Below the pieces are notes generated by a model. That model made no database searches. It saw only the letters and a program-made list of their open reading frames with translations, and was not told the DNA's origin. 64,000 nt of DNA from Candidatus Sediminicultor quintus (GTDB taxonomy: Bacteria > Atribacterota > Phoenicimicrobiia > Phoenicimicrobiales > Phoenicimicrobiaceae): positions 3,606-67,605 of the forward strand of contig MEYH01000022.1 of assembly GCA_001773955.1 (NCBI GenBank). Reading direction: 5' to 3'. Position numbers and translations under genes: made by a program. Within the stretch, counting starts at the first letter, position 1. The number at the start of each line of letters is the position of its first letter. Shown one piece after another: positions 1 through 64,000 of this stretch.

Positions 1-499
1 CCAATTTGGCTGCCTGTATAAATGGTTCTCCGGTAAAAACTAAGGCAGCTGCTACCATTACCCCACTTAATAATACCGCTAAAAATCCGCAAACAAAAGC
101 CAGGATTAGGACAATAAAATTATTCTCACTTCTAACCCCCCGATTAAAAAGATAAAAACAGATAATAGCCGGCAAGGCCATATTAAAAGTATTGACTCCC
201 AAGGTGGTAATGCCTCCGAATTGAAAGAGCACACCTTGTAAAGCAAGAGCAACCAATATCGCCGGAAAGGCAGACCAACCCAATAATACTCCCGTTACTC
301 CATTTAAAATCAAATGCACACTTGAAGGACCTAAGGGAACGTGAATTAAAGAAGCCACAAAAAAAACAGAAGATAGAATGGCTACTTTAGGCATTTGCTT
401 ATAATCCATTTTTTTTAAACCATAGCCTACTGCTGTAGCAGTCAAGCTTACCCCCGTAATTAATACCGGAGCAGATAGTATTCCTTCTGAAATATGCAT
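1..499 (-). CDS. cbiM: CbiM/NikM-type Ni/Co ECF-transporter substrate-specific component; C-terminus truncated by the window edge
   Basis: Reverse-strand translation starts MHISEGILSAPVLITG... (the classic CbiM N-terminus) and is multi-TM; ATG at 497-499. Confidence 0.8.
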   Translation of the reverse strand, partial: MHISEGILSAPVLITGVSLTATAVGYGLKKMDYKQMPKVAILSSVFFVASLIHVPLGPSSVHLILNGVTGVLLGWSAFPAILVALALQGVLFQFGGITTLGVNTFNMALPAIICFYLFNRGVRSENNFIVLILAFVCGFLAVLLSGVMVAAALVFTGEPFIQAAKL

Positions 500-520
500 A
501 AAGTATTTCCTTTCTACTAT

Positions 521-1306
521 TTATTCCATATCATAAGTTTTAACCCAGAGCACTGCTCCTATTTCTACTGATTTCTCTTCTCCATTATGTTTTATCTTCT
601 CTTCATCTTCATTAAGAGCAGCAAATCCCCACCATCCTGCTTTGGGCATAGCATAAGTGAATACCCCGTTCTGGTCAGTTTTAATTACCTGGGTAATCAT
701 AGGGTCAGCAAGCCATCTAATCTTGCCATCTTGATTGTAATATTCTACTTCTACTTCCGCATAGGGCACTGCTGCTCCCTTAACTTTCACCATCCCCTGA
801 AAAACATTTCCAGTCCAAAGACCATATGGCCGAGTCAAAGGAACGATCTCTGTCTTTAGTCCTACTTCTTCATCCCAACCTACTTCCAGGCCAAGGGCAT
901 TTACAATCACTTTAGTATAGTGAATAATAAAACAGTCCTCTGCAGGCTCCCAATAAGGTTGAGGCTCAACATAAAAGATTTGGTCACCCGGTCGTTGTAT
1001 CTGATAATTAGCCTCCCAGGTAGTACAATCATTAATTCTTTTCTCCTGAAGAGTATTTAACAAATCAATTTTCTTGCCCTGAACCAAAACTCCAAATTGC
1101 ACGGGTTCAGCCATCTCCATATAATCCCCTTCCATGGGATGAATAAATTGTACTTTTAAAGTAATGCTTTTGTTGTCATCCTGGGTGATCATATCATCAG
1201 AGGGGATTACCATCCCGAAATGAGCACTTGCCACCATCAAACTCCCGAGTAAAAATACTGCCACCAAACTAAAAATTAAAACCGCTCTAAACTTTAAATT
1301 CTTCAC
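521..1306 (-). CDS. DUF4198-family periplasmic nickel/cobalt uptake component with signal peptide; auxiliary subunit of a NikMN/CbiMN transporter
   Basis: 261-aa ORF with an N-terminal signal/TM segment, lying immediately upstream of cbiM on the same strand; typical DUF4198 context. Confidence 0.6.
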
Positions 1307-1520
1307 ATCTTTCCTCCTGACTTTTATTAATTATCCTATTGTTTTTAATGTAGGGGTCGAATTTATTCGACCCGAGTTTTACGGGCTTGATAAATCAAGC
1401 CCCTACTTCTCTCTGTAAACTTGTAACTCGCGACCTTCAACTTGCAACCCGTTACTCATTACTTATCACTTATTACTGTATTTTCTATATACTATTTTCA
1501 ATTTCGTGTTACGCATAAGA

Positions 1521-1544
1521 CAAAAAATATAAGGCTATAAGCCT
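1521..1544 (-). terminator. Rho-independent terminator downstream of nikR
   Basis: Hairpin aggcttatagcct followed by a T-run on the minus strand, directly after the nikR stop. Confidence 0.55.
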
Positions 1545-1579
1545 CTTTTTGTAATTTAAATTTGAAAACTATTCTCTTT

Positions 1580-1999
1580 TCAAACCAGTTCTTTCCCGGT
1601 AGTAGCTATAGATAAAGATCCGTATTTTACCCCTTTAGTTACTCTTAATTTATCAGCCAGCTCTCTCGCCTCTGTCGGCTTACCTCTTACCACTATTATC
1701 TCCAAACAATTATTATGATCCAAATGAATGTGCTGGCTGGAGATAATCAACTGGTGAAAATCATGCTGGATATCGGTTAAGGTGTTTACTAACTCTCTCT
1801 TGTGGTGGTCGAATACTAAAGTAATGGCTCCGGCAACTTCTTTCCCTTCTGTCCATTCTTTCTTAACCAGATTCTCTCTGATTAAATCTCGTATTGCCTC
1901 CGAGCGATTGGGATATTTTTTCTCTTTGCTGAGTCTATCAAATTTTTCCAAGAGTTCTTTTTCTAAAGATACTCCAAAACGGACTATTTCCGACATCAA
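1580..1999 (-). CDS. nikR: Nickel-responsive transcriptional regulator NikR (ribbon-helix-helix plus nickel-binding domain)
   Basis: 139 aa with an N-terminal RHH and C-terminal His/Cys-rich motifs (HHKRE...HxHxDHNNC) typical of NikR. Confidence 0.85.
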   Translation of the reverse strand: MMSEIVRFGVSLEKELLEKFDRLSKEKKYPNRSEAIRDLIRENLVKKEWTEGKEVAGAITLVFDHHKRELVNTLTDIQHDFHQLIISSQHIHLDHNNCLEIIVVRGKPTEARELADKLRVTKGVKYGSLSIATTGKELV

Positions 2000-2104
2000 T
2001 CCCTACCTTTGTTATTGGTAAATATTACTATTTTCAAAATAATAACACGATAATTCTATCCTGTCAAGGTTTTAACTTTTAACTAACAAGTTTTAATTTT
2101 ACTA

Positions 2105-3241
2105 TTATTTATCTAAAAGTTTTGATTCGTCGTAAGATATTTTATTCTTCTTTTTATCCTGGTGTCTTTCTAAGGCAAGCTGAATTAATTGGTCGATTAA
2201 ATCAGGATAAGAAACGCCGCTCGCCTCCCACAGACGGGGGTACATACTAACAGAAGTAAAACCGGGGATGGTATTAATTTCACTTAAATATATTTTATTT
2301 TCTTTTTTGCTGACAAAAAAATCTACTCGAGCCATCCCGGCAGCATCAACAGCTTTAAAGGCACGAAGGGCAATCTCCTGAACTTCTTGGGATACTCCAT
2401 CAGATAAATCTGCTGGGACAATTAATTGAGTTTCCTTATTAATATATTTTGAATCATAATCGTAAAATTCTCCTGCCGGTATGACTTCTCCTACTACTGA
2501 AGCCCGGGGTTCATCATTACCTAAAACACCGCATTCCATCTCTCTTACTTCTTCTAATCCCTCTTCGATCAAAATCTTTCTATCATAAGAAGAGGCTAAA
2601 TCTATTGCCCCCTCCAATTCTTCTTTCTCGTGAACTTTAGTTATCCCTACACTCGAACCCAAATTAGTGGGCTTTACAAAGAGAGGATATTCAAAGCCAT
2701 TCTCAATTGAGGACAGGATTTTCTCTTTGTCTTTTTGCCACTCTTTTCTCCTAATAGTCATCCACTTTAATATGGGTAAATCCCTCTGTTGAAATATTGT
2801 CTTCATTAAATCTTTGTCCATAGAAATTGCGGAGGCTGCCACTCCCGCTCCCACATAAGGAATATTAGCTACTTCCAGGAGGCCCTGTACTGTTCCATCC
2901 TCTCCATAAGGACCGTGTAATACCGGGAAGATTACGTCTACTCTTTCTAAAGCCGATCTTTTATCTGATCTTTGATTATTGTCTGTGCGAATCAGGGCAT
3001 TACCGGAAGGATCATTCAATAAAATCACCGTACTTTTCCCTTCTATTTTGCCAGATTGAAGAGCTAATTCAGAATCCTGGGGAGATATCCATCTGCCTTC
3101 TTTAGTTATACCGATAGGTACTATGGTATATTTATCTTTATTTATTGCTTTAATAATTGAGGAGGCGGAACAAAAAGAAACCTCATGCTCTCCCGACCTT
3201 CCTCCAAAAATTAGTCCTACTCTTATTTTTTTTACTCCCAT
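2105..3241 (-). CDS. ddl: D-alanine--D-alanine ligase
   Basis: 378-aa ATP-grasp protein; N-terminus KIRVGLIFGGRSGEHEVS is a Ddl signature. Confidence 0.9.
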   Translation of the reverse strand: MGVKKIRVGLIFGGRSGEHEVSFCSASSIIKAINKDKYTIVPIGITKEGRWISPQDSELALQSGKIEGKSTVILLNDPSGNALIRTDNNQRSDKRSALERVDVIFPVLHGPYGEDGTVQGLLEVANIPYVGAGVAASAISMDKDLMKTIFQQRDLPILKWMTIRRKEWQKDKEKILSSIENGFEYPLFVKPTNLGSSVGITKVHEKEELEGAIDLASSYDRKILIEEGLEEVREMECGVLGNDEPRASVVGEVIPAGEFYDYDSKYINKETQLIVPADLSDGVSQEVQEIALRAFKAVDAAGMARVDFFVSKKENKIYLSEINTIPGFTSVSMYPRLWEASGVSYPDLIDQLIQLALERHQDKKKNKISYDESKLLDK

Positions 3242-3283
3242 ATTATATTACGCCCTTCTTATATTTTCTGATAAATTTTATTC

Positions 3284-4162
3284 TTACAAATTTAATATCT
3301 CTATAGTTCCTTCTTCAATATCTAAATATAGCAGTTTATTCCGAAAGAGTTTACCTCTTTTTAATAATATTTTAATCACTTCTTGGGCTTCCAAAGAGGC
3401 AATTAAGGCAGGAGTTACCGTAGGAGCACCTAATTCTAGCTCACTGCCATGTTCAGGTAAATCTTTATTAGAGCCATAGATTAATTCTAATCCTTTATCC
3501 TCCGGAAAGATAGTGGTAAGCTGGCCATTAAATCCCGCTATAGCACCATGAACCAAGGGGATTTTTAAATCTCGACAAGCTTTTTGAAGCACAAAACGAG
3601 AAGGAAGGTTGTCCAAAGCATCTATTACTACCTCTGCTCCTTCAATAATTTTTTTTACATTGTCCGAATTAATGAAAACAGAATGTCCAAGAATCTCTAC
3701 TGAAGAATTTATTTCTTTTACCCTCTTTACTGCGGCCTCACTCTTAATCTGCCCTAAATTGGTTTCATTGGAAAGTATCTGCCGATTTAAATTACTGTCT
3801 ACTACTATATCTTTATCAGCAATGATAAGTTTTCCAATTCCCATCCTGGTCAAAAGCTCTAATATTGTCCCTCCTAATCCGCCAGCTCCGATTATAGCTA
3901 CTTTTGACTGAAGCAATTTTACTTGTTCGAGAGGACTGATTACTCCCAAATTACGGTGATAACGTTCGGGAATTATATTACTTTTCAGAGCTAATATCTC
4001 TATCTTTCTGCTCGGTAATTGAAATTTATCAGCCATCTCTTTAACCTGATTTAATGAAACACTATCATATTTTTCACCAGCAGAATTTATCGCTTCTCTT
4101 CTTGTTTTCTTTAATTCTTTGAGAATCATTTCTTTTTTTTCATTTTTCGTATTTTCTTTCAT
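3284..4162 (-). CDS. ThiF/MoeB/HesA-family E1-like adenylyltransferase
   Basis: Rossmann motif AIIGAGGLGG...DKDIVVDSNLNRQ. Confidence 0.7.
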   Translation of the reverse strand: MKENTKNEKKEMILKELKKTRREAINSAGEKYDSVSLNQVKEMADKFQLPSRKIEILALKSNIIPERYHRNLGVISPLEQVKLLQSKVAIIGAGGLGGTILELLTRMGIGKLIIADKDIVVDSNLNRQILSNETNLGQIKSEAAVKRVKEINSSVEILGHSVFINSDNVKKIIEGAEVVIDALDNLPSRFVLQKACRDLKIPLVHGAIAGFNGQLTTIFPEDKGLELIYGSNKDLPEHGSELELGAPTVTPALIASLEAQEVIKILLKRGKLFRNKLLYLDIEEGTIEILNL

Positions 4163-4280
4163 GAGATTCGCCCTTATTTACTTATATTACTTATATTGTA
4201 TAATGAGTTGAGATTATCTGGGCGTATGCAATACGCCCTTACTCATTTCTCTTTTTATTTTCTTTACTATATACTCGATA

Positions 4281-5615
4281 CTATATACTATCTTTATACT
4301 TGGCTTTTAATTTTTCCAATCTTTGCTTAATCTCTTTTTCAAATCCCCTATCGGTAGGAAAATAATATTTTCTTCCTTTTAGCTCCTTGGGAAGATGTTC
4401 CTGAACAATATAGCCTCCTTCAAAATTGTGAGCATATTTATAGCCTTTACCATAATCTAAATTCTTCATTAGCGTAGTGGGGGCATTGCGAATTACCAGA
4501 GGAACTGGCAGTGGTCCCCACCTTTTAATGTCTTCCTGGGTAAGTTGATAACCCTTGTAGAGGGCATTACTCTTGGGGGCACAGGCTAAATAGGTAGCGG
4601 TCTGAGCTAAAGCTAAATTTCCTTCAGGCATTCCTAAAAAATGGACTGCCTGCATAGCTGCTACTGCTACCTGTAAGGCCTGGGGGTCAGCATTTCCTAT
4701 GTCTTCTGAGGCAAATCTCACCAGACGCCGGGCAACATAAAGGGGATTTTCTCCGGCTTCTAACATACGGGCTACCCAGTAAATAGCAGCATCGGGGTCG
4801 GAATCGCGCATGCTCTTGTGGAGGGCAGAGATAATATTGTAATGTTCTTCCCCGGTTTTATCGTAACGCAGACATCTCTTTTGGACTACCTCTTCGATAA
4901 TTTTCAAACTTATATTTCTTATACCCTGTGTATCTGGCTTGGTAGTTATCACTGCAAATTCTAAGATATTTAAAGCTATACGGGCATCTCCATAAGCAAG
5001 TTCAACAATAAAATCTAAAACTTTTGGTTCTAATTTCAGTTTATATTTTCCCAGACCTTTTTCTTTATCCAGCAAAGCCTTTTCCAAAATATTGTTCAAG
5101 TCTTCCGGAGATAATGGTTCTAATATATAAACAGTTGACCTGGATAAAAGAGGGGGAATAACCTCAAAAGAAGGATTTTCGGTGGTGGCTCCAATTAAGA
5201 TTATGGTTCCATCTTCTACGTAGGGTAAAAAAGCATCCTGTTGTGCTTTGTTAAACCTATGAATTTCATCCACAAATAAAATAGTTCTTTGGTGATGATA
5301 CCTTCTTCGGTCCTGGGCTTCTTTGATAATCTTTCGTAAGGCAGGTACACCTGAAATAGCCGCGCTGAAAGGGACAAAATGGGTCTTAGTTATTTTGGCT
5401 ATAATTCTGGCTAAAGTTGTTTTTCCAGAACCAGGCGGACCCCAGAGAAGAATCGATTGAAGTTCATCTTCTTCGATAGCCTGACGTAAAGGCTTACCCG
5501 GACCAATAATATTATCCTGTCCTAAAAAATCCTCTAATCTTTCCGGCCTGATTCTATCGGCAAGAGGGGCATTATTATTCATTTTATTTTTTTCATAATT
5601 TTCAAAAAGATTCAT
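4281..5615 (-). CDS. rarA: Replication-associated recombination protein A (RarA/MgsA AAA+ ATPase)
   Basis: Walker A LWGPPGSGKTTLARIIA, then the AAA+ lid and MgsA C-terminal domain. Confidence 0.85.
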   Translation of the reverse strand: MNLFENYEKNKMNNNAPLADRIRPERLEDFLGQDNIIGPGKPLRQAIEEDELQSILLWGPPGSGKTTLARIIAKITKTHFVPFSAAISGVPALRKIIKEAQDRRRYHHQRTILFVDEIHRFNKAQQDAFLPYVEDGTIILIGATTENPSFEVIPPLLSRSTVYILEPLSPEDLNNILEKALLDKEKGLGKYKLKLEPKVLDFIVELAYGDARIALNILEFAVITTKPDTQGIRNISLKIIEEVVQKRCLRYDKTGEEHYNIISALHKSMRDSDPDAAIYWVARMLEAGENPLYVARRLVRFASEDIGNADPQALQVAVAAMQAVHFLGMPEGNLALAQTATYLACAPKSNALYKGYQLTQEDIKRWGPLPVPLVIRNAPTTLMKNLDYGKGYKYAHNFEGGYIVQEHLPKELKGRKYYFPTDRGFEKEIKQRLEKLKAKYKDSI

Positions 5616-5691
5616 TTAAATTCCACCAAAATATTCTTTATATTTTCATTCTTGTCTCTTTATTACATTTTTCTTTATTATACTATATCTT

Positions 5692-6252
5692 TTATTTAAA
5701 ATTTTCAAATTCATCTTTTAATATCCCCATTAAGATTACATCATAATATTTTCCGCCATAAAATTGACCTTTTCTTAACCTTCCCTCTTCTTTAAATCCG
5801 CATTTCTCATAACAGCGTACACCCCTCTGATTATAATCGAAAACTCGAAGATATACTTTATATAAATTCATCTGATTAAAAGCATGGTTAAGCAGAATTT
5901 TTATGGCATCTGCGCCATAACCTTTGCCCCAATATTCTTTATTACCGATTACAATCCCCAATTCTGCATTTCTATTCTTCCAATCAATTTTATGTAAACT
6001 AATCTGACCTATATAATCTCCTTCTTTGGTTTCCATAACCAGATTCTTCTCCGTATCATTATGACTCATCGCTCTTTCTAAAAACTTTTCCTCTTCGGTC
6101 CGAGAAACCGGATATAGAAAGGCAGATAAATACTTAGTAACCTCCCAATCATTTACCCATTTCATTATTTCTTCCAAGTCTTTCTTCTCTATAGCCCTTA
6201 AGTTTACTAATTTCCCTTTAAGCATATCCTCCCTCTTTTCAAAATGTAACAT
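5692..6252 (-). CDS. GNAT family N-acetyltransferase (RimJ/RimL-like)
   Basis: 186 aa with GNAT core motifs. Confidence 0.75.
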   Translation of the reverse strand: MLHFEKREDMLKGKLVNLRAIEKKDLEEIMKWVNDWEVTKYLSAFLYPVSRTEEEKFLERAMSHNDTEKNLVMETKEGDYIGQISLHKIDWKNRNAELGIVIGNKEYWGKGYGADAIKILLNHAFNQMNLYKVYLRVFDYNQRGVRCYEKCGFKEEGRLRKGQFYGGKYYDVILMGILKDEFENFK

Positions 6253-6434
6253 CTTGTACCCGGTACAAAATATTACCTCTTTAAAAAAATATAAATTTAT
6301 TTTCTATTATAGCAGGAATTTTAAATTATTTGTAGAAAGTATATACAGTATCGAATATCGAGTTAAGAAAGCGAAAGAAAAGATAGAAAAAATGGCATTT
6401 TAAGTTTACACTAACCAAGAAGGAGGTTTATTCA

Positions 6435-8102
6435 ATGGTTAATAAATTAAAGATAGCCTGTCTCCAAGTAAGTGCACGAGAGTATAGTGATAGATTTGAA
6501 AATAGAGAAAATATATTAAAAATGATTGACAAGGCAGCGGATTCACACCCTCAATTAATGGTTTTACCGGAATGTGTTTATCCGGCGTATTATATTTCTC
6601 CGCTTATAGTGAAAAATTCTTTAGAATTCCAGAAATCAACTCTGGTGCTAATTACCGAAGTGAAACAAAGGGCTAAACTGTATAAATGCTACATAGCTTT
6701 AGGGATAGTTGAAACTGACCCAATCGAAAATATTCTTTACAATTCTGCTTTACTTATCAATCCGGAAGGTCAAGAGATAAGCTGCTTCCGAAAATCTTTC
6801 CTATGGCATTTTGATTCTCACTGGTTCTGTGCCGGTGAAGAATATCCGGTAATTGAGACCGAATTCGGAAAAATAGGAATGTTTATCTGTTCTGATGGAC
6901 GACTCCCTGAAATAGTCCGTTGTTTGAGTTTACAGGGAGCGGATATTTTGCTTGACCTTACCAACTGGGTCACCTCAGGATTTGAAAAAGAAAACCTTAC
7001 CAACCCTCAGGTAGAATATATGATTCCTACACGAGCCCTGGAGAACCGGGTGTGGATAATTGCTGCCAATAAAGTGGGAATGGAGGCAAAGAGTATATTA
7101 TATTGTGGGAAAAGCGCTGTCTTTGCACCCGATGGCCAGATAGCCAAAATTGCCTCGTCTTGCCAGGAAGAGATTCTCTTTTATGAAATTTCCCTTGAGG
7201 AAGCCATAAATAAATCCATCGATAACCAAATTAATATAATTAGTGATAGAAGACCGGAATTATATTCCGAATTGGTTCAACCCACTGATACTTTACCTAT
7301 CTATTCTATTATGAAAAAAAAGACTGGCCCTAAAAATCCAAATCCGTTTACCGCAGTAGTGCAAATAGAATTTGAAGATAATTTTAAAAAATATCTCCAA
7401 AAGATAGAATTATTTATAAATAATCTATTAGAACAGGAGGCTGATATTATTATCTTTCCCGAATGTGATTTTATCTTCCCCGAAAATGGAGAGGAGATCA
7501 TCCATAAAATCAAGCAAATAACTAAGGGTAGGAAAGCGCTCTGCGCTATTACCCTAGTCGAAAAAGCAGACGAGTCCTATTATAAAACCACTTTTCTTAT
7601 AGAATCGGGTAAACTCCGGGGAAAATACCGAAAAACCCATATAGAAAGAGAAGAAAAGAGCCTTTTTTCTCCTGGAGATTTAGGCCTTCCGGTATTTAAA
7701 ACTTCTTATGGTTACGTGGGAGTAATGATAGGTTATGAAGGAATTTTCCCTGAAATAGCCCGTACCCTAACCCTTAAAGGGTCTGATATAATTATCTGGC
7801 CCAGTAAATTTTGCAATGATAGACAGATCATTATCTGCCGCAGCAGGGGGGCAGAAAACAAAATATTTGTCGCCTGTTCTAATTCTATTTCTCATCAAAG
7901 TAATGGTCATAGCTTGATCACTTCTCCTTCAGGACAAATATTAACCTCTTGTCTGGGTAAAACTGAACAAACCAGCCTTTCTTCGCTTAATCTTTTGCTT
8001 TCTCGAAATAAAAACATTGTCCCCCATACCAATACAATCTTAAACAGGAAACCAGATACTTATAAAATTTTGTTAAACAATATTCATATAGAGGAGAAAT
8101 AA
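6435..8102 (+). CDS. Tandem carbon-nitrogen hydrolase (nitrilase superfamily) protein with two CN-hydrolase domains in one polypeptide
   Basis: Two repeats of the CN-hydrolase pattern (…LMVLPECVYPAY… and …IIIFPECDF…, each with a downstream catalytic Cys region); AGGAGG RBS. Confidence 0.7.
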   Translation: MVNKLKIACLQVSAREYSDRFENRENILKMIDKAADSHPQLMVLPECVYPAYYISPLIVKNSLEFQKSTLVLITEVKQRAKLYKCYIALGIVETDPIENILYNSALLINPEGQEISCFRKSFLWHFDSHWFCAGEEYPVIETEFGKIGMFICSDGRLPEIVRCLSLQGADILLDLTNWVTSGFEKENLTNPQVEYMIPTRALENRVWIIAANKVGMEAKSILYCGKSAVFAPDGQIAKIASSCQEEILFYEISLEEAINKSIDNQINIISDRRPELYSELVQPTDTLPIYSIMKKKTGPKNPNPFTAVVQIEFEDNFKKYLQKIELFINNLLEQEADIIIFPECDFIFPENGEEIIHKIKQITKGRKALCAITLVEKADESYYKTTFLIESGKLRGKYRKTHIEREEKSLFSPGDLGLPVFKTSYGYVGVMIGYEGIFPEIARTLTLKGSDIIIWPSKFCNDRQIIICRSRGAENKIFVACSNSISHQSNGHSLITSPSGQILTSCLGKTEQTSLSSLNLLLSRNKNIVPHTNTILNRKPDTYKILLNNIHIEEK

Positions 8103-8104
8103 AA

Positions 8105-9007
8105 TTGAAAGCAGAACTTATTGTTAATTTAACCGCAGGCGGGGGGAAACCCCATAAACATTTAAATACAGTCTTAAAACATCTAAAGGAAAATGGACTA
8201 AATTTTAAGGTGTGCACCACTTCCCATCAAGGAGAAGCGGTGGAACTAGCCCAAAAGGCTGCTGACAACGGCGCAGAACTCATTGTATCAGTAGGCGGGG
8301 ACGGAACAGTCAATGAAATAGTAAATGGAATTATGAAATCAAAAAATGACCCACCTTTAGGGATAATCCCTTTAGGGTGGGCTAATGATTTTATTAAAAG
8401 CACGAACATTCCCTCTGATATAATGGAAGCTTGCAAAATTTTAGTTCGGGGGAAGATTAAAAAAATAGATATAGGAATAATTAATGAAAAAATATATTTT
8501 GCTAACATCTGTGGGGTAGGATTTGATGCAGAAGTAGCCCAACTTGCCAATCGAATGAAAAGTAAGCACCCCAATTTGCACATTCTTAGTGCATTTGTTT
8601 ATGTCTTCGCTACCGTAAAAAAACTTCTTTCTCCTTTTAGCTGCCATAATGTAAAAATAAAATTTGATGGGCAAGAAATCCATTCTAAAATTCTATTTAT
8701 TGCCATCAGTAATGGAAAATTCTACGGAGGAAGATTTAAAATTACTCCGGAAGCTATATTAGATGATGGTTTGTTCGAAGTATGCGTGGTAGAAGAGATG
8801 GGAAGACTAAAATATCTTATGAGCATCCCTAAGGTATTTAAAGGTACACATGGAAGTATTAAAGGAATCAATTTTTATAGAGCTAAAGAGATAATAATTA
8901 AATCTTCGAAACCAATTCTGGCTCAGGTAAGTGGTGAAGTGATTGAAGGTCAGAAGGAATTTACTATCACTCTTCTGCCCAAAAGATTAAAATTGATTGT
9001 CCCTTAA
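8105..9007 (+). CDS. Diacylglycerol kinase catalytic-domain / YegS-like lipid kinase
   Basis: SVGGDGTVNEIVNG motif of the DAGK_cat family; 300 aa. Confidence 0.8.
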   Translation: MKAELIVNLTAGGGKPHKHLNTVLKHLKENGLNFKVCTTSHQGEAVELAQKAADNGAELIVSVGGDGTVNEIVNGIMKSKNDPPLGIIPLGWANDFIKSTNIPSDIMEACKILVRGKIKKIDIGIINEKIYFANICGVGFDAEVAQLANRMKSKHPNLHILSAFVYVFATVKKLLSPFSCHNVKIKFDGQEIHSKILFIAISNGKFYGGRFKITPEAILDDGLFEVCVVEEMGRLKYLMSIPKVFKGTHGSIKGINFYRAKEIIIKSSKPILAQVSGEVIEGQKEFTITLLPKRLKLIVP

Positions 9008-9249
9008 CTTGGACAAAATAGTCGTTAGTCGTTAGTGAATAGTCGTTAGTAAAGAAAACACAAAGAAAAAATATAAAATAAATTATTTAGTTGGGAATAG
9101 ATTGTAAGAAAATATATAATATGCTTTGGGGGCACAATGCATTGTGTCTCTATACCCAAATCCCAATTTTTTGTTCGATGCAAGATATGCTCTACGCTAA
9201 TCTTACACTAATGGCTAATTTAATTGGTAAATTGGTGAATTAAGACAAA

Positions 9250-11496
9250 TTATCTTCCCTTATTTTTACTCTTCTTCTCTTCATACATCTTTTCGTCAGC
9301 TATTCTGATTAATTCATCCATAGATAAAGGGTTGGCCGGATCATAATGAGAAAATCCTGTGCTAAGTTCTACTTTATAAGGTTTTTTGGAAATCTTATTT
9401 AGCCGGGTTAATTCCTTGCTTAACCTCTTTCTAATTATAGGTATTTCCTTTAAGGAACCATCCAAGAAGATTACTAAAAATTCATCCCCTCCCATCCGAG
9501 TGATAATATCTACCTCTCTTAAAATAGATTTAAAGAGTTTTGCTACTTGGACCATAACCCTATCCCCCTCTTCATGACTAAATTCATCATTGATATCTTT
9601 CAGATTATCTAAATCACTATAGGCTAACAATAAAGAGGATTTGTTTCTTTTAGCTAATTTTAACTGTCTTTGAAGAAGCTCTAAGCCATACCCCCTATTA
9701 TAGGCTCCGGTAAGGGTATCGTAATGGGCTAATCTCTTTAGTTTCTCTTCCACTCTCTTTCTTTCTATAGCAGTAGCTACTTGGGAAGAGACGAATTCTA
9801 AAAGTGTTGTATCCTTCTCGGAATAGGGATTAGAATTGGAGTAACTTTGGATAGCCATAGCGCCTATTACCTTATCTTCTACCCTTAGAGGAACTCCAAA
9901 CCAGAAGATATCTTTGGTAATAACCCCTGCATTTAATATTTCTCCATCATCTTTTAATTTTTTGATTTTATCATAATTTAAGAGCATAGAACGTTTATTT
10001 TTAATAATATAGCAGGTCAGGCTTTTTTCCTCTAAGTTTTGGGGTTCAAAATCATCTTCCAACTCGTCTATATGATAAGGAAAGTATAATTTATTCTCTT
10101 TTTCGTCAACTAAAGCGATATAGAAATTAGTAGTGTCGATTATAGTGCCCAATTCTTGATGAATTATGGGATAGAGCTGGTCAAGCGAGATCGATAAATT
10201 AGCTGCTTTAGAGATATTATATAAGACCTGCTGAAGTCTTTCATTCTTTTTAATTTTGGTAATATCTCGGTAGGATATTATCCTCCCTTTATGTTTACCC
10301 TCAATTACTACTGGAGAACAGGAAATAACCACTGGAAAGAGGAGTCCATCTTTCTTTTTTCTCATAGATTCGTAATTATAATAACTTCTGGATAATGATT
10401 TTTGATATAAATCTTTAGCTTCTCCCATCTTATCTTGGGGGTGAATCATCCCATCATTAATATTTCTACCTTTAATTTCCTCTAAGGCATAACCGAACAA
10501 TTTAGTAAATTGAGAATTAATATTTAAAATATTACTCTTTTCATCTACATAGACCAAAGCCTCCGGACTATTTCTAAAAAGACTGGCAAATTCTTGTTGG
10601 CTTTTATGGAGAGCTTCTTCGTCTTTTTTGCGTTCGGTGATGTCTCGGGTTATACCTATTGTCCCTATTATTTTGCCTTTTTCATCATATCGAGGTACCT
10701 TGGTAACAGAAAACCAACGCTCCATCCCATTCAAATAAGTGATTTTTTCTATCCTATCAATGAGGGGTTTGCCCGTTTTCATTACCCGATCATCATCAGC
10801 AAAACATTTTTTAGCTGCCTCTTCGGTGAAAATATCGAAGTCAGTTTCTCCAATAAAATCCTCAGGTTTAATACCTCTGTCTTCACCACTTGCTTTATTT
10901 ACCCTAACAAATCGATTTTTCTCATCTTTGAAATTGATAAAATCAGGGATATTATCCATAAGGGCATGTAATAAACTCTGTTCATATATAATTGACATTT
11001 CGGCTTCTTTACGCTCAGTGATGTCCACAAAGATGCCTTCCACTCCAGCAATATTCCCTTCTTTGTCATAATAGTAATGGCTGGAAGTGGAGACAGTAAC
11101 CGGGGAGCCATCTCTTCTTTTTAGGGCTACTTCATAATCTTTAACACTTCCTTTTCTCTTTTTCAATTCTTCTAAAAATCTTTTTCTGTCTTCAGGGATA
11201 TAATATAAATCTTTAGCCAGATTTTTCCCTATAATCTCTTCGGGAGAGTGATAACCCAGCAATTTAGCTCCGGGAGGATTTACCATTAGAATATTCCCTT
11301 CTCTATCTGCACGATAGTAGACCCCCGGCATATTCTCATAGAGACTACGATATTTCTCTTCACTATTCTTTAAGTCTTCTTCTGCCTTCTTACGTTTAAT
11401 TTCAGATTCCTTTAATTTAGTAATCTGCTGACGTAATTTTGCTAATTCATTGATAAGTTGTTCCTTGGTTTTTTTGCTATCTCCCATATTGTCCAT
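9250..11496 (-). CDS. Sensor diguanylate cyclase with multiple PAS domains, a GAF domain and GGDEF
   Basis: 748 aa with repeated PAS-like segments; C-terminal RMGGDEF active-site motif. Confidence 0.85.
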
Positions 11497-11554
11497 CCTC
11501 TAAAAATCAAAAAATAATTTTATTCTTCATTTTAAATTATTACCTCAACTTGTT

Positions 11555-12211
11555 TTACTGTTTTCCATAAGATTTTTTGGCGAAATCTTGCATTATTTTA
11601 ATATCTTCTTCAGGGATTATTCTACACTTACCTACGCTTTTACTTAAAATATAAATATGGGCTGTTTTTTCAACCACGTAGCAAACCTTCATCGCCTCTT
11701 TCATATCTTTCCCCACGCAGAGCGTCCCGTGATTTAGAAGAAAAACTGCATTTCTATTTCCTAAACTGGCAACTGCATTCTCAGCTAACTCATCTGAACC
11801 GGGTAAAGCATATTTCGCACATAAAACTTTTTCTCCCACTATCTGGACAAAATCTTCACAAATTCCCGGAAGACTGAAGCCGGTTACTGCCAACACACTC
11901 GAATAAATGGGGTGATAGTGCACTATAGCCCCTACATCCTTTCTGACATTATATATGGAAAGATGCATAGGCATCTCGATAGAGGGCTTCCTAAGCCCCT
12001 CGATTGTGTTTCCCTTCTTATCAACCACAATGATATCCTCGGGATTAATATCATTATAATCCATACCGCTTGGCTTGATATAGACTAAGCCTGTTTCAGA
12101 ATCCAAAACACTAATATTCCCCCAGGTCCCGAGGGTTAAATTCTGCTTATACAATTCTTTTCCTGTATCGACTATTAATTTTTTAAACTTTTCTGATATT
12201 TCTAATTTCAC
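11555..12211 (-). CDS. Class II aldolase/adducin family protein (fuculose-phosphate aldolase / ribulose-5-P epimerase-like)
   Basis: 218 aa with the class II aldolase His cluster (HYHP…). Confidence 0.75.
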   Translation of the reverse strand: MKLEISEKFKKLIVDTGKELYKQNLTLGTWGNISVLDSETGLVYIKPSGMDYNDINPEDIIVVDKKGNTIEGLRKPSIEMPMHLSIYNVRKDVGAIVHYHPIYSSVLAVTGFSLPGICEDFVQIVGEKVLCAKYALPGSDELAENAVASLGNRNAVFLLNHGTLCVGKDMKEAMKVCYVVEKTAHIYILSKSVGKCRIIPEEDIKIMQDFAKKSYGKQ

Positions 12212-12344
12212 ACCTCTATCCTCATATTTCTATTTTTGCTTACTATATTTATATACTCCATAATATTTTAAAATCCTTCTTTTTTCGAAAAAAATCTAAC
12301 AGATAGCGCTATATATAGGAAATTTAACTTAATTAAATTTAATT

Positions 12345-13286
12345 TTATTTAAAAGTAGATTCTTTTTGGGTTTTATCAATAATGGAAAATTTGCAAATAA
12401 CGGCTCCCGCAATAACCAAACCACAGGCTATCCAGAGATTGGCTTTAACTGCTACCTGAAGATATAAAGAACTGATAACGATAGAAAGTAGAGGCGTAAA
12501 ATAGGAAAAAGAGACAACCAGAATAATTTTACCTTTACGCATAGCCCTATCCCAGAAAGTATACGCTAAAAAAGTGGGGAAGACAGACATATATAAAAGC
12601 TCTACTATCACCTGTGGTGTCCAGTAAGATTCTTCTGGAAACACAAACCTTATTGTGGTTAAGACCAATCCGGTAGCCAAAAGAAAGAGGGGGACAGCTC
12701 CACCCTCAGTATGACCAGCCCAGCGGCGAACTAAATTAGAATAGAGCCCCCAGGTAATGGCAGCCATAAAGGCTAATAAATAAGGAAAATAACTTACTTG
12801 GAAATTTCCTTTGAATACCTCCCAGGAAAACATTCCACTTTGCACTGTAGCCAGGTAAAATCCAGCAAAGGCAATTATTATACCGGGAATTAAAATTATT
12901 TTTCCTTTCTTATGCAGAATAGGAAGGGAAAATATCAGAGTTAAGCCAGGCCAGAGATAATTAATAATACTTACTTCAATGACCTGTTCACGGCTAAAAG
13001 CTAATCCCACCGCCAAATAAAGACAGACCATATAAAAAATAAATAAAGTTCCACAACCTATTAAATATAAAATAGGCAGCTGGAAGATTTTTTTAATTCC
13101 TCCCGGTTTATTAATTAAGTAGATACAACCCCAGATACCGCTCAGCATATATATCCAGGAAGCAGCAGTTAAAGGTCCTAACTGCTCTGTTAGGCTTCGG
13201 GAAAAGGCAATAGTAGTCCCCCAAAATAATATGGCCAATATTCCAAATATAGTATTTAAATTCTCTTGAGAAATAGATATTTTCAA
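12345..13286 (-). CDS. EamA/DMT superfamily transporter
   Basis: 313 aa with about 10 predicted TM helices and a duplicated EamA-like organisation. Confidence 0.7.
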   Translation of the reverse strand: MKISISQENLNTIFGILAILFWGTTIAFSRSLTEQLGPLTAASWIYMLSGIWGCIYLINKPGGIKKIFQLPILYLIGCGTLFIFYMVCLYLAVGLAFSREQVIEVSIINYLWPGLTLIFSLPILHKKGKIILIPGIIIAFAGFYLATVQSGMFSWEVFKGNFQVSYFPYLLAFMAAITWGLYSNLVRRWAGHTEGGAVPLFLLATGLVLTTIRFVFPEESYWTPQVIVELLYMSVFPTFLAYTFWDRAMRKGKIILVVSFSYFTPLLSIVISSLYLQVAVKANLWIACGLVIAGAVICKFSIIDKTQKESTFK

Positions 13287-13502
13287 ATCGCATCTCCTTC
13301 AAGTTTTCAAGTTAACAGGTTACTTATCCAGCCAATTTCTATATTTATTATTCATTCTACGTAAATAAATATTTAATTGCAAGAAAACTATCAAAATCGA
13401 GTAGTAAATTAGTTAGCCAGTTATTTCTTGGTTAATTAATTATTGTATAATAGAGGATAAATTGCTATATTATAATTTACAATCCGTAAAGAAGGCGAGA
13501 AA

Positions 13503-14930
13503 ATGAAAAAAGTTACCCGTGAAGAAATCTTAACCGGCAATCCTTTAAAAGTGATGTTTTTATTAAGCTTTCCAATCATAATCTCCCAATTCTTATATAC
13601 TTCATATCATCTTGCTGATACCTTCTGGCTGGGTCATCTTCCTCCCACAGAAAGCGGAGAAGCAGTCGCTGGATTGCAAATTTCCTGGCCAGTGATCTGG
13701 TTTCTCATTGCTCTCTCCTTCGGATTTGGAATAGCTGGTGTGGCTCTCGTTTCTCAATATACTGGAGCGGGTGAAAAGGAAAATGCCAATATAATAGCCA
13801 GTCAAATGCTTTCTCTTTCCATTATATTTGGACTGATTATTGCTGTATTCGGATTTATATTAACCCCTTATTTGGTCCCTCTTATTACTAAATCAACCAC
13901 AGTCACCAGAACAGCGATAACTTATATGCAGCTTATCTTCTGGGGAATACCTTTCGTTTTTATTGCCTTCACTTTTCAGAGTATTCTTTCTGCTAAAGGC
14001 GATACCATAACCCCAATGTATATAAATCTTTTCACCGTTACTTTAAATGTTATACTCGATCCCTTTTTAATTTTTGGATGGTGGCGTTTTCCTCGTTTAG
14101 GTGTAATGGGAGCAGCACTGGCTACCATCATATGTCAGGGCATAGCTGCTTCCATTTCTATCTATCTCCTCTTTAGAGGGACAAAAGGCATAAAGATTAC
14201 CATAAATAGTCTAATCCCGGCTGGGAAATGGCTGAAAAAAATCTTCAAAATAGGACTGCCGGCAGCAATAGGCCATTCTACAACTGCCTTTGGATTCGTG
14301 CTGGTTATGGCTATTGTCGGTAGGATGAATAATCCGGAAACAGTTATTGCCGCGTATGGTGTGGGGGATAAACTGATTAATATCATTTTTATTGTGGTAG
14401 ATGGCTTGGGGACAGGGATTATCACTTTAATCGGACAAAACCTGGGGGCAAATCTTATTAATCGAGTAGAAGAAATCGCCCGAAAAAGTCTTCGGGTTGT
14501 ATTTCTTATTACTTTGTTGGAAGCCGCTCTGGTCTTTGCTTTAAGAATTCCTCTATTTAAACTATTTATCCCTAATCGACCGGATGTTATTGCTGAAGGG
14601 ATTCACTTTCTCAGCATCTTCACTTTAGGTATCCCTTTCTTCGGTTTGATCGGAGCAATTATGGCTGTATTTAGAGGATCCGGGCATAATGTTCAACCTA
14701 TGATTGTGGATATGGTAAGACTCTGGGGATTGAGAATTCCCCTTGCTTACTTCCTCGGTAATCAATTTGGCTCTACCGGTATATGGTGGGGAATGGCTTT
14801 AAGTAATATTATCGCTGCTATTGTAGCCCTCTTCTTCTACTTTCAAGGAGGATGGAAGAAGCAAGTTATTCATGAATACAAGGAAACTATTCAACCCGCC
14901 CCTTCTCCTTTTATTCCCGAGGAGGGATAA
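13503..14930 (+). CDS. MATE family multidrug efflux transporter
   Basis: 475 aa, 12-TM, typical MATE/NorM composition. Confidence 0.85.
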   Translation: MKKVTREEILTGNPLKVMFLLSFPIIISQFLYTSYHLADTFWLGHLPPTESGEAVAGLQISWPVIWFLIALSFGFGIAGVALVSQYTGAGEKENANIIASQMLSLSIIFGLIIAVFGFILTPYLVPLITKSTTVTRTAITYMQLIFWGIPFVFIAFTFQSILSAKGDTITPMYINLFTVTLNVILDPFLIFGWWRFPRLGVMGAALATIICQGIAASISIYLLFRGTKGIKITINSLIPAGKWLKKIFKIGLPAAIGHSTTAFGFVLVMAIVGRMNNPETVIAAYGVGDKLINIIFIVVDGLGTGIITLIGQNLGANLINRVEEIARKSLRVVFLITLLEAALVFALRIPLFKLFIPNRPDVIAEGIHFLSIFTLGIPFFGLIGAIMAVFRGSGHNVQPMIVDMVRLWGLRIPLAYFLGNQFGSTGIWWGMALSNIIAAIVALFFYFQGGWKKQVIHEYKETIQPAPSPFIPEEG

Positions 14931-15081
14931 ATTACACTTTTTACCCTCGAAAAATGAGTATTTTTTGGGTTTTGAAATCCTTGTAAATAAAGAGTTTCAT
15001 GTTATTTAAATTTATATCCCTTTCTTGGAATAAAGGTTTATGCTAAAATATAAAAAAACAATCTTTGGGCAGGTGTAAATA

Positions 15082-16356
15082 ATGTCACATATGGTGGGGA
15101 AATCAGCTTATAAAAATCTGGAGGAAAGGCTAAATAAATTTCCCCAGGGTGCTCCTCCTTCTGAGACACTATACAAGATATTGAGTATCCTTTTTAATGA
15201 AAAGGAAGCGGAACTAGTTTCTCGACTTCCTATAAAACCTTTCTCCATTAAAACAGCCAGTCGAATATGGAAATTAGATGCAGTTAATACGGAAAAATTA
15301 TTAGATGAATTAGCTGGCAGAGCAATCCTCCTGGATTCTGAACATAACGGAATTAAAAAATATGTTCTTCCACCCCCCATGGCAGGATTCTTCGAATTCT
15401 CGATGATGAGGACCAGACACGATTTAGATCAAAAGCTGCTTTCGGAACTCTTTTACCAGTACCTCAACGTTGAGGAAGATTTTGTTAAGGATTTATTTTT
15501 AGGTAGTGAGACCTTACTGGGAAGAACTTTCGTGCAGGAGGAGGTCCTATCCAAGGATAACCTTGTTTCCATCCTGGATTATGAAAAAGCAAGTCATATT
15601 ATAAAAACCGCATCATCTATAGGAATCAGTATGTGCTATTGCCGTCATAAAAGGGAGCATTTGGGAAAAGCATGTGATGCTCCCATGGATATCTGTATGA
15701 CTTTCAACAATGTCGCCAAATCCTTGATAAGACACAATTATGCCCGAAGAGTAGAAGCCTCAGAATGTATGGAACTGTTACACAAAGCTTATGAATATAA
15801 TCTTGTCCAGTGCGGGGAAAATGTCAAAAATAAGGTCAGTTTTATATGCAACTGCTGCGGTTGTTGCTGCGAATTCCTGGTAACAGCAAAAAAATTCGGG
15901 ATGCTCCATCCGGTTCAAACCACCTCATATATTCCTAAGATTGATGAAGAAAAGTGCACGGAGTGTGGAAAATGCGTCAAAGTATGTCCTATTTCCGCCA
16001 TAGAGTGGATTTCGAATGATGATGGAATAAACAGCAAACCTAAAAAAATCAAAATAAATGAAGAGATATGCCTGGGATGCGGGGTCTGTGTTAGGGCATG
16101 TTCCAATAAAACTATTACACTTGAAAGACGTGAGGAGCAAATTATAACACCAGTCAATTCAGTCCACCGGATTGTTTTGATGGCGATAGAAAAAGGGAAA
16201 CTGCAGGAACTGATATTTAACAATCAAGCCTTTGGCAGCCACAGGGTGATGGCAGCCGTTCTTGCAGTTATTCTGAAACTGCCCCTTATAAAACAAATGA
16301 TGGCCAGCAAACAAATGAAATCAATATACCTTGAAAAACTTTTTGAGAGAATATAA
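15082..16356 (+). CDS. Fe-S cluster-binding protein with two C-terminal 4Fe-4S ferredoxin motifs
   Basis: CTECGKCVKVCP and CLGCGVCVRACS motifs plus an upstream Cys-rich CNCCGCCC block; paralogous to 53923-54834. Confidence 0.6.
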   Translation: MSHMVGKSAYKNLEERLNKFPQGAPPSETLYKILSILFNEKEAELVSRLPIKPFSIKTASRIWKLDAVNTEKLLDELAGRAILLDSEHNGIKKYVLPPPMAGFFEFSMMRTRHDLDQKLLSELFYQYLNVEEDFVKDLFLGSETLLGRTFVQEEVLSKDNLVSILDYEKASHIIKTASSIGISMCYCRHKREHLGKACDAPMDICMTFNNVAKSLIRHNYARRVEASECMELLHKAYEYNLVQCGENVKNKVSFICNCCGCCCEFLVTAKKFGMLHPVQTTSYIPKIDEEKCTECGKCVKVCPISAIEWISNDDGINSKPKKIKINEEICLGCGVCVRACSNKTITLERREEQIITPVNSVHRIVLMAIEKGKLQELIFNNQAFGSHRVMAAVLAVILKLPLIKQMMASKQMKSIYLEKLFERI

Positions 16357-16651
16357 AATTAATTAGCATTCCCTTTTATTCAGTTCTCTAATAACTATCT
16401 TGTCCAATATTTCCGATGCTTTCAAAATAACCTCTCTACATTTTTTCTCTTCTGTCCGGTAATTATCCTTTAAGGGTTTACAAGGCAGCTGCCAGTCTTA
16501 GAGAATCAGGGTTTAGGTTAAGATGATAAACCTGATTAGCACCATATAAAATAGTTTCCGCACAATTTAAATCTTCCTTAATTCCATACCCATTTTGGAT
16601 TAATTCTTGCAACATTTATTTCTTCCTCCTGAAGTAAGAAGCACTCAAATT

Positions 16652-17593
16652 TTATCGTGCTATTAATTCTCCATACACCTCTGTAATTGTGGGAATAGAG
16701 ATATCGTGTTCTTTCGCCAGACGGATTAAAGTTCCTCCGAATATATCTCCTTCGTGTTTGGTGTTTCCCTTTTCATAATCTCTTTGAAATGAAGTCTTGG
16801 TTTCGCAGGGAAAGCCCTGGGCTTTTTGTACAGTTTTTTCTACTATATCTTGCTCAAAATCTATATTTTTTGCTTTCCCGATTAAAACAACTTCTTTCAT
16901 GATATTTCCCATCATACTCTTTAGCTTATCATCAGAGAGTACTCCTCCTATTGTTTTTCCTGAATAGGCGGTCATTAAACTAAACGCTGTAATAAATATA
17001 TACTTTTCCCATATTGCCGGATAGGGATTATCATGCCAGGTGTTACTAATCCCCATTTTATTAAAGAATTCAATAAGATACTGATAATTATAGTTTAAGT
17101 GTTTCGGATCTTTGCCAAATACAATATGCCCTTCAGGGCCTTTTTGTCTGATGGTACCGGGTTTTTCAATACTGGAGGAAACATAGACAGAGGCAGGTGA
17201 GACTATCGCTTTTTCTAAACTGGTCCTTATGCGCTCATAGATATCTACTCCATTAAGCAAGGGGAGAATGATAGTACCAGCGGATATATTTTTTGAAATT
17301 GATGCAGCAGCATTATCCAAGTCATACCCCTTTACACACAGTAAGTATAAATCCGGGGTAGGAACATGTCTTATATTATCGGTGGCGATATTCGGAAAGC
17401 AAAGAAATTTCTCTTTATCGGTGATCAGATTCAGCCCGTGTTGCTGAATGGCTTTTAAATGTTCCCCTCGGCCTATAAAATAGACCTGCACAGCGCGGTT
17501 ACCCTTGCTAATCTCATGAGCTATTCTGCCGCCAAAATACCCGCCGACACCTCCGATGCCGTATACACATACACTTTTAATTTTTTTAGACAT
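16652..17593 (-). CDS. 2-dehydropantoate 2-reductase family protein (ApbA/PanE-like)
   Basis: N-terminal VYGIGGVGGYFGG Rossmann motif; 313 aa with the two-domain ketopantoate reductase layout. Confidence 0.65.
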   Translation of the reverse strand: MSKKIKSVCVYGIGGVGGYFGGRIAHEISKGNRAVQVYFIGRGEHLKAIQQHGLNLITDKEKFLCFPNIATDNIRHVPTPDLYLLCVKGYDLDNAAASISKNISAGTIILPLLNGVDIYERIRTSLEKAIVSPASVYVSSSIEKPGTIRQKGPEGHIVFGKDPKHLNYNYQYLIEFFNKMGISNTWHDNPYPAIWEKYIFITAFSLMTAYSGKTIGGVLSDDKLKSMMGNIMKEVVLIGKAKNIDFEQDIVEKTVQKAQGFPCETKTSFQRDYEKGNTKHEGDIFGGTLIRLAKEHDISIPTITEVYGELIAR

Positions 17594-17876
17594 GCTTCCC
17601 CTTTCTAACTATTTTTAAATCAACCTTGAGTTCATCCATTATCAGCCTGAATAATATTAAATTTAACCATTCTTAGGCTTTTTTTAACTTTACCAGACCT
17701 AGCAATTTATGTAGAAAGATCTTTTATCTTTCCCGCGCAAGCGGGAATCCAGCATTTTCTTAAGAAATTTTCTATATCAATAACCGTATACCTTGATTTA
17801 GAGCCCACTACAAAATCGATTCTGGTTTGTGCGCTGCTTTTACATTGTCAATAGAACCGTCCCTATGACATCTTTT

Positions 17877-18596
17877 TTACCTTGGTTTATCCATTTCTTT
17901 CAGATATTTTACATAAGCTGAGCCTAACTCCGTAATAGAAAAAGTATCTCCTTCCTCTTCCCGGATAAATTCTAAATCAAGAAGGGCATCTAATATGGCC
18001 TCCCGCTCTTTGGTGTCGGATATTTTAGACTGCCATATATTATTATATTCTTCTCGGCTTACCGATTTGGATTTATGAAGCCAGAATAAAACATACTTTG
18101 CGTATAAGACCAGATAGGTATTGGCATAGAGAAATCGCCATTTAATATTTTCTTCTTGCAGTTTTCGAATATGTTTAGCCATCACTTCTTCTCTTAAAAC
18201 GACGGAGTCTGTTTCTTGAATTTTCTTATTTAATATGTTGTCCCGATTAAAATCGTAAGAAGAGGTTAAATCACCAATATTAATATCCAATACTGAACCG
18301 AAAAATTGCTCTTGTTTTGACTGTTGAGAATCGTGCTGCCCTGATTTTTTAGCAGTAAAAAATTCTTCAAAAAACTTGTAAATAGACTTTTCAAATAGTA
18401 ATATACTGAGAACCAGATACACCATTATTAAGGCGACCCAGGAATTGGTTATTTCTGCTAACGATGGTTTTACCGGCCACCAGATTAATAAAAGAATACT
18501 GGCTATCACAATTAATAAGATAAATAAAACCACCGCAAAGATTATTTTTTGCACATTTAAAATTTCTATTTTTTCTTTTAAATTTATTTTATTCAT
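17877..18596 (-). CDS. Hypothetical membrane-anchored protein
   Basis: 239-aa ORF with N-terminal TM helices; no recognisable catalytic motif. Confidence 0.4.
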   Translation of the reverse strand: MNKINLKEKIEILNVQKIIFAVVLFILLIVIASILLLIWWPVKPSLAEITNSWVALIMVYLVLSILLFEKSIYKFFEEFFTAKKSGQHDSQQSKQEQFFGSVLDINIGDLTSSYDFNRDNILNKKIQETDSVVLREEVMAKHIRKLQEENIKWRFLYANTYLVLYAKYVLFWLHKSKSVSREEYNNIWQSKISDTKEREAILDALLDLEFIREEEGDTFSITELGSAYVKYLKEMDKPR

Positions 18597-18748
18597 CTAT
18601 CTAATTTACCTCCCTTAATAAAAGAATTCGATAAAAAAAAAGAAAATCCTTTTTATTTTGAAAAAATATAGCAAATTTTTAATTTTTGAGGTTAATGGTT
18701 TTTTGTTTTCACTAATAATCTTAAGAGCCATATTTTTTCAACTTTATT

Positions 18749-19336
18749 TTAGTATATCTCTTTTATATAAGATTCTACTGTATTTCTGATAATTTCTTTA
18801 TCCTTATTAGTCTGTCTTGAACAGAAAATTGGTTTCTTAATTTCCACTTCAATTTTTTTTAAACTTCTGATAAATTTTGCTCCTCTTGGTAAAGCTTTAT
18901 CGGCTCCTTTAATCCTTATTGGTACGATAGGTACTCCTATCTTGGCAGCCAGATAGGCAGCTCCCGCTCTAACGGGTAAATTATTCTTTTGACGGTCAAT
19001 ACCCCCTTCGGGGAAAATTCCCAAAACTCCACCTCCCTTTAATATTTTCAAGGATTGCTTTATAGCCTTAATATCATTTTCTCTTTGAACCGGGATAGAA
19101 CTAAACTTTCTTAACATATAACCAAGCCAACCTATTTTGAAAAGATAGGCCGCGGCTATAAAAATTACTTTAGGTCTAACCGATACTCCCAGGATAACCG
19201 GGTCTAATAAACTTGAATGATTGGCAACAATAATAAACGGGCCATCCTGTGGTATATTTTCTTGGCCGGTTACTTTTAGCCGAAAAAGTAATTTAAAAAT
19301 AATCCAACAAATATATTTGGCAATATTGTATAACAA
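18749..19336 (-). CDS. plsC: 1-acyl-sn-glycerol-3-phosphate acyltransferase (PlsC family)
   Basis: NHSSLLD (HX4D) acyltransferase motif and a downstream FPEGG block. Confidence 0.8.
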   Translation of the reverse strand: MLYNIAKYICWIIFKLLFRLKVTGQENIPQDGPFIIVANHSSLLDPVILGVSVRPKVIFIAAAYLFKIGWLGYMLRKFSSIPVQRENDIKAIKQSLKILKGGGVLGIFPEGGIDRQKNNLPVRAGAAYLAAKIGVPIVPIRIKGADKALPRGAKFIRSLKKIEVEIKKPIFCSRQTNKDKEIIRNTVESYIKEIY

Positions 19337-19350
19337 AATAAGCTACCCCA

Positions 19351-20811
19351 TTATTTATCTCGGGTTTGTTCTAAAATCCAATCGCCTATTATTTTTAAGG
19401 CGATGGGTGAAATTGTTTCTTCGATCTTTGCATATTCAGCAGGCACCCCGATTTGAGCGGTTTGAAAAAGATGATTAAGGCCTGGTAATTCTTTAATGGT
19501 AAAGTTTTTATTACCTCCGGCAACGAGAGCATCTTTGATAGCACTTAGATTCTCTTTGGGGGGAACTTGTAAATCTTTCTCCCCATTTATAGCCAGTACC
19601 GGACACTTTACCTTACTCAAAGTTGGTTTAGGATCATAGGTTAGGAAAAACTTAAGCCAGGGAGATAATAAGCTCTGAAGTTGAACTTTAAGGAACACTT
19701 CCGGATCACCTATTTGTTCTTTTTTCTCATCACTCATTTTTTCCCAATCTTCCATAAACATCTGACGAAGTTTTTCTTCAATAGTTTTCTCGTCCTTTCC
19801 CTCCTTAATGAGAGAAAATATCTTTTCATTAAACTGACGATTCTTAATAATATCTTCTTCGCTGACCCCCATTGCCCTGGAAATCAAAGCACCTTGTAAA
19901 TATAGAATTTCTTCTCCGGTTAACCCTGTCCCGGCCATTAATACTATAAAAGCCACATCTGAAGATTTTGCAGCAACCATTGGGGCAATAATACCACCTT
20001 CGCTATGTCCGATAAGGCCAATCTTCTTTGGATTTATCTCTTTTCTTGCTTTTAGGTATTCTATCCCGGCTAACACATCGGAAGCAAAATCTCCACTGGT
20101 AGCCTGAGAAAAGTCCCCGGTTGATTCTCCCACTCCCCGATCATCTACCCTGAGGACAGCAATCCCCTGACGAGTTAAATAATCTGCTAATACCAGAAAG
20201 GGACGATGCCCGGCTATAGCTTCATTACGGTCTTGCGGACCAGAACCGGTAATTAATAATACTGCCGGAAAAGAATCCTGCTCAGATGGCAAAGTCAGAG
20301 TTCCTGTGAGTGTAATTTCTGCTTCTTTATTTTCATATACTACTTCTTCTTCAATGTAAGGATAAGGTTTTTTTGGCTCCTGAGGTCTGAGCATTTCCAC
20401 TGCTTTATCAACCCGCTTCACTGTCAGCGGTAGAGTCTGTCCGGATTGTTTCCAATGTCCTTCTATAGTTAAAAAATCACTACTTATCTTTCCTTCAAAA
20501 ATACCTCCCACAGAATTTATTTCCAGATACAAAGTGTTATCTTTAACCATAACCTTTTCCACCGCTATACCAGTTACTCCCTGATCAGGGCTATCTAAAG
20601 TTGCAGTTAGAGATCCATCTGGATTCTTAGAAATCTTACACACAATCCGAAGTTCTACTCCTGGTACTTTCAACTTACCCTCCCAGATACCCTCAATGCT
20701 TATTTCAGAGGTATCTTGCTGTTGAGCAAATACTACCATGCTAATACTACTTACCATTATTAAAGCAAGACAAATTAAACCACTAAATATAATCTTATAA
20801 GTTATTTTCAT
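19351..20811 (-). CDS. Secreted alpha/beta hydrolase (dienelactone hydrolase / S9-like) with an N-terminal accessory domain
   Basis: Signal peptide and a GHSEGG nucleophile elbow. Confidence 0.7.
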   Translation of the reverse strand: MKITYKIIFSGLICLALIMVSSISMVVFAQQQDTSEISIEGIWEGKLKVPGVELRIVCKISKNPDGSLTATLDSPDQGVTGIAVEKVMVKDNTLYLEINSVGGIFEGKISSDFLTIEGHWKQSGQTLPLTVKRVDKAVEMLRPQEPKKPYPYIEEEVVYENKEAEITLTGTLTLPSEQDSFPAVLLITGSGPQDRNEAIAGHRPFLVLADYLTRQGIAVLRVDDRGVGESTGDFSQATSGDFASDVLAGIEYLKARKEINPKKIGLIGHSEGGIIAPMVAAKSSDVAFIVLMAGTGLTGEEILYLQGALISRAMGVSEEDIIKNRQFNEKIFSLIKEGKDEKTIEEKLRQMFMEDWEKMSDEKKEQIGDPEVFLKVQLQSLLSPWLKFFLTYDPKPTLSKVKCPVLAINGEKDLQVPPKENLSAIKDALVAGGNKNFTIKELPGLNHLFQTAQIGVPAEYAKIEETISPIALKIIGDWILEQTRDK

Positions 20812-20917
20812 AATATTTTTCTCCCTTTCCTATATTAAAAAGTGATTTCCCATTCAATGCTCTAATTAAGATTTGCAAAATTAATAGTAAAAATAATTAG
20901 GAAATAGCTATATTCCT

Positions 20918-20960
20918 TTATTCTACAAAAAAAGCAAAAATCCTCTTTTTATATAAAAGT
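20918..20960 (+). promoter_or_regulatory. Conserved upstream module shared by both arsR-headed operons (copy 1), followed by a TTGACA -35 element
   Basis: ttattctacaaaaaaagcaaaaatcctcttttt is almost identical to 23233-23275. Confidence 0.4.
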
Positions 20961-21055
20961 TTTTGCTTTTTTATATTAATCTAATTGACAAGAGAAGATT
21001 TTTAATATACACTATATAAGTAAATATGAATATACTTATTTAAAAGGAAATAGCA

Positions 21056-21370
21056 ATGCCCAATTATGAAATTGAAGAAATTTCCAAAATATTTAAAGCT
21101 TTATCTGATCCAACCAGATTTAAAATATTTCTCTTGTTAAATGATAGAGTATCTTGCGTTAATGCTATAGTTAATTTTTTACAAGTATCCCAGCCAGCGG
21201 TATCCCAGCATCTCAAGATTTTGAGGGAAGCCGGCTTGGTTAAGATAGAAAAAAGAGGTTATTGGGTGCATTACTCATCTAATAAGGAGAAGGTAGAAAA
21301 ATTTTTTGAGGATTTTCCAGCCTTACTAAAATTGAAAGGGGTTGAAAAATATGTGCAAAAAAATAAGTAA
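21056..21370 (+). CDS. arsR: ArsR/SmtB family metalloregulator
   Basis: 104 aa; winged HTH LSDPTRFKIFLLL…VSQPAVSQHLKILREAGLV. Confidence 0.85.
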   Translation: MPNYEIEEISKIFKALSDPTRFKIFLLLNDRVSCVNAIVNFLQVSQPAVSQHLKILREAGLVKIEKRGYWVHYSSNKEKVEKFFEDFPALLKLKGVEKYVQKNK

Positions 21371-21515
21371 AGAAAGATGTGAACATCCGGAAAGACTTAA
21401 GGGTAAACCGGGGAAATGCACTTCTGAACAGATAAAAAATTGTCACGGTGATATTTCCGAAAAAAATCATCCATGCGCATGTGTTTCGGGAAAAAAGTCG
21501 GACAAGTCCATTTAA
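21351..21515 (+). CDS. Small 54-aa Cys/His-rich protein, a putative metal-binding peptide
   Basis: ORF MCKKISKERCEHPERLKGKPGKCTSEQIKNCHGDISEKNHPCACVSGKKSDKSI found by manual translation. It overlaps the arsR stop and is absent from the >=60-aa ORF track. Confidence 0.35.
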   Translation: MCKKISKERCEHPERLKGKPGKCTSEQIKNCHGDISEKNHPCACVSGKKSDKSI

Positions 21516-21560
21516 ATAAATAAAAAATTGCTCAAAGTAATTTGATAAGGGAGAACAAAT

Positions 21561-22040
21561 ATGTATGACTATGTTTTGTATCTATTGGCGGGCATATTTC
21601 TGGTGATTTCATTTAAAAGAGATAAAAAGAAAACTAAAATGGCTTTAAAAAAAGCCTGGAAGTCATTCGAAAATATACTTCCACAATTTTTAACTATTTT
21701 AGCTTTTTCAGGTATGGTTTTAGCCCTGCTAAGTCCTGATGTTATATCCCGCCTTTTAGGCCAGAAAGCTGGTTGGCAGGGCATGATTATTGCCTCAATA
21801 ATTGGGTCAATAACACTGATACCAGCCTTTATAGCTTTTCCTATTGCTGCTATGCTCCTTAAAAATGGAGCTGGTTTCGCGCAGATAGCAGTATTTGTAA
21901 GCACACTGATGATGGTTGGAATAGTCACACTGCCACTGGAAATTAAATGTTTCGGTAAAAAGATTTCCATAATGAGGAACATGTTTGCTTATCTGTTTTC
22001 CTTTATGGTAGCTTTAGTAATAGGGGTGGTGCTAGGATGA
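21561..22040 (+). CDS. Permease subunit 1 of a two-component membrane permease; part of a split permease
   Basis: 159-aa multi-TM protein; its stop overlaps the next start (ATGA coupling). Confidence 0.5.
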   Translation: MYDYVLYLLAGIFLVISFKRDKKKTKMALKKAWKSFENILPQFLTILAFSGMVLALLSPDVISRLLGQKAGWQGMIIASIIGSITLIPAFIAFPIAAMLLKNGAGFAQIAVFVSTLMMVGIVTLPLEIKCFGKKISIMRNMFAYLFSFMVALVIGVVLG

Positions 22041-22573
22041 AAATAATTTTCAAAAGATATTTAGGGTTTATAATTATTTTGGTATTGAATATCATATTGT
22101 TTATTATTGACAGAAAAAATGGGTTAAGTTCAATAACCATTTTCGGATCAATTATTTTTCAAATGGCGAAAATACTACCACCCATATTTGTGCTTTTAGG
22201 ACTTATGGATGTGTGGATTCCCAGGGAAACAATGGAAAAATTTATGGGAGAGAAATCGGGCTTACTCGGAATTCTAATTGCTTTTTTCTTTGGGTCATTT
22301 GCAGCAGGCCCTCTTTATGCTGCTTTCCCCATTGCCATAATTTTAATGAAAAAGGGTGCAAAATTTCTTAATATTCTTATTTTTATAGGTGCTTGGTCAA
22401 CTACCAAAGTTCCCATGTTCCTATTTGAAACAGCCTCCTTGGGATGGAGATTTTCTGTTATAAGGCTTATTATGAGTATATTCGGAGTAATTACTATAGG
22501 CTACGCGATAGAATTATTGATAAGTAAAAAAGAAAAGGAAGACCTATATAATAAGGTAAGATTAATGCAGTGA
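22037..22573 (+). CDS. Permease subunit 2
   Basis: 178-aa multi-TM protein translationally coupled to subunit 1. Confidence 0.5.
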   Translation: MKIIFKRYLGFIIILVLNIILFIIDRKNGLSSITIFGSIIFQMAKILPPIFVLLGLMDVWIPRETMEKFMGEKSGLLGILIAFFFGSFAAGPLYAAFPIAIILMKKGAKFLNILIFIGAWSTTKVPMFLFETASLGWRFSVIRLIMSIFGVITIGYAIELLISKKEKEDLYNKVRLMQ

Positions 22574-22737
22574 TTGATATACAAAAATAAAATAACAGAA
22601 GGCATTAAAGGATTAAAAATAAGAGGGGAATTTTCTTATTTTATTTAAAGAGCAGTTTTTAATTATTTCAACTATTAATAGAGCGACTAATTGAATGGCG
22701 GGATAAAAAACAAGTAAATCTATAGGAGGTAAGGATA

Positions 22738-23043
22738 ATGCAAGCATTTAATCTTAAAACAATGAAGTCACATCCCTATGAGGAGAGGGATAAGAATGTC
22801 TTTTATAAAGCTAAGGAGTTTAAAGCAAGAATTATCGAACTTCCACCCGGTGGAGAGATGCCAACCTGTGAAATGCTTTCTTATGTAATCTTTTATGTTG
22901 TTAAAGGAACAGCAGAAGCAAAAGTTAATCAAGAAAAAATTATCCTTAAAGAAGGACAGTGTCTAATTACTGAACCAGCAATACTATCTATGAAAACACA
23001 AGATGGCGTCAAGATGATGGGTATACAGATAATGAAAACTTAA
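22738..23043 (+). CDS. Cupin domain protein
   Basis: 101 aa of small-barrel composition with a GGAGG RBS. Confidence 0.55.
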   Translation: MQAFNLKTMKSHPYEERDKNVFYKAKEFKARIIELPPGGEMPTCEMLSYVIFYVVKGTAEAKVNQEKIILKEGQCLITEPAILSMKTQDGVKMMGIQIMKT

Positions 23044-23232
23044 ATATCCTATCAAGTTAATTTTATTTTATACTTTTATCTTTCGAACTGTATCTAATTT
23101 TCGAAAAATCTGCTTTTTAATTTTTACCTCAAATCTCAGGTTAAATCAACATTCTCTCCTCTACAGTCAATACAGTTGTCTTTGCTTTCCCCCTCTTTTT
23201 TATAAATAATTTGTTAGCGACTTTATATTTTT

Positions 23233-23275
23233 TTATTCTACAAAATAAGTGAAAATCCTCTTTTATTAAAAAATC
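23233..23275 (+). promoter_or_regulatory. Conserved upstream module (copy 2), followed by TTGACA-N17-TTATAT
   Basis: ttattctacaaaataagtgaaaatcctctttt matches the copy at 20918. Confidence 0.4.
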
Positions 23276-23367
23276 TTTGGTTTTATAAATAATAAATAAA
23301 TAATAAATATTGACAATAATATGATTATATGATTATATTATCATATCTTAATACAAAGGGGGGTGAA

Positions 23368-23700
23368 ATGGAAACAGTTATAAAAATATTTAAAGCCTTA
23401 TCTGATGAAACTCGCCTACGTATTTATTTGCTTCTACTGCAAGGTGAATTATGTGTCTGTGAATTGGTAAATATATTAAATATGGAACAATCAAGAATTT
23501 CGCATAGTATTAGGATTTTAAAAGAAGCAGGTCTTGTTGATAATCGGCGAGAAGGCAAATGGATAATCTATACAGTAAATCCTGAAACAGAAAATAATAG
23601 AATAATTCAGGGTTTTAAGAATGAATTAGAATTACCGGAACAGGATTTGAAATATATTAATAAATGTAGGAAAGAAAAAATAAGAGAAAAGTTTAAATAA
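23368..23700 (+). CDS. arsR: ArsR/SmtB family metalloregulator, paralogous to the one at 21056
   Basis: Start chosen at METVIKIFKALSDETRLRIYLLLL after a G-rich RBS; HTH SRISHSIRILKEAGLV. Confidence 0.85.
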   Translation: METVIKIFKALSDETRLRIYLLLLQGELCVCELVNILNMEQSRISHSIRILKEAGLVDNRREGKWIIYTVNPETENNRIIQGFKNELELPEQDLKYINKCRKEKIREKFK

Positions 23701-23725
23701 AATTAAAATATTATAGGGGTTAAAT

Positions 23726-24778
23726 ATGTTACTAGAAATATTAATTGGCGGACTAATTGCTTTAAAAGAATATGTTGCACTACATGTGTTAACTTGCCTT
23801 ATTCCAGCTTTTCTTTTGGCTGGCGGAATTATTGCTTTTACTTCTCGTGATACCATTCTTAAATATTTAGGTGCGAAAGCAAAAAACATTATTTCTTTCC
23901 CCTTAGCGGCAATCTCTTCAATATTTATTGCAGTATGCTCCTGTACCGTAATTCCAGTTTCAGCCGGAATCTATCGTAAGGGTGGGGCGATTGCCCCTGC
24001 TTTTATTATATTATGGGTGGCCCCTGCTTCCAATCTTTTAGCAGTAATCTATACTGGAAATATAATAGGGTATGACATGGCCATAGCCAGAATTATTACT
24101 GCTTTCGTTACTGCTTTCGTTATGGGAACAGTAATGTATCTATCTTTCCGCAAAGAAGAAGCAGAGAGGATGGTAGAAGGAGAAAAAAAAGGAAATAATG
24201 ATAAAAAAATTATTGCCGGAAAAGATATAATTTTACTTCTCTTAATTCTTTTTAGCTTGCTTTCTCCTAATTACCTTATTACCAAGGGTCCTTACTTGCA
24301 TAAGGTTTATGTCTTTGCCATATCCATCTCTATTACTTTTTTATATGCTTACTTTGCTATTAAAAAAGATAGGATTTCCAATTGGCTTAAAGAGACCTGG
24401 TGGTTTGTAAAATTAATATTTCCTTTGCTTTTAATGGGAGTATTTATTGTAGGAGTTATTGGAAAAATCCTCCCTCAGCAATGGATAGAACATTGGCTGG
24501 GAGGAAATTCTTTGCGTTCCTCTTTTTTTGCCACCCTTATTGGAGCAGTAAGCTATTTTGCTACTATGACTGAAGCACCATTTGTAGATACTTTAATGAA
24601 ATTAGGAATGGGGAAAGGTCCAGCCCTTGCGCTGCTTCTTTCTGGACCAGGAATGAGCCTTCCCAATATGTTAGCCATAATAAAAGTATTTGGCTTTAAA
24701 AAAGCTTCTGTTTATATTGTAACTATGGTTATCCTGGCTACCCTGAGTGGTTGGTTTTGGGGAAATTATATTTTTTAG
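23726..24778 (+). CDS. DUF318 family permease (ArsP-like)
   Basis: 350 aa, multi-TM with a CSCT motif; the classic partner of the downstream small thioredoxin-like gene. Confidence 0.75.
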   Translation: MLLEILIGGLIALKEYVALHVLTCLIPAFLLAGGIIAFTSRDTILKYLGAKAKNIISFPLAAISSIFIAVCSCTVIPVSAGIYRKGGAIAPAFIILWVAPASNLLAVIYTGNIIGYDMAIARIITAFVTAFVMGTVMYLSFRKEEAERMVEGEKKGNNDKKIIAGKDIILLLLILFSLLSPNYLITKGPYLHKVYVFAISISITFLYAYFAIKKDRISNWLKETWWFVKLIFPLLLMGVFIVGVIGKILPQQWIEHWLGGNSLRSSFFATLIGAVSYFATMTEAPFVDTLMKLGMGKGPALALLLSGPGMSLPNMLAIIKVFGFKKASVYIVTMVILATLSGWFWGNYIF

Positions 24779-24791
24779 GAGGTAAATAAAG

Positions 24792-25034
24792 ATGAAAATT
24801 GAAATTTTAGGAACAGGATGCCCTAAATGTAAAAAATTAAGTGAATTAACGCAGAAAGTCATTCAAGAACTTGGTATATCAGCGGAGATTTCAAAAGTAA
24901 CTGACATTAACAAAATTATTGATTATGGGGTTATGGTGACCCCTGCTTTAGTTATTGATGGAAATGTAAAGGTAGCGGGCAAAATACCCAGTAAAAAAGA
25001 AATTACTGAATGGATTGAAGAAAAAAATAAATAA
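24792..25034 (+). CDS. Thioredoxin-family small protein (redox-active disulfide protein 2-like)
   Basis: 80 aa with an N-terminal GTGCPKC CxxC motif. Confidence 0.75.
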   Translation: MKIEILGTGCPKCKKLSELTQKVIQELGISAEISKVTDINKIIDYGVMVTPALVIDGNVKVAGKIPSKKEITEWIEEKNK

Positions 25035-25080
25035 AAAAGAGATTAAAATATTTTTCAAAATTTATAAAGGAGCTGTAAAA

Positions 25081-25512
25081 ATGGATAAATGCGGCTGTAA
25101 TGCAAAATCAAGATTGATCTATTCTTGTTCGGGTGCTTCCAATACGGAAGAAATTGCTGACCAGGTATCAAGAAAACTCACTAAAGAAGAATATGGCAAT
25201 ATGGCTTGTCTTGCTTCTGTGGGTGCTCATATTTCAGGTTTTATAGAATCAGCAAAGGGTGCTGAGGAGAATATCACCATTGATGGCTGCCCCACTGCTT
25301 GTGCTAAGAAAATCCTTGAACATATAGGAGTGACCCCTCCCCAATCCTATATATTAACTGGAATGGGGGTGGAAAAGGGAAAGACGCCGGTAACAGAAGA
25401 AATAATCAATGAAATAAGCAATAAAATTAAAAAAGACCTATCCTTTAAGGCAGAACAAGGGAATAATGCTGAAGGTGGGAAAAATTCAGGATGTTCCTGC
25501 GGCTCTTGTTGA
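25081..25512 (+). CDS. DGC-domain putative zinc-binding protein
   Basis: IDGCPTAC (DGC motif) plus N-terminal CGC and C-terminal CSCGSC; start reassigned to MDKCGCN after the AAAGGAG RBS. Confidence 0.65.
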   Translation: MDKCGCNAKSRLIYSCSGASNTEEIADQVSRKLTKEEYGNMACLASVGAHISGFIESAKGAEENITIDGCPTACAKKILEHIGVTPPQSYILTGMGVEKGKTPVTEEIINEISNKIKKDLSFKAEQGNNAEGGKNSGCSCGSC

Positions 25513-25563
25513 AAAAACATATGAAGATAAACTGAATGAAAAACATTAAAGGGGCAAGATGAA

Positions 25564-26481
25564 ATGAGTTTTCATCATACACATAAACATTTTAAAGAAG
25601 AAAATTTAATCATCGTTATGGTATTAAATTTTATTATTACCCTGGTTGAGGTTATTGGCGGCTTGTTGTCAGGGAGCCTTGCTCTACTGTCAGATGCATT
25701 GCATAATTTCAGTGACGGTATATCGGTTATTATAAGTTTTATTGCTATAAAATTAAGCAAGAAGGAAAACACACTTACCAATACTTTTGGCTATAAAAGA
25801 GCAGAAATATTAGCCGCCTTGTTTAATGCTTCTTTTCTTCTTGCCATTGCTTTTCTTTTGTTTAAAGAAGCATTCTTAAGGTTTCAGCATCCCCAGGAGA
25901 TAGAGAGCAAGCTGATGATTGCTGTTGCATTAGTTGGTCTAACTGCCAATGTTATTTCGGTGTTTCTATTAAAAACCGGAGCCAAAGAGAGTATGAATAT
26001 CCGATCAGCATATGTTCATCTATTTTCAGATTCTCTTTCCTCTTTAGGGGTTATTATCGCAGGGTTATTGATTCATTTTTTCCATATCAATATCGTTGAT
26101 TCTATCCTGACTTTTATGATTGGTGCTTATGTCCTCAAGGAAGGATTCGATATTTTAAAACAGAGTACCAGTATTTTAATGGAAAAAGTACCTGCTGATA
26201 TCAATATCATACAATTAAAAGAAACAATAGAAAATATTCCTGAAGTCGACAATCTTCATCATGTACACATCTGGCAAACCAATGAAAAACAGATTCTTTT
26301 AGAAGGGCATATTGATGTTAGAGAAGATATTAGTTTGAGTGAAGCTGATAAAATACGGACTAAAATAAGTTCTATACTATTGAATCAATTCGGAATTAAT
26401 CATACGACTCTCCAAATAGAGTATAACTGTTGTAAAGATAAAGAAATTATTAAAAATCATTGGCAAATAAGAAACCGATAA
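25564..26481 (+). CDS. Cation diffusion facilitator family metal efflux transporter (CzcD/ZitB-like)
   Basis: His-rich N-terminus HHTHKH, 6 TM helices and a C-terminal cytoplasmic domain. Confidence 0.85.
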   Translation: MSFHHTHKHFKEENLIIVMVLNFIITLVEVIGGLLSGSLALLSDALHNFSDGISVIISFIAIKLSKKENTLTNTFGYKRAEILAALFNASFLLAIAFLLFKEAFLRFQHPQEIESKLMIAVALVGLTANVISVFLLKTGAKESMNIRSAYVHLFSDSLSSLGVIIAGLLIHFFHINIVDSILTFMIGAYVLKEGFDILKQSTSILMEKVPADINIIQLKETIENIPEVDNLHHVHIWQTNEKQILLEGHIDVREDISLSEADKIRTKISSILLNQFGINHTTLQIEYNCCKDKEIIKNHWQIRNR

Positions 26482-26524
26482 TGAATGATAAGAAATTAAA
26501 AAAAAATAAGGTGGAGATAAATTA

Positions 26525-26935
26525 ATGCAAAATAAGAAAAAATATATTTATATCATAATTTTTTTAGTACTTTTAGCTATCGTCTTTGGTTTTAAAAAGG
26601 TATCTAACAACACTGAAGCTACTTTAACTCAAGAAGGTGTAACCGCCGATGAGATTAAAGTAACCTTTGTAGAGCTTGGCTCGGTTGGCTGTATTCCTTG
26701 CGATAATATGCAGCCAATTATGAAAGAAATTGAAGAAGAATACAAAGGACAGGTAAAAGTAGTTTTTCACGATGTGAAGACGGCAGAAGGCAAGCCTTAT
26801 ATTAAGGAATTTGGTATCAGGGCAATCCCAACTCAGGTCTTTCTGGATAAAGATGGAAATGAATATTTTAGGCATCTAGGGTTTTTTGCCAAAGATGAAT
26901 TAATTAAAGTTCTTAAAACGCAAGGAGTCAATTAA
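26525..26935 (+). CDS. Membrane-anchored thioredoxin-like thiol:disulfide oxidoreductase (TlpA/ResA-like)
   Basis: Signal anchor and a GCIPC CxxC motif in a thioredoxin fold. Confidence 0.7.
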   Translation: MQNKKKYIYIIIFLVLLAIVFGFKKVSNNTEATLTQEGVTADEIKVTFVELGSVGCIPCDNMQPIMKEIEEEYKGQVKVVFHDVKTAEGKPYIKEFGIRAIPTQVFLDKDGNEYFRHLGFFAKDELIKVLKTQGVN

Positions 26936-27636
26936 TGATAAGAACTATTTTTGAATGGTTGTCTAATTCTCTCCAATTGAATCCAATTATTGCCTTAACC
27001 GCTTCTTTTATCTGGGGAATATTCAGTATATTGTTAAGCCCCTGCCATTTAGCCAGTATCCCTTTAATTGTTGCATTTATCGGAGAGCAAGGCAAGGTAT
27101 CAACCAAAAGAGCTTTTTGGTTAGCAACCTCTTTTTCTATGGGTATTTTAACAACTATTACCGCTATAGGTCTGATTACTGGACTTTTAGGCCGTATGCT
27201 GGGTGATATCGGCTCTTATGGGAATTATTTCGTGGCAATAATTTTTTTCGTTATGGGCTTTCATCTTTTAGAAATCATTCAATTGCCTTTTCTGGGAAAA
27301 ACTAATCAACCAGCTTTCCGGAAAAAAGGACTTTGGGCTGCTTTTGGATTAGGTCTTATTTTTGGTATCGCCCTTGGTCCCTGTACCTTTGCCTATATGG
27401 CACCGATGCTGGGTATTGTGTTTAAACTGTCAGCCGCACAATTTTTCTATGGAGCTGCACTTCTTTTTGCTTATGGTATTGGTCATTGTTCGGTAATAGT
27501 TTTTGCGGGAACCTCTGCCGGAATGGTTCAAAAGTATCTAAATTGGAATGAAAGATCTAAAGGTGCAGTATTAGTTAAAAAAATATGTGGTATTTTAGTG
27601 ATTTTAGGTGGAATATATTTAATTTGGAGTATCTGA
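26935..27636 (+). CDS. ccdA: Cytochrome c biogenesis protein CcdA (DsbD transmembrane domain)
   Basis: 233 aa; conserved Cys in TM1 ([11 protein letters not shown]) and TM4 (GPCTFAY). Confidence 0.8.
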
Positions 27637-27655
27637 AAGGAGATCAGTATTAATT

Positions 27656-28819
27656 ATGGTTAAAGAAAAAAGAGAGGGCTTAAGTGTTTTTGAAAAATAT
27701 CTAACGGTATGGGTCTTGTTATGTATTGTTATTGGAATTATTTTCGGTAAAATGATTCCCGGGGTAGCAAAATATCTGGATGGATTAGCCATTTATATTG
27801 GTGAAGCACCAGTAGTTTCTATCCCGATTGCAGTTTGTCTATTTTTTATGATGTATCCGATTATGGTAAAGATTGACTTCGGGGAAGTGTTAAAAGCAGG
27901 AAAATCCATTAAGCCGGTTGGACTGACTTTATTCGCTAACTGGGCAATAAAACCTTTTACTATGTACGCTATATCTATCTTTTTTTTAGGTTTTCTTTTT
28001 AAAAATTTTATTGGGAGTGAGGCAATGGATTTAGTAAAACTTCCACCTGGAGCAGATTGGGCAGTGGGAACAATTCATGGGGCTGGAACTGTAGTGATAA
28101 GCAATGGGATGAAATTACTCGAAATCCCTCTGTGGAGAAGTTTTCTTGCTGGAAATATTTTATTAGGCATTGCCCCCTGTACAGCAATGGTCTTGGTTTG
28201 GGGGTTCTTGGCAAAAGGCAACGATGGACATACGCTGGTTATGGTAGCAATAAATTCTCTAACTATGCTTTTTCTTTATGGACCGCTTGGTGGATTCTTA
28301 CTTGGCGTAGGAAAATTACCAGTTCCCTGGCAAGCACTACTACTTTCTATCAGCATTTATGTTGCCTTACCCTTGGTGGCAGGTTATTTTTCCAGAAAAT
28401 GGATAATAAAGGCAAAGGGCGAAAAATGGTTTAAAGAGAATTTTTTACATTTACTTACACCGGTATCTATTGTTGCTCTATTATTTACTCTAATCCTACT
28501 TTTTTCCTTTAAAGGTGAGGTTATTTTAACTAAACCTTTAACCATACTATGGATAGCTATTCCACTTTTTATTCAAACTAACCTTATCTTCTTTCTCACC
28601 TATGGATTAGCAAAACTATTGAAACTTAATTATGAAGATGCTGCTCCTTCTGCGCTGGTAGGAGCAAGTAATCATTTCGAGGTAGCCATAGCAACCGCTA
28701 TAATGGTTTTTGGTATATCTTCGGGTGCTGCCTTAGCAACAGTAGTAGGAGTTTTAATCGAAGTTCCGGTAATGTTGATGCTTGTTTCAGTTTGTAAAAG
28801 AACACGAAATTTCTTTTAA
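27656..28819 (+). CDS. acr3: ACR3 family arsenite efflux transporter
   Basis: N-terminus [23 protein letters not shown] matches the ACR3 signature; 10 TM helices. Confidence 0.85.
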
Positions 28820-28848
28820 AATCTTAAAATGATTTAGATATTTGATAG

Positions 28849-28927
<79 letters not shown>

Positions 28928-29023
28928 TCATGTATAATAAACATTAATTAATTATTCTAATTTAATAAATTATATCATAATATTATAAATTGTGGGTTAT
29001 AATTTTTATTCAATTTAAAAGGG

Positions 29024-29557
29024 TTATCTTAATGGGATGACCAATTTTAATTTATTGGCGATGAAGGAAGCGGCAATTATTTTTAAGATATCACCGGGTA
29101 AAAAAGGAAGCATTCCTACTGTTATTGCTTTTTTTACTCCTATACCTGTAACCAAAGATATTTGAGTTATACCGATTATATAAATAATTACCGTTCCCAA
29201 TAAACCTGCCAGAAAATAGTAAAAAATATTCTTTTCTTTTTTCAACTCTATTATCTTTCCAATAACATAAGCGGAAATTATAAACCCAAATAAAAATCCA
29301 CCGGTTGGCCCAAATAAAATACCTATCCCAGCTTTAAAGCCAGCAAAAACTGGCAAACCTACTACGCCCAACAACACATAGATTATCTGGCTTGATGCTC
29401 CCATAATGCTTCCCAGAGTCATAGCTGCCAAAAGAGTAAATAAAGTCTGTAAAGTAAGAGGGACAGGGTAAATGGGGATCGAAATAAATGCTCCCACTGC
29501 AGTTAAAGCAGCGAACAATGAGACTAAAGTCATTTGACGGACATTTATTTTTGACAT
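29024..29557 (-). CDS. bioY: Biotin ECF-transporter S component BioY
   Basis: 177-aa 6-TM protein; downstream of birA with an operator between them. Confidence 0.85.
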   Translation of the reverse strand: MSKINVRQMTLVSLFAALTAVGAFISIPIYPVPLTLQTLFTLLAAMTLGSIMGASSQIIYVLLGVVGLPVFAGFKAGIGILFGPTGGFLFGFIISAYVIGKIIELKKEKNIFYYFLAGLLGTVIIYIIGITQISLVTGIGVKKAITVGMLPFLPGDILKIIAASFIANKLKLVIPLR

Positions 29558-29588
29558 TCTTAAATCGCCCCAATTTTTTGATTAATTA

Positions 29589-29621
29589 GTGTTAACCAAT
29601 ATAATATCTTTAGTTAACAAT
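29589..29621. promoter_or_regulatory. BirA operator (bioO) upstream of bioY
   Basis: GTGTTAACC-N14-AGTTAACAAT inverted repeat matching the Firmicutes BirA site TGTTAACC…GGTTAACA. Confidence 0.6.
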
Positions 29622-29636
29622 AATGTCAAAAAAAAT

Positions 29637-30599
29637 TTAAATAATAGTTCCGGAAATTATTTCTACCAGTTCTCCATTTTCTTTTTTTAGAATCAATGCT
29701 CCTTCTTCGTTTATGTTTACTGCTTCTCCTGTAACAATTCTCTCCCCCATATCTACCCTTATCTTTCTCCCCAGAGTATGGGAGTATAATTTCCATTCCT
29801 TTAAAATAGAAGAAAATTCTCTTCTTTTTAAACTTTCGTAATACTTCTCAAATTCCTGCAAGAAGATTTGTACCAGCTTAACCCGCAAAACCACTTTACC
29901 TAAAACTTCTTTTAAAGAAATCGTATTCTCATGAATATCTTCCGGAAACTCCCGGTGTTCTATATTCACATTTATCCCTATTCCCACTACCACCCAGTTT
30001 ATTATATCCAATTCGGCACTCATTTCAGTCAGTATTCCACATACTTTTTTTTCATTTATTAATATATCATTTGGCCATTTTATTTGAGATTCAATTTGGG
30101 TGCACATCTTAATAGCCTTCACTACCGCTACTGCAGTCATTAAAGTTATTCGAGGGATATAAGAAGGAGGAAGTTGAGGGTATAATATTATGGAGAGCCA
30201 GATACCTCCGGCAGGTGAAAACCATTCCCGACCCAATCTCCCCTTCCCTGCGCTCTGCCTTTCAGCAATAATTAATGTGCCTTCGTTTATCTCCTCTGCT
30301 CGGTGTAAGGCCTTCTCTTTAGCCATTATATTGGTAGATTTTAATTCTGGAAAATAGTATATTTCTTTGCCGATATATTTTGTGAATAATTCTCCTCGGA
30401 CTTCTTGGGGGATTAAAAGGTCAGGGCGGGAAATCAGGCAATAGCCCAGATTTTGGTCAGCTATTATCTCATACCCCATATCCTTTAGTCTTTGTATCTG
30501 CTTCCAAACCGCCACCCGGGAGATGCCTAATTTGTGAGCTAGAGCTTCACCGGAAATGTATTCTTTCTCTCTTAAAAATTTTAATATATTACCTGTCAT
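29637..30599 (-). CDS. birA: Bifunctional biotin--[acetyl-CoA-carboxylase] ligase and transcriptional repressor BirA
   Basis: N-terminal HTH, central BPL catalytic domain (GRGRxW…) and a C-terminal SH3-like domain. Confidence 0.85.
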   Translation of the reverse strand: MTGNILKFLREKEYISGEALAHKLGISRVAVWKQIQRLKDMGYEIIADQNLGYCLISRPDLLIPQEVRGELFTKYIGKEIYYFPELKSTNIMAKEKALHRAEEINEGTLIIAERQSAGKGRLGREWFSPAGGIWLSIILYPQLPPSYIPRITLMTAVAVVKAIKMCTQIESQIKWPNDILINEKKVCGILTEMSAELDIINWVVVGIGINVNIEHREFPEDIHENTISLKEVLGKVVLRVKLVQIFLQEFEKYYESLKRREFSSILKEWKLYSHTLGRKIRVDMGERIVTGEAVNINEEGALILKKENGELVEIISGTII

Positions 30600-31006
30600 C
30601 TTTTTAAACTGGAGGCTAATAGGCCGCTATCTTTATCTATATCTCTAATCTGCTTGAAATCTATTATAAAAGAACCCTTGCTCTCCAATAAACTCATTAA
30701 ATTCTTTAAGGTTTTATCGTTTCCCATTAACCGTGGAATGATAAAGGCAATAGTCTTTTTTCTTTCCAACCCAGTACATCGTTTTATATAATCGATTAAT
30801 TCAGATGGCAATTTACCTTTAAACATACTTGAAACCGGGCAGCCCACCAAGACTAATTCATAAGGCAAAAAATTGCAATTCACTATTCCTCTTACCGCTT
30901 TAATTACTTTTAATTCATTCCCTTTTTTTTCTATTGCTGATGATATTTTTTTTACAAATAATTCTAATTTTTTATTTTCCCCGCCATAAATTAATACTGC
31001 TTTCAA
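30596..31006 (-). CDS. Hypothetical protein, possibly with a flavodoxin-like fold
   Basis: 136-aa ORF whose stop overlaps the birA start (operonic); no diagnostic motif. Confidence 0.35.
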   Translation of the reverse strand: MKAVLIYGGENKKLELFVKKISSAIEKKGNELKVIKAVRGIVNCNFLPYELVLVGCPVSSMFKGKLPSELIDYIKRCTGLERKKTIAFIIPRLMGNDKTLKNLMSLLESKGSFIIDFKQIRDIDKDSGLLASSLKR

Positions 31007-31017
31007 AATATTCCCTC

Positions 31018-31653
31018 CTAATCAAATACTACCTTTTCTACCCCCTGGAGTTTATCCAATATTTTATTGGCAATTAATTTTAGATGTTCAGGGCGTTTAA
31101 CAAAATCCAAATCATCAGCGGGCACATTCAAGATAGGACAAATATTAAAATTCTCCACCCATTCCTCATACAAGACGTTTAACTGTTTTAAATATTCCTC
31201 GGAGATAGTTTTTTCATAATCTCTTCCTCGCAGAGAAATTCTTTTTAAGAGAGTGGGAACCGAAGCTTGAAGATAAACGATTAAATCCGGAGGAGTAAGA
31301 AATTGGGTCATTATGCTAAATAATTCCTGGTAATTTTCATAATCACGTACCCCCATAAATCCCTGCTGATTTAAATTTTTTGCAAATATATCCACATCTT
31401 CATAAATACTTCTATCCTGAACTACAGAGGTAGGATTCTTTAATATCTCCTGATGATGACGAAATCTCTTAGACAGAAAAAATATTTGGAGATGAAAACT
31501 CCACTTTTTCATATCTTTATAGAAATCCTCTAAATATGGGTTATTTTCCACTACTTCATAATATGCCTTCCAACCCAATCTTTTACTTAATAGATCAGTT
31601 AAACTTGATTTACCGCAACCGATATTCCCTGATACAATAATAAATTTTTTCAT
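31018..31653 (-). CDS. Deoxynucleoside kinase (dCK/dGK family)
   Basis: P-loop IVSGNIGCGKSS; start trimmed to MKKFIIV (ATGA overlap with the upstream gene). Confidence 0.8.
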   Translation of the reverse strand: MKKFIIVSGNIGCGKSSLTDLLSKRLGWKAYYEVVENNPYLEDFYKDMKKWSFHLQIFFLSKRFRHHQEILKNPTSVVQDRSIYEDVDIFAKNLNQQGFMGVRDYENYQELFSIMTQFLTPPDLIVYLQASVPTLLKRISLRGRDYEKTISEEYLKQLNVLYEEWVENFNICPILNVPADDLDFVKRPEHLKLIANKILDKLQGVEKVVFD

Positions 31654-31654
31654 T

Positions 31655-32278
31655 TTAGCTTTCCTCTTTATAGATTTCATTAATAATATCTTCAAGGTCT
31701 TTATTTCTTACTATAAAATCAAGACTGTTAGTATTTATTTTAATTAATTTTATTTTTTTATAATTATCGGGATAAGAAAAAAATTCTTCATAAGCCAAAT
31801 TCAATCTTCTCATATATTCAAAAGACATTTTTCGCTCAAAAGGCCGATCTCTTAACGCTATCCTTTTCATTAACATCTCGGTGCTTGCTTGCAAGTAAAC
31901 AATTAAGTCCGGCCGAGGGATATCTTTAACCATAATTTCATAGAGGCGTTCATACATAGAAAGTTCATTTCCAGAAAGGTTAAGGTGAGCAAATATCCTA
32001 TCCTTGGCAAATAAGTAGTCAGAAAAAACTGATTGATTAAATAAATCTTGCTGGGCTAATTCTAATTGTTGTTTGTAGCGGCTCAGTAAAAAAAATATTT
32101 GAGTCTGGAAGGCGTATCTTTCTATATCGTTATAAAATTTAGACAAAAAGGGATTTTCTTCCACCACCTCTAAATTAGTTCTTGCATTAAACCTTTTGCT
32201 TAGCAATAAAACTAAACTTGTTTTTCCTGCTCCTATAGCTCCTTCAACTACAATAAATTTACTGTTAAGTTTAATCAT
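31655..32278 (-). CDS. Deoxynucleoside kinase (second paralog; dGK/dAK-like)
   Basis: P-loop IVVEGAIGAGKTS and a DRxxxE motif region. Confidence 0.8.
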   Translation of the reverse strand: MIKLNSKFIVVEGAIGAGKTSLVLLLSKRFNARTNLEVVEENPFLSKFYNDIERYAFQTQIFFLLSRYKQQLELAQQDLFNQSVFSDYLFAKDRIFAHLNLSGNELSMYERLYEIMVKDIPRPDLIVYLQASTEMLMKRIALRDRPFERKMSFEYMRRLNLAYEEFFSYPDNYKKIKLIKINTNSLDFIVRNKDLEDIINEIYKEES

Positions 32279-32290
32279 CTACCTGCTCCT

Positions 32291-33136
32291 TCATTTTTGG
32301 GAATCAAGTTGATTATTTTTCCTTTCGTAATTCCACTCATAGGTCGAGTACTTATTTTTTAAAAGGTCTTTGGAAATTTTTTCTTCCTGTTCGGTTAATT
32401 TACCTTCAGTTAATTTTACTCCAAATTCTTTTTCAAATCCCCGGGGAAGAATTTCTGATAATTCTGAAAAACTTGTCTTTCTCTTTAAAATCTCTTCCAG
32501 GCTGGTAGCATTAAATCTTGTTTTGAACCTTTCTCTTATCTGAGCTGAGGGGAAATTGAATATTGAGAATAATTTATCTTTTTCTAATTCTATCAATAAA
32601 GAGCCGTGTTGTAAAACTATTTCTCTTTTTCTTACCTGGGCAGAACCTACAATCTTTTTACCTTCAACCTGTACCTCGTATCGAGAGGGAACGGAAAAAC
32701 AGATTGATTTAAAATCAGAATGATGGATTTCAGATTTTTCCCTCAGAGGAACTAATTCGGCCGCTACCCCAAGATAAGAAAGACCTCTAATCATTCCCCC
32801 GCTAATCTTCTTATAGGTCTCTAATATAGAATTATTAACCAAAGGATGGTTTTCTCTAATTATAAAACTATAGGTTAATTCCTTATCATGGAGAACCGCT
32901 TTTCCCCCGGTGGGCCGACGGACAATATCGATTCCCATATCCTGACAAACATCCACATCAATCTCTTTCTGTAGATCCTGAAAATAACCCAAAGACACAG
33001 CCGGGGGAGACCATTGGTAAAATCTGATAGTGGGAGGAACCAACCCTTCCCGGTGAGCTATCATTATTGACTCATCAATCGCCATATTCATAAAACCGTT
33101 ATGATAACTATCTTTTATTAATCGCCATTCCATCAA
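32291..33136 (-). CDS. Lipoate-protein ligase A family protein (LplA/LipM-type BPL_LplA_LipB domain)
   Basis: 281 aa with a BPL/LPL catalytic-domain pattern. Confidence 0.65.
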   Translation of the reverse strand: MMEWRLIKDSYHNGFMNMAIDESIMIAHREGLVPPTIRFYQWSPPAVSLGYFQDLQKEIDVDVCQDMGIDIVRRPTGGKAVLHDKELTYSFIIRENHPLVNNSILETYKKISGGMIRGLSYLGVAAELVPLREKSEIHHSDFKSICFSVPSRYEVQVEGKKIVGSAQVRKREIVLQHGSLLIELEKDKLFSIFNFPSAQIRERFKTRFNATSLEEILKRKTSFSELSEILPRGFEKEFGVKLTEGKLTEQEEKISKDLLKNKYSTYEWNYERKNNQLDSQK

Positions 33137-33210
33137 TTTTATCCTTTCTGTTTGAACAAAATAAGCGTATAGCAGGAGAACAGATGATAAGTTAAAAACT
33201 AAAAAACTTT

Positions 33211-34455
33211 TTATAGTTTATGGACAAAGATACCGCTTCGCAGTTTTGGTTCAAACCAGGTTGATTTAGGAGGCATTAGTTTTTCTGCATCCGCTACTTT
33301 CATTAATTCTTCTATAGGAGTAGGATACATGGAAAAGGCTGCTTTCATCCCCGCCTTTACTCGTTTCTCTAATTCCTCCAAACCTCTGATTCCTCCTATA
33401 AATTCTATTCTCTGGTCTGTTCGGGGGTCTTCTATCCCCAGAATAGGAGTGAGCAGATTATTTTGCAATATCGATACATCAAGACTGTCTATTGCATCAT
33501 CTTCAGCAAAAGTCCCTGGTTTAGCAGTTAGTTTATACCAACAGTTACCTAAATACATGCCAAAGGTATGTTTTGCCTTTGGTCGGCAGGGGCCTTCCCC
33601 GCTATATTCCTCTATGGTAAATTTTTCAGATATTTTCCGGATAAATTCTTCTTTAGAATTTCCTGCTAAATCAGCTGCTACCCGATTGTAGTCCATAATA
33701 TATAGTTCATCATGAGGGAAAAGGACAGACAGAAAGTAATTAAACTCTTCCTTCCCGGTATAATTTTTAAGCTGTTCCCTTCTCTTCAGCCCTACTTTTG
33801 CCGCTGCTGCTGCCCGATGGTGACCATCGGCAATATAAAGATAATCAATCTCGGCAAAAGATTCTATTAACTGCTGAATGGTTGATTCATCATCAATGAC
33901 CCAGCAAGTATGAGTAGTTCTATCCTCGGAAGTAAAAATATATACCGGGTTTTTTTCTTTAGTCCATCTATTTACGATTTGCTTTATCACATCTTTTGCT
34001 TTGTAAGTAAGAAAAACCGGACCGGTATTGGCATTAGTAAAATCAATATGATTTATACGATCATTTTCTTTATCTTCCCGGGTATTTTCATGTTTCTTAA
34101 TCTTTCCTTGAAGATAATCATCGATAGAAACACAGGCTACCAATCCGGTTTGAGCCCTTCCTTTCATTATCTGCCTATAGATATAAATCTTCTCCTGCTC
34201 CTCCTGTAAATACACTTTTTTCTCAATCAACCTATCGAGATTTTCTCTGGCTTTTTCGTACACTCTTTGGTCATAATGGTATATGGAAGAGTCTAAATCT
34301 ATCTCTGCTTTACTAATATGAAGAAAAGAATAAGGATTGTCTTTTGCCAATTGACGGGCTTCTTCGCTATTTAGAACATCATAGGGCAGTGATGCTACTT
34401 CGGCCACTAACTCCGGTTCAGGCCTAAAAGCTTTAAATGGTTTGATTACTGGCAT
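33211..34455 (-). CDS. DUF1015 domain protein
   Basis: 414 aa beginning MPVIKPFKAFRP; the conserved DUF1015 gene found next to serA and serC homologues. Confidence 0.75.
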   Translation of the reverse strand: MPVIKPFKAFRPEPELVAEVASLPYDVLNSEEARQLAKDNPYSFLHISKAEIDLDSSIYHYDQRVYEKARENLDRLIEKKVYLQEEQEKIYIYRQIMKGRAQTGLVACVSIDDYLQGKIKKHENTREDKENDRINHIDFTNANTGPVFLTYKAKDVIKQIVNRWTKEKNPVYIFTSEDRTTHTCWVIDDESTIQQLIESFAEIDYLYIADGHHRAAAAAKVGLKRREQLKNYTGKEEFNYFLSVLFPHDELYIMDYNRVAADLAGNSKEEFIRKISEKFTIEEYSGEGPCRPKAKHTFGMYLGNCWYKLTAKPGTFAEDDAIDSLDVSILQNNLLTPILGIEDPRTDQRIEFIGGIRGLEELEKRVKAGMKAAFSMYPTPIEELMKVADAEKLMPPKSTWFEPKLRSGIFVHKL

Positions 34456-34457
34456 TT

Positions 34458-35384
34458 CTATATTCCTCTTTTAATCTCATTATTTTCTTTGATAATAGAA
34501 ACAATCTCGGCCCCGATTCTCTTTTGAGCTTCTTTGGTAGATGCTCCAATATGAGGAGTTACTGAAACTTTCTCATGGCTTATCAGTTCCAAATTCTGAG
34601 AAGGTTCTTCAGGAAAGACATCAATCCCTGCTCCGGCAATCTTCCCGGAATTTAGTGCCTCCAATAAAGCTGCCTCATCTACCACATTACCCCGGGCACA
34701 ATTAATAAGATATACTCCATCTTTCATCTTGGAAAATTCTGCTTTACCAATCATCGGAGATTCATCTTCATTCCCCGGCAGATGTAAAGAGATAAAATCA
34801 GAATCAGTTAGAAGTTCATCCAGAGAAACAAAAGAATATTCAGGATAATCTTTGGCTGGGCCTAAAATATCATTATAGATAATCTTCATCCCTAATGCTT
34901 TAGCTTTTTTGGCTAATTCTTTTCCGATTCTGCCAAACCCTATAAGCCCTAAGGTTTTACCGGAAAGTTCTATCCCGGTATATTTCTTTTTGTTCCATTT
35001 ACCTTCTCTCATGGTAACATTGGCAATACCAATAAATCGAGCCAGAGAGAACATATGACCCAAAGCTAATTCTGCTACCGTCAAACTGCTCGATTTGGGA
35101 GTATTTCTTACTTTTATCCCTTTTGATTCAGCATAAGTTACATCTATATTATCCACTCCAACTCCACCCCGAATAATCAGCTTTAAATTTCCGGTCTCAA
35201 GGGCAGAATCTATTATATCTTTTCCAACTTTAGTTGCAGAACGCACAATTACTACATTAAAGCCCTTCACCTTTTCTTTTAACTCTTCGGGTTCAAAAAA
35301 TTGCTCTGTAACTTCATGCCCCAAATCTTTTAAGATCTGAACAGATCCTTTATCCATTCCATCAGTTACTAATATTCTTAACAT
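34458..35384 (-). CDS. serA: D-3-phosphoglycerate dehydrogenase-type 2-hydroxyacid dehydrogenase (short form)
   Basis: NAD-binding GxGxxG (LIGFGRIG) and a catalytic domain. Confidence 0.75.
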   Translation of the reverse strand: MLRILVTDGMDKGSVQILKDLGHEVTEQFFEPEELKEKVKGFNVVIVRSATKVGKDIIDSALETGNLKLIIRGGVGVDNIDVTYAESKGIKVRNTPKSSSLTVAELALGHMFSLARFIGIANVTMREGKWNKKKYTGIELSGKTLGLIGFGRIGKELAKKAKALGMKIIYNDILGPAKDYPEYSFVSLDELLTDSDFISLHLPGNEDESPMIGKAEFSKMKDGVYLINCARGNVVDEAALLEALNSGKIAGAGIDVFPEEPSQNLELISHEKVSVTPHIGASTKEAQKRIGAEIVSIIKENNEIKRGI

Positions 35385-35396
35385 CTTTATCGCCGC

Positions 35397-36467
35397 CTAT
35401 AATCCTAAAATCTCATCAATGAGAGAAAGAAGTTCTCTAATCTCATTAAAAGTCGCTTCTGCCATGTGAGCTATTCTGAAGGTTTTATCTTTTAATTTCC
35501 CATATCCGTTAGAAATCATAAACCCTCTTTCTCCCAAAGCTTTGTTTAGGCCGCCTACACTAATCTCTCGAGTATTTTTTACACAGGTCACTGTGTTAGA
35601 AGCAAATTCTTCTTGAGCCAAGAGAGCAAATTCTTCTTGAGCCCACGCTCTTACGTAATCAGCCATTTCTATATGCCGGGCAAAACGGTGATCTAACCCT
35701 TCTTCCAATATTTTATCTAATTGATAATCAAGGGCAAACATATGAGACAGAGAAGGAGTAGAGGGGTATTGATAATCTTTCTTTTTAATATACTCGTAGA
35801 TTTGTAAGAGGTCAAAGTAAGTCCCTCTATGCTTAACTTTCCTGGCTGCCTCCAAGGCTTTTTCTGAGATTGAGCATAAAGAAAGACCGGGGGGTAAACC
35901 CAAACATTTTTGACTGGAAGTTATACATATATCGATGCCTAACTTATCCACCTCTATCTTGGTTCCACCTAAAGAACTTACCGCATCTACGCAGAATATT
36001 ACTTCGGGATATTTTTTCATTACCTTAGCGATCTCTACAAGCGGATTCATTACTCCGCTGGAAGTCTCATTGTGGGTTACGGTGATGAGGTCATATTTAC
36101 CGCTGGTTAAAACTTGATCTACTGATTCCGCAGTGTTAGGTAATCCCCATTCAACTTCAAATTTATCAGCAGGCACATTATTGTCTTCTGCCATGGCAAA
36201 CCAGCGGTTACCAAAGTTGCCACAGGAAAATACTGCGGCTCTTTTTTGAGTACATGAACGAACAGCTCCCTCCATTAGGCCGCTGCCCGAAGAAGTAGAT
36301 AATAAAATTTCATTTTGGGTATACATCAGCTTTCTTAGTTTATCACTGATGTTTTTCTGCAGGTTTGAAACCTCTTTACCTCGATGACTAATCATGGGAG
36401 TAGCCATCTTTTGCAAGGTATCTTCGGTTACATTAACTGGTCCGGGAATAAAAAGTTTTTTGTACAT
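35397..36467 (-). CDS. Class V aminotransferase (phosphoserine / serine-pyruvate aminotransferase type)
   Basis: 356 aa of the PLP-dependent AAT_V family, clustered with serA. Confidence 0.75.
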   Translation of the reverse strand: MYKKLFIPGPVNVTEDTLQKMATPMISHRGKEVSNLQKNISDKLRKLMYTQNEILLSTSSGSGLMEGAVRSCTQKRAAVFSCGNFGNRWFAMAEDNNVPADKFEVEWGLPNTAESVDQVLTSGKYDLITVTHNETSSGVMNPLVEIAKVMKKYPEVIFCVDAVSSLGGTKIEVDKLGIDICITSSQKCLGLPPGLSLCSISEKALEAARKVKHRGTYFDLLQIYEYIKKKDYQYPSTPSLSHMFALDYQLDKILEEGLDHRFARHIEMADYVRAWAQEEFALLAQEEFASNTVTCVKNTREISVGGLNKALGERGFMISNGYGKLKDKTFRIAHMAEATFNEIRELLSLIDEILGL

Positions 36468-36595
36468 TATTACTTCTCCTTATTTTAATCTATTTTAATA
36501 ACCTACTTAAATTAACAAATAACAACCATTTCGTCAAGTAATTGTTTACACAAAGCATATTTTTAAAATCCTTTTAATTTATTTTGGGTCATCAT

Positions 36596-36907
36596 CTATT
36601 TCTTTTTCTCGAATAATCTTCCCAGAATTAATTTATAACCATCTGCGCCATAGTTTAAACACCTTTTTACCCGACTAATAGTAGCGGAACTTGCTCCTGT
36701 TTTATGGGCAATCTCTTCATAAGTAGAGGCCTCGCTTGACATTCGAGCCACTTCCAGCCTTTGGCTAAATTCCTTAATTTCATTGATGGTAGCTAAGTCC
36801 TCAAAAAAACTGTAACATTCCTTTTCGTTTTTTAAGAGTAACATTGCCTTAAATAATTGGTCGGTTAATCCGTCTCTCCAACGAGGATAATCTTCCATTT
36901 TTACCAC
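36596..36907 (-). CDS. YerC/YecD-like TrpR-fold DNA-binding protein
   Basis: 103-aa TrpR-like helix bundle (…ATISRVKRCLNYG…). Confidence 0.6.
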   Translation of the reverse strand: MVKMEDYPRWRDGLTDQLFKAMLLLKNEKECYSFFEDLATINEIKEFSQRLEVARMSSEASTYEEIAHKTGASSATISRVKRCLNYGADGYKLILGRLFEKKK

Positions 36908-36908
36908 C

Positions 36909-37640
36909 TCATTTTCTTCTTTTTTTTAGTTCTTTAAATACATCCTGAGGGGAAATATTGCAACTACCTAAAGCCACTAAAGTATGAAACCATAAATCAG
37001 CCACTTCATGTATTATTGCATTCTTATCTTTATCTTTAAGGGCAATAATAACTTCTGCTGCCTCTTCTCCTATCTTTTTAGGTAACATATCCTCAGAATT
37101 AGCCAGTAATTTACAAATATAAGAATCGCTTTTATAATTTAATTTTCTATCTTGAATTACCTGATATATCTCATGAATAATTTCATGGTCTGTTTCTGGT
37201 TGCTCATCCCCATTCTCCCCTTGAGAAGATTTTGCTCTTTCCGTTGGTTGGTTTCTTAAAAGACCGGGAGGCTCAACATTAATTTCTTCTATTTTATCAC
37301 CTTTTATCTCTTTAAAAAAGCAGGAATAGTGTCCGGTATGACAAGCAACCCCTTTTTGTTCTACTAAAATTAGCATGGTATCATTATCACAATCCAAAAG
37401 AATTTTTTTTACCAATTGAGTATTTCCGGAAGTGCTTCCTTTAAACCATAATTCTCTTCTGCTTCTGCTGTAAAAACAGGTCTTCCCTTCTTCTAAAGTT
37501 TTTTCCAAAGATTCCCTATTTATATAAGCTAACATCAAAACCTGATTGGTTTTCTCGTCCTGAACAATTGCCGGTATTAACCCATCTTTATTAAATTTTA
37601 TTTGATTTAATATTTCACTTTTATCCATTATTCTTCTCAC
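36909..37640 (-). CDS. hisI: Bifunctional phosphoribosyl-AMP cyclohydrolase / phosphoribosyl-ATP pyrophosphatase
   Basis: N-terminal HisI and C-terminal HisE (MazG-like) domains. Confidence 0.85.
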
Positions 37641-38412
37641 TCCTTATTTTCTCCCCTGCCAGTCTTATTTCTATTCCCTTTTGCCACAAAAACTCTTTGA
37701 CTTTTGGTATGGTGTATTCTTTATTATGAAATATGGAAGCAGCTAAAACGGCATCCGCCTTCCCCTTAATCAATACCTCATACAAATGTTCTGGTTTCCC
37801 TGCACCACCAGAAGCAATAACGGGGATATTAACATTTTCTGAAACTATTTTGGTTAATTTTATATCATATCCCTCTTTGGTCCCATCTTTATCCATACTG
37901 GTAAGCAGTATCTCCCCTGCTCCTAACCTTTCCACCTTTTTAACCCAATTTAATATCCTTAAACCTGTCCCGGTTCTTCCTCCATTAATTACAACTTCCC
38001 AATCAGAATCTATCTTCACGGCATCAATAGCCACTACGATAGTAGAACTGCCAAATTTTAAAGAAGCCTCCTGAATCAGGAGGGGGTTTAAAACAGCCGC
38101 CGTATTAATGGATACTTTATCTGCTCCTGCACGTAATAAATAGTATATATCTTCCAGGTTCCTAATCCCTCCCCCTACCGTAAAAGGGATAAAGACTTTT
38201 TCCGCCGTCTTTTCTACTAATTCAATGATAATATTTCTCTTTTCCCAGGAAGCGGTAATATCCAAAAAAACCAGTTCATCTGCTTCTTCTTTCTCATAAA
38301 ATGAAGCTAATTCAATTGGATCCCCCGTATCTATTAAATTAACGAACTTAATTCCCTTTACCACTCGACCTTCCTTTATATCCAGACAGGGTATAATTCT
38401 CTTGGTAAGCAT
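37621..38412 (-). CDS. hisF: Imidazole glycerol phosphate synthase cyclase subunit HisF
   Basis: TIM-barrel HisF motifs (RIIPCLD…, DEL…). Confidence 0.9.
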
Positions 38413-38511
38413 TTTTTAATTCCTCTCTCATATTTAGTTAGCCGGGTTATAGGTTGCAAGTTTAAAATGCCTTTGTAGTAAACTGAAACCTCATTTTATA
38501 CTAATGACTAT

Positions 38512-39240
38512 TTATTCACTAACGACCAATTTAAGTGCCTCTTCCAGTATGATTCGCCCCTTATACAAAGCTTTTCCAATAATAATCCCTTCCAGGTTTG
38601 AATCTTTAATCTTTTTTAACTTTTTAATGTCGTTCAGAGAAGCGATTCCTCCGGAGCAAATAAGGGGAATATTCACATTTTTTAACATCTTTTCTATATT
38701 TGTTATATTAGGTCCCTTAAGAGTCCCATCTCTCTTAATGTCAGAATAAATTATTCGCCTGGCACCTAATCTCTCTATCTCTCCTGCAAAATCTAGGGCA
38801 TCAATAGAAAGAACATTCTGCCACCCTTCTATGGCTACATAACCATCCCGGGCATCAATACCAGCAACAATCTTTTCTGAAAAATCCTCAAACAATTTCT
38901 CGGCCAGGGTCTTATCCTTCCAAAGAATGGTACCTAAAATTACCCGGCTTGCTCCAAGGTTTATCAGATTTTTTACTTCCTGATAACTCCTGATCCCCCC
39001 TCCAACTTGAACAGGGATACTCATTTTCTTAATCATCTTCTCCACCAAAGAGATATTGGTTAATTTGCCATAACGGGCACCGTCCAAATCTACGATATGT
39101 AGCATCTCAGCCCCTTTATCGGCCCAATTTAGCGCTACCTTTATCGGGTCATCGGAAAACACCTCCGTATCGGAAAATTGGCCTTCTCGAAGACGAACAC
39201 ATTTACCTTCTTTAATATCTATAGCAGGAATAATTAACAT
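38512..39240 (-). CDS. hisA: ProFAR isomerase HisA
   Basis: MLIIPAIDIKEGKCVRL… HisA signature. Confidence 0.9.
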   Translation of the reverse strand: MLIIPAIDIKEGKCVRLREGQFSDTEVFSDDPIKVALNWADKGAEMLHIVDLDGARYGKLTNISLVEKMIKKMSIPVQVGGGIRSYQEVKNLINLGASRVILGTILWKDKTLAEKLFEDFSEKIVAGIDARDGYVAIEGWQNVLSIDALDFAGEIERLGARRIIYSDIKRDGTLKGPNITNIEKMLKNVNIPLICSGGIASLNDIKKLKKIKDSNLEGIIIGKALYKGRIILEEALKLVVSE

Positions 39241-39858
39241 TTAACTTAACTCTCCGAAATTCTTTAATATTTTTAAACCTTGTGTACTGCTCTTTTCGGG
39301 ATGAAATTGAACCCCAAATAAATTGCCTTTCCAGATAGAAGAGGGAAAGACCAGACCATAATCAGTTGTAGAATATACCACCTGCGGATTATCTGCTTCA
39401 CAGTAATAAGAATGAACAAAATAAAAATAAGATTCATCCAGAATATCTTGAAAGATAGGATTTGTATTACTATTAGAATTATGAGTAAATTTTATTTTAT
39501 TCCACCCCAGGTGAGGACATTTTACCGAAGCAGGAAACCTTTTCACTCCGCCCGGTATCACATTCAATCCTGAAAATAAACCGCCTTCTTCGCTATAAGT
39601 AAACAATAATTGCATCCCCAGGCAAATACCCAAGAAAGGTTTGCCTGCCTTTATGGCATCAATTAATTCTTTATCTATTTTTTTATTTTTTAAAAATTTA
39701 ATAGCATCCCTAAAAGCCCCTACTCCGGGAAGTACTATAGTGCTGGCTTCCTTAATCCGGTTTGGATCATCGGTTATTTCCGTTTTATATCCGACTTCAG
39801 AAAAAGCATTTTGCACACTCTTTAAATTCCCCATGCCGTAATCTACTATCACCATCAT
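39241..39858 (-). CDS. hisH: Imidazole glycerol phosphate synthase glutamine amidotransferase subunit HisH
   Basis: Start set at MMVIVDYGMGNLKS after an AGGAG RBS; triad Cys in GICLGMQ. Confidence 0.9.
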   Translation of the reverse strand: MMVIVDYGMGNLKSVQNAFSEVGYKTEITDDPNRIKEASTIVLPGVGAFRDAIKFLKNKKIDKELIDAIKAGKPFLGICLGMQLLFTYSEEGGLFSGLNVIPGGVKRFPASVKCPHLGWNKIKFTHNSNSNTNPIFQDILDESYFYFVHSYYCEADNPQVVYSTTDYGLVFPSSIWKGNLFGVQFHPEKSSTQGLKILKNFGELS

Positions 39859-39880
39859 TCTAATTATTCTCCTAATCTTA

Positions 39881-40498
39881 CTAATCAATAATCCCTTTAG
39901 TGGATAGGACATCTTTTAACCGGATATTTTTGCCGGTTGCCTCATTTAAAGCCCGTCCAAAGGCCTTGAATATCCCTTCGATGATGTGATGGGAATTTTT
40001 CCCGTAAAGCAAATTTATATGTAAAGTTATTCCGGCATGAAAAGATAGGGCTCTAAAAAATTCTTCCACCAAACTTACTTCAAAAGAACCCACTCTTTCC
40101 TGCTCAAACTGGACCTTATAGATTAATTGTCCTCTTCCACTAATATCCAAAGCCACCTGTATCAGTGATTCATCCATCGGTAAGATGGTAAACCCATATC
40201 TTTTTATCCCTTTCTTATCTTGCAGGGCATCCTTAAGGGCTTCGCCCAGACAGATTCCTATATCCTCTACGGTATGATGATAATCCACTTTAAGGTCCCC
40301 CTGAGCTTTCACTTCCAGATTAAAAAAACCATGCTGGGAAAATAGGGTAAGCATATGATTTAAAAAATAAATTTCTGTTTCTAAATTATTTATCCCCTTG
40401 CCATCTAATTCCACCTTCACTTCTATTTCAGTCTCCAAACTTTTTCTTTTATATTCACCTTTTCTTTCCTTCAAGGTTATCGACACCTGCCTTTCCAC
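39881..40498 (-). CDS. hisB: Imidazoleglycerol-phosphate dehydratase HisB
   Basis: IGPD motifs (…HH.VED.GI…). Confidence 0.9.
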   Translation of the reverse strand: MERQVSITLKERKGEYKRKSLETEIEVKVELDGKGINNLETEIYFLNHMLTLFSQHGFFNLEVKAQGDLKVDYHHTVEDIGICLGEALKDALQDKKGIKRYGFTILPMDESLIQVALDISGRGQLIYKVQFEQERVGSFEVSLVEEFFRALSFHAGITLHINLLYGKNSHHIIEGIFKAFGRALNEATGKNIRLKDVLSTKGIID

Positions 40499-41526
40499 TA
40501 TTGTCCATTATTTTTAAATCTTTCTAAATAATATAAGATAGAATTAACATCTTTGGTTAATAAATCCACTCCTTCGTTAAGATAGAACTTTACTGACTTA
40601 CCTCGTAAATCAAATCTTTCTCCTAACACTATTGCCGACAAAAACTTTATTTCTCGCTCTTCTTTGTTGGTATTTTTTACAGTAACTAGATCATCCCAAG
40701 TATCACCTATATAAATCCCCAATTTAGTTTTCAAAATTTCAGCTATTCTTTTTAATCCCTGAGGATGAGGTTTTCCAACTCCATCATCAGCTGTAACTAT
40801 ACTTTTTTTAGAAATAATATCATCCCAACCCAATCTTTCTAAGGCTACCCTGGCCTCTCTTTCATTTCTGCCAGTTAAGACACCGAGAGAAAAATTTTCT
40901 AAGAAATTTTTTTTATTTTTATCTATAATTATTCTTTCCTGTTTTATTAAACCTTCTGTCTTAACTAATGAAGGATGAAATCCGTAAATAGTAAAACAGT
41001 ATTCTTCTCCGGCATAAATTTCCTGAAATATTTTAGTAATTAAATCCTTATCCCACAAACTCAATATTCCATCTTTTACGTGCCCATTGTTCTCGATTGA
41101 ATCTATTATTTTAATTAAACCTCCTCCAGGAGATAACGTCTTAGTGGCAAAGGTCTTTATATCAGGTGCACTTCTCTTAAGTTCATCTACGTCCTTTAAA
41201 TTATTTTCCATGGCTTTCATCAGGTAAAACAGAACGACTGCTGAAGTTAAATCCCAGTCATTATTAAAGCCCCCGGCTATTTTAAAATATTCAATCTCTT
41301 CCTGGTTTATTAAATTTTGTGAACCCTGAAAGCGTAATGTCTCTTTAAAATAATATTGAACCGTTTGACATATGGCCTCTCTATAAGAATCACGCACATC
41401 AATCAAGACACCATCAACATCAAAGACCAGGGTATCTACCCGAGAAAGTTTCTCTAAAATCTTCTTATTTAAAATAATCTTTTCTGTGAATAAATAATCT
41501 GAATATAATTTTTCCGAAATCAACAC
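40498..41526 (-). CDS. HAD-superfamily hydrolase in the his operon; candidate histidinol-phosphate phosphatase
   Basis: HAD motif I LVFDVDGVL with a large cap domain, at the position normally held by hisC; the functional assignment is inferred. Confidence 0.5.
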   Translation of the reverse strand: MLISEKLYSDYLFTEKIILNKKILEKLSRVDTLVFDVDGVLIDVRDSYREAICQTVQYYFKETLRFQGSQNLINQEEIEYFKIAGGFNNDWDLTSAVVLFYLMKAMENNLKDVDELKRSAPDIKTFATKTLSPGGGLIKIIDSIENNGHVKDGILSLWDKDLITKIFQEIYAGEEYCFTIYGFHPSLVKTEGLIKQERIIIDKNKKNFLENFSLGVLTGRNEREARVALERLGWDDIISKKSIVTADDGVGKPHPQGLKRIAEILKTKLGIYIGDTWDDLVTVKNTNKEEREIKFLSAIVLGERFDLRGKSVKFYLNEGVDLLTKDVNSILYYLERFKNNGQ

Positions 41527-41687
41527 TAATTAATCAACCCTTTCTTAATTTATTCGACCCGTTTCTATCGTCCTATCTGTCATTCCCGTGGAAACGGGAA
41601 TCTATTTTTTTTTATTCTCTGGCACCTGCGGGCACGATGCATCATGCCCCTACAACTCACTACAGTAATATTCAATTTAATCCTTCG

Positions 41688-42986
41688 TTATGAATTTCTT
41701 ATCTCTATCGAACGGGCATGAGCCTCCAGACCTTCTAACCTGGCTAAACTTACTATTTTTTGGCTATCCTGTCCCAATTTTTCTTTATCATAAAAAATTA
41801 TACTACTCATTTTAGTAAAGTTATTTACCGATAAGGGCGAAAAACATCTTGCTCCGCCGGAAGTAGGTATAATATGGTTGGGCCCTGCCCAATAATCCCC
41901 TAATGGTTCGGGAGCAAATGCTCCCATAAATATTGCCCCGGCATTTTTTATTCCTCCCAACATTTCCCAGGGATTTTCTATCTGTAACTCTAAATGTTCG
42001 GGAGCAAAACAATTGATAAATTTTAAAATCATCGTTACGTCTTCGGCAATTATTAACTTCCCATTTTTTTCTAAAGATTCCTGAATGATTTCTTTTCTCA
42101 CTGAATTTTTTAATTCACCTTCAATTTCCTTTTTTACTTTTTCAACTAATAATGCGGAAGTGGTAATTAAAATTGCCGAAGCCTTTGCATCATGTTCAGC
42201 TTGAGAGAGCAAATCACATGCTAAATATCGGGGGTTAGCCTTTTCATCAGCCCAGATAAGGATTTCACTCGGCCCCGCCAACATGTCTATATCCACTTCT
42301 CCAAATACCATCTTTTTTGACAGGGTTACATAGATGTTTCCCGGACCCACAATTTTATCCACTTTTTTTATTGTTTCTGTTCCGTAAGCCAAAGCAGCTA
42401 TAGCTTGAGCTCCACCTACCTTGTAGATTTCCGTTATGCCCAATTCCCGGGCGGTGGATAATAAATAAGGGTTGATTTTACCTTCGGAAGAGGGAGGGGT
42501 TACTACAATAATCTCTTTAACCCCCGCAATCATTGCCGGTATTGCTGCCATAATAAGAGACGAAGGATAAACAGCCTGTCCCCCCGGAACATACAGTCCA
42601 ACTCTTTCTATGGGATTCACCAACTGTCCTAAAATGATCCCTTTTTCTTCAGTGGTAACCCAGGAATTTTTTTTCTGATGTAAATGATATTTTTCAATTT
42701 TCTTTATTGCCTCTTTTATTATTTCTAATAAATCTGCACTTACTTCCTGGTCGGCACTATCATATTCTTCTTTGCCTATCAGCATTTCGGAAGGACTTAG
42801 CTTGACACCATCATACTTTTCAGTATATTCAAGAAGGGCTTTATCTCCTTCCTTTTTCACCCTGGATATAATTTCACTAACCTTCTTTTCAATATCATGA
42901 ATTAAGCTGTCTTCGGAAAACCTCTGTCGGCAGATCTGTTCTATTTTTTCTTCGTTTTCCTTGTTTAAAAAAATAGTTTTTATCAC
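41688..42986 (-). CDS. hisD: Histidinol dehydrogenase HisD
   Basis: 432 aa with HisD motifs. Confidence 0.9.
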   Translation of the reverse strand: MIKTIFLNKENEEKIEQICRQRFSEDSLIHDIEKKVSEIISRVKKEGDKALLEYTEKYDGVKLSPSEMLIGKEEYDSADQEVSADLLEIIKEAIKKIEKYHLHQKKNSWVTTEEKGIILGQLVNPIERVGLYVPGGQAVYPSSLIMAAIPAMIAGVKEIIVVTPPSSEGKINPYLLSTARELGITEIYKVGGAQAIAALAYGTETIKKVDKIVGPGNIYVTLSKKMVFGEVDIDMLAGPSEILIWADEKANPRYLACDLLSQAEHDAKASAILITTSALLVEKVKKEIEGELKNSVRKEIIQESLEKNGKLIIAEDVTMILKFINCFAPEHLELQIENPWEMLGGIKNAGAIFMGAFAPEPLGDYWAGPNHIIPTSGGARCFSPLSVNNFTKMSSIIFYDKEKLGQDSQKIVSLARLEGLEAHARSIEIRNS

Positions 42987-43074
42987 CTCTAACCAATCCC
43001 TTCTTCAATATTATTTCAATTATTCTTAACACTTTATTTTGACCAGAAGTTTTTAAGTATTTATTCAGCTTGCA

Positions 43075-43758
43075 CTATTCTGCAATTTTACCTGACTCTA
43101 AAGATACAAATTTTTTAATATCCTGTATAAGCCGGGTAATTCTTTCATGTTTAGTCTTATAGCTGATCCTATTAACAATAAGCTGGGCGCTCAAGGGGAT
43201 TATCTCTTCAATTATGGTTAGCTTATTTTCTTTTAGAGTACCCCCGGTAGAAACTATATCGACAATCATATCTGCCAAACCTACCTGGGGAGCTAATTCT
43301 ACCGACCCATAGAGCTTAATTAATTCTACATATATCCCTTTTTCTTTAAAATAATCCCCGGCAATGTGGGGATATTTAGTAGCAACTCTTAATCGATGCC
43401 CGTTATTTTTACAACACTTTTCTTGCTCTCTTCCCTCCGGAGCGGCTAATACCATCTTGCATTTTCCGAATTTTAAATCTATCAACCTATATACATCTTT
43501 TTTTTCTTCTAATAATACATCCTCCCCTACAATCCCGATATCTGCCGCCCCGCATTCGACATAGGTGGGATTATCTTTAGGCCTGGTAATAACAAATTTA
43601 ATCTCCTCTCCCTGGTCAAAAAATGTCAACTTCCTGCTTATCTCTTTCCCACCTTTTAAATCTATTCCTATCCCTTCAAATAATTGGATAGAAGGTTTAA
43701 GTAATATTCCACTGGGCAAAGCAATGACTAAATAATTGGTATTGTTTTCTATACTCAT
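43075..43758 (-). CDS. hisG: ATP phosphoribosyltransferase, short form (HisG-S)
   Basis: 227-aa short HisG lacking the C-terminal regulatory domain, paired with hisZ. Confidence 0.85.
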   Translation of the reverse strand: MSIENNTNYLVIALPSGILLKPSIQLFEGIGIDLKGGKEISRKLTFFDQGEEIKFVITRPKDNPTYVECGAADIGIVGEDVLLEEKKDVYRLIDLKFGKCKMVLAAPEGREQEKCCKNNGHRLRVATKYPHIAGDYFKEKGIYVELIKLYGSVELAPQVGLADMIVDIVSTGGTLKENKLTIIEEIIPLSAQLIVNRISYKTKHERITRLIQDIKKFVSLESGKIAE

Positions 43759-44993
43759 AAGTTTATCATTTCCTTTTTTCCTGATATGACTTCTATTCTG
43801 TTTATTTTGTCTGATTGATGGTCAGCTATAATGAGAATATATTTTATCCCTTTAAGACGGGCATAGCTTAACACCTTATCATATTTTCTTTTGCCTATCT
43901 CTAACTCTACAATCAATCCTTTCTTTCTTAGTTTTTCAGCTGTTATCAGGGCATTTTTAAAATAGGTTGTATTGTTCTGATAATACACTAAATATTTATT
44001 CAGCCTCCCTAACTTTAATGAATTTGCATCTTCTTTTTCCAAAGTAGTAGCTAACCTTTCTATGCCGATAGCAAATCCGGTGGAGGGTAAGTCCTCCCCA
44101 AATTTTGAACATAGATTATCATATCTTCCCCCGCCGCATATCGGAAATCCCATATAATCGGTATAGCCTTCGAATATAATGCCGGTATAATAATCAAAAT
44201 CACGTATGATCCCCAAATCTATTAAAATATATTCTTCCAATCCGTAATCTCTTAACAGATGATAAACCTCTTTTATCTCTTTTAAAGCAGCTGCCGATAG
44301 TTGGTTGTCTATTATCTTCTCCGCCTCTTCTAACACCTCTTCTTTTCCTCTTAAGGTGGGCATTTTCAAAATATATTCTTTTTCTTTAGCCTTTATATCT
44401 TCAATAGATAATATCTTTTCCAGTAATACAAAATTTTTATTTAGAATTACATCTTTTATTTCTTGTTTTCTTTCCTCTTTAACTTTTATCGATTGCATAA
44501 TTCCATTAAATAAATTGATATGACCTATGTCTATAAAAAATTTCCTAAGCCCACTATTCTTCAAACTCTCCACCGCTAAAGCAATAACCTCTGCATCCGC
44601 CTCTTTGCTATTTACTCCTATTAGCTCTACCCCTGCCTGGCAAAACTCTCTTTGGTTTCCCACTTTATCATCATACCTAAATACATTCCCTATGTAATAC
44701 AATCTCGATGGTTTTGGCTCTAGTTGCATTTTAGTCGAAGCTACTCTGGCAATAGAAGTAGTTATCTCAGGGCGAAAAGCAATAATATTTCCTTCTCGGT
44801 CAAAAAACTTAATCATTTCCTTTTTCATAATTGACCCTGCACCCTTTGCCAGTATTTCATAAAATTCAAAAGTAGGAGTAATGATCTCTTGGTAACCCCA
44901 TTGGGTAAAAATCTTACTTATTCTATTTTCCAATAATCTCCTCTTTAAAACTTCTCCTGGCAACAAATCATTTAAACCTTTAGGAATATTCAT
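43755..44993 (-). CDS. hisZ: ATP phosphoribosyltransferase regulatory subunit HisZ (HisS paralog)
   Basis: Class II aaRS-like catalytic core without an anticodon-binding domain, immediately upstream of short hisG. Confidence 0.8.
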   Translation of the reverse strand: MNIPKGLNDLLPGEVLKRRLLENRISKIFTQWGYQEIITPTFEFYEILAKGAGSIMKKEMIKFFDREGNIIAFRPEITTSIARVASTKMQLEPKPSRLYYIGNVFRYDDKVGNQREFCQAGVELIGVNSKEADAEVIALAVESLKNSGLRKFFIDIGHINLFNGIMQSIKVKEERKQEIKDVILNKNFVLLEKILSIEDIKAKEKEYILKMPTLRGKEEVLEEAEKIIDNQLSAAALKEIKEVYHLLRDYGLEEYILIDLGIIRDFDYYTGIIFEGYTDYMGFPICGGGRYDNLCSKFGEDLPSTGFAIGIERLATTLEKEDANSLKLGRLNKYLVYYQNNTTYFKNALITAEKLRKKGLIVELEIGKRKYDKVLSYARLKGIKYILIIADHQSDKINRIEVISGKKEMINL

Positions 44994-45084
44994 CTACCAT
45001 ACCTCATCCTTAACCCTTGTTTTTTTCTAAATTTAATTTTCATTCTTTAATACGTTAAAGTATTAACGAGTAAAATTTAGAGAA

Positions 45085-45113
45085 ATATTAACATTGTTTT
45101 AGAATTTTGTCAA
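45085..45113 (-). promoter_or_regulatory. Candidate sigma-70 promoter of the his operon
   Basis: Minus strand TTGACA-N17-TAATAT, about 95 nt upstream of the hisZ start. Confidence 0.4.
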
Positions 45114-45259
45114 ATTTTTTACTTTACTCTTTTTGTATTGAAAAAAATAATGTAGCTTTTATTGAATACTAGTCATTAATGCAAAAATAGCAATAAATTG
45201 GAAAATTGAGGAGCAGAAAATCATTTTAAAATAAGGGTTTTAGGGGTAAGGGTAAATAG

Positions 45260-46204
45260 CTAATTATTTACTCGAGAGAATATTCTTCGAATACAGAATT
45301 CCATCCATTCTGAATGCATTTTCTTTTGACCAAAATCCCAATCTTTCCAATACCTGTATTCAGATTCAGGTCTGCATATATTCCCATGATCAGTTTTATC
45401 TCTGATTATTTTAATCATATCCTCCAAAGACGTATTCATTTTAGTGTTTGTTGCCTGGCTAAGTACATCTGCAACATGCAAGATATCATACCAAATGAAG
45501 GGGAGTTTCAACTTACGGAAATCAGTTCCCATATAAAAGATATAGGGATGATCATTTAAGCTATTTTCCCAAAGTGAATTTAAGCTATTACATCCAACAG
45601 CTATTTCTTTTTTATATTCATCTTTATACAATAATAGTAATTTTATCATGATCAAAGTAGCATAAGGGCAAGGATCATTTTTCTTCCCCGGTCCGTGCCA
45701 CGTTCCGAGTTCTTTTGCCACACTGCAGCCCCAACCATTTTCTCTTACCTGATTGACCAAAATGCTGACAGCTTTATCGATGGTATTGTTTTTATAACCC
45801 ATCTTAATCAATCCATAGAGTACAGTGGGAGCATCACACAATGCCCAAGCCCATGTATCTTTCCCGTAACCACCATATGATGTACCAATATTCATTGGCA
45901 ATTGAGGGATACCGTGTTCGTCTCTGTGTTCTAATATTTTCTCTATAATAAAATATATTTCATTATCATTAATTGATAGACCAATATCTGCAAGGAAAGC
46001 AAGCTGATGAAAAGATTGTTGAGCACTTTTATGGCTACTAAGCACTTTACCTGGCCAATTCTTTAACTCAGAAATTAATTTCATGATTCTTTCATCCTCA
46101 AACATTTTTTGTTTTAATGAAGTATCATTTTCTTTATTGAAATAAAGTTTAGCATTATATGAAACAAAGGCTTGAGGTGAATTTATTAATGTATCTATAC
46201 TCAT
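45260..46204 (-). CDS. Hypothetical protein, possibly an alpha/alpha-toroid-like enzyme
   Basis: 314-aa ORF with motifs such as GWGCSVAKELGTWHGPG; no confident family assignment. Confidence 0.35.
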   Translation of the reverse strand: MSIDTLINSPQAFVSYNAKLYFNKENDTSLKQKMFEDERIMKLISELKNWPGKVLSSHKSAQQSFHQLAFLADIGLSINDNEIYFIIEKILEHRDEHGIPQLPMNIGTSYGGYGKDTWAWALCDAPTVLYGLIKMGYKNNTIDKAVSILVNQVRENGWGCSVAKELGTWHGPGKKNDPCPYATLIMIKLLLLYKDEYKKEIAVGCNSLNSLWENSLNDHPYIFYMGTDFRKLKLPFIWYDILHVADVLSQATNTKMNTSLEDMIKIIRDKTDHGNICRPESEYRYWKDWDFGQKKMHSEWMEFCIRRIFSRVNN

Positions 46205-46356
46205 ATTATTTCTTTCCGGAAACCTCTTTCAAAATCCCATTTTTAATAAACTTGGTTAATATATTATAGATGGTTTGATAACTCCTGTTTTTAAGCCGTT
46301 TTTTAATACTGACAAAAGAAACTAAAGTGTCAATCATTTATTTAAAAACGAGAATT

Positions 46357-46550
46357 TATGGGGTCAGGTCTTGCAATATCACTTTTCATCTTCCCGCTCA
46401 ATTTCTTTAAGCCCTTTGCTTACCGTAGTATAATGCAGGTAAATATACTGCTATATCTTCTAAGGTATAGCCATGGTGTCTCCCTCAATTTTTTTTACCT
46501 CTTATCAAGAGTTTTATCTTATCTGTTATATTGCAAGACCTGACCCCATA
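46357..46550. mobile_element. MITE-like element with 22-bp perfect terminal inverted repeats
   Basis: Left end TATGGGGTCAGGTCTTGCAATAT (46357-46379) is the exact inverse complement of the right end ATATTGCAAGACCTGACCCCATA (46528-46550). About 150 bp of non-coding AT-rich filler lies between them. Confidence 0.6.
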
Positions 46551-46563
46551 ATTTTCTTTAAAA

Positions 46564-46600
46564 AGGTGGCTAAGTTCATAGGGTATGGCCACCTTTTTTC
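46564..46600 (-). terminator. Bidirectional rho-independent terminator downstream of dctQ
   Basis: Stem GGTGGC…GCCACC flanked by T-runs on both strands. Confidence 0.55.
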
Positions 46601-46630
46601 TTTATTTTTATATCTTTGCTAGCTCTTCAA

Positions 46631-47101
46631 TTATTCTTCCTTTGAGAGTATTATATTTACGAGTCTGTATGTCATAAATATTACAGAAAAAAATGCAAAT
46701 ACGGGAAGAGCCATAAAAGCATAGCCCGTGGGTATCCCAAGGACTGTGAAATCGATACTCATCTTCATTATACCGGTTTTCCACCCTGAAAAAATAAGGT
46801 TAATAAAGAAAACTATTATAATGAAGGTCAGAACGATCTCCAGTACTTTTTTGACATTTTGGGGAAACTTGTTTCTTATAATTTCTATAGTTAAATGAAT
46901 TTTTTTATAAATGGCGACAGACATGCTGAGTGCCAGCATCCATGCGATTGATATATTGCTTGCATCAGTCACCCATAAAAGCGTAAAATCTAAAAAAGTC
47001 CTGCATATAATTCCGGCTACATTGATGCTGAAAATAAATATAAACAAAATTCCTGATATTGTTAGTAACATATTAGATAAAATATCCAAAGCTTTTTTCA
47101 T
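46631..47101 (-). CDS. dctQ: TRAP transporter small permease DctQ
   Basis: 156 aa with 4 TM helices, adjacent to dctM. Confidence 0.75.
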   Translation of the reverse strand: MKKALDILSNMLLTISGILFIFIFSINVAGIICRTFLDFTLLWVTDASNISIAWMLALSMSVAIYKKIHLTIEIIRNKFPQNVKKVLEIVLTFIIIVFFINLIFSGWKTGIMKMSIDFTVLGIPTGYAFMALPVFAFFSVIFMTYRLVNIILSKEE

Positions 47102-47113
47102 TTCACTAGCCTC

Positions 47114-48394
47114 CTAAAATAACAGGTTGGGTATAAAAGTGACTGTTGCTGGAATAAGTATCATTAAAACTACAACTGCAAACAGCACCAAAATAAATGG
47201 TACAAGTTCCTTTATCAGTCTATCAACTGGTACATTGGCGATTTTTGCCTCCAAATAGAGTAGTCCACCAACTGGTGGTGTTAGCAAACCTATCATAAGA
47301 TTGACGACAATAAGTACGCCAAAGAAAATAGGATCTATACCCAGTGCTATTGCTATAGGAAAAAGCACTGGCACAAAGATAATCATCGCAGCTATTGCGT
47401 CTATTATCATTCCTAGAAAAACAAACAACAAGTTTACAAAGATTAGGAACATGAGGGGTGACATATTCATAGAAAGAACAAATGCCCCCATTTGTTTGCC
47501 TAGCCCTTCTACGGCAATAAACCATGAAAAAATACCAACTACAGAAAACAGTGCCATAATCGAAGATGAAAATAAGACTGAATTTTTAAATATATTCAAA
47601 ATGTCCTTTATGGCTATTGTCTTGTAGACAAATATACCAATGATAAGAACATATGCTGTCGCAAGTATTGCAACCTCAGTAATAGTAACAAGACCTGTAA
47701 TAATACCAAGGATGATGACAATGGGAGCAATGAGTGCCCAAAAGGAATCCTTGAGTATCCCCAAAAAGATTTTAAATGAGTGTTCTTGTTCGTATATCTC
47801 CAGATTCATTTTTTTAACCTTCAAGTAACAAACCAACATAAGACCACCACCCATTAAAAATCCCGGGATGACACCTCCCAAGAAAAGACGTCCTACAGAC
47901 AGGTTTGTTAGAAGTCCAATGAACACCATTGGTATGCTGGGTGGAATAATAGGCCCGATTGTAGCCGCAGCTGCGTTGATAGCTGCTGAAAAATCCTCTG
48001 GATATCCTTCTTTTTTCATAACCGGCAACAAAACTGACGAAACTGCACTGCAGTCAGCAGGTGCTGAACCGGACACTCCGGCTGCTATAATATTAGTAAT
48101 AACGCAGGTGTAGGAAAGACCACCCTTCCATCCTCCAATAAAAAAACGGGAGAATCTTATAACTCTCCACGTCATCCCAGAAACATTCATCAACTCCCCA
48201 GCCAGTATAAAAAAAGGAATAGCCATCAATGAATAGGTTGTTATGCCGTTTATCATGCTTGTTGCTATAAGTGTAAGCGGCGCATTTCCGGTCATAAGTA
48301 GGTAGGCAGCCGCTGCGATACCCATGGACAAAAATATTTCTACACCAAGTAACATCAGTAAAAACATGATTCCAAACAACATTAGCATAAACAT
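47114..48394 (-). CDS. dctM: TRAP transporter large permease DctM
   Basis: 426 aa with about 12 TM helices and DctM family composition. Confidence 0.85.
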   Translation of the reverse strand: MFMLMLFGIMFLLMLLGVEIFLSMGIAAAAYLLMTGNAPLTLIATSMINGITTYSLMAIPFFILAGELMNVSGMTWRVIRFSRFFIGGWKGGLSYTCVITNIIAAGVSGSAPADCSAVSSVLLPVMKKEGYPEDFSAAINAAAATIGPIIPPSIPMVFIGLLTNLSVGRLFLGGVIPGFLMGGGLMLVCYLKVKKMNLEIYEQEHSFKIFLGILKDSFWALIAPIVIILGIITGLVTITEVAILATAYVLIIGIFVYKTIAIKDILNIFKNSVLFSSSIMALFSVVGIFSWFIAVEGLGKQMGAFVLSMNMSPLMFLIFVNLLFVFLGMIIDAIAAMIIFVPVLFPIAIALGIDPIFFGVLIVVNLMIGLLTPPVGGLLYLEAKIANVPVDRLIKELVPFILVLFAVVVLMILIPATVTFIPNLLF

Positions 48395-48454
48395 GTGTTT
48401 TCCTCCATAAAATAGACTTATAGTAAACTTTTTCTTATCAAATCTGATTTCGGA

Positions 48455-49648
48455 TCAGTTTTTCTCGAATGTTACTTCCCCACCAACTATTACGGTTGAA
48501 ATATTAATATCATCGTCGAATATAATTATATCCGCATCTTTGCCTATAGATAATGAACCCTTGGTGGAAAACCTGCCAATATTTTTAGCCGGTGTAGCCG
48601 ACATCATCTTAACCGCCTGGTATAACGGCACATCTGCTAATTTTATCATAGTCCTCACTAACCTATCGGTCGTGGCGACACTTCCTGCGAAAGCCGATCT
48701 GTCTGGAAGTTTTGCCACATCATCTTCAATGATGATATTCGATCCGCTCGTTTGGCTATATCTTTCTCCTTTGACGTCTTTTAGACCCGCTACGTCTATA
48801 GCGTCGGTCACAAGGCATATCCTGTCGGGGCCCTTGATCTTATATATCAATTTTAAAAGGCTTGCAGGCAAATGTTTACCGTCGGCAATAATCTCTACCG
48901 TCATATCGTCAATCAAATATGCCGCTTCTATTATTCCAGCGTATCTATAAGCATTTATTCGCCGAACGGTCGAAGTACAGGAATAGAGGTGTGTAACAGT
49001 TGTAAAGCCACACTCATATGCCTTTATTGTTTCATCAAAGAGGGCGTCCGAATGGCCTATGGACAGGCGAATTCCACGCTTTGTAAGTTCCTTTGCCATT
49101 TCAAGTGCGCCGGGAAGCTCTGGTGCCAATGACCATCGCAAAATATTGTCGAAGCTCGCAACAATATTCATGTATTCCTCTTTAATAGGATTTCTCACCT
49201 GTTCTGCTGCCTGAGCTCCCTTTTGACTCATAGCAAAGTATGGTCCTTCAAGATGTACTCCCAGAATTTCAGGGCTCTTAGTCATCTTTGAGGTGGCTTC
49301 CCTTATATTCTCTATGCTCTCTCTTGTAAGCTCGTTACTCGCAGATGATACGGTAGCCACCATAGAGGTTGTACCATGACTCATATGCACTTTACTACAT
49401 GAAATCACATCATCAACACTGCTGCCCAGAAAGGCATATCCACCTCCACCGTGAACATGAATATCCAAAAAGCCCGGAGAAATATATTTACCTCCTGCAT
49501 CAATAACCGTCTCGTCCGGCTCTGGAAGCCTTCCTATTCCTTCATATACACCGGTGATTACCCCGTCACACAAAGAAACGCTTCCTTCGGGGATAATTCT
49601 TTCAAGTGCGATAATCTTTCCATTGGTTATTAGCTTTTTGTTCGTCAT
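48455..49648 (-). CDS. nagA: N-acetylglucosamine-6-phosphate deacetylase (amidohydrolase family)
   Basis: LDIHVHGGGGY metal-binding motif and an amidohydrolase fold. Confidence 0.8.
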   Translation of the reverse strand: MTNKKLITNGKIIALERIIPEGSVSLCDGVITGVYEGIGRLPEPDETVIDAGGKYISPGFLDIHVHGGGGYAFLGSSVDDVISCSKVHMSHGTTSMVATVSSASNELTRESIENIREATSKMTKSPEILGVHLEGPYFAMSQKGAQAAEQVRNPIKEEYMNIVASFDNILRWSLAPELPGALEMAKELTKRGIRLSIGHSDALFDETIKAYECGFTTVTHLYSCTSTVRRINAYRYAGIIEAAYLIDDMTVEIIADGKHLPASLLKLIYKIKGPDRICLVTDAIDVAGLKDVKGERYSQTSGSNIIIEDDVAKLPDRSAFAGSVATTDRLVRTMIKLADVPLYQAVKMMSATPAKNIGRFSTKGSLSIGKDADIIIFDDDINISTVIVGGEVTFEKN

Positions 49649-49651
49649 ATT

Positions 49652-50428
49652 TCACCCCCTGTAAAGTAATTTTGCAGAATCCTGGTCTAGGTATAAACTA
49701 GCAGCCCGGTGTAACCTTAAAACAGATGCGGGACACCTTTCACTGATTTCTCCATACAGCATGTTTCTGACCGCCTCAGCCTTTGTCGAGCCAGGCACCA
49801 TACAGACAATATAATTGGCGGCCACAATAGCGGGAACTGTCAGAGTCAACGCATCTTTTGGTACCAGGGTTATATGGGAAAAGCATCCGTCATTTACCTG
49901 CTGCCTGCGGGATCTTTCATCCAATGCAACTATTTTAACCAGTTTATTCTCATGAAAATTGGCAACGTGGGGATCATTGAAGGCCAAATGTCCGTTTTCT
50001 CCTATACCTGTACAAGCGATATCCAGAGGATGTTTTTTTAACAGTTCACCATACCTTTGACACTCTTGTTCCGGCTCTTTACTGTTTCCTTCGATATAAT
50101 TCACAGATTTAAAGGGCACAGAGCCGAAAATCCTTTCTTTAAGAAAATTACCAAAACGTTGAGGTGCGTTATAATCAAGACCAATGTATTCATCCATGTG
50201 AAAAGCATTTATGCGCTGCCATGGAATATCTTCGTAGGCTGTTAGAGCCTCTAAAAACTCATTTTGAGACGGAGCGGCTGCAAACAGCAAATTTATTTCT
50301 TCCCTCGTCTTAAAAAGTTCATTGATCTTATCGTATACTGCTTTAGCCGATAGATGCCCTAATTCGGTTCGGTCATCGCATATATACACGGATAAAGCGT
50401 CTGTCATAAACCTATCTTTCATCACCAT
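49652..50428 (-). CDS. nagB: Glucosamine-6-phosphate deaminase / NagB family isomerase
   Basis: Start set at MVMKDRF after an AAGGAG RBS; HMDEYIGL region typical of NagB/6-PGL. Confidence 0.7.
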   Translation of the reverse strand: MVMKDRFMTDALSVYICDDRTELGHLSAKAVYDKINELFKTREEINLLFAAAPSQNEFLEALTAYEDIPWQRINAFHMDEYIGLDYNAPQRFGNFLKERIFGSVPFKSVNYIEGNSKEPEQECQRYGELLKKHPLDIACTGIGENGHLAFNDPHVANFHENKLVKIVALDERSRRQQVNDGCFSHITLVPKDALTLTVPAIVAANYIVCMVPGSTKAEAVRNMLYGEISERCPASVLRLHRAASLYLDQDSAKLLYRG

Positions 50429-50566
50429 TTTACTCCTTGTGTTATATTCACTATATAAATAAATCATATTTTTGAACATAATCCGGTTATATATTTTTAT
50501 TAAGTCTCCAATTTGGCTATTTAAGAACAGACAAGACTCATACCCGGGCAGTAGATATACTAGATA

Positions 50567-51328
50567 TTAAAACAGCAAAATTGCTTTTCCTGTGTATTTT
50601 TCCATCATATCCTTATTATATTCATCGCCACCGGGAAGATTGCCGCTTCTAAGCACTGGAGGAGTATAACCCTTGGAAACTAAATATTTACAAGTCTCCA
50701 ATACTAAATAGTTGGCAGTAAAACAGTTACAAAAGGTAGAAGTTGGCCCTACGTTCTGTTCACATCCTTCGACTGATAGAATGGCGTCTCCGTAAGGAAG
50801 GTGGTTGTTTATGAATACATCCACCGACTGATACAAATTGGCTCCACTGGGATGTCTTGAAGGATGGTCCTTAGGCAGTTTATCGGCAAAAGAGGTAGAG
50901 GTAATTGCGATTGATGTTACACCACGTTTTTTCGCCTCATTGGCACAGTCTATGGTCATACAATTAACACCATATGCATTTATTATAATTAAAACTTCGC
51001 CGGGAGTTTTACCTACACGATAGGCATTCAGTACTGGAATGGCATAACCGGGAACTCTTTCAACGCCCATGGACCGAGGTCCACCATGACTCAAGTTAGT
51101 GCCGGGGTCCAGGATTGCATTGATACAGGCAAAGCCGCCCGCTCTTGAAAACATCTCTTCAACTCCCATATTTGAATGACCACCAGGGCCTATAACGTGG
51201 ATGACTTGATCCCTCATAATTGAATCGCCGACCAAAGCTGCCGCTTTTTTAACAGACTCCTCTTCACTTGATATTTCATCGAGGAGAGATTTAATTATAT
51301 TGGCATATTGCATAGCTTCTTTACTCAT
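50567..51328 (-). CDS. SIS-domain phosphosugar isomerase-like protein
   Basis: 253 aa with a SIS-type nucleotide-sugar binding pattern (VIHVIGPGGHS…). Confidence 0.55.
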   Translation of the reverse strand: MSKEAMQYANIIKSLLDEISSEEESVKKAAALVGDSIMRDQVIHVIGPGGHSNMGVEEMFSRAGGFACINAILDPGTNLSHGGPRSMGVERVPGYAIPVLNAYRVGKTPGEVLIIINAYGVNCMTIDCANEAKKRGVTSIAITSTSFADKLPKDHPSRHPSGANLYQSVDVFINNHLPYGDAILSVEGCEQNVGPTSTFCNCFTANYLVLETCKYLVSKGYTPPVLRSGNLPGGDEYNKDMMEKYTGKAILLF

Positions 51329-51352
51329 TATTCAAAACTCCTTTTTGTTAAA

Positions 51353-51685
51353 TTACACAGCTGCATGAAAAAAGAACAGCTTTATGCAGCTGCATGACGT
51401 ATCTTTTTTAATAGAATGATTGGTTCCTGGCGGTACAATAAAACAAACGCCTGGTTCCAGATAAAACTCCTTGTCCCCGACCATAGCACTTCCGCTGCCG
51501 GAAAGCACAAAAAAACCCTCCTGGTCATCATGAACTCCATTCTGCCTATATTCTTCCTGTGTATAAATAAGTACCCCTGTCCTGCATCCCGCAAGGCAAC
51601 CGTTTTTCTTTCCAAGCATTTCCTTAAAAGAATAATCCTTATATCTAACCGGAGTGACATCTTTTTCATTAATAAATATTTTCAT
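51353..51685 (-). CDS. Cupin domain protein
   Basis: Small beta-barrel with a GTNHSI motif; start trimmed to MKIFINEKD. Confidence 0.45.
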   Translation of the reverse strand: MKIFINEKDVTPVRYKDYSFKEMLGKKNGCLAGCRTGVLIYTQEEYRQNGVHDDQEGFFVLSGSGSAMVGDKEFYLEPGVCFIVPPGTNHSIKKDTSCSCIKLFFFHAAV

Positions 51686-51854
51686 AAATGCCTCACAAAC
51701 CAAAACATACAGCAGCGAGAACCAGTCAAAATACCAGACCATTAATTACACTTCCAAGGATTTGAGGGGGGGACTCACTTGCATCGTTTTCTCTATATTC
51801 CCCTGGTGAGATCCCCCCTAACCGCTACATCTACCTATTTAATAATGCAAATAA

Positions 51855-52877
51855 TCAGTCTTTGTAGTTTTCCTTAAATTTAAGTACAAGATCCAATGTC
51901 CCTGTGGGCCAGATTTTACCTTCTTTATCGAATTCCTGATAAATATCGCTTCCGAGCTTTGCCTGAATAGAGGCAACATCAATGTCAACATATGTCATTT
52001 TACTGGATAGAAAAGCCATTACTTCTTCAACCGAATCTGCTATTATTTTAGCTTCCAAATCCGTTGCTTCTTTTGCAGCATCTTTCATGATTTTCTTCTG
52101 GTTATCGGACATCTGGTTCCAAATTTTATCGCTCATGAAAATTGCGCCCACGTCTCTAATATAATCGGTCTTCATGAAGTGGGTCTGAACCTCATAGAAA
52201 CTACTACTTTTCATAGTAAAGAAGTTATTCTCCTGGGCATCTGCTACGCCTGTTTTTAAAGACATGTAAAGGTCAGCAAAAGGAATAACTACAGGAACAG
52301 CTCCAAGCTTCTTCATAATTGCCTGAACTATTGGAGCCTCAGCGGTTCTAATTTTTAGACCTTTAAAATCATCGGCATTTTTGATTGCCCTGTTTGCTGA
52401 AAGTTGCCGGGGAACTAACTCACCGTTTGCAATAAGTAAACGAACGCCCGATGAGGTTGAGCCCTCTTCAAACCGCCTCTGAATTTCAGGGGAATCAATG
52501 AAAGACTGGAGCTCTTGGTTATCTTTCCAAAGGAAAGGAGCTGATGTAATATTAAGCCATCTTAAATCGGAAAGCCAGGAATAGCAGGATAAGGTGTTAT
52601 AAAGCATGTCAACAGTACCGTCGATCATGCCACTGAGAAGATCGTTTAAATTACCGAGAACACTGTTAGTAAAGGTATTTACTACTATTGTGCCATTAGA
52701 ATCCTTCTTCACTTTCTCTGCGAACAACTCCATTGCCTTACTAGCAGGGTCTTCATCATTCTTAATACCAGCCAATTTTAGAGTGAAGGTCTTTTCGGCA
52801 GCCGACGATGAGCAAATACCGAACATGAACATTGTAGCCAAACTAATTACTAATACCAAAGCAATTATTTTTTTCAT
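51855..52877 (-). CDS. dctP: TRAP transporter substrate-binding lipoprotein DctP
   Basis: Lipoprotein signal …MFGICSSS and DctP family length and composition. Confidence 0.85.
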   Translation of the reverse strand: MKKIIALVLVISLATMFMFGICSSSAAEKTFTLKLAGIKNDEDPASKAMELFAEKVKKDSNGTIVVNTFTNSVLGNLNDLLSGMIDGTVDMLYNTLSCYSWLSDLRWLNITSAPFLWKDNQELQSFIDSPEIQRRFEEGSTSSGVRLLIANGELVPRQLSANRAIKNADDFKGLKIRTAEAPIVQAIMKKLGAVPVVIPFADLYMSLKTGVADAQENNFFTMKSSSFYEVQTHFMKTDYIRDVGAIFMSDKIWNQMSDNQKKIMKDAAKEATDLEAKIIADSVEEVMAFLSSKMTYVDIDVASIQAKLGSDIYQEFDKEGKIWPTGTLDLVLKFKENYKD

Positions 52878-53055
52878 TTTGTTTTCCTCCCAAAAAATAT
52901 TTTGTGCTCAATGGTGTTAATATAAAATACATAAAATGCTTCAATATTAAACTCCCATTAAGCTCCGAAATCTGCATCTAAAATATTTACGCAGTTTTTT
53001 TGCTAAATTCATCTAAAATACTCATAAATTTTAGGATGAATCTGCGAATCTACAT

Positions 53056-53814
53056 TCAAATTCTACTATTTTCTTCACCTCCTTTATTGTTTTCTATTTT
53101 AATAAATTTCTCTCCCTTGTGGCTTTCAACCCAGGCCATTGCCTCTGCAAAATGTTCTTCCAGTCTTTTTTGGGCTAAACGGGAATCTCTCTTTTCGATT
53201 GCTTCGAGCAGTAATTTATGCTGACGTATAAATGAATTTTTATCTTTGGTTTTGTATCTGTGAAGTAAAACAAGATTTCTTTGAACGGTGGAAAAGATTT
53301 TAATTAAATTAATGAGTAAAGAATTATTAGAATTTTTATAAAGAGTACAGTGAAATTGAGAATGGGTTTCTACTAATTCCTTTTCTTCGAAATTACTAAG
53401 TACCTGGAATTCAAGCTTTTCTAGGATCTCTTTGGACTGAGCGATATTTTCTTTGGTAAATTTATTTATATCTTTACCGATAAACCAGGATTCTAAACAA
53501 AACCTAACCTCTAAAATTTCTTGAAAATTTTTTATATCCATTTCTAAATTATAAGGGAGACCTTTAAGGATAGCCTCAAAATTAAATTCTCTTATAAACC
53601 GGCCCACTCCTGGTCTTACTTCAATTATACCTAAAGTTTCCAATCTTTTAAGAGCTTCTCTAATTGCTGTTCGGCTTATTCCTAATCTTTCGGCCAAGTC
53701 ATACTCTGTGGGGAAGGGATCACCGCTTTTCATTCCGTTTTCAATGATGTAAAGCTTGAGCTGTTCCTGGATTAATCCTTGCAAATCTTGAGTCTTTAGA
53801 TTTTTCAATTCCAT
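53056..53814 (-). CDS. GntR family regulator (FadR/FCD subfamily)
   Basis: N-terminal GntR HTH (DLAERLGISRTAIREALKRLE) and C-terminal FCD domain. Confidence 0.85.
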   Translation of the reverse strand: MELKNLKTQDLQGLIQEQLKLYIIENGMKSGDPFPTEYDLAERLGISRTAIREALKRLETLGIIEVRPGVGRFIREFNFEAILKGLPYNLEMDIKNFQEILEVRFCLESWFIGKDINKFTKENIAQSKEILEKLEFQVLSNFEEKELVETHSQFHCTLYKNSNNSLLINLIKIFSTVQRNLVLLHRYKTKDKNSFIRQHKLLLEAIEKRDSRLAQKRLEEHFAEAMAWVESHKGEKFIKIENNKGGEENSRI

Positions 53815-53915
53815 TTATTTCCACCTCAATATTGGTTGTACGATGTATGACATCTTAATCATAACAAAAAAATATTCTTTGTCAAATATTTTTTCTTTTT
53901 TGCTAAAAATTTATT

Positions 53916-53938
53916 TATGGGGTCAGGTCTTGGAATAT
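53916..53938. repeat. Solo copy of the MITE terminal repeat
   Basis: TATGGGGTCAGGTCTTGGAATAT, 22 of 23 identical to 46357-46379. It overlaps the last codons and the stop of the 53923-54834 gene. Confidence 0.5.
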
Positions 53939-54834
53939 GACTTTTCCTCTTCCTCCTTATCTCTCAGCCAGATATTTGCTGCCTCAGGACTCTCCTGCCT
54001 TGGTAATAACCTAATGGCATTGTTTGGGCATTTCGCCCTACACAAGCCACACCCGAAACACCTGGTGGGATCGATATACACCTTAGAAAGCGCAGATGAG
54101 TAAAACTGAGCCCCGAACTGACATTGACTCATACAAGATTTGCACCCTGCACAGAGTTCCAAATCTATCTGGCAGACATACTCTGCCCGGAAGAAGTGAG
54201 GAGCACCTCGCTTCTCAATATACCCCTTGTAGGCTCCACAATCACGATCACAATTACACATACCTACAACATAAGGGGTTACTCCTGTCCAAATGCTATG
54301 TATCAGCCCTTCCTTATCATATTGGCGAAAAATTCTCTTGGTCTCCTCCTGGTCAAGCACCTCCAGGGATGAAGCGGCATCCGGAAACTTACCCAATATA
54401 TTCCATTTATCCATCCCTAGACCGAAACAGTATCGTTTATCTGTCTTTCCTGTGGTAATGAACCGGCATCCACAAGGCATTCTCGTAATAGAGTCTATCA
54501 TATCTATCACTCTTTCAACATCCTCGATGGGCAGTACTTGACCGAAATGTTCGACCTTCCGATGTGCCACCAGCTCATCTTCACTGGGTTGAACCTCAGG
54601 AAGCTCAGTTGATGACGGAACATCTGGTAATCCCTTTTGTGTCTTGGACACCCTGCCAATGGCCGGTATCACAAAAGTCTCCCAGAAGCAATTGTTCCAC
54701 TCGAAACGCGTTGTAGCTCCAACGATGCCCTTTTGAGCGGCAGAAAGCTCCTCATGGAGTAATTCTTCGGCGTAATTCTTCATTTGGAGATACCATTTCT
54801 TCCCCTCGCCGTGTTCAGTACAAAACTCGCACAT
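53923..54834 (-). CDS. Fe-S cluster-binding protein with two 4Fe-4S ferredoxin motifs; paralog of 15082-16356
   Basis: CAGCKSCMSQC and CFGCGLCRAKCP motifs plus a CGCRF…CNCDRDC block; the C-terminal 6 aa and stop are encoded within the repeat. Confidence 0.6.
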   Translation of the reverse strand: MCEFCTEHGEGKKWYLQMKNYAEELLHEELSAAQKGIVGATTRFEWNNCFWETFVIPAIGRVSKTQKGLPDVPSSTELPEVQPSEDELVAHRKVEHFGQVLPIEDVERVIDMIDSITRMPCGCRFITTGKTDKRYCFGLGMDKWNILGKFPDAASSLEVLDQEETKRIFRQYDKEGLIHSIWTGVTPYVVGMCNCDRDCGAYKGYIEKRGAPHFFRAEYVCQIDLELCAGCKSCMSQCQFGAQFYSSALSKVYIDPTRCFGCGLCRAKCPNNAIRLLPRQESPEAANIWLRDKEEEEKSYSKT

Positions 54835-55129
54835 TTTGCCCTCCTTCCGTTACAAAAGTAAGCGAATAGATTAAGCCCCTCGATCCTCCAATATAGGTTT
54901 TCTCAAAGTTTTCTCCTCTTCGCTTTTCTGCAACATTAAGTAATTTTATATATAATATTTTACGAAAATAAGAAATATTTTACTCCTTAACATTAAATTC
55001 TTTCTTATTATTTTATTAAATCAAAACCAAAACATAATTTTTGATTTATTTTAATGCTTCTGTAACTTTCTTCTGAAAATCTTCTTAATTTAAATACACA
55101 TCCTATTTTTTCTATTGTTTAGCGTTCCA

Positions 55130-55650
55130 TTTTACAAGGTCTTCCGTTAGGAAGTCTATCTATGACAATACCTGAAGTCCCAACCCTCTTGATAAGAAAC
55201 TACTCAGCTTCTATAGGTTGTCACGGTAGGACAGCCAGTTACCTGACTGCCCCCGCACAAATCCCAGCGTGCGGAATTACCGCACTGGGCTCTTCAGAAA
55301 TACTCGCTTCCATAGCTGATCCGAATCCCTATAAGCCATCAGTCATCCTCTCTTTTCATCCCTGTAGACTTACCTTATAGTAAGTGAGCTTATAGGGTCT
55401 CCCAAGTTCTTTATATCTCTCTACAGACCTGCCATGTGCCAAGACCTCGACAGACCCTCTTTAGAATCTCGCCATATGCGATTCTTTTGTGTAGGCTTCC
55501 GTTACGGAAACGACGCCGCTGTCTTGCATTAATCTTTATTTACGAGGCTGTATAGTTCACTTTAAGGAAGTACGGCCTTCCTTATGGCCTATCTGTTTCC
55601 CGGTGTACGCTCCTGCCTGCAGCAGACAGGTCATCTAATGGTTACCCATT
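55130..55650 (+). ncRNA. Candidate large structured non-coding RNA of unknown class
   Basis: About 520-nt ORF-free core with clearly higher GC than its flanks and many local and long-range complementary segments (for example cccagcgtgcgg/ccgcactggg and ccctataagc/gcttataggg). The strand is uncertain; a + strand terminator lies at 56005-56030. Confidence 0.3.
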
Positions 55651-55949
55651 TTGATGCAACACTCCATTAGACTATTAATTAAGAATATATTAAAATAAAT
55701 TAAAGTTTATTAAATTAAATCAGGTACCGAATAAAGAAGGCTGAATAAGTCTATGAACACTCAAAAGAAAAACTTATATTCCGAATAAGACGAAAGCCTT
55801 CTTGATGATTAAAGCTAAATAGTGCTTTCGTCGCTAAAAACGACTATTAATGGAGTAAGCTCATATCATCGTTTATTCGGCCAAGGAAAGGAATATTTAT
55901 TATGAAAAAGAACTTGTTTTTTAGATGTTGCTTACATAATATTCTTAAT

Positions 55950-56297
55950 TTAAAAAATATTTAGCTGGTACATATTCTCTTTATGGTAAAACCATTTGGC
56001 CATTACCACCTTCAAAGAAGGTGGTTTTTTAAGGTTAAATAAATCGTCACTGACTTCTTGACTGACCTTACCCCATTCCTCTTTACCTACCAGTATTTCT
56101 GAGGAATTCAGTCTTGCTCTATCATACTTTTTCGTAAACTCAAGAAGGGCGTTGTCTCCTTCCTTTTTCACTTTTAATATAATTTCTCTTACCTTATCTT
56201 TAATATCCTCTGACAGGTTATCTTCAGAATACTTATGTCTGCAGACCTCTTTTATTTTTTCCTTATTTTCTCTGTTTAAAAAAATGGTCTCTATCAA
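55950..56297 (-). pseudogene. Diverged duplicate of the hisD 5' end (N-terminal fragment of about 90 aa)
   Basis: MIETIFLNRENKEKIKEVCRHKYSEDNLSEDIKDKVREIILKVKKEGDNALLEFTKKYD… is about 60% identical to HisD residues 1-90 and then diverges. The upstream 35 bp also resemble the hisD leader. Confidence 0.6.
56005..56030 (+). terminator. Rho-independent terminator on the + strand
   Basis: ACCACCTTC-AAA-GAAGGTGGT followed by TTTTTT; embedded in the hisD-like fragment. Confidence 0.5.
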
Positions 56298-56447
56298 CTT
56301 TTAATCCATCCCTTCTCTTGCAATATTTCAGATATTTTTTTAGAAATTTATTTTAGACAATCATTCTATTTATCAGTCTCTTTCTCGCATTGGCGCTTTA
56401 TGATATAATCGTTTAATGAAAAAATTAATGAGTTGTTGTAAGGAGTA

Positions 56448-59400
56448 ATGATGGTTACCAGAAAAAATTTCGGGCGTACCTGGTGGGGAAATGCCTGGAT
56501 AGAAGCAATGGCACGAATTGATCACGATACCAACCGCTTGCCCAGAGGCAGAAGTTATGCCAACGGTGGTAGAGTACAAGAGATTCAGATTTGTAACGGT
56601 ATTGTGGAAGCAAAAGTAAAAGGTAGGCAACGAAAACCTTATCAAGTAACAATTTACTTGCAAAAATTTACCCCGGAACAACTTTCGAAAATACAATCCT
56701 GTATCGCCGAAGATCCAGCCTTGGCCTCCGAATTGGCTTTGGGAAAACTACCGGAAGAGATGCTGAATCGGCTTGCTCAGGAAAATATCTCTCTTTTACC
56801 GACTACCTGGCAAGAGCTTAACGCAAACTGCTCCTGTCCCGACTGGGCCAACCCCTGCAAGCACCTCGCTGCAGTCTACTACCTTATTGCCAATGAAGTG
56901 GATAAAAATCCCTTTATTTTGTTTCACCTACGAGGTGTGGAAACCAACACACTAATGCAGGCCGCCGGTTTTGTAGAACCTGTCACGGCTGCTGAAAACG
57001 AAGAAACTTTTATCCCTTATATACAGATAAAAGTTCCCATCAAAGACAATAAAAAGGATAATAAAGTCGAACCCGAGTTTTCTTCAATTTTAAGTTCCCT
57101 TTCTCAAGAAAAGGATAGTGCTGCCATTTTTGCCCTGCTGGAAGAATCTCCTTTGTTTTACCCCGAGGCTAATTTTAAACAGATCCTCTTTAAAGCTTAT
57201 CATAATATAACAAACCATATCAAACAATTACAGCTACTGGAAGAGTTCCCCAGTTGGTCAAAGTCAAATATTTGCCTGCTCGATCCGGGAATTAAGGTCT
57301 ACCACCCCTTGTCCGAAACATCTTTTTTTATTTTTCTTCCCAAAAAAATCTCGGAAGGTTTGGAAGGTCCATCAAAAATAATTACCGTTCCCGAAGACCT
57401 GGGCGGGAAGCTAATTCTAAAAAAGAAAAAGGGAATTCTATTGCCTGCAGCAACCTTAATTGATTACTTTATAAGACTACCACTGCAGCTTTCTTCTGAA
57501 GAGAGCTCCCCTGAGGTAAGATTAATCAGCATCGCGACCACTATAGCCTTAGCCCTGGCCAGGGAATCAGCATTTGTGCCACAGATAAGGAATGACCAAA
57601 AAGGTAACTTTTTTGTGCGTTATATGCCCCTTAACCAGCTGAAAGTCACTGAAAAAGCCCTGGACTTTCTGGCCGGCCTCATTCCGGTAACCTTTCTTTA
57701 TCGAAAAGAAGAAAAATCTCTTCTTATAAGGCGAGATGCCGCCAGGTCTCTTTTATCACTTATTCTGACCTATATTGTGCATCGCTTTGCCGGGATCAAA
57801 GAAAGTAATAAGCTTTGTAACACCTTTTTTAATGGGGACTATTACCCGGTTCAGGACTTTACCGAAAGGCAGACCGCCAGGGTAATTACCAACTGGCTAA
57901 GCATATTAAACTTAAGTGGGAATGAAATTTCCCCGGCAATTAGGATAGAAATACCTCAGGGTAAAAAAACTCTTTTTCAGTTACAGGTGGAGGTAGAAAA
58001 CAAAAAAGATCCCCTCTCCCCACTTCTCCCTTTAGCGGATGTATTTACGACAAAAAAAACTATTTTCTCTCATCCCATTGAAATGGTGCGCTTTACCCTA
58101 GCCCACCAAATTTCTACAGCCTCTACTTATTTCCCGCCTCTAAAAACGGTTCTCAGCAGTAAAGGAAAGAAGTCACCCCTTATCGACCCTCTGGAAGTGG
58201 CCAGATTTATCCAAAATGGCCAACATATCTTTAATATGCTTGGCATACGCGTGATTGTGCCCAAAGAATTAAAAATACTTAGCTCACCTCAGCTGTCTCT
58301 GGCAGCTAAGCTTAAAGCCAGCGAGAAGCAAAACATTTCTTATTTTAACCTGGAAGAAATGTTAACCTTCTCCTGGGAAGTGGCTCTGGGTGATCTTAAA
58401 CTAACGCGAAAAGAATTTCTTCAGCTGGTCAAATCGGCAGCAGGGGTAGTAAAATTCAAAGAGCACTATCTGTTACTTCAGCCTGAAGAAGTAGCGCAAA
58501 TAGTTAAAAAGCTAAACCAACCCTTGCCTAAACTATCTTCTGCAGAAATAATGCAAGCATCACTAACCGGACAAACCGCCAATATTTTTTTTCATTCTGA
58601 TGATAAACTCCGCAAAATGATAGATGAGCTTACCAAGTTCAAAGTGGTCAAACTCCCAAAAAGCCTAAAAGCAGTGCTTCGACCCTACCAGAAGCGAGGT
58701 TTTCAGTGGCTCTACTCTAACGCTGACAAAGGGCTCGGTTCCTGCCTGGCCGATGATATGGGATTGGGTAAAACCATCCAGGCGATTACCCTTATTTTAA
58801 AACTGAAAGAAGAGAAAAAACTGGACCATCCTGCACTGGTAATTTGCCCGACTACCCTGGTCGGTAACTGGCTGAAGGAATGCAACAAATTTGCCCCATC
58901 CTTAAAAGCATTGACATATCACGGACCAGAACGTCAGCTTATTACCTCTCTACCTGTGCGTGTACGCACCTGTCTGCGTGCGTACACGCACAGGCAGGCG
59001 CAGACAGGTCACGCCGATTTAGTCATTACCACATATGGGCTATTGCGCCGTGAAGTTGAAAAATTTAAAAAAAGAAACTGGGATCTTATTATTATTGATG
59101 AAGCTCAAAATATAAAAAATGCAGATAGTAAGCAGACCAAAGCGGTTAAAGCATTAAAAGCCAGGGGCACTATCGCCTTAAGCGGAACGCCGGTAGAAAA
59201 TCGCCTGAGTGAGCTCTGGAGTATTTTTGATTATTTAATCCCAGACTACCTGGGAACCCGGCAGAATTTTATGCGTCGTTTTGCTATGCCCATCGAAAAG
59301 TACCGTGACCAGAGAAAAATCGCCTTATTACAAAAAGCCACCGCTCCTTTTATTATGCGCCGCATGAAGACAGATCGTTCCATCATACAGGATTTACCGG

Positions 59401-60128
59401 ATAAGATAGTAAAAAATGAATACTGTTACCTGAGCAAAGAACAAACTGCTATCTACCAGCGTGTTGTAGATACCAATATACAGGAAATTTCCAATAGTGA
59501 AGGAATCGCGCGCCGGGGACTTGTTTTCAAGTTAATGACCTCTCTAAAACAGATCTGTAACCACCCGGTTCACTATACCAAAAAAGGAACTGTGGTCAAG
59601 GAACATTCGGGTAAAGCAGAGATGACCATTTCTCTACTGAAAAAGATTATATCCGCCAGGGAAAAAGTGCTCTTGTTCACCCAATACAAAGTGATGGGGA
59701 ATCTACTGGTACAACTAATCCAGACAGAACTTCAGATAGTGCCTCTCTTTTTTCACGGCAGCCTCACCCGGAAAAAACGAGAAATGATGATTGAGGATTT
59801 CCAGAACGGCAATTGCTCCCCAATTATGATTATCTCACTGAAAGCAGGAGGCACCGGCCTTAACCTGACCGCCGCAACCAACGTCATCCACTACGACCTT
59901 TGGTGGAACCCTGCCGTAGAAGCACAGGCAACCGACCGTACTCACCGTATCGGCCAAAGCAGGAAGGTATTTGTACACCGGCTTATTACTATCGGTACAT
60001 TTGAAGAAAAAATTGATGAAATGATCAGCGCCAAAAAAGAGTTGGCTGAGTTAACTGTTTCTACCGGTGAAAAATGGCTCAGCGAACTCTCCAACCAGGA
60101 ACTGAAAGAAATATTTAAGCTAAGCTAA
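56448..60128 (+). CDS. SWIM zinc-finger / SNF2-family DNA-dependent ATPase (helicase)
   Basis: N-terminal SWIM CSCPDWANPCKHLAAV; SNF2_N LADDMGLGKTIQAI and DEAQNIKN; helicase-C motif DLWWNPAVEAQATDRTHRIGQ. Confidence 0.9.
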   Translation: MMVTRKNFGRTWWGNAWIEAMARIDHDTNRLPRGRSYANGGRVQEIQICNGIVEAKVKGRQRKPYQVTIYLQKFTPEQLSKIQSCIAEDPALASELALGKLPEEMLNRLAQENISLLPTTWQELNANCSCPDWANPCKHLAAVYYLIANEVDKNPFILFHLRGVETNTLMQAAGFVEPVTAAENEETFIPYIQIKVPIKDNKKDNKVEPEFSSILSSLSQEKDSAAIFALLEESPLFYPEANFKQILFKAYHNITNHIKQLQLLEEFPSWSKSNICLLDPGIKVYHPLSETSFFIFLPKKISEGLEGPSKIITVPEDLGGKLILKKKKGILLPAATLIDYFIRLPLQLSSEESSPEVRLISIATTIALALARESAFVPQIRNDQKGNFFVRYMPLNQLKVTEKALDFLAGLIPVTFLYRKEEKSLLIRRDAARSLLSLILTYIVHRFAGIKESNKLCNTFFNGDYYPVQDFTERQTARVITNWLSILNLSGNEISPAIRIEIPQGKKTLFQLQVEVENKKDPLSPLLPLADVFTTKKTIFSHPIEMVRFTLAHQISTASTYFPPLKTVLSSKGKKSPLIDPLEVARFIQNGQHIFNMLGIRVIVPKELKILSSPQLSLAAKLKASEKQNISYFNLEEMLTFSWEVALGDLKLTRKEFLQLVKSAAGVVKFKEHYLLLQPEEVAQIVKKLNQPLPKLSSAEIMQASLTGQTANIFFHSDDKLRKMIDELTKFKVVKLPKSLKAVLRPYQKRGFQWLYSNADKGLGSCLADDMGLGKTIQAITLILKLKEEKKLDHPALVICPTTLVGNWLKECNKFAPSLKALTYHGPERQLITSLPVRVRTCLRAYTHRQAQTGHADLVITTYGLLRREVEKFKKRNWDLIIIDEAQNIKNADSKQTKAVKALKARGTIALSGTPVENRLSELWSIFDYLIPDYLGTRQNFMRRFAMPIEKYRDQRKIALLQKATAPFIMRRMKTDRSIIQDLPDKIVKNEYCYLSKEQTAIYQRVVDTNIQEISNSEGIARRGLVFKLMTSLKQICNHPVHYTKKGTVVKEHSGKAEMTISLLKKIISAREKVLLFTQYKVMGNLLVQLIQTELQIVPLFFHGSLTRKKREMMIEDFQNGNCSPIMIISLKAGGTGLNLTAATNVIHYDLWWNPAVEAQATDRTHRIGQSRKVFVHRLITIGTFEEKIDEMISAKKELAELTVSTGEKWLSELSNQELKEIFKLS
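58953..58995. repeat. GC-rich perfect 17-bp-stem palindrome inside the SNF2 helicase ORF
   Basis: CCTGTGCGTGTACGCAC-ctgtctgcg-GTGCGTACACGCACAGG, part of a roughly 66-nt block that is about 65% GC and encodes LPVRVRTCLRAYTHRQAQTGHA in frame. Confidence 0.5.
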
Positions 60129-60224
60129 TTCTTCGGGATACCTTTCTCTTGAAATTTGCATGTGGAAGATGTATAATCATTGTAGATACATTTTATAGTT
60201 CATTTTTTGAAAGGAAGGTGCTAT

Positions 60225-60467
60225 ATGCAAACTAAGATTAAAAAATGGGGTAACAGTCTGGCATTACGAATTCCCAAATTATTAGCATTAGATGTAAACC
60301 TAAAGCTAAATGAATTGGTTGATTTATCTATTGATAAGGATAGTATTATTATTACGCCAATCGGCGAAAAAGAATATTCGCTCGAAAAACTTTTAAAAGG
60401 CATTACTAAAAACAATCTTCACGGAGAATTTAACACCGGGGCACCGGTTGGAAAAGAAAACTGGTGA
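60225..60467 (+). CDS. mazE: MazE/AbrB-type antitoxin
   Basis: MQTKIKKWGNSLALRIPK SpoVT/AbrB swapped-hairpin motif; RBS GGAAGG; overlaps mazF by 4 nt. Confidence 0.8.
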   Translation: MQTKIKKWGNSLALRIPKLLALDVNLKLNELVDLSIDKDSIIITPIGEKEYSLEKLLKGITKNNLHGEFNTGAPVGKENW

Positions 60468-60814
60468 TGGCGGGCAATTTTATTCCGCATAGAGGTGATG
60501 TGGTTTGGATAGATATGCAGCCTCAAGCCGGCCATGAACAATCCGGAAGACGTCCGGCAATCGTTCTGTCGCCAAAATCTTATAATGGTAAAGTTGGCCT
60601 GGCCTTATTGTGTCCGATAACCAACCAAATAAAAGGATATCCTTTTGAAGTTATTATTCCATCCAGATTAAGGGTAGTAGGGGTTGTTTTATCAGATCAG
60701 GTAAAAAGCCTTGATTGGAAAATTAGAAATGCCGAATTCTGTGATAAAGTACCTGAGACTGTGGTTTTGGAAATATTTAAAAAACTTGAGACACTGCTAA
60801 ATTTTGATAGGTAG
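60464..60814 (+). CDS. mazF: MazF/PemK family endoribonuclease toxin
   Basis: 116-aa PemK-like protein (GDVVWIDMQPQAGHEQSGRRPAIVLSP). Confidence 0.85.
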   Translation: MMAGNFIPHRGDVVWIDMQPQAGHEQSGRRPAIVLSPKSYNGKVGLALLCPITNQIKGYPFEVIIPSRLRVVGVVLSDQVKSLDWKIRNAEFCDKVPETVVLEIFKKLETLLNFDR

Positions 60815-61601
60815 TGTTTTATTGTTTTTTATTCGATTAACCAGCGTATCTTGCGTTAATATTGCTTTATGTCGCGCTCTGGCAACCTGTTCCCCAATAC
60901 AAAGATTTTGGTATTCCTTGTCAAATTTCTCGCGAAATTCTTTATTTTCCATATCACTTTTTATCTTCCTGCTTTAATTTTTTTCATCGCCTTGCTCACT
61001 GTAGTATATTCACATCAATATATTCTGCTATCTATTTTGTCATATTGCAAGACCCTATATAATTGCTTATATCTGGGGAAAATGTGTAAAACCTGTGGGA
61101 AAATACCTTCTTGAAAGCCTTATATAATAAGGGTTTCAAGAGAATATCGCGAGGATTGCTTGTACGAGCAAATTTTGCCTTAACTGATACTTTACCCCTC
61201 AAAAATAGTACTTTTTTAGCTAAAATTCCATCATCTCAAAATCTGAAAGTGGTTATTTATAAGGGTTTAAGGATTTCGGGGAGGCAAAAATAGGCCAAAA
61301 ACGGGGGTCGTAATTGCTGATTTTTCGAAATTTGAAGCGCGTTTAAAGGCACTCTACGTGCGTTTTTAGGGCATTCCTGAAGGGGGTCTTAAACCATTAC
61401 AGATAAAGGGTTTTAAAGATAGTAAATAGAAACATAGAATCATTGTCCCCTTTTCCTCTTGTGGACTTTAGCACCATGCGCCTTACGAAAATTTAGAAAA
61501 AGTTATGAATTATTGATCTATGATTTCTATCCTCGTGATAAACCATTGAGACAGCTCTATATCTTAAACACGCAAACTATTCTTACGAGATATTAAACTG
61601 C

Positions 61602-62030
61602 TCATTGTATTACTTTTTCCTTAACACTAATTACAAATTCCGGAGAAAGTGTAGCTATAAGTTCTTTTTTTTGATTATAAAAATCTAAGAAAAATGTAAT
61701 ATTTCCCGAGTTTTCAAATTTAAAAGCACTATGGACAAATGCAATATTTATTTTTTTTGAAGTTTTAATTTTCGGTAGAGTTAAAATTCTATCAAGCAAC
61801 ACTGTTTCTTTTTCATTGTATTTCATCCTTATCTTAAATCTAGACACTTCCTCATTGTCTTCGGTTTTTACTTTTGCATATATCCCAATTCTTAATAATT
61901 TTGGCCAGATATTTTGACTATCCGAAGTAACTTGGAACTCAATGGAATCATCATAAATGCCCATCAGAGAATGTTTGTTTCCTAATTCGTTTCTAATATC
62001 ATCACAAATAATAAAATTCAATAATTTCAT
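61602..62030 (-). CDS. Hypothetical 142-aa protein, downstream partner of the MqsA-like gene
   Basis: ORF 13 bp downstream of 62043-62648 on the same strand; no recognisable motifs. Confidence 0.4.
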   Translation of the reverse strand: MKLLNFIICDDIRNELGNKHSLMGIYDDSIEFQVTSDSQNIWPKLLRIGIYAKVKTEDNEEVSRFKIRMKYNEKETVLLDRILTLPKIKTSKKINIAFVHSAFKFENSGNITFFLDFYNQKKELIATLSPEFVISVKEKVIQ

Positions 62031-62042
62031 TTCTAATCTCCT

Positions 62043-62648
62043 CTATTCTGTGTTTGTTATAAGCGTGACTTCATTATATATTTTTTCTTGGTTATCCATA
62101 TCCTTTTTCTCATAATACCTATAAAAAAGCGCGGATCCGGATGTTGCTACTATACCACCAGCCTCAATGAAATCTTCCTTAAGAAAATCTATTTCAGGCA
62201 ACAATTTTTGTATTGCCGCATTTATATGAATTTTTTGAGCTTCATTGTAATCATATTTATTTTCCGCTACTTCTAACAACCATGGAAACAGTTTAATAAG
62301 CCTCACTAAAGCAACGCCTGAAGAAGAAGGAGCAGTTGTTCTGTTTTTCCATTTAGTAAGTGTTCGTTGAGGTATTTCTAATGCTCGTTCAATTGATGAC
62401 ATACTCATTTTACTATCAACAAAATCATTTAGGATACTCTCAATACTTTTTTGTTTTAATTTTTTAATCGTTTCATCTATTAAAGTTTCATTCTGATTAA
62501 AAAAATCTCCTCGAGATCCACATGTAGAACATATATTTTCATGTATCTCAATATTATCTTGACCTCCAAAAGGTTCCTTTATTAAAATACTTTTTTTCTC
62601 GTCTATAATATCTACAGAGCCGCATGCCGGACATCTCTGTTTATTCAT
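62043..62648 (-). CDS. MqsA-like protein: N-terminal zinc ribbon, XRE-type HTH and a C-terminal extension of about 70 aa
   Basis: CPACGS…CSTCGS zinc-ribbon pairs, then an HTH segment …SIERALEIPQRTLTKWKNRTTAPSSSGVALVRLIKLFPWLL resembling the MqsA HTH region. Confidence 0.6.
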   Translation of the reverse strand: MNKQRCPACGSVDIIDEKKSILIKEPFGGQDNIEIHENICSTCGSRGDFFNQNETLIDETIKKLKQKSIESILNDFVDSKMSMSSIERALEIPQRTLTKWKNRTTAPSSSGVALVRLIKLFPWLLEVAENKYDYNEAQKIHINAAIQKLLPEIDFLKEDFIEAGGIVATSGSALFYRYYEKKDMDNQEKIYNEVTLITNTE

Positions 62649-62769
62649 GTTCTTCCTCCAACTTATTAATTAGACCTACTTTATCCATGGCAAGATATAT
62701 TGCCATATTTCTATTACTCGATAAATGAAAAGATTTAATAAGCCATTTATTGGTTTCATCATTATGCAT
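62641..62769 (-). CDS. Small 42-aa ORF translationally coupled to the MqsA-like gene
   Basis: MHNDETNKWLIKSFHLSSNRNMAIYLAMDKVGLINKLEEEHE; its stop overlaps the downstream ATG (ATGAATAAA). Confidence 0.25.
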   Translation of the reverse strand: MHNDETNKWLIKSFHLSSNRNMAIYLAMDKVGLINKLEEEHE

Positions 62770-62952
62770 AAATGCTATATACCCCTGCTATTTTAAAATC
62801 CGTATATCTATAATACGACATTTCTACCTCAATATCAGGTATTTTACACTTTAAGACACTCCTCAGATTTTATAGGTTGTTCGCTAAAAGTTACCGAATT
62901 ATTGACCTGATACACCGTCCATATTCATCTAAATTAAAAGCATATAAACTTT

Positions 62953-63736
62953 CTATATCTCAGTTATTTCTTCATACAGTTCTGGTAAGCAATTTTGACG
63001 TAATCTAAACTTAGTTCCGTGATTATGTCCTGTCCTCGCATCAAAATCCACTAAAGCTTTGTTCTCTTCTAAGGCTTTGATAAATATGTCTATACTAAAT
63101 TTTTGTAACATTAAAATTTTATTATAATGAAAATACTCTTTACCATCTTTTTTCTTGACTTGAGCTTGAACATAAAAACAATTAATCAGCTTTGTGCCTG
63201 CTTTGTGAAATAGATCATCAAAACCCCAATAAGGCTGCGGATTTATTTCATCTAAACCAATTCTTTTATTTACTGATGCAACCCAATCTGAATGATATTC
63301 TGCAACGGTATTTGAGTTAAAAGAAACTAACATTTTTCTTTCACTCCTATTAATAACTATTTTAAAACCTCTGTCACTTCTATTCTTACCACCAATAGTT
63401 TGTCGAAAACTCATTTCATTTTTAGGATAACGAGTCTCAGCTTCTTTATGAGGACAGCCATATTTTGAGTAAAAATATTCGGGGTACAAATTTTAAGGCT
63501 CTTGGGGAAGGTTCCATATGAAATAAAGTTGTTGAAGATGAAGTATTTGCTCTTTGAGTTTTTAATTTCCATTCAGCAGCATTTGGAATTGGTAAATTAT
63601 TTTCTTTAATCCCAAGTAAATCTTCTAAAGTATTTCCAATGCCTCCTACGTTTCCTGGTCTTGTATTTTTTATCCAACCCATCTCTTTTATTTTTCTTAA
63701 TTCTAGAATTAATTGATCCTTAGTAAATATTTCCAT
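62953..63736 (-). pseudogene. Frameshifted MutH/Sau3AI-family (MvaI/BcnI-like) type II restriction endonuclease gene
   Basis: Two overlapping ORFs in different frames (63446-63736 and 62953-63489). The N-terminal part carries the MutH-like motif GNVGGIGNTLEDLLGIKENN…AEWKLK. Confidence 0.5.
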
Positions 63737-64000
63737 GTCGTTTTCCCTCTATTTTTATAATTGTTTTTAAAAAATATAAAATTTCTATTTGTCCATTTTC
63801 TGCATTATTATTAGATGTTTAAATCCTCTAAGAAAAAAATTATATCTTTTTGCTCTCTCGTGCCAAATACTTGTATTTGAGGATTGATTGTGTCTTGTAA
63901 CACATATAAGATCAACAGGCGTGAAATATTTTTCAAGGATAGAATATATTTTAAACCCCACTGGTGTAAATTTTTTCTTTTTTGCTTGGTCTCCAATTAA

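Follow-up and report, generated by a model that had tools for sequence, protein, structure and literature searches.

The small ORF between arsR and a split permease is best described as a member of a large, uncharacterised family of Cys/His 'ArsR-tail' mini-domains, as judged from its homologues, here encoded by a separate gene that overlaps arsR. The reading that we find most likely, at about even odds, is that the peptide is a detached ligand-sensing module of ArsR, probably for a metal or metalloid.

A small gene embedded in the end of arsR

The small ORF spans positions 21351 to 21515 on the + strand of the window (the whole 64-kb stretch of DNA analysed), from an ATG at 21351 to a TAA ending at 21515, and its 54-aa product is MCKKISKERCEHPERLKGKPGKCTSEQIKNCHGDISEKNHPCACVSGKKSDKSI. 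The first-pass annotation had translated it correctly, including the six Cys (residues 2, 10, 23, 31, 42 and 44), the three His (12, 32 and 40) and a CxC, formed by C42-A-C44. Coordinates also agree with the placement that it gave: the first 20 nt of the ORF lie within the 3' end of arsR, in the +1 frame, and two half-size ArsP_1 permease ORFs come next (21561-22040 and 22037-22573).

Reading of the sequence revealed a Shine-Dalgarno-like GAAAGGGG inside the arsR coding sequence (21334-21341, + strand), separated from the ATG by 9 nt. An alternative start in the ORF listing, TTG 21342, lacks a comparable Shine-Dalgarno spacing and the homologues begin with 'MC' in 172 of 310 cases, both of which make ATG 21351 the likely true start. 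Stronger versions of the Shine-Dalgarno sequence (GGGGGTGA, AAGGTGA and GGAGGTGA) occupy the same position in the related loci L001, L012 and L018, and a separate ATG with a strong Shine-Dalgarno sequence within the arsR coding sequence is kept in every lineage.

Overlaps with arsR measure 20–52 nt and occur in two relative frames, +1 in Atribacterota-type lineages and +2 in Planctomycetota. We therefore rejected a universal +1 placement of the small ORF relative to arsR; since both frames occur, it is the coupling that is conserved and not a particular frame. We found no terminator-like site from arsR to the cupin gene described below, and the small ORF is probably co-transcribed with, and translationally coupled to, arsR.

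Homologues and selection

A search of 5.8 billion proteins recovered 21 clusters of close homologues of 43–60 aa, among them the identical sequence from NCBI and ENA sources. The ORF had been presented as unannotated, which holds in the sense that it is uncharacterised, although the identical protein had already been called in these NCBI- and ENA-derived collections. Existing names are 'hypothetical protein' or, in some IMG entries of 47–52 aa, 'ArsR family regulator'. The latter name is wrong for the small peptide, and the label 'ArsR family transcriptional regulator' on these IMG entries was presumably transferred from fused proteins.

A profile search of 1.84 billion representatives yielded 278 family clusters (50% identity level) with E<=0.001, and a wider profile retrieved about 2,137 clusters at 90% identity. 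The homologues spread over about 7 phyla, and scanning one genome per species located 28 loci in named genomes. Homologous small ORFs downstream of arsR, as the first-pass annotation had envisaged, were searched for in related genomes and found across phyla; orthologous loci were also checked for loss of the frame, which proved to be conserved.

In 25 ungapped core codons from ten loci, differences at codon positions 1, 2 and 3 numbered 109, 94 and 298, respectively, and the peptide was called as a gene on dozens of independent contigs. Together, the homologue clusters, the third-position bias and the conserved Shine-Dalgarno sequence and ATG indicate that the small ORF is a genuine gene under purifying selection. 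It could be objected that a short ORF overlapping a gene, in an AT-rich genome with many spurious ORFs of 30–60 aa, is a chance frame, or what is left of a once-fused ArsR tail in decay, without any function today; in locus L022, where the arsR is a remnant, parts of the module have evidently decayed. However, the frame, the start, the Shine-Dalgarno sequence and every ligand residue have been kept across phyla, third positions take most of the substitutions and gene calls are independent, so that conservation effectively refutes this objection, which we find scarcely credible.

A conserved Cys/His motif

Alignments define the family signature C-x12-C-x7-C-H-G-x5-7-H-x-C, usually with one extra upstream Cys, in a module of ~35 residues. 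Among 387 motif instances, a His directly follows the third Cys in 385, the spacing between the first and second Cys is 12 in 356, and 322 contain an additional Cys no more than 10 residues upstream. The family has four to five conserved Cys, four of them invariant and the fifth frequent. The window peptide carries the core pattern (C10, C23, C31-H32-G33, H40 and C42), which reads CEHPERLKGKPGKC-TSEQIKN-CHG-DISEKN-HPC from C10 to C42 (21378-21476, + strand), and scores 65.5 bits against the family HMM (E=2.5e-19). A search for a second copy of the motif across the 64-kb window found none.

Other residues of the window peptide are less typical. His12 occurs in only about half of the motif instances, and the CxC, highlighted in the first-pass annotation, comes from a two-residue insertion found only in this copy and is therefore not supported as a functional feature.

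Free, tandem and fused forms

Stop-to-stop translation of the loci revealed three forms of the module: free peptides of 39–60 aa, tandem (2x) forms of ~80–90 aa, and in-frame C-terminal tails of ArsR. In relation to arsR, the module stands free (single or double), overlaps the 3' end of the gene or is fused to it; fused tails were found in L021, L023, L027 and L042. With a fused protein as the query, all 119 top matches carried the motif, 103 of them once and 16 twice; these clusters comprise proteins of 142–200 aa, all labelled as ArsR regulators. The window peptide and the C-terminal domain of a large subfamily of ArsR regulators are homologous, and this relationship, missed in the first-pass annotation, is the principal pointer to what the peptide does.

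The operon of L021, from an Atribacterota relative, is organised as in the window, with both ORFs fused. Comparison of the two junctions showed that a single G deleted from the G-run of the Shine-Dalgarno sequence suffices to fuse them. Fused loci have no free copy of the module, yet retain the same ABC-2 exporter or split permease, indicating that the transporter does not need the free peptide. Additionally, we found no fusion of the motif to a transporter subunit among the best 150 representatives.

Organisation of the operon in the window

A consensus scan identified a candidate sigma-70 promoter (20985-21013, + strand), with a -35 TTGACA box (20985-20990), a 17-nt spacer and a -10 TACACT box (21008-21013). 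The candidate matches the consensus at 10 of 12 positions, and related loci have its TTGACA box in the same place. An inverted-repeat search located the palindromic operator ATAAGTAAAT-N4-ATATACTTAT (21016-21039) in the interval from the -10 box to the ribosome-binding site of arsR. The same palindrome lies upstream of arsR in nine loci (L001, L002, L015, L019, L020, L021, L011, L012 and L018), which include considerably diverged ArsR proteins, and we infer that ArsR binds to it.

The arsR gene (21056-21370, + strand) encodes a 104-aa repressor of the ArsR/SmtB family, matching PF01022 (HTH_5; E=4e-15, 55.9 bits, cut-off 22) and NF033788 (E=4.5e-26, 90.5 bits, cut-off 55). BigR was among the nearest named NCBIfam subfamilies, below cut-off, and TIGR02702 (SufR) matched weakly (E=0.027) and only in the HTH region of ArsR, leaving the peptide unmatched. 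Canonical sensing sites in ArsR/SmtB repressors are CVC at alpha3, as in E. coli ArsR, or D/H-x-H...H-x-x-E at alpha5. In an alignment with reference ArsR and SmtB sequences, the window ArsR contains a single alpha3 Cys (SCVNA), and neither a CVC site nor an alpha5 His site is present. Likewise, its counterparts partnered with the peptide elsewhere contain one alpha3 Cys, in xCVNA or xCVGA, and no alpha5 His/Asp/Glu site. By this comparison, the partner ArsRs appear to lack a complete canonical sensing site. A second arsR in the window (23329-23700) does have the sequence ELCVCEL.

The two genes that follow encode half-size ArsP_1-type permease subunits. Subunit A (159 aa; 21561-22040, + strand) matches PF03773 just below the cut-off of 32.3 (E=1.5e-6, 28.0 bits) and subunit B (178 aa; 22037-22573, + strand) above it (E=2.2e-13, 50.5 bits). 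Their genes overlap by 4 nt (ATGA) in conserved synteny, that for subunit A being a separate gene in all Atribacterota-type loci, and phmmer shows the two halves to be homologues (about 1e-10), each covering about half of the PF03773 model. A small cupin of 101 aa (22738-23043, + strand; PF07883, E=1.1e-5, just below cut-off) is probably encoded by the last gene of the operon. It also comes after the permease pair in L001-L006, L019 and L021, and the combination of split ArsP permease and cupin is the Atribacterota-specific version of the operon. As a conserved partner the cupin was rejected, because it follows only in Atribacterota and some Dehalococcoidia. Between positions 20500 and 23500, Rfam returned only sub-threshold matches to an AT-rich hairpin.

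Hosts and genomic neighbourhoods

The closest relatives among the 28 loci belong to Atribacterota, probably the window's own phylum. Other hosts are Dehalococcoidia and other Chloroflexota, Desulfobacterota, Lentisphaerota, Planctomycetota, Tindallia and a Methanophagales archaeon, and the cultured Firmicute Natroniella acetigena harbours two copies. All host lineages found are anaerobes. A tblastn search of the plasmids in PLSDB gave no match.

In 12 of the 28 genome loci the module is fused to, overlaps or is adjacent to arsR, and in a thirteenth arsR is ~2 kb away; the arsR-linked loci span Atribacterota, Desulfobacterota, Planctomycetota, Lentisphaerota and Firmicutes. Linkage to arsR was also seen in nearly all metagenomic loci examined, and coupling like that in the window is found in L001-L006, L011-L020, L034-L037 and L047-L049. 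The gene for the peptide has neither arsR nor a transporter nearby in 11 Chloroflexota loci, where its neighbours are ComEC, cold-shock and cupin genes, indicating that the domain can act without ArsR. One of the Natroniella copies (L036) is directly before an ABC exporter, and the 246 nt available upstream contain no arsR.

An orthologous DrrA-type ABC ATPase forms the most widespread cargo. At least five phyla are represented among its 13 loci, and its ABC-2 permease accompanies it in 10 of them; the same pair is found downstream of fused regulators too. Other neighbours include ChrA, ZIP and CDF transporters, a CzcB-like adaptor with an outer-membrane factor (OEP), and a Metal_resist protein with an RND pump. 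Operons from Planctomycetota and Lentisphaerota contain DsrE-like genes and an ArsM-like methyltransferase, and L047 adjoins a cluster with a divergent Fur-family regulator, catalase and rubrerythrin. This cargo is heterogeneous and points to no single ligand.

Comparison with known families and systems

The peptide matched zero Pfam families at E<=1, and neither Pfam nor NCBIfam placed a domain on the motif in its free, tandem or fused forms. A sequence-profile search of the PDB gave 0 matches at E<=10. AlphaFold2 models built from 58- and 139-row alignments, which are metal-free, reached pLDDT values of 65 and 69, with one helix and no strands, and a fold search with the models gave no match. 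Our literature search on the motif, and on small Cys-rich proteins or C-terminal extensions in connection with ArsR, retrieved nothing relevant.

Several known metal-binding families were evaluated and rejected. Bacterial metallothioneins (SmtA/BmtA, PF02069) have clustered Cys, about 9 in about 55 aa; the metallothionein-like identity put forward in the first-pass annotation is not supported, given the lack of a PF02069 match, only four to five conserved Cys, none in clusters, and a fixed spacing typical of a single site. HMA/CopZ-type metallochaperones (PF00403) contain an MxCxxC loop in a beta-alpha-beta-beta-alpha-beta fold; the peptide does not match the profile and its models, of moderate confidence, have one helix and no strands. 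ArsD (PF06953/NF033727), with a thioredoxin-like fold and Cys12, Cys13 and Cys18, had no Pfam or NCBIfam match to the peptide. TRASH/YHS modules (PF04945, PF08394) matched none of the free, tandem or fused forms, and their spacing differs.

In functional terms, the closest analogues of the peptide would nevertheless be TRASH/YHS modules, ArsR/SmtB proteins that sense through a C-terminal tail, and the CopZ-CopY pair, although by sequence and predicted fold it belongs to none of them. TRASH/YHS modules, compared by sequence through Pfam only, are also short Cys modules found either free near a regulator and an exporter, as with CopM of Sulfolobus, or fused to the C-terminus of the regulator of that same operon, as in CopT/CopR, and both kinds of module are predicted to sense or traffic thiophilic metals. 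The resemblance is architectural only, because their pattern is C-x19-22-C-x3-C, as opposed to C-x12-C-x7-CH-x5-7-HxC here, and they are associated with Lrp/TrmB-type regulators and P-type ATPases instead of ArsR/SmtB repressors and ABC-2 exporters or ArsP permeases.

In the dimeric ArsR of Acidithiobacillus ferrooxidans (Cys95/96/102) and CmtR (Cys102), the sensing ligands are carried not by the winged-helix core but by a flexible extension at the C-terminus, a layout that these proteins share with the fused relatives of our peptide. Here, however, the tail is an autonomous domain of ~35 residues with fixed spacing, which also occurs in tandem, alone or as a separate overlapping gene; no tandem, stand-alone or separately encoded forms of the AfArsR and CmtR tails are known. 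In Enterococcus hirae, the small metallochaperone CopZ delivers Cu(I) to the repressor CopY, so that a small metal-binding protein from the same operon controls release of a repressor from DNA, as we propose here. CopZ differs in its HMA ferredoxin fold with MxCxxC, whereas the peptide lacks PF00403 and is modelled with one helix; moreover, CopY is outside the ArsR family and no series of fusions or fissions is known for CopZ-CopY.

The pair SmtB-SmtA, in which an ArsR-family repressor controls a bacterial metallothionein, similarly combines a small Cys/His-rich protein with an ArsR/SmtB regulator. Nevertheless, the peptide has fewer Cys, no Cys clusters and no PF02069 match, its gene is co-directional with and overlaps arsR, whereas smtA is divergent, and the peptide, unlike SmtA, is a homologue of the tail of the regulator itself. 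Finally, the cyanobacterial SufR, an ArsR-like HTH protein with a C-terminal Cys4 Fe-S site, shares the combination of an ArsR-type winged helix with a C-terminal four-Cys sensory region, but the Cys spacing is different, conserved His residues are present here, and SufR governs suf genes and not exporters.

Discussion

The partner ArsRs appear to lack canonical sites, and fused loci keep their transporters with no free copy of the module, which leads us to propose, as the most likely reading, that the motif is the sensing module of this ArsR subfamily, acting in cis or in trans. The ~35-residue core and its upstream Cys would form a Cys/His ligand-binding mini-domain that in many anaerobes constitutes the C-terminal tail of ArsR. 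In the window, a frame change would have separated the peptide from ArsR, with translational coupling kept by the 20-nt overlap and the internal Shine-Dalgarno sequence. Without a complete sensing site of its own, ArsR would sit on its operator and repress arsR, the small ORF, the genes for permease subunits A and B and, probably, the cupin gene. The peptide would capture a thiophilic ligand, with a soft metal or metalloid ion as the most probable candidate, and would relay this signal by contact with ArsR, releasing repression and allowing export of the ligand through the two-subunit ArsP-type permease. In this scheme we infer metal binding, physical contact with ArsR, the regulatory direction and the identity of the ligand, residue conservation being the basis for predicting that the conserved Cys and His bind metal. 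More specifically, and with somewhat less than even confidence, we suggest that the ~50-aa peptide is a detachable sensor subunit, co-translated with ArsR and forming the site in trans, possibly with the lone alpha3 Cys of ArsR, and that single-base indels have repeatedly switched the system between one and two chains.

A sensory role is favoured by cargo and neighbours related to efflux or metals, and by the fixed Cys spacing and the His after the third Cys. It is weakened by the moderate confidence of the models, which had no fold match, and by the 11 Chloroflexota loci without arsR, and the L036 copy would fit a transporter-linked role. The first-pass annotation had proposed a metal-binding peptide acting as chaperone, metallothionein-like protein or sensor, of which metal-related sensing fits best. 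A cytoplasmic metallochaperone or buffer, handing a toxic ion to the permease or ABC-2 exporter, or sequestering it, and merely co-expressed with ArsR, would explain why the gene is directly upstream of transporters in most loci and, in Natroniella L036, precedes an ABC exporter while the sequence available upstream contains no arsR; the tandem forms resemble multi-site binders and the Cys/His content is high. We consider it unlikely, because at least 119 protein clusters have the motif fused to a DNA-binding regulator and none of the best 150 representatives has it fused to a transporter subunit, and because fused loci keep the transporter with no free copy, which also weakens the first-pass annotation's suggestion of a metallochaperone if this were obligatory. 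Furthermore, the peptide matches no HMA, ArsD, YHS/TRASH or metallothionein profile, and four to five conserved Cys are too few for a metallothionein-type sink.

The ArsR-peptide pair might instead sense oxygen, oxidants or reactive sulfur or selenium through an Fe-S cluster, like SufR, or a thiol redox or persulfide switch, like BigR and SqrR. Four invariant Cys with a frequent fifth, hosts that are all anaerobes and could accommodate an oxygen-labile Fe-S cluster, the DsrE-like sulfur-relay genes and methyltransferase of Planctomycetota and Lentisphaerota, the Fur-family, catalase and rubrerythrin cluster next to L047, and the proximity of BigR among NCBIfam subfamilies, albeit below cut-off, are all consistent with this alternative. 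We nonetheless regard it as rather improbable: two near-invariant His beside Cys (CH, HxC) are less characteristic of 4Fe-4S sites than of Zn or soft-metal sites, the ZIP, CDF, ChrA, Metal_resist/RND and CzcB-like neighbours point to metals, and genes for Fe-S assembly or repair are absent from the operons. A further alternative concerns expression. The overlap contains a run of seven A (A7; 21357-21363, + strand, by sequence reading), and a +1 slip of the ribosome from AAA to AAA, or loss of one A from the mRNA during transcription, would land in the frame of the small ORF and yield an ArsR-peptide fusion. That the small ORF is mainly expressed in this way, as a C-terminal extension of ArsR, would agree with the presence of the run in L001, L015 and the distant L012 and with the fused state of L021, one indel away. 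It is very unlikely, however, given the ORF's own ATG and strong, correctly spaced Shine-Dalgarno sequence in all lineages, the +2 overlaps of Planctomycetota, the preference for AAA AAA as Lys-Lys coding in an AT-rich genome, and the absence of an evident stimulatory element. L011 and L018 do not contain the A7 run, which is thus not required, and we rejected it as a generally conserved frameshift signal.

ArsR/SmtB repressors are the textbook model of metal sensing in bacteria, with decades of work behind the catalogue of their sensing sites. The putative sensory module described here is absent from Pfam, NCBIfam and the PDB despite thousands of protein clusters, and its hosts are environmentally important, mostly uncultured anaerobes, including Atribacterota, Dehalococcoidia, sulfate reducers, anaerobic Planctomycetota and ANME archaea. 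If the peptide is a detachable sensor subunit, it would represent a new and widespread class of two-protein metalloregulators and a new metal- or ligand-binding fold, and slippage on the A7 run might even let one locus make both split and fused forms. Its free, duplicated and fused states, with natural one-indel transitions between them, provide a ready experimental series on sensing in trans, which may also help to name the substrates of uncharacterised ABC-2 and split ArsP exporters. The gene itself is hidden by small-ORF cut-offs, and in some pipelines the 50-aa peptide wrongly receives the name of a full ArsR regulator.

A putative permuted permease pair and the adjoining cupin

The two half-size permease ORFs downstream of the 54-aa peptide (21561-22573), described in the first-pass annotation as a split permease, do not represent a broken gene: every Atribacterota-type locus conserves the halves as two distinct genes. 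They are joined by a 4-nt ATGA overlap. In alignments to the SO_0444 model, the first permease half matches residues 193-308, in the C-terminal half of the model, whereas the second matches residues 6-132, in the N-terminal half. This swapped order suggests that the pair encodes a heterodimeric, permuted two-gene ArsP-type transporter.

What is probably the last gene of the operon encodes a cupin of 101 aa (22738-23043), apparently without the usual His-x-His metal motif, the corresponding position reading PTCEMLSY. In some loci from Dehalococcoidia (L007, L029, L031 and L040), the free peptide likewise has a small cupin 3' of it, but these cupins are unrelated.

Fusion and possible decay of arsR, and identity of the peptide

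At L021:355-470, from one Atribacterota MAG with the same operon, the G-run of the internal Shine-Dalgarno site is one base shorter, and this deletion fuses arsR to the small ORF; because the run is a homopolymer, the missing base may reflect misassembly. A further difference at L021 is the insertion of a gene for a NapH-like 4Fe-4S membrane protein 5' of the permease pair. Upstream of the free peptide in a further locus (L022:1-345), the sole recognisable trace of arsR is a stop-interrupted fragment from the C-terminal end of the protein (…FIRKFNELSGGERYVQ), suggesting that arsR decayed there while the peptide was retained.

Several IMG records in the P0002 protein clusters give the 47-52 aa peptide, which lacks an HTH domain, the name 'ArsR family transcriptional regulator, arsenate/arsenite/antimonite-responsive'; the label was presumably transferred in error from the annotation of the fused proteins. 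A hydrophobic, low-complexity antisense ORF of 63 aa (21279-21470, minus strand) overlaps the small ORF and is probably spurious, since the third-position substitution pattern follows the plus-strand frame. In P0164, a family member of 124 aa, the motif is preceded by an N-terminal stretch rich in His and Cys (…HDHHGHHRVNHCCC…CGCHHHGH…) and by a coiled-coil-like linker, a further hint of metal chemistry.

Loci in other lineages

The cultured isolate Natroniella acetigena Z-7937 contains two copies of the peptide, of 39-41 aa (L036 and L039), one directly 5' of an ABC/ABC-2 exporter and the other approximately 500 nt before an arsR. The isolate is experimentally tractable. Loci L047-L049 contain a Planctomycetota-type six-gene operon comprising arsR, the tandem (2x) motif, a DsrE-like protein, a SAM methyltransferase with weak ArsM / DVU_1556 similarity, an ABC ATPase and an ABC-2 permease. 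This operon adjoins a divergent cluster encoding a Fur-family regulator, catalase and rubrerythrin.

Flanking regions in the window

In the close relatives L001, L003, L004 and L019, a divergently transcribed ZIP metal-uptake gene lies between the peptidase gene and arsR; it is absent from L015-L017 and from the corresponding interval of the window (20812-21055). That interval instead contains a perfect hairpin of AT-rich sequence (20928-20972; AAAAAAGCAAAAA / TTTTTGCTTTTTT), for which Rfam returned only sub-threshold matches.

An additional ars-like cluster, distinct from the arsR/small-ORF operon, occupies 23329-25034. It comprises a second arsR, whose product carries the canonical motif ELCVCEL, an ArsP_1 permease that is full-length at 350 aa (PF03773, E=1.5e-78) and an MTH895/ArsE-family thioredoxin-like protein of 80 aa containing CPKC, with a strong promoter-like site, TTGACA-18-TATATT, at 23310-23339.

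Follow-up and report, generated by a model that had tools for sequence, protein, structure and literature searches.

The 194-bp element which we have investigated lies at positions 46357-46550 of a 64-kb stretch of Atribacterota DNA, referred to here as the window. The order of features is dctQ (46631-47101, -), a hairpin, the element and a gene for a 314-aa protein (45260-46204, -), and this geometry confirms the original prediction that the element, already then given as 194 bp long, sits between the terminator side of dctQ and the promoter side of the 45260-46204 gene. The terminator-like hairpin downstream of dctQ (46560-46598, -) has perfect arms of 11 bp and adjoins the element, of which it is not a part. 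It was not reported by the terminator scan, and we assume that the reason is its loop of 17 nt, the limit of the scan being 3-8 nt. On the other side, an ORF of 43 aa (46206-46337, -; ...SYQTIYNILTKFIKNGILKEV...) which resembles a fragment of a winged helix adjoins the start of the 314-aa gene. No Pfam family matches this ORF, and relatives show no conservation of the DNA at 46219-46356 ahead of their homologs of the 314-aa gene. A scan of the window against Rfam gave no family at the element, its sole match in the window being a tRNA at 28853.

The element is bounded by a repeat of 23 nt, TATGGGGTCAGGTCTTGCAATAT, which occupies 46357-46379 on the plus strand and 46528-46550 on the minus strand with 0 mismatches. 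A perfect inverted pair had been predicted at exactly these ends and is present, although its length is 23 nt and not 22 bp. At 93% complementarity the inverted repeat extends to 30 nt (46353-46382 / 46525-46554). The 23-mer gave zero matches in 100 dinucleotide-preserving shuffles. Using a repeat profile made of 150 instances from other genomes, we found exactly four copies in the window, at 46358+, 46549-, 53917+ and 61054-, with E values of 3e-10 for the copy at 46357-46379 and 3e-9 for that at 46528-46550. The third copy (53916-53938, +), in which a single mismatch had been noted earlier, was borne out both by direct match and by the profile, and the degenerate copy proposed at 61043-61056 is real, being matched at 61054- with an E value of 2.5e-3.

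What kind of sequence normally lies between such repeats? We scanned one genome per species for the motif GGGGTCAGGTCTTGNAATAT and at least 120 stretches matched, the chance expectation, by our own calculation, being about 4 matches for 19 specified bases in 596 Gb. According to the record titles, the matches listed come from more than 15 phyla, among them Nitrospirota, Bacillota, Desulfobacterota, Atribacterota, Patescibacteria, Planctomycetota, Chlamydiota, Actinomycetota and Gemmatimonadota. Among these listed matches, the motif is found 10-130 nt upstream of an ORF which starts with M(A/T)RPLRIE(Y/F)xGAxYH, and the inverse motif directly follows the stop codon of the same ORF, whose end reads ...GYTLKEIAEYIGVHYTTVS.... 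Complete units measure 918-928 bp from repeat to repeat in six loci (L041, L044, L049, L064, L065, L083), and no second ORF fits within such a unit of 920 bp. The search for a transposase-bearing parent with matching ends, which had been suggested earlier, was therefore successful. The implicit expectation that this parent would be a classical DDE-type insertion sequence failed, since the gene which it carries is of the Y1/HUH type and no family-wide target-site duplication accompanies it. The parent protein, of about 285 aa, matches Pfam Y1_Tnp (PF01797) with an E value of 6.5e-14, carries an HTH_23 domain at its C-terminus, and over residues 6-139 scores 85.8 bits against the NCBIfam model NF047646 (REP-associated tyrosine transposase), the cutoff of which is 80. 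A comparison of six intact proteins, each taken from a different phylum or nearly so, shows that the HUH motif NHYHLL and the tyrosine helix LCRYVVLNPVRA are conserved and that the core of the HTH, HYTTVS, is invariant. When an intact protein was compared by sequence with the PDB, no match was obtained at E<=0.1.

The repeats also occur away from complete units. Among the 153 motif instances listed, inverted doublets account for 48, their spacers measuring 9-346 nt, 15 lie 5' and 9 lie 3' of a gene, 10 are in tandem and 59 are solo copies, the remaining instances being too near a contig end to be classed. The inverted doublet, which makes up about one third of the listed instances, is thus the commonest arrangement apart from the solo copies. 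The conserved extent of the repeat in the family is roughly AAT followed by GGGGTCAGGTCTTG[A/C]AATAT[C/A]A[C/G][T/A]TTTT, and A or T is preferred right before GGGG.

Elements of this kind belong to a class which has already been described but little studied. Di Nocera, De Gregorio & Rocco (2013, PMC3733652) reported RAYT-like genes with long terminal inverted repeats (TIRs) rather than REPs, giving the name TIRtron to the unit and TIRYT to its protein. They found a common TIR motif, GGGGWSAS, and observed that the TIRs also occur singly, as dimers and in clusters (PMC3733652). Quentin, Siguier, Chandler & Fichant (2018, PMC6006769) placed 20 of 26 TIRYTs in subclass 2.1 of TnpA_Y1, whose members have a C-terminal domain resembling Bac_DnaA_C, HTH_23 or HTH_28 and an unusually broad taxonomic spread. 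According to these authors there is no evidence of mobility for class 2 genes, and no REP-like sequences are found near the genes of subclass 2.1 (PMC6006769). A search of one literature library gave no further paper which mentions TIRYT, and a literature search for the repeat sequence gave chance matches only, to primer sequences for donkey casein.

The TIR in our window starts with GGGGTCAG, which matches GGGGWSAS. Inverted TIRs bracket a RAYT-like Y1/HUH gene in the related loci, and remnants of this gene are found in the window. The intact relatives have the Y1 HUH core, the catalytic tyrosine and the C-terminal HTH, while the window retains the HTH end alone. A single TIR is not palindromic and folds with 0 to -1.1 kcal/mol, no better than shuffled sequences. 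TIRs occur as singles, dimers and clusters, and their taxonomic spread is broad. In contrast to the published TIRtrons, the window holds only decayed derivatives and the intact gene is absent; moreover, the published shared motif is 8 nt long, whereas about 20-28 nt are near-invariant in our loci, which were selected by the motif. Our loci are also rich in TIR doublets, which contrasts with the absence of REP-like sequences reported for subclass 2.1. Judging by its domain make-up and TIR motif, the parent would be assigned to TnpA_Y1 subclass 2.1.

Two other systems invite comparison. REP units are 20-40 nt long, imperfectly palindromic and headed by GTAG (or CGTC), and Bertels and Rainey are said to have described the REPIN in 2011 as a doublet of REPs forming a hairpin. 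The REPIN/RAYT system shares with our elements the inverted doublet of a short repeat capable of forming a hairpin and a gene for a Y1 homolog flanked by inverted repeats, and with the NCBIfam RAYT model the score of the parent protein exceeds the cutoff. Our family differs in that one TIR by itself is not self-complementary (0 kcal/mol) and contains no GTAG or CGTC tag, that TIRYT has an extra C-terminal HTH and that the repeat is common to different phyla instead of being lineage-specific. Elements of the IS200/IS605 group have subterminal hairpins and no TIRs, and their TnpA, of about 130-150 aa, lacks an HTH and is often accompanied by TnpB. With IS200/IS605 elements such as IS608 our family has in common the Y1 HUH catalytic core (Pfam Y1_Tnp), the lack of target-site duplications and a presumed single-strand DNA mechanism. 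Unlike them, it has terminal inverted repeats without hairpins of their own, a protein of about 285 aa with an HTH and no second ORF.

We consider it very probable that the 194-bp element is a collapsed TIRtron relic, that is, the derivative of a TIRtron which has lost internal sequence and is no longer autonomous, and it is a decayed member of the class described above. Its interior, which had been called non-coding, is instead a remnant of the parent's own gene carrying two deletions, as we found by alignment to the intact units L065 and L049. The unit L065, of 923 bp, served as the reference for its anatomy; L049 (Atribacteria UBA6251) gives the same two-piece pattern. These two Atribacteria-like units are the nearest to the 194-bp element, which is 83-84% identical to intact units of about 920 bp in other Atribacterota-like genomes. 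Public sources label the HisG and HisZ proteins of the window Actinobacteria bacterium RBG_13_35_12 and Candidatus Sediminicultor quintus; since a further protein in the HisG cluster at ≥90% identity bears the label Candidatus Atribacteria bacterium, we place the host in Atribacterota, in keeping with the nearness of its relics to Atribacteria-like TIRtrons. The positions 46380-46479 (-) hold the last 100 nt or so of the TIRYT gene, reading GYTLEDIAVYL, a frameshift and LHYTTVSKGLKEIEREDEK*, with a tblastn E value of 2.7e-4 (protein alignment A2) and 83% identity to positions 908-807 of L065 on the minus strand. The positions 46475-46524 (-) hold a mid-gene piece of 44-50 nt between the two internal deletions, reading DKIKLLIRGKKN* (columns 659-702 of alignment A1), which is 84% identical to positions 710-660 of L065 and to positions 658-703 of L049. 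We had also considered whether the right half of the interior could be a 5'UTR with a ribosome-binding site and an ATGGC start, and this was ruled out by its alignment to mid-gene positions 660-710 of the intact units.

Read along the minus strand in alignment A1, the element thus begins with the 5' TIR (46528-46550, -), the exact inverse complement of the other TIR and also recognized by the profile, which is joined through four nucleotides, AACA, straight to mid-gene sequence. Here a deletion of about 630 nt has removed the 5'UTR and about 205 codons, the whole catalytic domain included. The 44 nt of mid-gene sequence are followed by a second deletion, of about 100 nt, and by the last 100 nt or so of the gene. 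The gene remnant contains one stop codon and one frameshift, and LHYTTVSKGLKEIEREDEK* is directly followed by the 3' TIR (46357-46379, +; core GGGGTCAGGTCTTGCAATAT, with TAT outside), which was identified by exact match, by the profile and by alignment to the 3' TIRs of the intact L065 and L049 units. A tblastn search over the window detected C-terminal remnants only and no intact Y1 transposase gene, so the earlier statement that the window contains no transposase holds for intact genes.

The two remaining copies of the repeat are likewise parts of gene relics. In a sensitive self-search of the window, positions 46371-46459 are about 76% identical to 60946-61036, and positions 46354-46413 about 82% identical to 53913-53969. 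The relic at 53916-53969 (-), relic C, consists of the 3' TIR with 1 mismatch and the last 25-30 nt or so of the TIRYT gene. Its TIRYT stop codon TGA has become TCA, and the Fer4 gene at 53923-54834 (-) reads on to a TGA within the TIR, which confirms that the repeat supplies the final codons and the stop of this Fe-S gene. The Fer4 domains end at residue 276-288 or thereabouts of 303, and the C-terminus of the ORF reads ...EEEEKSYSKT*. At 53923-53969 (-), some 15 last codons and the stop of the Fer4 gene are thus supplied by the TIRtron relic, and a host gene is fused in frame to the tail of a mobile element. The relic at 60951-61056 (-), relic B, has a partial 5' TIR (GGGTCTTGCAATAT, 61056-61043), then 10 nt and the last 80 nt or so of the TIRYT gene (IAEYIDV.YTTVSKAMKKIKAGR*). 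It lacks the 3' TIR, and an XRE-like ORF of 51 aa starts at this point. This ORF (60797-60952, -) is apparently truncated and adjoins a mazE/mazF pair (60207-60814), and the region around them gives the impression of a mosaic of accessory genes in decay.

Could the repeats at 53916 and 61043 be the two ends of one composite element of about 7 kb, as had been speculated? Relics B and C both hold the same last 10 codons or so of the gene (columns 880-911, approximately, of alignment A1), and because both contain the final codons of the gene they cannot be two ends of one element. Nor are they solo ends, each being tied to its own remnant of the 3' end of the gene. The three relics of the window differ in their deletion junctions (alignment A1), and those at 53916 and 60951 represent two additional insertions of this family, each of which has decayed on its own. 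Relics of one family thus account for three oddities of the window: the palindrome of 194 bp, the fragment of the repeat at 61 kb and the foreign C-terminus and stop with which the Fer4 gene ends. Relic B has a counterpart in another locus (L122:3732-3840) with identical boundaries at both ends, 86% identity over 100 nt and unrelated flanks, which suggests that this one-ended miniature form was copied.

How might such an element have arisen and moved? The parent would have been a TIRtron of about 920 bp, with a TIRYT gene for about 285 aa and terminal inverted repeats of about 28 nt starting with GGGGTCAGG. Two deletions have removed the whole catalytic domain of its gene and left both TIRs perfect (23/23). 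IS608 TnpA and E. coli TnpA-REP are Y1 HUH enzymes which work on single-stranded DNA, and by analogy TIRYT may do so as well. As single-stranded DNA, the 194-bp element is predicted to fold with -31.1 kcal/mol (z = -6.8), its TIRs pairing into a stem of 24-30 bp, the corresponding value for a single TIR being 0 kcal/mol. The paired TIRs could be the substrate of TIRYT, bringing both ends together for cleavage and rejoining, and the HTH, to which the remnant in the window aligns, may contact part of the TIR. A doublet of 194 bp without catalytic sequence would be movable only if a TIRYT were provided in trans.

The original prediction took the element to be MITE-like. As a classical MITE, it would have arisen by deletion from a DDE-type insertion sequence, would have been moved by cut-and-paste and would be flanked by target-site duplications. 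Its perfect terminal inverted repeats, small size and lack of an intact ORF agree with this, as does a 5-bp direct repeat, AATTT, which surrounds ATGGGG...CCCCAT, so that a flanking repeat can indeed be found at 46357/46550. However, when 52 doublets and full units are taken together, direct repeats at their flanks match the shuffled null, the AATTT flank is the only 5-mer case among the 52, and we estimate its local chance in this AT-rich DNA at about one in a hundred (~0.01). The preference of the family for A or T right before GGGG also speaks against this reading, and the Y1/HUH protein is the only gene found between matching ends. The TIRtron family makes no target-site duplication, and the AATTT repeat is atypical for Y1 chemistry and compatible with chance. 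It is true that the element resembles a MITE in its small size, its TIR boundaries, its effectively non-coding sequence and its origin by internal deletion from an autonomous element whose ends match its own, and in this sense the earlier reading stands. Its parent is not a DDE transposon, though, the family leaves no target-site duplications, and the copies in the window, which differ in their deletion junctions, probably do not form one amplified lineage. We therefore regard a classical MITE as very improbable. Still less credible, to the point of being negligible, is that the inverted repeat arose by chance or that the 61-aa ORF at 46358-46543 (+) is a real small gene. This ORF does span the element, from an ATG in the left TIR (tATGGGG) to a TGA in the right TIR (ccTGAcccc). 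Its start and stop, however, come from the TIRs, while the opposite strand holds a recognizable gene remnant; none of the shuffles contained the 23-mer, and the repeat recurs in a conserved context in the stretches of other genomes described above. The ORF is a spurious product of the TIR doublet, and other doublets of the family will create similar ORFs, which may seed annotations of hypothetical proteins.

Is the collapsed TIRtron relic dead or could it still be mobile? Where it now sits, it is most probably neutral, a relic which has become fixed in the Atribacterota species of the window. All four same-species contigs (4/4) carry an identical 194-bp element. We looked for an empty site through homologs of the 314-aa gene (P0001, P0004 and P0010, at 88%, 83% and 67%) and found none, the gene contexts being different and the nucleotide homology with their loci stopping about 14 nt upstream of the ATG. 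The same search through hisG/hisZ gave none either; relatives with HisG at least 90% identical have unrelated DNA upstream of hisZ. The deletion junction ATAGCCATGGTGTCTCCCTC was matched in metagenome contigs, in a collection which does not include the window's own locus, only by one chance 21-mer in an unrelated contig. The alternative would be a live REPIN-like replicator, served by a resident TIRYT, or an RNA or DNA hairpin exapted by the host as a transcription barrier or mRNA stabilizer between dctQ and the next gene. In favour of this, both TIRs are perfect while the interior has a stop, a frameshift and two deletions, the element directly follows the terminator-like hairpin of dctQ, and doublets are the commonest arrangement in the family. 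One can add the 72-nt doublet in the hisB-hisH spacer of relatives, where the window has 7 nt, the miniature units present twice in one contig with 98-99% identity (L100, L081) and the recurrence of the relic B type in unrelated flanks (L122). On the other hand, the junction of the 194-bp element was found nowhere else in that metagenome collection, perfection of the TIRs over 46 nt is statistically unremarkable given the few mutations of the interior, and the differing breakpoints of doublets of similar length (L037 and the window) suggest repeated independent decay rather than the spread of a single lineage. For the element itself we consider a live or exapted state unlikely.

The family as a whole is another matter. 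We tentatively propose, as a possibility which we hold to be real but not the probable one, that in many phyla the doublets and one-ended relics form an active REPIN-like population, copied in trans by TIRYTs, with the TIR as the site of recognition and cleavage and a nick after GGGGTCA. If this were true, TnpA_Y1 subclass 2.1 would for the first time have evidence of mobility and a candidate cleavage site, and the 194-bp element of the window would still be mobilizable and not a dead relic. Miniature units composed of a TIR and the end of the gene are duplicated within single contigs in L100 (5122-5224 / 6199-6301) and L081 (142-267 / 1906-2031), where the two copies are 98-99% identical. These duplicates are consistent with recent copying of non-autonomous forms. 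Together with the L122 counterpart of relic B and the hisB-hisH doublet, they suggest that miniature forms of the TIRtron family do move. In two Atribacterota relatives (L131:7499-7570, L132:7774-7845) a perfect palindrome of 72 nt, a TIR doublet, lies between the hisB stop and the ribosome-binding site of hisH; it contains the variant TIR GGGGTCAGGTCTTCACATTTGAC and folds with -33.7 kcal/mol as single-stranded DNA. In the hisB-hisH spacer of the window (at about 39858-39881) there are only the 7 nt TAAGATT at this place, so that the two form a filled and an empty site. In L133 and L134 there is an NN inside the hisB-hisH hairpin, which we take as assembly trouble at the palindrome. A further observation concerns tandem duplications in which the order is flank U, GGGGTCA, flank U, GGGGTCAGGTCTTG..., which we noted at the 5' boundary of the motif in 7 of the 153 instances listed (L031, L034, L035, L067, L070, L080, L085), in unrelated genomes and with flanks that are all different. 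In six of these seven the break comes after position 7 of the TIR, and the GGGGTCA break may be a site of nicking or ligation by the Y1 enzyme.

The conservation of the TIR contrasts with that of the protein. Across phyla, identity between intact proteins is 49-62%, with 82% for the Atribacteria-like pair L049/L065, whereas the same TIR of 20 nt is found in all; some 20-28 nt of it are near-invariant over more than 15 phyla, in loci sampled by the exact motif. In this sample, chosen by the motif, the identity across phyla points to a strong constraint on the TIR rather than to recent transfer. Carriage by phages or plasmids was considered as a cause of the spread across phyla and rejected: the motif had 0 matches in 2.9 million viral contigs, and among 72,556 plasmid records 28 had TIRYT homologs, with 43% as the highest identity. 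With at least 7,996 clusters at E<=1e-20, TIRYTs are among the largest groups of Y1/HUH proteins. To our knowledge, no activity of these proteins is known. The uniform unit of 920 bp, the near-invariant TIR and the filled and empty doublet sites offer testable substrates for biochemistry, and the near-identical miniature copies within contigs and the recurrent break after GGGGTCA are further leads of the same kind. For the annotation of the window, the spurious 61-aa ORF is removed and the idea of a 7-kb composite transposon is dropped. In their sources, the clusters are named either transposase or REP element-mobilizing transposase RayT, and a protein search for an intact TIRYT in the species of the window gave Atribacterota members (P0212, P0232), none of which could be linked to it. 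The contigs which carry many of the TIRYT clusters (within P0139-P0258) are as long as one TIRtron, at 913-1000 bp, as is typical when assemblies are broken by repeats present in several copies. For the cluster P0169, NCBI and UniRef both give the name addiction module toxin RelE, which is probably a misannotation.

Follow-up and report, generated by a model that had tools for sequence, protein, structure and literature searches.

The ORF-free region located between an Fe-S gene and a hisD fragment in the window (i.e., the whole stretch of 64,000 nucleotides that was analysed) is best explained, with a probability of about 0.88, as what is left of a bacterial group II intron retroelement, a remnant that is neither functional nor autonomous and lies on the minus strand at 55665..55220. 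The remnant is joined to the 3' half (X) of an intergenic repeat of ~245 bp, here named Y-W-X, and this host repeat is a more unusual object than the relic. The features are listed in Table 1.

Table 1. Features of the intron remnant, of the host repeat and of the adjacent DNA (positions in the window).
Feature	Position	Strand	Evidence
Group II intron remnant, from intron nt ~75 to the 3' end, without D4 and its ORF	55220..55665	-	Rfam, homology, fold
19-nt insertion CCUGUCUGCUGCAGGCAGG relative to L126 and L158	55612..55630	-	Pairwise and multiple alignments
EBS1 hairpin of D1, UCGU-UUCCGUA-ACGG	55499..55513	-	Aligns to the RF02005 loop hairpin
Long-range helix CCCUAUAAGC...GCUUAUAGGG around a small hairpin	55328..55397	-	Also in L126 and L158
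Deletion join ...GGAUCAGCUAU|GGAAGCGAG..., D4 and RT-maturase ORF gone	55303..55322	-	Alignment to L126 and L158
Domain V, GAGCCCAGUGCGG-UAAUU-CCGCACGCUGGGAUU, hairpin with AGC triad and AC bulge	55260..55292	-	RF00029 alignment
Domain VI, CCUACCGUGAC, bulged branch-point A at 55227	55220..55256	-	RF00029 alignment
3' splice site, intron end GAC	55220	-	BLAST boundary, occupied/empty sites
X, 3' half of the repeat (3' exon of the intron)	55071..55219	-	nhmmer, profile of 98 copies: 116 bits, E 3.5e-35
Degenerate remnant of a 22-codon sORF in X, start codon lost	55187..55119	-	
Half of the terminal hairpin in X	55110..55096	-	
AT-rich block adjoining the truncated intron on its upstream side, where W and intron nt 1-74 would lie	55654..55770	-	L155 match
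AT-rich spacer with inverted repeats AAGAAGGCT/AGCCTTCTT and CCGAATAA/TTATTCGG, not intron	55771..56004		
Terminator-like hairpin followed by a T-run (9-bp stem, 5 GC pairs, tail TTTTTTAAGG)	56005..56025	+	Terminator scan
hisD N-terminal fragment, ~90 aa, pseudogene	56030..56297	-	Pfam Histidinol_dh, positions 6-66 of 411
Second repeat copy, intron-free, W and X joined as ...TTTTAGCGAAC|AACCTATAAAATCTGAGGAG	62802..62954	-	nhmmer 82 bits, E 8.4e-25

Composition, Strand and Limits of the Structured Region

A preliminary description of this DNA had placed a candidate large structured RNA on the plus strand at 55130-55950, within ~1.1 kb devoid of a credible ORF. The absence of coding capacity is borne out, the only frame of at least 40 aa between the start of the Fe-S gene (54834) and the end of the hisD-like ORF (55950) being one of 72 aa (55162-55380, plus strand) that runs antisense through D5/D6. 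The core is GC-richer, as described (0.41-0.49 across 55100-55700 vs. 0.20-0.34 in both flanks), and the hairpins and the long-range complementary segments that had been pointed out are present; both the GC content and the helices are accounted for by the remaining ribozyme domains. The strand and the limits had to be revised. For 55215-55700, the minus strand reaches a folding energy of -154.3 kcal/mol (z -3.96), which 0/100 shuffles equalled, and the plus strand one of -122.2 kcal/mol (z -2.0); the Rfam matches are also on the minus strand. The structured RNA is a minus-strand one, extending over 55665..55220 and followed by the repeat half down to 55071, whereas 55666-56004 is a separate AT-rich piece.

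The outcome of the Rfam search that had been suggested depends on the thresholds. When the whole window was scanned against all 4227 families of Rfam 15 at gathering scores, one tRNA was the only match, and the intron emerged only in E-value mode. In the permissive scans (54700-56500 and the whole window), the group II models alone gave meaningful E-values: RF02005 (group II D1-D4) matches 55665..55435 of the minus strand with 42.4 bits (E 3e-10 in the local scan), and RF00029 (group II D5-D6) matches 55294..55220 of the same strand with 35.5 bits (E 7.7e-5), covering all 77 model positions. Both scores are below the respective gathering scores (49 and 40), since the copy is truncated and its lineage scores low on the D5-D6 model. 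The group II membership of the window copy therefore rests on its homology to relatives that pass the gathering score. The preliminary description had recognized no domain V signature; the hairpin that it quoted, CCCAGCGTGCGG-aatta-CCGCACTGGG, corresponds to domain V seen from the opposite strand (RF00029). In the AGC triad of this lineage, G lies opposite A and not U. The same D5 stem is found in at least 120 genomic stretches. The branch-point A lies 7 nt before the last intron base (C at 55220), and BLAST homology to ~30 unrelated introns ends at 55220/55221.

Related Introns and Losses in the Window Copy

The search for homologues with covarying pairs, also proposed at the outset, was fruitful. 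A metagenome contig (L126) harbors a full intron of 2689 nt, with the organization ...TTTTAACGGAA|GAGCGCCAAG...CCGTGAC|AACCTATAGG and the same D5; its internal ORFs, frameshifted in this copy, match Pfam RVT_1 and GIIM, and only ~30 aa follow GIIM, so that the IEP has no En domain. A second relative (L158, 640 nt) is ORF-less with complete ends. The two score 129 and 122 bits, respectively, with RF02005 (gathering score 49), and the window copy shares 93% identity with the former over 327 nt and 90% with the latter over 528 nt. Across two sub-lineages, 16 of the 79 predicted pairs of D1-D3 show compensatory changes, and the window copy keeps the pairs. The long-range helix at 55328..55397, whose homologue in L052/L077 maintains its pairing through compensatory changes, is probably D3.

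The alignments also disclose what has been lost. At the deletion join, the window copy has nothing that corresponds to 143 nt of L158 or to the entire ORF of L126. Homology to these two introns starts at intron nt 75 (window position 55664), nt 1-74 and the 5' splice site being absent: no GUGYG or GAGCG with matching downstream sequence was found upstream of 55664, and intron nt 1-90 aligned to 56060..55640 no better than shuffles did. The intact relatives start with GAGCG (L126, L158, L208, and L120) or GUGCG (L052 and L077), and the deletion derivatives of the lineage range from 198 to 640 nt. A tblastn search of the L126 IEP against the 64-kb window retrieved no RT homologue (best E 0.9); an RT-encoding copy able to act in trans may exist elsewhere in the genome, beyond the window. 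A BLAST search against plasmids returned D5-D6 of unrelated introns only. The repeat and the intron are also found in named MAGs/SAGs (L035 and L120), which suggest an Atribacterota placement.

Target Site and EBS1 Pairing

The exact boundaries of the intron come from the comparison of filled and empty sites. Among 127 copies of the repeat, 109 are empty and 18 are occupied, with an identical 3' junction; all 18 occupied sites read ...CCGYGAC|AACC. The EBS1 of the window copy (UUCCGU, 55509..55504, minus strand) pairs at 6/6 positions with the six bases that end the 5' exon at 58/109 empty sites. EBS1 differs from lineage to lineage along with the respective exon: the UUUCGC loop of L126/L158 pairs with GCGGAA, and the UAACG loop of L052 with CGUUG of its own exon. 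This EBS1-IBS1 complementarity is seen across the repeat family; at the window locus, the cognate 5' exon (W) is below detection. By-eye inspection of the sequences also pointed to UAAAGU as a candidate EBS2.

DNA Upstream of the Truncation

The AT-rich block adjoining the truncated intron is identical at 116 of 117 nt to the end of a metagenome contig (L155), in which the D1 part beside the block shares 88% identity with the window over 107 alignable nt. Since L155 has the same truncation junction, the truncated form is more than a single accident at this locus; it may have arisen by recombination or conversion, or through the insertion of an element into the intron. Neither the Y-W consensus nor intron nt 1-74 is significantly similar to the block, and upstream of 55665 the search for the missing W, Y or intron nt 1-74 gave alignments no better than shuffles and no nhmmer match. 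A W-like TTATTCGGTACC at ~55738 and a GAGUG at 55762 were judged to be due to chance.

Among the 240 loci, the AT-rich spacer has no homologue except in L155, and it has no Rfam match. The fold of 55666-56040 (z -3.7 on the minus strand, -2.65 on the plus strand) is that expected of palindromic DNA. The CCGAATAA motif, previously described as recurrent, does cluster locally (3/4 window copies inside 55727-55880), but its total in the window (4 vs. 2.9 expected) is not above chance. The plus-strand terminator reported earlier was recovered by the scan, where the hisD-like homology ends; lying on the plus strand, it cannot be part of the minus-strand intron RNA. The identification of the hisD fragment is confirmed: its residues 27-86 match Histidinol_dh, and 59% identity links it to residues 1-91 of the hisD that is complete in the window (41688-42986). 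On the other side of the remnant, an exact-protein look-up of the Fe-S protein retrieved nothing on record; for two other proteins of the window, the only records are in metagenome assemblies.

Proposed Origin of the Remnant and Alternative Explanations

The following scenario probably explains these data. The parent lineage is a 2.7-kb intron of the L126 type, whose D4 encodes an RT-maturase without an endonuclease domain. Such an intron would splice from RNA and retrohome to one site of Y-W-X, between ...TTTTAGCGGAA and AACCTATAGG..., with a recognition that would include base pairing between the EBS1 loop of D1 and the six bases at the end of the 5' exon. At the window locus, the intron would have been inserted into the repeat copy preceding the Fe-S gene; D4 and its ORF would have been lost later, and unrelated AT-rich DNA would have taken the place of both intron nt 1-74 and the 5' half of the repeat, leaving D1 from nt 75, D2-D3, D5, D6, and the exact 3' junction. 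The 5' splice site, the IBS-bearing exon, and the D4a arm that binds the protein are missing from this copy, and the window encodes no RT, so that neither splicing nor mobility would be expected of it; hence, judging from its sequence, the window copy is most likely an inert relic. The view of a large structured RNA as the origin of the region has stood, as has the fallback reading of a mobile-element-derived RNA. As for annotation, a seeming orphan large structured RNA turns out to be a decayed retroelement on the other strand, and a false lead is removed. In bacteria, truncation or inactivation affects the majority of group II intron copies, and ORF-less copies are found side by side with related introns that carry an ORF (PMC4424553).

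It is very unlikely that the region is instead a functional ORF-less group II intron, which would have a divergent 5' end within the AT-rich block and would splice out of a transcript running from the hisD-like fragment into the Fe-S gene, with a maturase supplied in trans from another part of the genome. In its favor, most helices of D1-D3 are intact, as are D5, D6, and the EBS1 hairpin, ORF-less relatives with complete ends exist (e.g., the 640-nt L158), a GAGUG pentamer is present at 55762..55758, and ORF-less bacterial introns can splice in trans via related IEPs (PMC4424553). However, intron nt 1-74 have no detectable counterpart, the UUCUUUU preceding GAGUG, which would be the 5' exon, mismatches EBS1, the whole of D4 is gone, and with it the arm to which the IEP normally binds, and no IEP is encoded in the window. 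Moreover, the intron is dispensable in another metagenome locus (L225), since the Fe-S gene there is preceded by X alone. The same locus bears on the possibility, even less likely, of a domestication in which the remnant and X would serve the Fe-S gene as a regulatory RNA or a long 5' leader. The remnant is co-oriented with this gene and immediately upstream of it, X is co-oriented with the downstream gene in 85/89 cases, and other copies possess a promoter-like upstream part, which speaks for this reading; against it stand the orthologous Fe-S cassette of L225, which has X and no intron, the lack of covariation in the W-X transcript, and the fact that the promoter-bearing Y-W half is undetectable at the window copy.

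Two further readings are hardly credible. According to the one favored in the preliminary description, the region would be a novel large structured ncRNA (similar to OLE, ROOL or GOLLD, or new) transcribed from the plus strand and ended by the terminator at 56005-56025. This idea accommodates a long, ORF-free, GC-elevated, and helix-rich region with a terminator-like hairpin downstream; nevertheless, no OLE, ROOL or GOLLD match was obtained with Rfam at gathering or permissive thresholds, the advantage of the plus-strand fold over shuffles is marginal, the helices belong to a known ribozyme fold, and all the conserved pieces are explained by a minus-strand intron, 93% identical to an RT-encoding one, and a minus-strand repeat. 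The other reading considers the region a circularly permuted or rearranged group II ribozyme, in which D5-D6 precede a D1-like X and back-splicing yields a circle. It is in line with the conservation of X directly after D5-D6 in at least 18 loci and with the arrangement of L120, where X lies 1.9 kb upstream of D5 with two genes in between. Yet the window order is canonical, with D1-D3 (55665..55328) followed by D5-D6 (55292..55220), X has no similarity to intron nt 1-74 and is fused to W, intron-free, 109 times, and the downstream D5 of L120 belongs to a separate intron copy, which starts with GAGCGCC after its own W. Permutation was dropped when X turned out to be the target repeat.

Comparison with Known Systems

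The relic and its lineage can be compared with several systems. RmInt1 of Sinorhizobium meliloti resembles the L126-type lineage in having an IEP with RT and maturase and without an En domain, and in homing site-specifically, as that lineage would do, into a repeated genome element, which in the case of RmInt1 is ISRm2011-2 (PMC1802570). A further point in common is that genomes harbor many copies that are fragmented and inactivated (PMC4496777, PMC4181065). Unlike RmInt1, the lineage described here targets a ~245-bp promoter-like intergenic repeat without transposase rather than an insertion sequence, it has GAGCG in place of GUGYG at its 5' end, its RNA matches RF02005, and the window copy is a remnant only. 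The ORF-less introns (Zimmerly and Semper 2015, PMC4424553) share with the window copy a D4 without ORF and the existence of an ORF-carrying relative (here L126) in the same environment or lineage; those described usually retain both splice sites and still splice. In contrast, the window copy is devoid of the 5' splice site and of 74 nt of D1, so that it is a fragment and not a splicing-only intron.

In circularly permuted group II ribozymes, reportedly described by Roth, Weinberg, Breaker and co-workers in iScience in 2021, D5-D6 lie upstream of D1-D3. The window copy is similar to them in that group II domains without RT are found in non-coding DNA, with a conserved sequence after D5-D6; it differs in the canonical order of its domains and in the nature of the sequence following D6, which is the target repeat and not D1. 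As in the case of the IIC-attC and IIB halophile-integron introns (PMC7923331), the lineage is tied to a short repeat separating diverse single-gene cassettes. The repeat differs from the attC sites of integrons in being conserved in sequence, ~245 bp long, promoter-like, and co-oriented with the genes; neither an R''/L''/L'/R' attC-like organization nor an integrase was seen at the repeat, and the intron has the same orientation as the cassettes, unlike the attC introns. The attC reading of the repeat was discarded on account of this organization and orientation. A literature search on group II introns or intergenic repeats of Atribacter found nothing relevant. For the biology of group II introns, these data add a lineage with an atypical GAGCG 5' end, an IEP devoid of an endonuclease domain, a short promoter-like intergenic repeat as its very specific home, and numerous derivatives with internal deletions and 5' truncations among uncultured sediment bacteria.

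The Host Repeat

Y-W-X was found in at least 120 metagenome stretches and is very common in related sediment bacteria. Its ends are near-identical inverted hairpin sequences (AAAATAGGAAGACACATCCCATTTT and AAAATAGGATGTGTTCCTATTTT), and it carries a sigma-70-like -35/-10 pair (a predicted promoter) in its upstream part and an AT-hook-like sORF of 22 codons. The X copy of the window shares 87% identity with the family consensus. The copies are 95% co-oriented with their neighbours, and the genes that follow the repeat are highly diverse single genes; in some cases (L225), it precedes each of several consecutive genes. The 507 ORFs neighbouring 120 repeat copies include no transposase or integrase that recurs, and the repeat pattern had no matches in viral contigs. 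The test for protein-coding selection on the 22-aa sORF, uninformative because this is a repeat family, gave no excess of third-position variation and a synonymous fraction of 0.19 (0.21 expected). The W-X transcript (RNAalifold -2.85 kcal/mol) displayed 0 compensatory pairs in 50 copies.

Promoter-carrying intergenic repeats or MITEs are exemplified by the Correia elements of Neisseria. Like these, Y-W-X is short, abundant, and intergenic, with inverted hairpin-like ends and a sigma-70-like -35/-10 pair; it differs from them in its 95% co-orientation with both neighbours, which is atypical for a MITE in spite of the inverted ends, and in that no parent transposase was found. One tentative idea, which we regard as possible but improbable, is that Y-W-X might represent, in Atribacterota-like sediment bacteria, a gene-cassette or mobile-promoter system not described before, with a dedicated intron lineage (En-less and starting with GAGCG) and its deletion derivatives, and that these derivatives (198 to 640 nt) might take part in cassette shuffling. 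If this were a true cassette or mobile-promoter system, it would be a more significant result than the intron relic. In any case, the repeat is abundant and marks units that differ between related genomes; as an example, the window and L225 have in common the unit formed by X, the spacer, and the Fe-S gene (91% identity), while both its flanks differ.

Identification of a Group II Intron Remnant

The ORF-poor region between the Fe-S gene and the hisD-like ORF harbors a decayed group II intron, lying on the minus strand upstream of the Fe-S gene (see the table). The preliminary description had reported that no credible ORF exists in this region, which holds, since the sole frame of at least 40 aa (55162-55380, plus strand) is antisense to the ribozyme domains. 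The GC elevation noted there was also recovered (0.41-0.49 over 55100-55700 vs 0.20-0.34 on both sides), and the quoted hairpins and long-range complements are found in the sequence; the structured region is real, while its strand and limits had to be corrected. The folding energy of 55215-55700 is -154.3 kcal/mol (z -3.96) on the minus strand and -122.2 kcal/mol (z -2.0) on the plus strand.

The Rfam scan of the window at curated thresholds returned tRNA only. Two group II models emerged solely under permissive scoring, i.e., RF02005 (D1-D4-6) at 55665..55435 (-), with 42.4 bits and E 3e-10 (also found window-wide), and RF00029 (D5-D6) at 55294..55220 (-), with 35.5 bits and E 7.7e-5. The hairpin CCCAGCGTGCGG-aatta-CCGCACTGGG, quoted when group II domain V was said not to match, is domain V itself, which had been read on the wrong strand. 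Domain V is followed by D6, in which the A at 55227 bulges out, and the intron 3' end is GAC at 55220 (-).

Coordinates of the intron remnant and of the neighboring features
Feature	Coordinates	Strand	Remarks
Fe-S gene	53923-54834	-	left border of ORF-poor region
Host-repeat copy (X)	55071-55219	-	
Intron remnant	55665..55220	-	
hisD-like ORF	55950-56297	-	right border of ORF-poor region
Terminator-like hairpin	56005-56025	+	upstream of AT-rich block
SWIM-SNF2 helicase	56448-60128	+	1226 aa
Host-repeat copy, second	62954..62802	-	empty
MvaI/BcnI-type restriction endonuclease	62953-63489	-	C-terminal fragment

Relatives of the Intron and Their Target Site

A D5-stem pattern scan of species-representative genomes yielded at least 120 stretches. 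The BLAST homology to most of them ends at 55220/55221, thus marking the intron end, and in a few (L113, L037, L120, L035, and L094, a set including Atribacterota and Cloacimonadota MAGs) it runs on for ~140 nt into X, the 3' half of an intergenic host repeat (Y-W-X) whose W part forms the 5' exon side. Among the copies reaching far enough upstream, the complete element is embedded in metagenome stretch L126, with the structure W/GAGCGCCAAG...(2689 nt)...CCGTGAC/X and an RF02005 score of 129 bits; its D4 reading frame encodes RVT_1 and GIIM, is frameshifted, and leaves no room for an endonuclease (En) domain. The same family comprises a 640-nt ORF-less derivative (L158, RF02005 122 bits), a 198-nt mini-derivative (L208), and further copies, internally deleted or 5'-truncated (L120, L094, L035). 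More distant ORF-less introns, with GUGCG ends, were found in two Anaerolineales MAGs (L052, L077).

The metagenome scan with an X-only pattern retrieved at least 120 stretches. Among the matches listed, 109 of 127 X copies have the conserved W (...CAATAATTCGGTAACTTTTAGCGGAA) directly 5', and the other pattern, the intron end ...CCTACCGTGAC at the identical junction, occurs in 18/127. On these sequence comparisons, the 3' boundary and the target site of the window copy can be placed exactly, and the copy is assigned by homology to an RT-encoding group II intron lineage.

All the 5'-intact family copies (4/4: L126, L158, L208, L120) begin with GAGCG, not with the canonical GUGYG; this atypical terminus deserves a study of its own. 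In L052 (170-1500) and L077 (reverse strand, 3600-1900), the ORF-less RF02005-type intron is directly followed by an RF02003-type (D1D4-4) segment and a second D5-D6, an arrangement read as tandem or nested ORF-less introns.

Anatomy of the Window Copy

The window copy is 93% identical to L126 over 327 nt (55663..55314) and 90% identical to L158 over 528 nt, through D5, D6, and X. Compared with both, it lacks intron nt 1-74 (5' splice site and D1 start) and carries a 19-nt insertion (55630..55612). D4 is missing in its entirety, with the join ...GGAUCAGCUAU/GGAAGCGAG... at about 55315/55314, and the 64-kb window contains no homolog of the intron-encoded RT-maturase (IEP). In the D1-D3 alignment of five sequences (window copy, L126, L158, L052, L077), compensatory double changes affect 16 of the 79 predicted pairs, and the predicted pairs are kept in the window copy.

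The hairpin 55513..55499 (-) exposes the loop UUCCGUA, whose UUCCGU complements the hexamer that closes W (ACGGAA or GCGGAA), with 6/6 pairing at 58 of the 109 empty sites among the matches listed. The loop UUUCGC of L126 and L158 is complementary to GCGGAA, and the L052 loop UAACG to its own exon end CGUUG; this lineage-by-lineage complementarity supports the assignment of the hairpin as EBS1. The 9-mer CTTCCGTTA (minus strand UAACGGAAG, containing the IBS1-like ACGGAA) occurs three times on the plus strand, in the EBS1 hairpin (55496-55504), within X (55141-55149), and immediately ahead of the Fe-S start codon (54844-54852); the latter two copies may be due to chance.

Alternative Interpretations and Proposed Mechanism

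The region had been interpreted as an unassigned large ncRNA or a mobile-element-derived RNA, followed by a plus-strand terminator. A terminator-like hairpin does exist on that strand, but every conserved piece is part of minus-strand elements and the Rfam search that had been proposed matched group II models and no large-RNA family; a novel plus-strand ncRNA is therefore excluded. Likewise, the domains follow the canonical order and X is part of the target repeat, which rules out a circularly permuted ribozyme. It is unlikely that the window copy is a functional ORF-less intron, because the 5' end, the cognate exon, and D4 are all absent, and a role as domesticated leader is not supported, since the syntenic cassette of stretch L225 manages without the intron.

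As to the decayed group II intron, established group II biology (reviewed in PMC4424553) suggests that the parent would splice and then retrohome between W and X via EBS-IBS pairing. Priming would probably occur from replication intermediates, because the parent lacks the En domain, and the ORF-less derivatives would have been mobilised in trans. Studies on RmInt1 also underlie what is proposed for the parent. The window copy, which is without the 5' splice site and 74 nt of D1 and has neither D4 nor the IEP, would be an inert relic; its GC content and helices would simply be those of the source ribozyme.

The Host Repeat

The Y-W-X consensus (~245 bp) comprises, in this order, a left hairpin (AAAATAGGAAGACACATCCCATTTT), a predicted sigma-70-like promoter (TTAGAC-17-TAAATT), W, the intron site, X (GAGGAG and a 22-codon ORF, MVEALGIIIDRRPKGRPRKMES, with an AT-hook-like GRP motif), and a right hairpin that is an inverted copy of the left one. 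Besides the window, it occurs in L121-L240, i.e., in at least 120 metagenome stretches, ~95% co-oriented with both neighbors (85/89 with the downstream gene, 76/81 with the upstream one). The adjacent genes vary enormously, and no recombinase or transposase recurs among them; no codon-position signal was detected in the 22-codon sORF, no RNA covariation in the repeat, and no Rfam family or paper describing it was found. A mobile promoter, a MITE-like element, and a cassette boundary are the candidate identities. This dedicated, abundant, and orientation-locked target repeat deserves separate study.

Locus History and Neighborhood

Window 53957-55205 has a 91% identical counterpart in L225, made up of X, the spacer, and the Fe-S gene; the syntenic site is without the intron, and a flavodoxin-like gene lies upstream. 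Thus, either the intron was inserted into the repeat copy before the Fe-S gene, or it was lost from L225. The X-spacer-Fe-S gene unit is all that the window and L225 share, the genes differing on both sides, and it resembles a mobile cassette of one gene with the repeat as its boundary. In L225:7500-12074, a repeat copy precedes each of three consecutive genes.

The AT-rich DNA upstream of the truncation point resembles neither Y-W nor intron nt 1-74 at a significant level. Its first 117 nt (55770..55654, minus strand) are identical at 116/117 positions to the end of stretch L155 (L155:4568-4684), whereas the adjacent D1 part is just 88% identical over 107 aligned nt, and L155 diverges past the EBS1 hairpin. 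The truncated junction is thus common to two different contexts, and this mosaic may stem from intron copies recombining or undergoing conversion with one another, or from the insertion of an element into the intron.

The hisD fragment (56030-56297, minus strand) encodes only the N-terminal ~90 aa, and the homology stops at the terminator-like hairpin. With just 59% identity to the complete resident hisD (his operon, 41688-42986, minus strand), it is a pseudogene piece of foreign or old origin and did not arise by recent local duplication. The helicase and the endonuclease fragment on its borders are consistent with the region being variable and defence-like; together with the second, empty repeat copy, they make the neighborhood look variable.

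Within the AT-rich spacer, 55727-55880 contains 3/4 of the window's copies of CCGAATAA/TTATTCGG, and a 12-bp perfect inverted repeat (AATTAAGAATAT/ATATTCTTAATT) is located at 55677-55688 and 55939-55950; together, they may be what remains of a further small palindromic element. A putative 20-codon ORF (MKKNLFFRCCLHNILNLKNI, 55903-55965, plus strand), with AAGGAAAGG ahead of it and the terminator-like hairpin after it, is possibly a chance occurrence in AT-rich DNA.

Follow-up and report, generated by a model that had tools for sequence, protein, structure and literature searches.

We identified a truncated copy of the histidinol dehydrogenase gene hisD in a 64,000-nt stretch of DNA from Candidatus Sediminicultor quintus (GCA_001773955.1 MEYH01000022.1:3606-67605), hereafter the window, to which coordinates refer unless a contig is named. 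It is very probably an inert relic of a his operon that once lay directly beside a gene for a SNF2 helicase, and of which two lesions have left an intergenic spacer and 86 codons of hisD. Pseudogene relics of this type are ordinary and already known. A preliminary description had recognized its similarity to the hisD gene resident in the same window, and had explained it by an old duplication of the resident hisG-hisD junction. The similarity is genuine; the explanation fails, as the stub is 93.7% identical to its counterpart in the related contig L143 versus ~76% to the resident gene, with synonymous divergences (dS) of 0.11 and ~1.0, respectively.

A hisD stub next to a SNF2 helicase gene

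The open reading frame (ORF) at 55950-56297 on the minus strand aligns by BLASTP, without gaps, with the N-terminus of the resident HisD (41688-42986, minus strand), with 54 of 91 residues identical (59%), 80% positives and an E-value of 5e-35. This is clear of background and in keeping with the ~60% over the first ~90 residues noted earlier. In a blastn comparison within the window, 56075-56327 matched 42764-43012 with 76.7% nucleotide identity over 257 nt (E 6e-31), and the match runs on for ~26-45 nt upstream of the start codon to include the ribosome-binding region, bearing out the remark that the leaders resemble each other. The similarity of the stub to hisD is far beyond chance, which confirms the earlier observation. 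Residues 27-86 of the ORF are recognized by the Pfam model PF00815 (36 bits, cut-off 27); with TIGR00069, whose cut-off is 243.8 bits, the stub scores 27.7 bits over 50 of the 393 model positions, versus 540 bits for the full-length, 432-aa resident hisD. Given that both score and coverage fall far short, the stub is a fragment and not a second hisD, and the earlier view of it as a hisD 5' end that was cut short, has lost its function and retains the spacer ahead of it is supported. The resident gene sits in an intact hisZ-hisG-hisD-HAD-hisB-hisH-hisA-hisF-hisIE operon. A tblastn search found no further HisD-, HisG- or HisZ-like or other his pieces elsewhere in the window, including the DNA past the group II intron fragments considered below.

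The hisD-derived DNA proper occupies 56038-56374 on the minus strand and comprises a 77-nt spacer, 86 codons and 2 nt. Its coding part (56038-56297) begins with a TTG start, is in frame and collinear with the intact hisD of the relatives, and breaks off two bases into codon 87, its last letters being still those of native hisD (GATTTATT). The remnant of the hisG-hisD intergenic spacer (56298-56374), which carries the ribosome-binding site AGAAGGGATGG, aligns with 9924-10000 of the related contig L014 and 4406-4493 of L143. It begins 7-24 nt past the position of the hisG stop codon in the relatives and hisG coding sequence is absent, contrary to the idea that the hisG-hisD junction itself had been copied. 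The 115-codon ORF is a chimera in which 86 codons of hisD and one junction codon are followed by 28 codons from a mobile element; in GCA_001767595.1 (Candidatus Atribacteria bacterium RBG_16_35_8) it bears the annotation hypothetical protein A2V94_04095. The extent first given for the feature, 55950-56447, holds for 56038-56374 alone, the remainder being mobile element (55950-56037), a junction (56375-56379) and the upstream region of the SNF2 gene (56380-56447).

A scan of species-representative genomes with the ORF as query returned normal his operons of other Atribacterota, from which the affinities of the two copies could be read. The DNA of the stub is most similar to L143 (93.7%), followed by L014 (93.2%), L016 (92.1%), L015 (91.1%) and L018 (86.7%), the last a record labelled Candidatus Sediminicultor tertius. 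The alignment of 56038-56386 with L143 4146-4493 gives the value of 93.7%, and the coding part alone is 94.3% identical at the nucleotide level. The resident operon is 81-85% identical to these same contigs. Compared over HisD residues 1-88 with the clade formed by L011 and L014-L017, the stub has 78-86% identity (86% to L014) and the resident protein 59-66%. Past residue 88, the members of this clade are 92-95% identical to each other and the resident protein is 82-84% identical to them. The N-terminal 88 residues are just 68-89% identical within the clade and evolve fast in all lineages.

Adjoining the stub is a gene for a SWIM/DUF3670/SNF2 helicase (56448-60128, plus strand; domains from Pfam), orthologs of which are present in many atribacterial contigs with 87-93% amino acid identity. 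Three relatives have his genes divergent from it: in L014 the SNF2 gene (4178-7783, minus strand) is followed by hisZ, hisG and hisD on the plus strand; in L143 it is divergent from hisZ-hisG-hisD-HAD-hisB-hisH-hisA, with the contig ending at hisA; and in L148 from the his promoter and hisZ. The check proposed earlier, of the same locus in relatives, thus reveals hisG and hisD in L143 and L014, and in L148 the promoter and hisZ. The SNF2 DNA of the window is 91-95% identical to that of these three contigs, about level with the stub. Relative to L143, the window is missing L143 4494-6559, a segment of 2066 nt that contains hisZ and hisG together with the his promoter and 7 nt of spacer. As the relatives carry a his operon beside the SNF2 gene, the window retains that same locus minus the promoter, hisZ and hisG (~2.07 kb), and the stub is the ortholog of the 5' end of hisD from the SNF2-adjacent operon. 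With the promoter-hisZ-hisG segment gone, the stub is without its native promoter, and a pattern scan found no minus-strand promoter-like site above the ORF.

At the deletion junction, the upstream sequence of the SNF2 gene (…AATGCGAGAAAG, 56380) is followed by five unmatched bases and then by the hisG-hisD spacer (GATAAATAG…, 56374). The five bases (56375-56379), AGACT on the minus strand, match neither side in comparisons with L143, L014, L144 and L142. The SNF2 gene's own upstream region (56380-56447, plus strand) is conserved in L143, L144, L142 and L148, and its edge, …GAGAAAG, is shared at window 56380, L143 6560, L144 9930, L142 111 and L148 1026; the match to L014 ends 8 nt earlier, at window 56388. 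Beyond this edge lie, variously, the his operon, a LacI sugar cluster, another region or the stub, the four relatives presenting three different neighbors. The upstream limit of the SNF2 unit is a point at which rearrangement has recurred, and because this end point is shared by relatives with differing neighbors, the present arrangement could have been reached otherwise than by simple deletion from an ancestor like L143. On the other flank of the SNF2 gene, a mazE-mazF pair (60207-60814) constitutes an extra insert with respect to L014, L143 and L144. A ~350-nt stretch (61059-61416), devoid of ORFs of at least 100 aa, follows the SNF2 gene in L014 and L144 with 76-87% identity, and has as its counterpart in L143 a 74-nt match (82%), after which that contig ends.

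The IS200/IS605-type end and the repeats beyond it

The DNA abutting the stub is the truncated left end of an IS200/IS605-type element, specifically of a non-autonomous derivative: 55924-56037 (minus strand) corresponds to the first ~114 nt of a ~255-nt miniature element. From 56043/44 to 55924 the window is 94-97% identical over ~120 nt to what we term 'type B' copies in L025, L048, L071, L125, L028 and L060; neither the right end of the element nor tnpA was found anywhere in the window. Full copies of the family are ~570-585 nt long and encode a 147-aa TnpA, which in the L058 copy is recognized by PF01797 (Y1_Tnp) with 146.6 bits and by NF033573 with 152.9 bits. The miniature form of ~255 nt has both ends (right end …GCCACCTGCTTAGCGGGTGGATTCTTTAC) and no gene. 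Full and miniature copies alike bear the right-end hairpins GCCTCTTTTAGAGGC and CCACCTGCTTAGCGGGTGG; the copy in the window has the left-end hairpin only. The segment at 55077-55222 was considered as a candidate right end and rejected, being a different repeat that lies beyond the right end in L058.

A terminator scan located the left-end hairpin, ACCACCTTC-TTT-GAAGGTGGT, at 56005-56025 (element nt 13-33). It has a 9-bp stem and a 3-nt loop, a DNA folding energy of -8.7 kcal/mol (z -2.3), and is followed on the plus strand by TTTTTT at 56026-56031. It has the makings of an intrinsic (Rho-independent) terminator, and by analogy with IS200 it putatively terminates transcription in vivo. The plus-strand terminator of the preliminary description (hairpin and T-run, 56005-56031) is accordingly real, but it belongs to the element and did not arise within the stub. 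Likewise, the ORF does depart from hisD where this had been noticed, though at an abrupt element junction and not by gradual decay. As the divergence of the ORF and the internal terminator both coincide with the element, they are one thing, namely its truncated left end.

This left end is part of an abundant family. In an exact-pattern scan, at least 120 metagenome contigs from sediments and aquifers (loci L022-L141) carry the hairpin; as the hairpin was the fixed pattern of the scan, the independent evidence from these copies lies in the conserved left-end sequence that flanks it. Among the matches listed, 109 distinct left flanks have an information content of at most 0.33 bits per position, which then exceeds 1.4 bits at TTTATTT. 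The conserved start reads TTTATTT(C)ACCTTAAAA or TTTATTT(C)ACCTTAAAAAACCACC, and the flanks before that point are unrelated. We write the target as TTTAT(T), with the insertion boundary given to within TTTATT/T. All six aligned hisD genes natively have (G)ATTTATT at codons 85-87, and the stub departs from hisD directly after it. The tail of the chimeric ORF, LKKPPSLKVVMAKWFYHK, also terminates two unrelated proteins, P0005 (with an ATP-grasp N-terminus of the succinyl-CoA-synthetase type) and P0006, whose contigs have the same element end followed ~70 nt further on by the start of an IS200-type transposase gene. Tandem right-end/left-end joints are present in L030, L063 and L072, and may hint at transposition activity and a single-strand mechanism.

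Members of the IS200/IS605 family insert 3' of a specific tetra- or pentanucleotide and have subterminal hairpins (PMC3597680), and the left end of IS200 has a terminator hairpin at nt 12-34 (PMC4513863). The present elements agree with the family in that their full copies encode a Y1 (HUH) TnpA, their hairpins are subterminal at both ends and they insert immediately 3' of a short conserved target, here TTTAT(T), and with IS200 in the placement of the left-end hairpin (nt 13-33 here versus nt 12-34). Their short ~255-nt forms, which retain the two ends alone, resemble the palindrome-associated or MITE-like derivatives of IS200/IS605. They differ in that the window copy is a left end only, without tnpA, and in that the T-run of the hairpin is on the strand opposite to tnpA. 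A 16-codon plus-strand ORF at 55903-55953, MKKNLFFRCCLHNILNL, has a good ribosome-binding site; situated immediately upstream of the hairpin and T-run and in part within the truncated element, it is probably fortuitous.

The first of the two lesions, we propose, would have been the insertion of an IS200/IS605 miniature element into hisD 3' of TTTAT(T), or alternatively the recombination of a copy already resident there with another copy. Everything beyond the element junction would have been replaced, leaving the truncated element, other repeat debris and group II intron fragments, and the reading frame by chance stays open for 28 codons into the element, which yields the 115-aa ORF. The second would be the ~2.07-kb deletion that took away the his promoter, hisZ, hisG and the first bases of the spacer, and fused what remained of the latter to the DNA ahead of the SNF2 gene (56375-56380). 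We infer this order of events, with the deletion following once the operon was redundant. A full his operon of another lineage 11 kb away supplies histidine biosynthesis, which is presumably why the relic could be lost. The earlier view of the locus as a footprint of rearrangement and mobile DNA acquisition is thus substantiated by the IS200/IS605-type end on one side and the 2.07-kb deletion junction on the other.

Further repeats lie beyond the element. Pieces of a group II intron occupy 55215-55665 on the minus strand, with domains 1-4 at 55435-55665 and domains V-VI at 55220-55294; their Rfam scores (RF02005, 42.4 bits; RF00029, 35.5 bits) are both sub-threshold, and they have no reverse-transcriptase ORF. 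The same-species contig L004 is without these pieces and diverges after 55662, and 55098-55376 recurs downstream of the SNF2 gene of L144 with 89% identity. Insertion of a class-C-type group II intron had been a candidate explanation for the end of the stub and was rejected, the pieces being ~340 nt away and unrelated in sequence to the introns that directly follow the hairpin in other contigs. The Rfam scan of the region yielded nothing pertinent to the stub, and the matches to RnaG (23.6 versus 153 bits) and ylbH (17.3 versus 50 bits) are noise.

We also observed a separate connection between group II introns and the element family. In at least five contigs (L038, L055, L084, L096 and L131), group II introns start 0-4 nt past the left-end hairpin, at GGTAATGG/TGTGCGCC, and for L038 the intron (6085-7927, minus strand) is confirmed by Rfam (RF02001, 144 bits; RF00029, 40 bits). 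This placement suggests that the introns home to the element hairpin, much like bacterial introns that target terminators. Other repeats of the window include a 140-nt AT-rich segment (55662-55801) with repeated CCGAATAA motifs, which is 91% identical, in inverted orientation, to L018 3333-3470, a part of the hisD-HAD spacer of that contig, and which probably represents a further small repeat element. Two direct copies of a 41-nt repeat (92.7% identical; 46354-46394 and 53913-53953) bracket a cluster of TRAP-transporter, NagA-like, NagB-like, SIS and GntR genes. A related ~80-nt repeat is present at 46376-46454 and, after mazEF, at 60951-61031; both repeats could be island borders or intergenic repeat elements. 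A gene for a MvaI/BcnI-family restriction endonuclease (62953-63736, minus strand) appears to be split into two overlapping ORFs at 62953-63489 and 63446-63736, likely as a frameshift or pseudogene.

Histories of the two his loci

Sliding identity profiles against L143, L015 and L017 on the one hand and L145 and L147 on the other reveal the resident his operon (36596-45119) to be a mosaic of at least two atribacterial lineages. Its promoter and the 5' part of hisZ are 91-96% identical to the lineage of the stub, as are HAD and the 5' part of hisF (88-94%). In between, the 3' part of hisZ, hisG and hisD are 83-91% identical to L145/L147 versus 67-87% to the stub lineage. Directly ahead of the resident his promoter, 45120-45258 has a match in L011 only. 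Such a mosaic implies a history of several recombination events, and for the same reason the identity profiles give no verdict on which operon is native. We consider it about evenly poised that the SNF2-adjacent operon was the native one and that all or parts of the present operon came in by import; this slight leaning stems from the fact that the resident segments of the stub lineage match at the same 93-95% as the SNF2 gene and the stub. Import of the SNF2 gene with its adjacent piece of operon is a reasonable but lesser prospect, and the balance is left to histories other than these two.

A more elaborate version of the first history has a miniature element inactivating the native his operon next to SNF2 and an imported foreign his block then making good the loss, so that the stub would be the displaced original. 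In such an operon replacement the abundant miniature elements would supply portable homology for one crossover and the his genes for the other. We regard it as improbable, and a variant with expression and co-option of the chimeric 115-aa ORF is weaker still.

A function of the ORF or its transcript in its own right, be it as a small protein with the HisD N-terminus or as a decoy or regulatory RNA with the hisD ribosome-binding region, is distinctly improbable. Its frame is open, with start codon and ribosome-binding site intact, and it is exactly preserved in six same-species contigs and differs by a single residue in the protein of the NCBI metagenome-assembled genome (MAG), P0001. However, the same-species copies are too close to reveal selection, and with five private substitutions the stub offers no power for a dN/dS test of relaxed constraint. 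Moreover, the native his promoter is deleted and no minus-strand promoter-like site lies above, 50 of 393 hisD model positions are covered, and the frame runs only by accident through the last 28 codons, which belong to a transposon end that closes unrelated ORFs as well. With so little of hisD, no promoter, a transposon-derived tail and 80% of the protein lost, the ORF is most likely inert.

The explanation originally put forward, an ancient duplication of the resident hisG-hisD junction within this genome followed by slow decay, would account for two copies that are on the same strand, 13 kb apart, and share both spacer and 5' coding region, and yet we hold it to be very improbable. By the Nei-Gojobori method, dS between the stub and the resident hisD is ~1.0, versus 0.11 between the stub and L143; this rules out a simple within-genome duplication. 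The divergence from the resident gene also exceeds that between L018 and the clade of L143 and the stub (0.46). A duplication of the resident gene must therefore predate the species split, and yet the stub is almost undecayed: it has five private substitutions (two synonymous, three non-synonymous) and an undisrupted frame, which also tells against the statement that the copy has since decayed. The copies thus come from different lineages. In accord with this, the stub is 93-94% identical to orthologs in other genomes, and SNF2 genes neighbor his operon DNA in three relatives. The resident hisD, whose 5' end is 89-91% identical to the lineage of L145/L147 like the rest of the gene, belongs by its sequence to a lineage distinct from that of the stub.

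Still less probable is the insertion of an integrative island into the 5' end of hisD that brought a replacement 5' end along and left the original at its far border, in the manner of attL and attR. Such an event would be in line with a stub of the 'expected' lineage, with the unusual divergence of resident codons 1-88 (59-66% versus 82-84% for the rest) and with the accessory genes between the two hisD copies. Against it, every lineage changes quickly over the N-terminal 88 residues, and the resident gene is as close to L145/L147 at its 5' end (89-91%) as over the remainder. An intact hisZ-hisG, not island DNA, precedes the resident hisD; a Pfam search of the 45-56 kb interval, covering ORFs with a length of 100 aa or more, found no integrase or recombinase; and the two ends share hisD homology but no core repeat, the end of the stub being an IS200/IS605 left end.

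The arrangement recurs in other assemblies. The exact ORF and the exact resident HisD are both present in RBG_16_35_8 contigs (GCA_001767595.1) and in several re-assemblies of similar samples. The exact relic ORF is present in six contigs from separate assemblies (L001-L006: five from ENA and one from a Logan run), several of which probably derive by re-assembly from one set of Rifle data; across the relic-element junction they are 98.5-100% identical to the window. The SNF2-relic junction is spanned by L001-L005; L006 starts at window 56513 and has 66 nt of SNF2 only. An assembly or binning chimera, in which the stub of a co-occurring strain's normal his operon was mis-joined, would suit a repeat-rich area where short-read contigs break, in samples of a kind that hold Atribacterota with a stub-type operon, but it deserves hardly any weight, as both the SNF2-spacer and the hisD-element junctions lie within L001-L005 at 98.5-100%, so that the error must have recurred identically twice, and the NCBI MAG has the same ORF adjoining SNF2. 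Toward the resident operon, L001-L006 all break or diverge between 55830 and 55323, in a repeat-rich stretch, and none reaches the gene for a 4Fe-4S protein, for which a look-up gave no exact record. The interval ~54830-55320 is bridged by no contig examined, and probably none bridges from ~53950, near which the longest contig of the resident operon (the parent of L009) is expected to end. The 11-kb distance between stub and resident operon consequently rests on the assembly of the window itself.

Comparison with known systems and implications

The relic of the SNF2-adjacent operon has the hallmarks of a pseudogene made by an insertion sequence: it meets an element end abruptly at the preferred target of that element, its promoter and the greater part of its coding region are gone, and a functional copy is present elsewhere. 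It departs from that pattern in that only ~114 nt of the element remain and the right-hand flank is not hisD, which implies either later rearrangement after the insertion or a junction made by recombination between element copies. In xenologous gene displacement, genes of an operon are replaced in place by horizontally acquired versions, resulting in mosaic operons. The window is reminiscent of this general pattern in having two his loci of different lineages in one region, the survivor a patchwork and the other a stub; it differs in that the exchange may have run in either direction, and in place or not.

The stub itself matters little beyond annotation, where A2V94_04095 should read as a hisD remnant fused to a transposon end, and neither as a hypothetical protein nor as a second hisD. 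Possibly more useful are two by-products of its analysis, namely an abundant IS200/IS605 family in the Atribacterota-related contigs and sediment metagenomes examined, with a TTTAT(T) target and a 255-nt miniature form, and the group II introns that insert right after the hairpin of this element. For the organism, the stub marks that its lineage once carried, or received, a second his operon beside the SNF2 gene, and the his operons of this group of Atribacterota are recombination mosaics.
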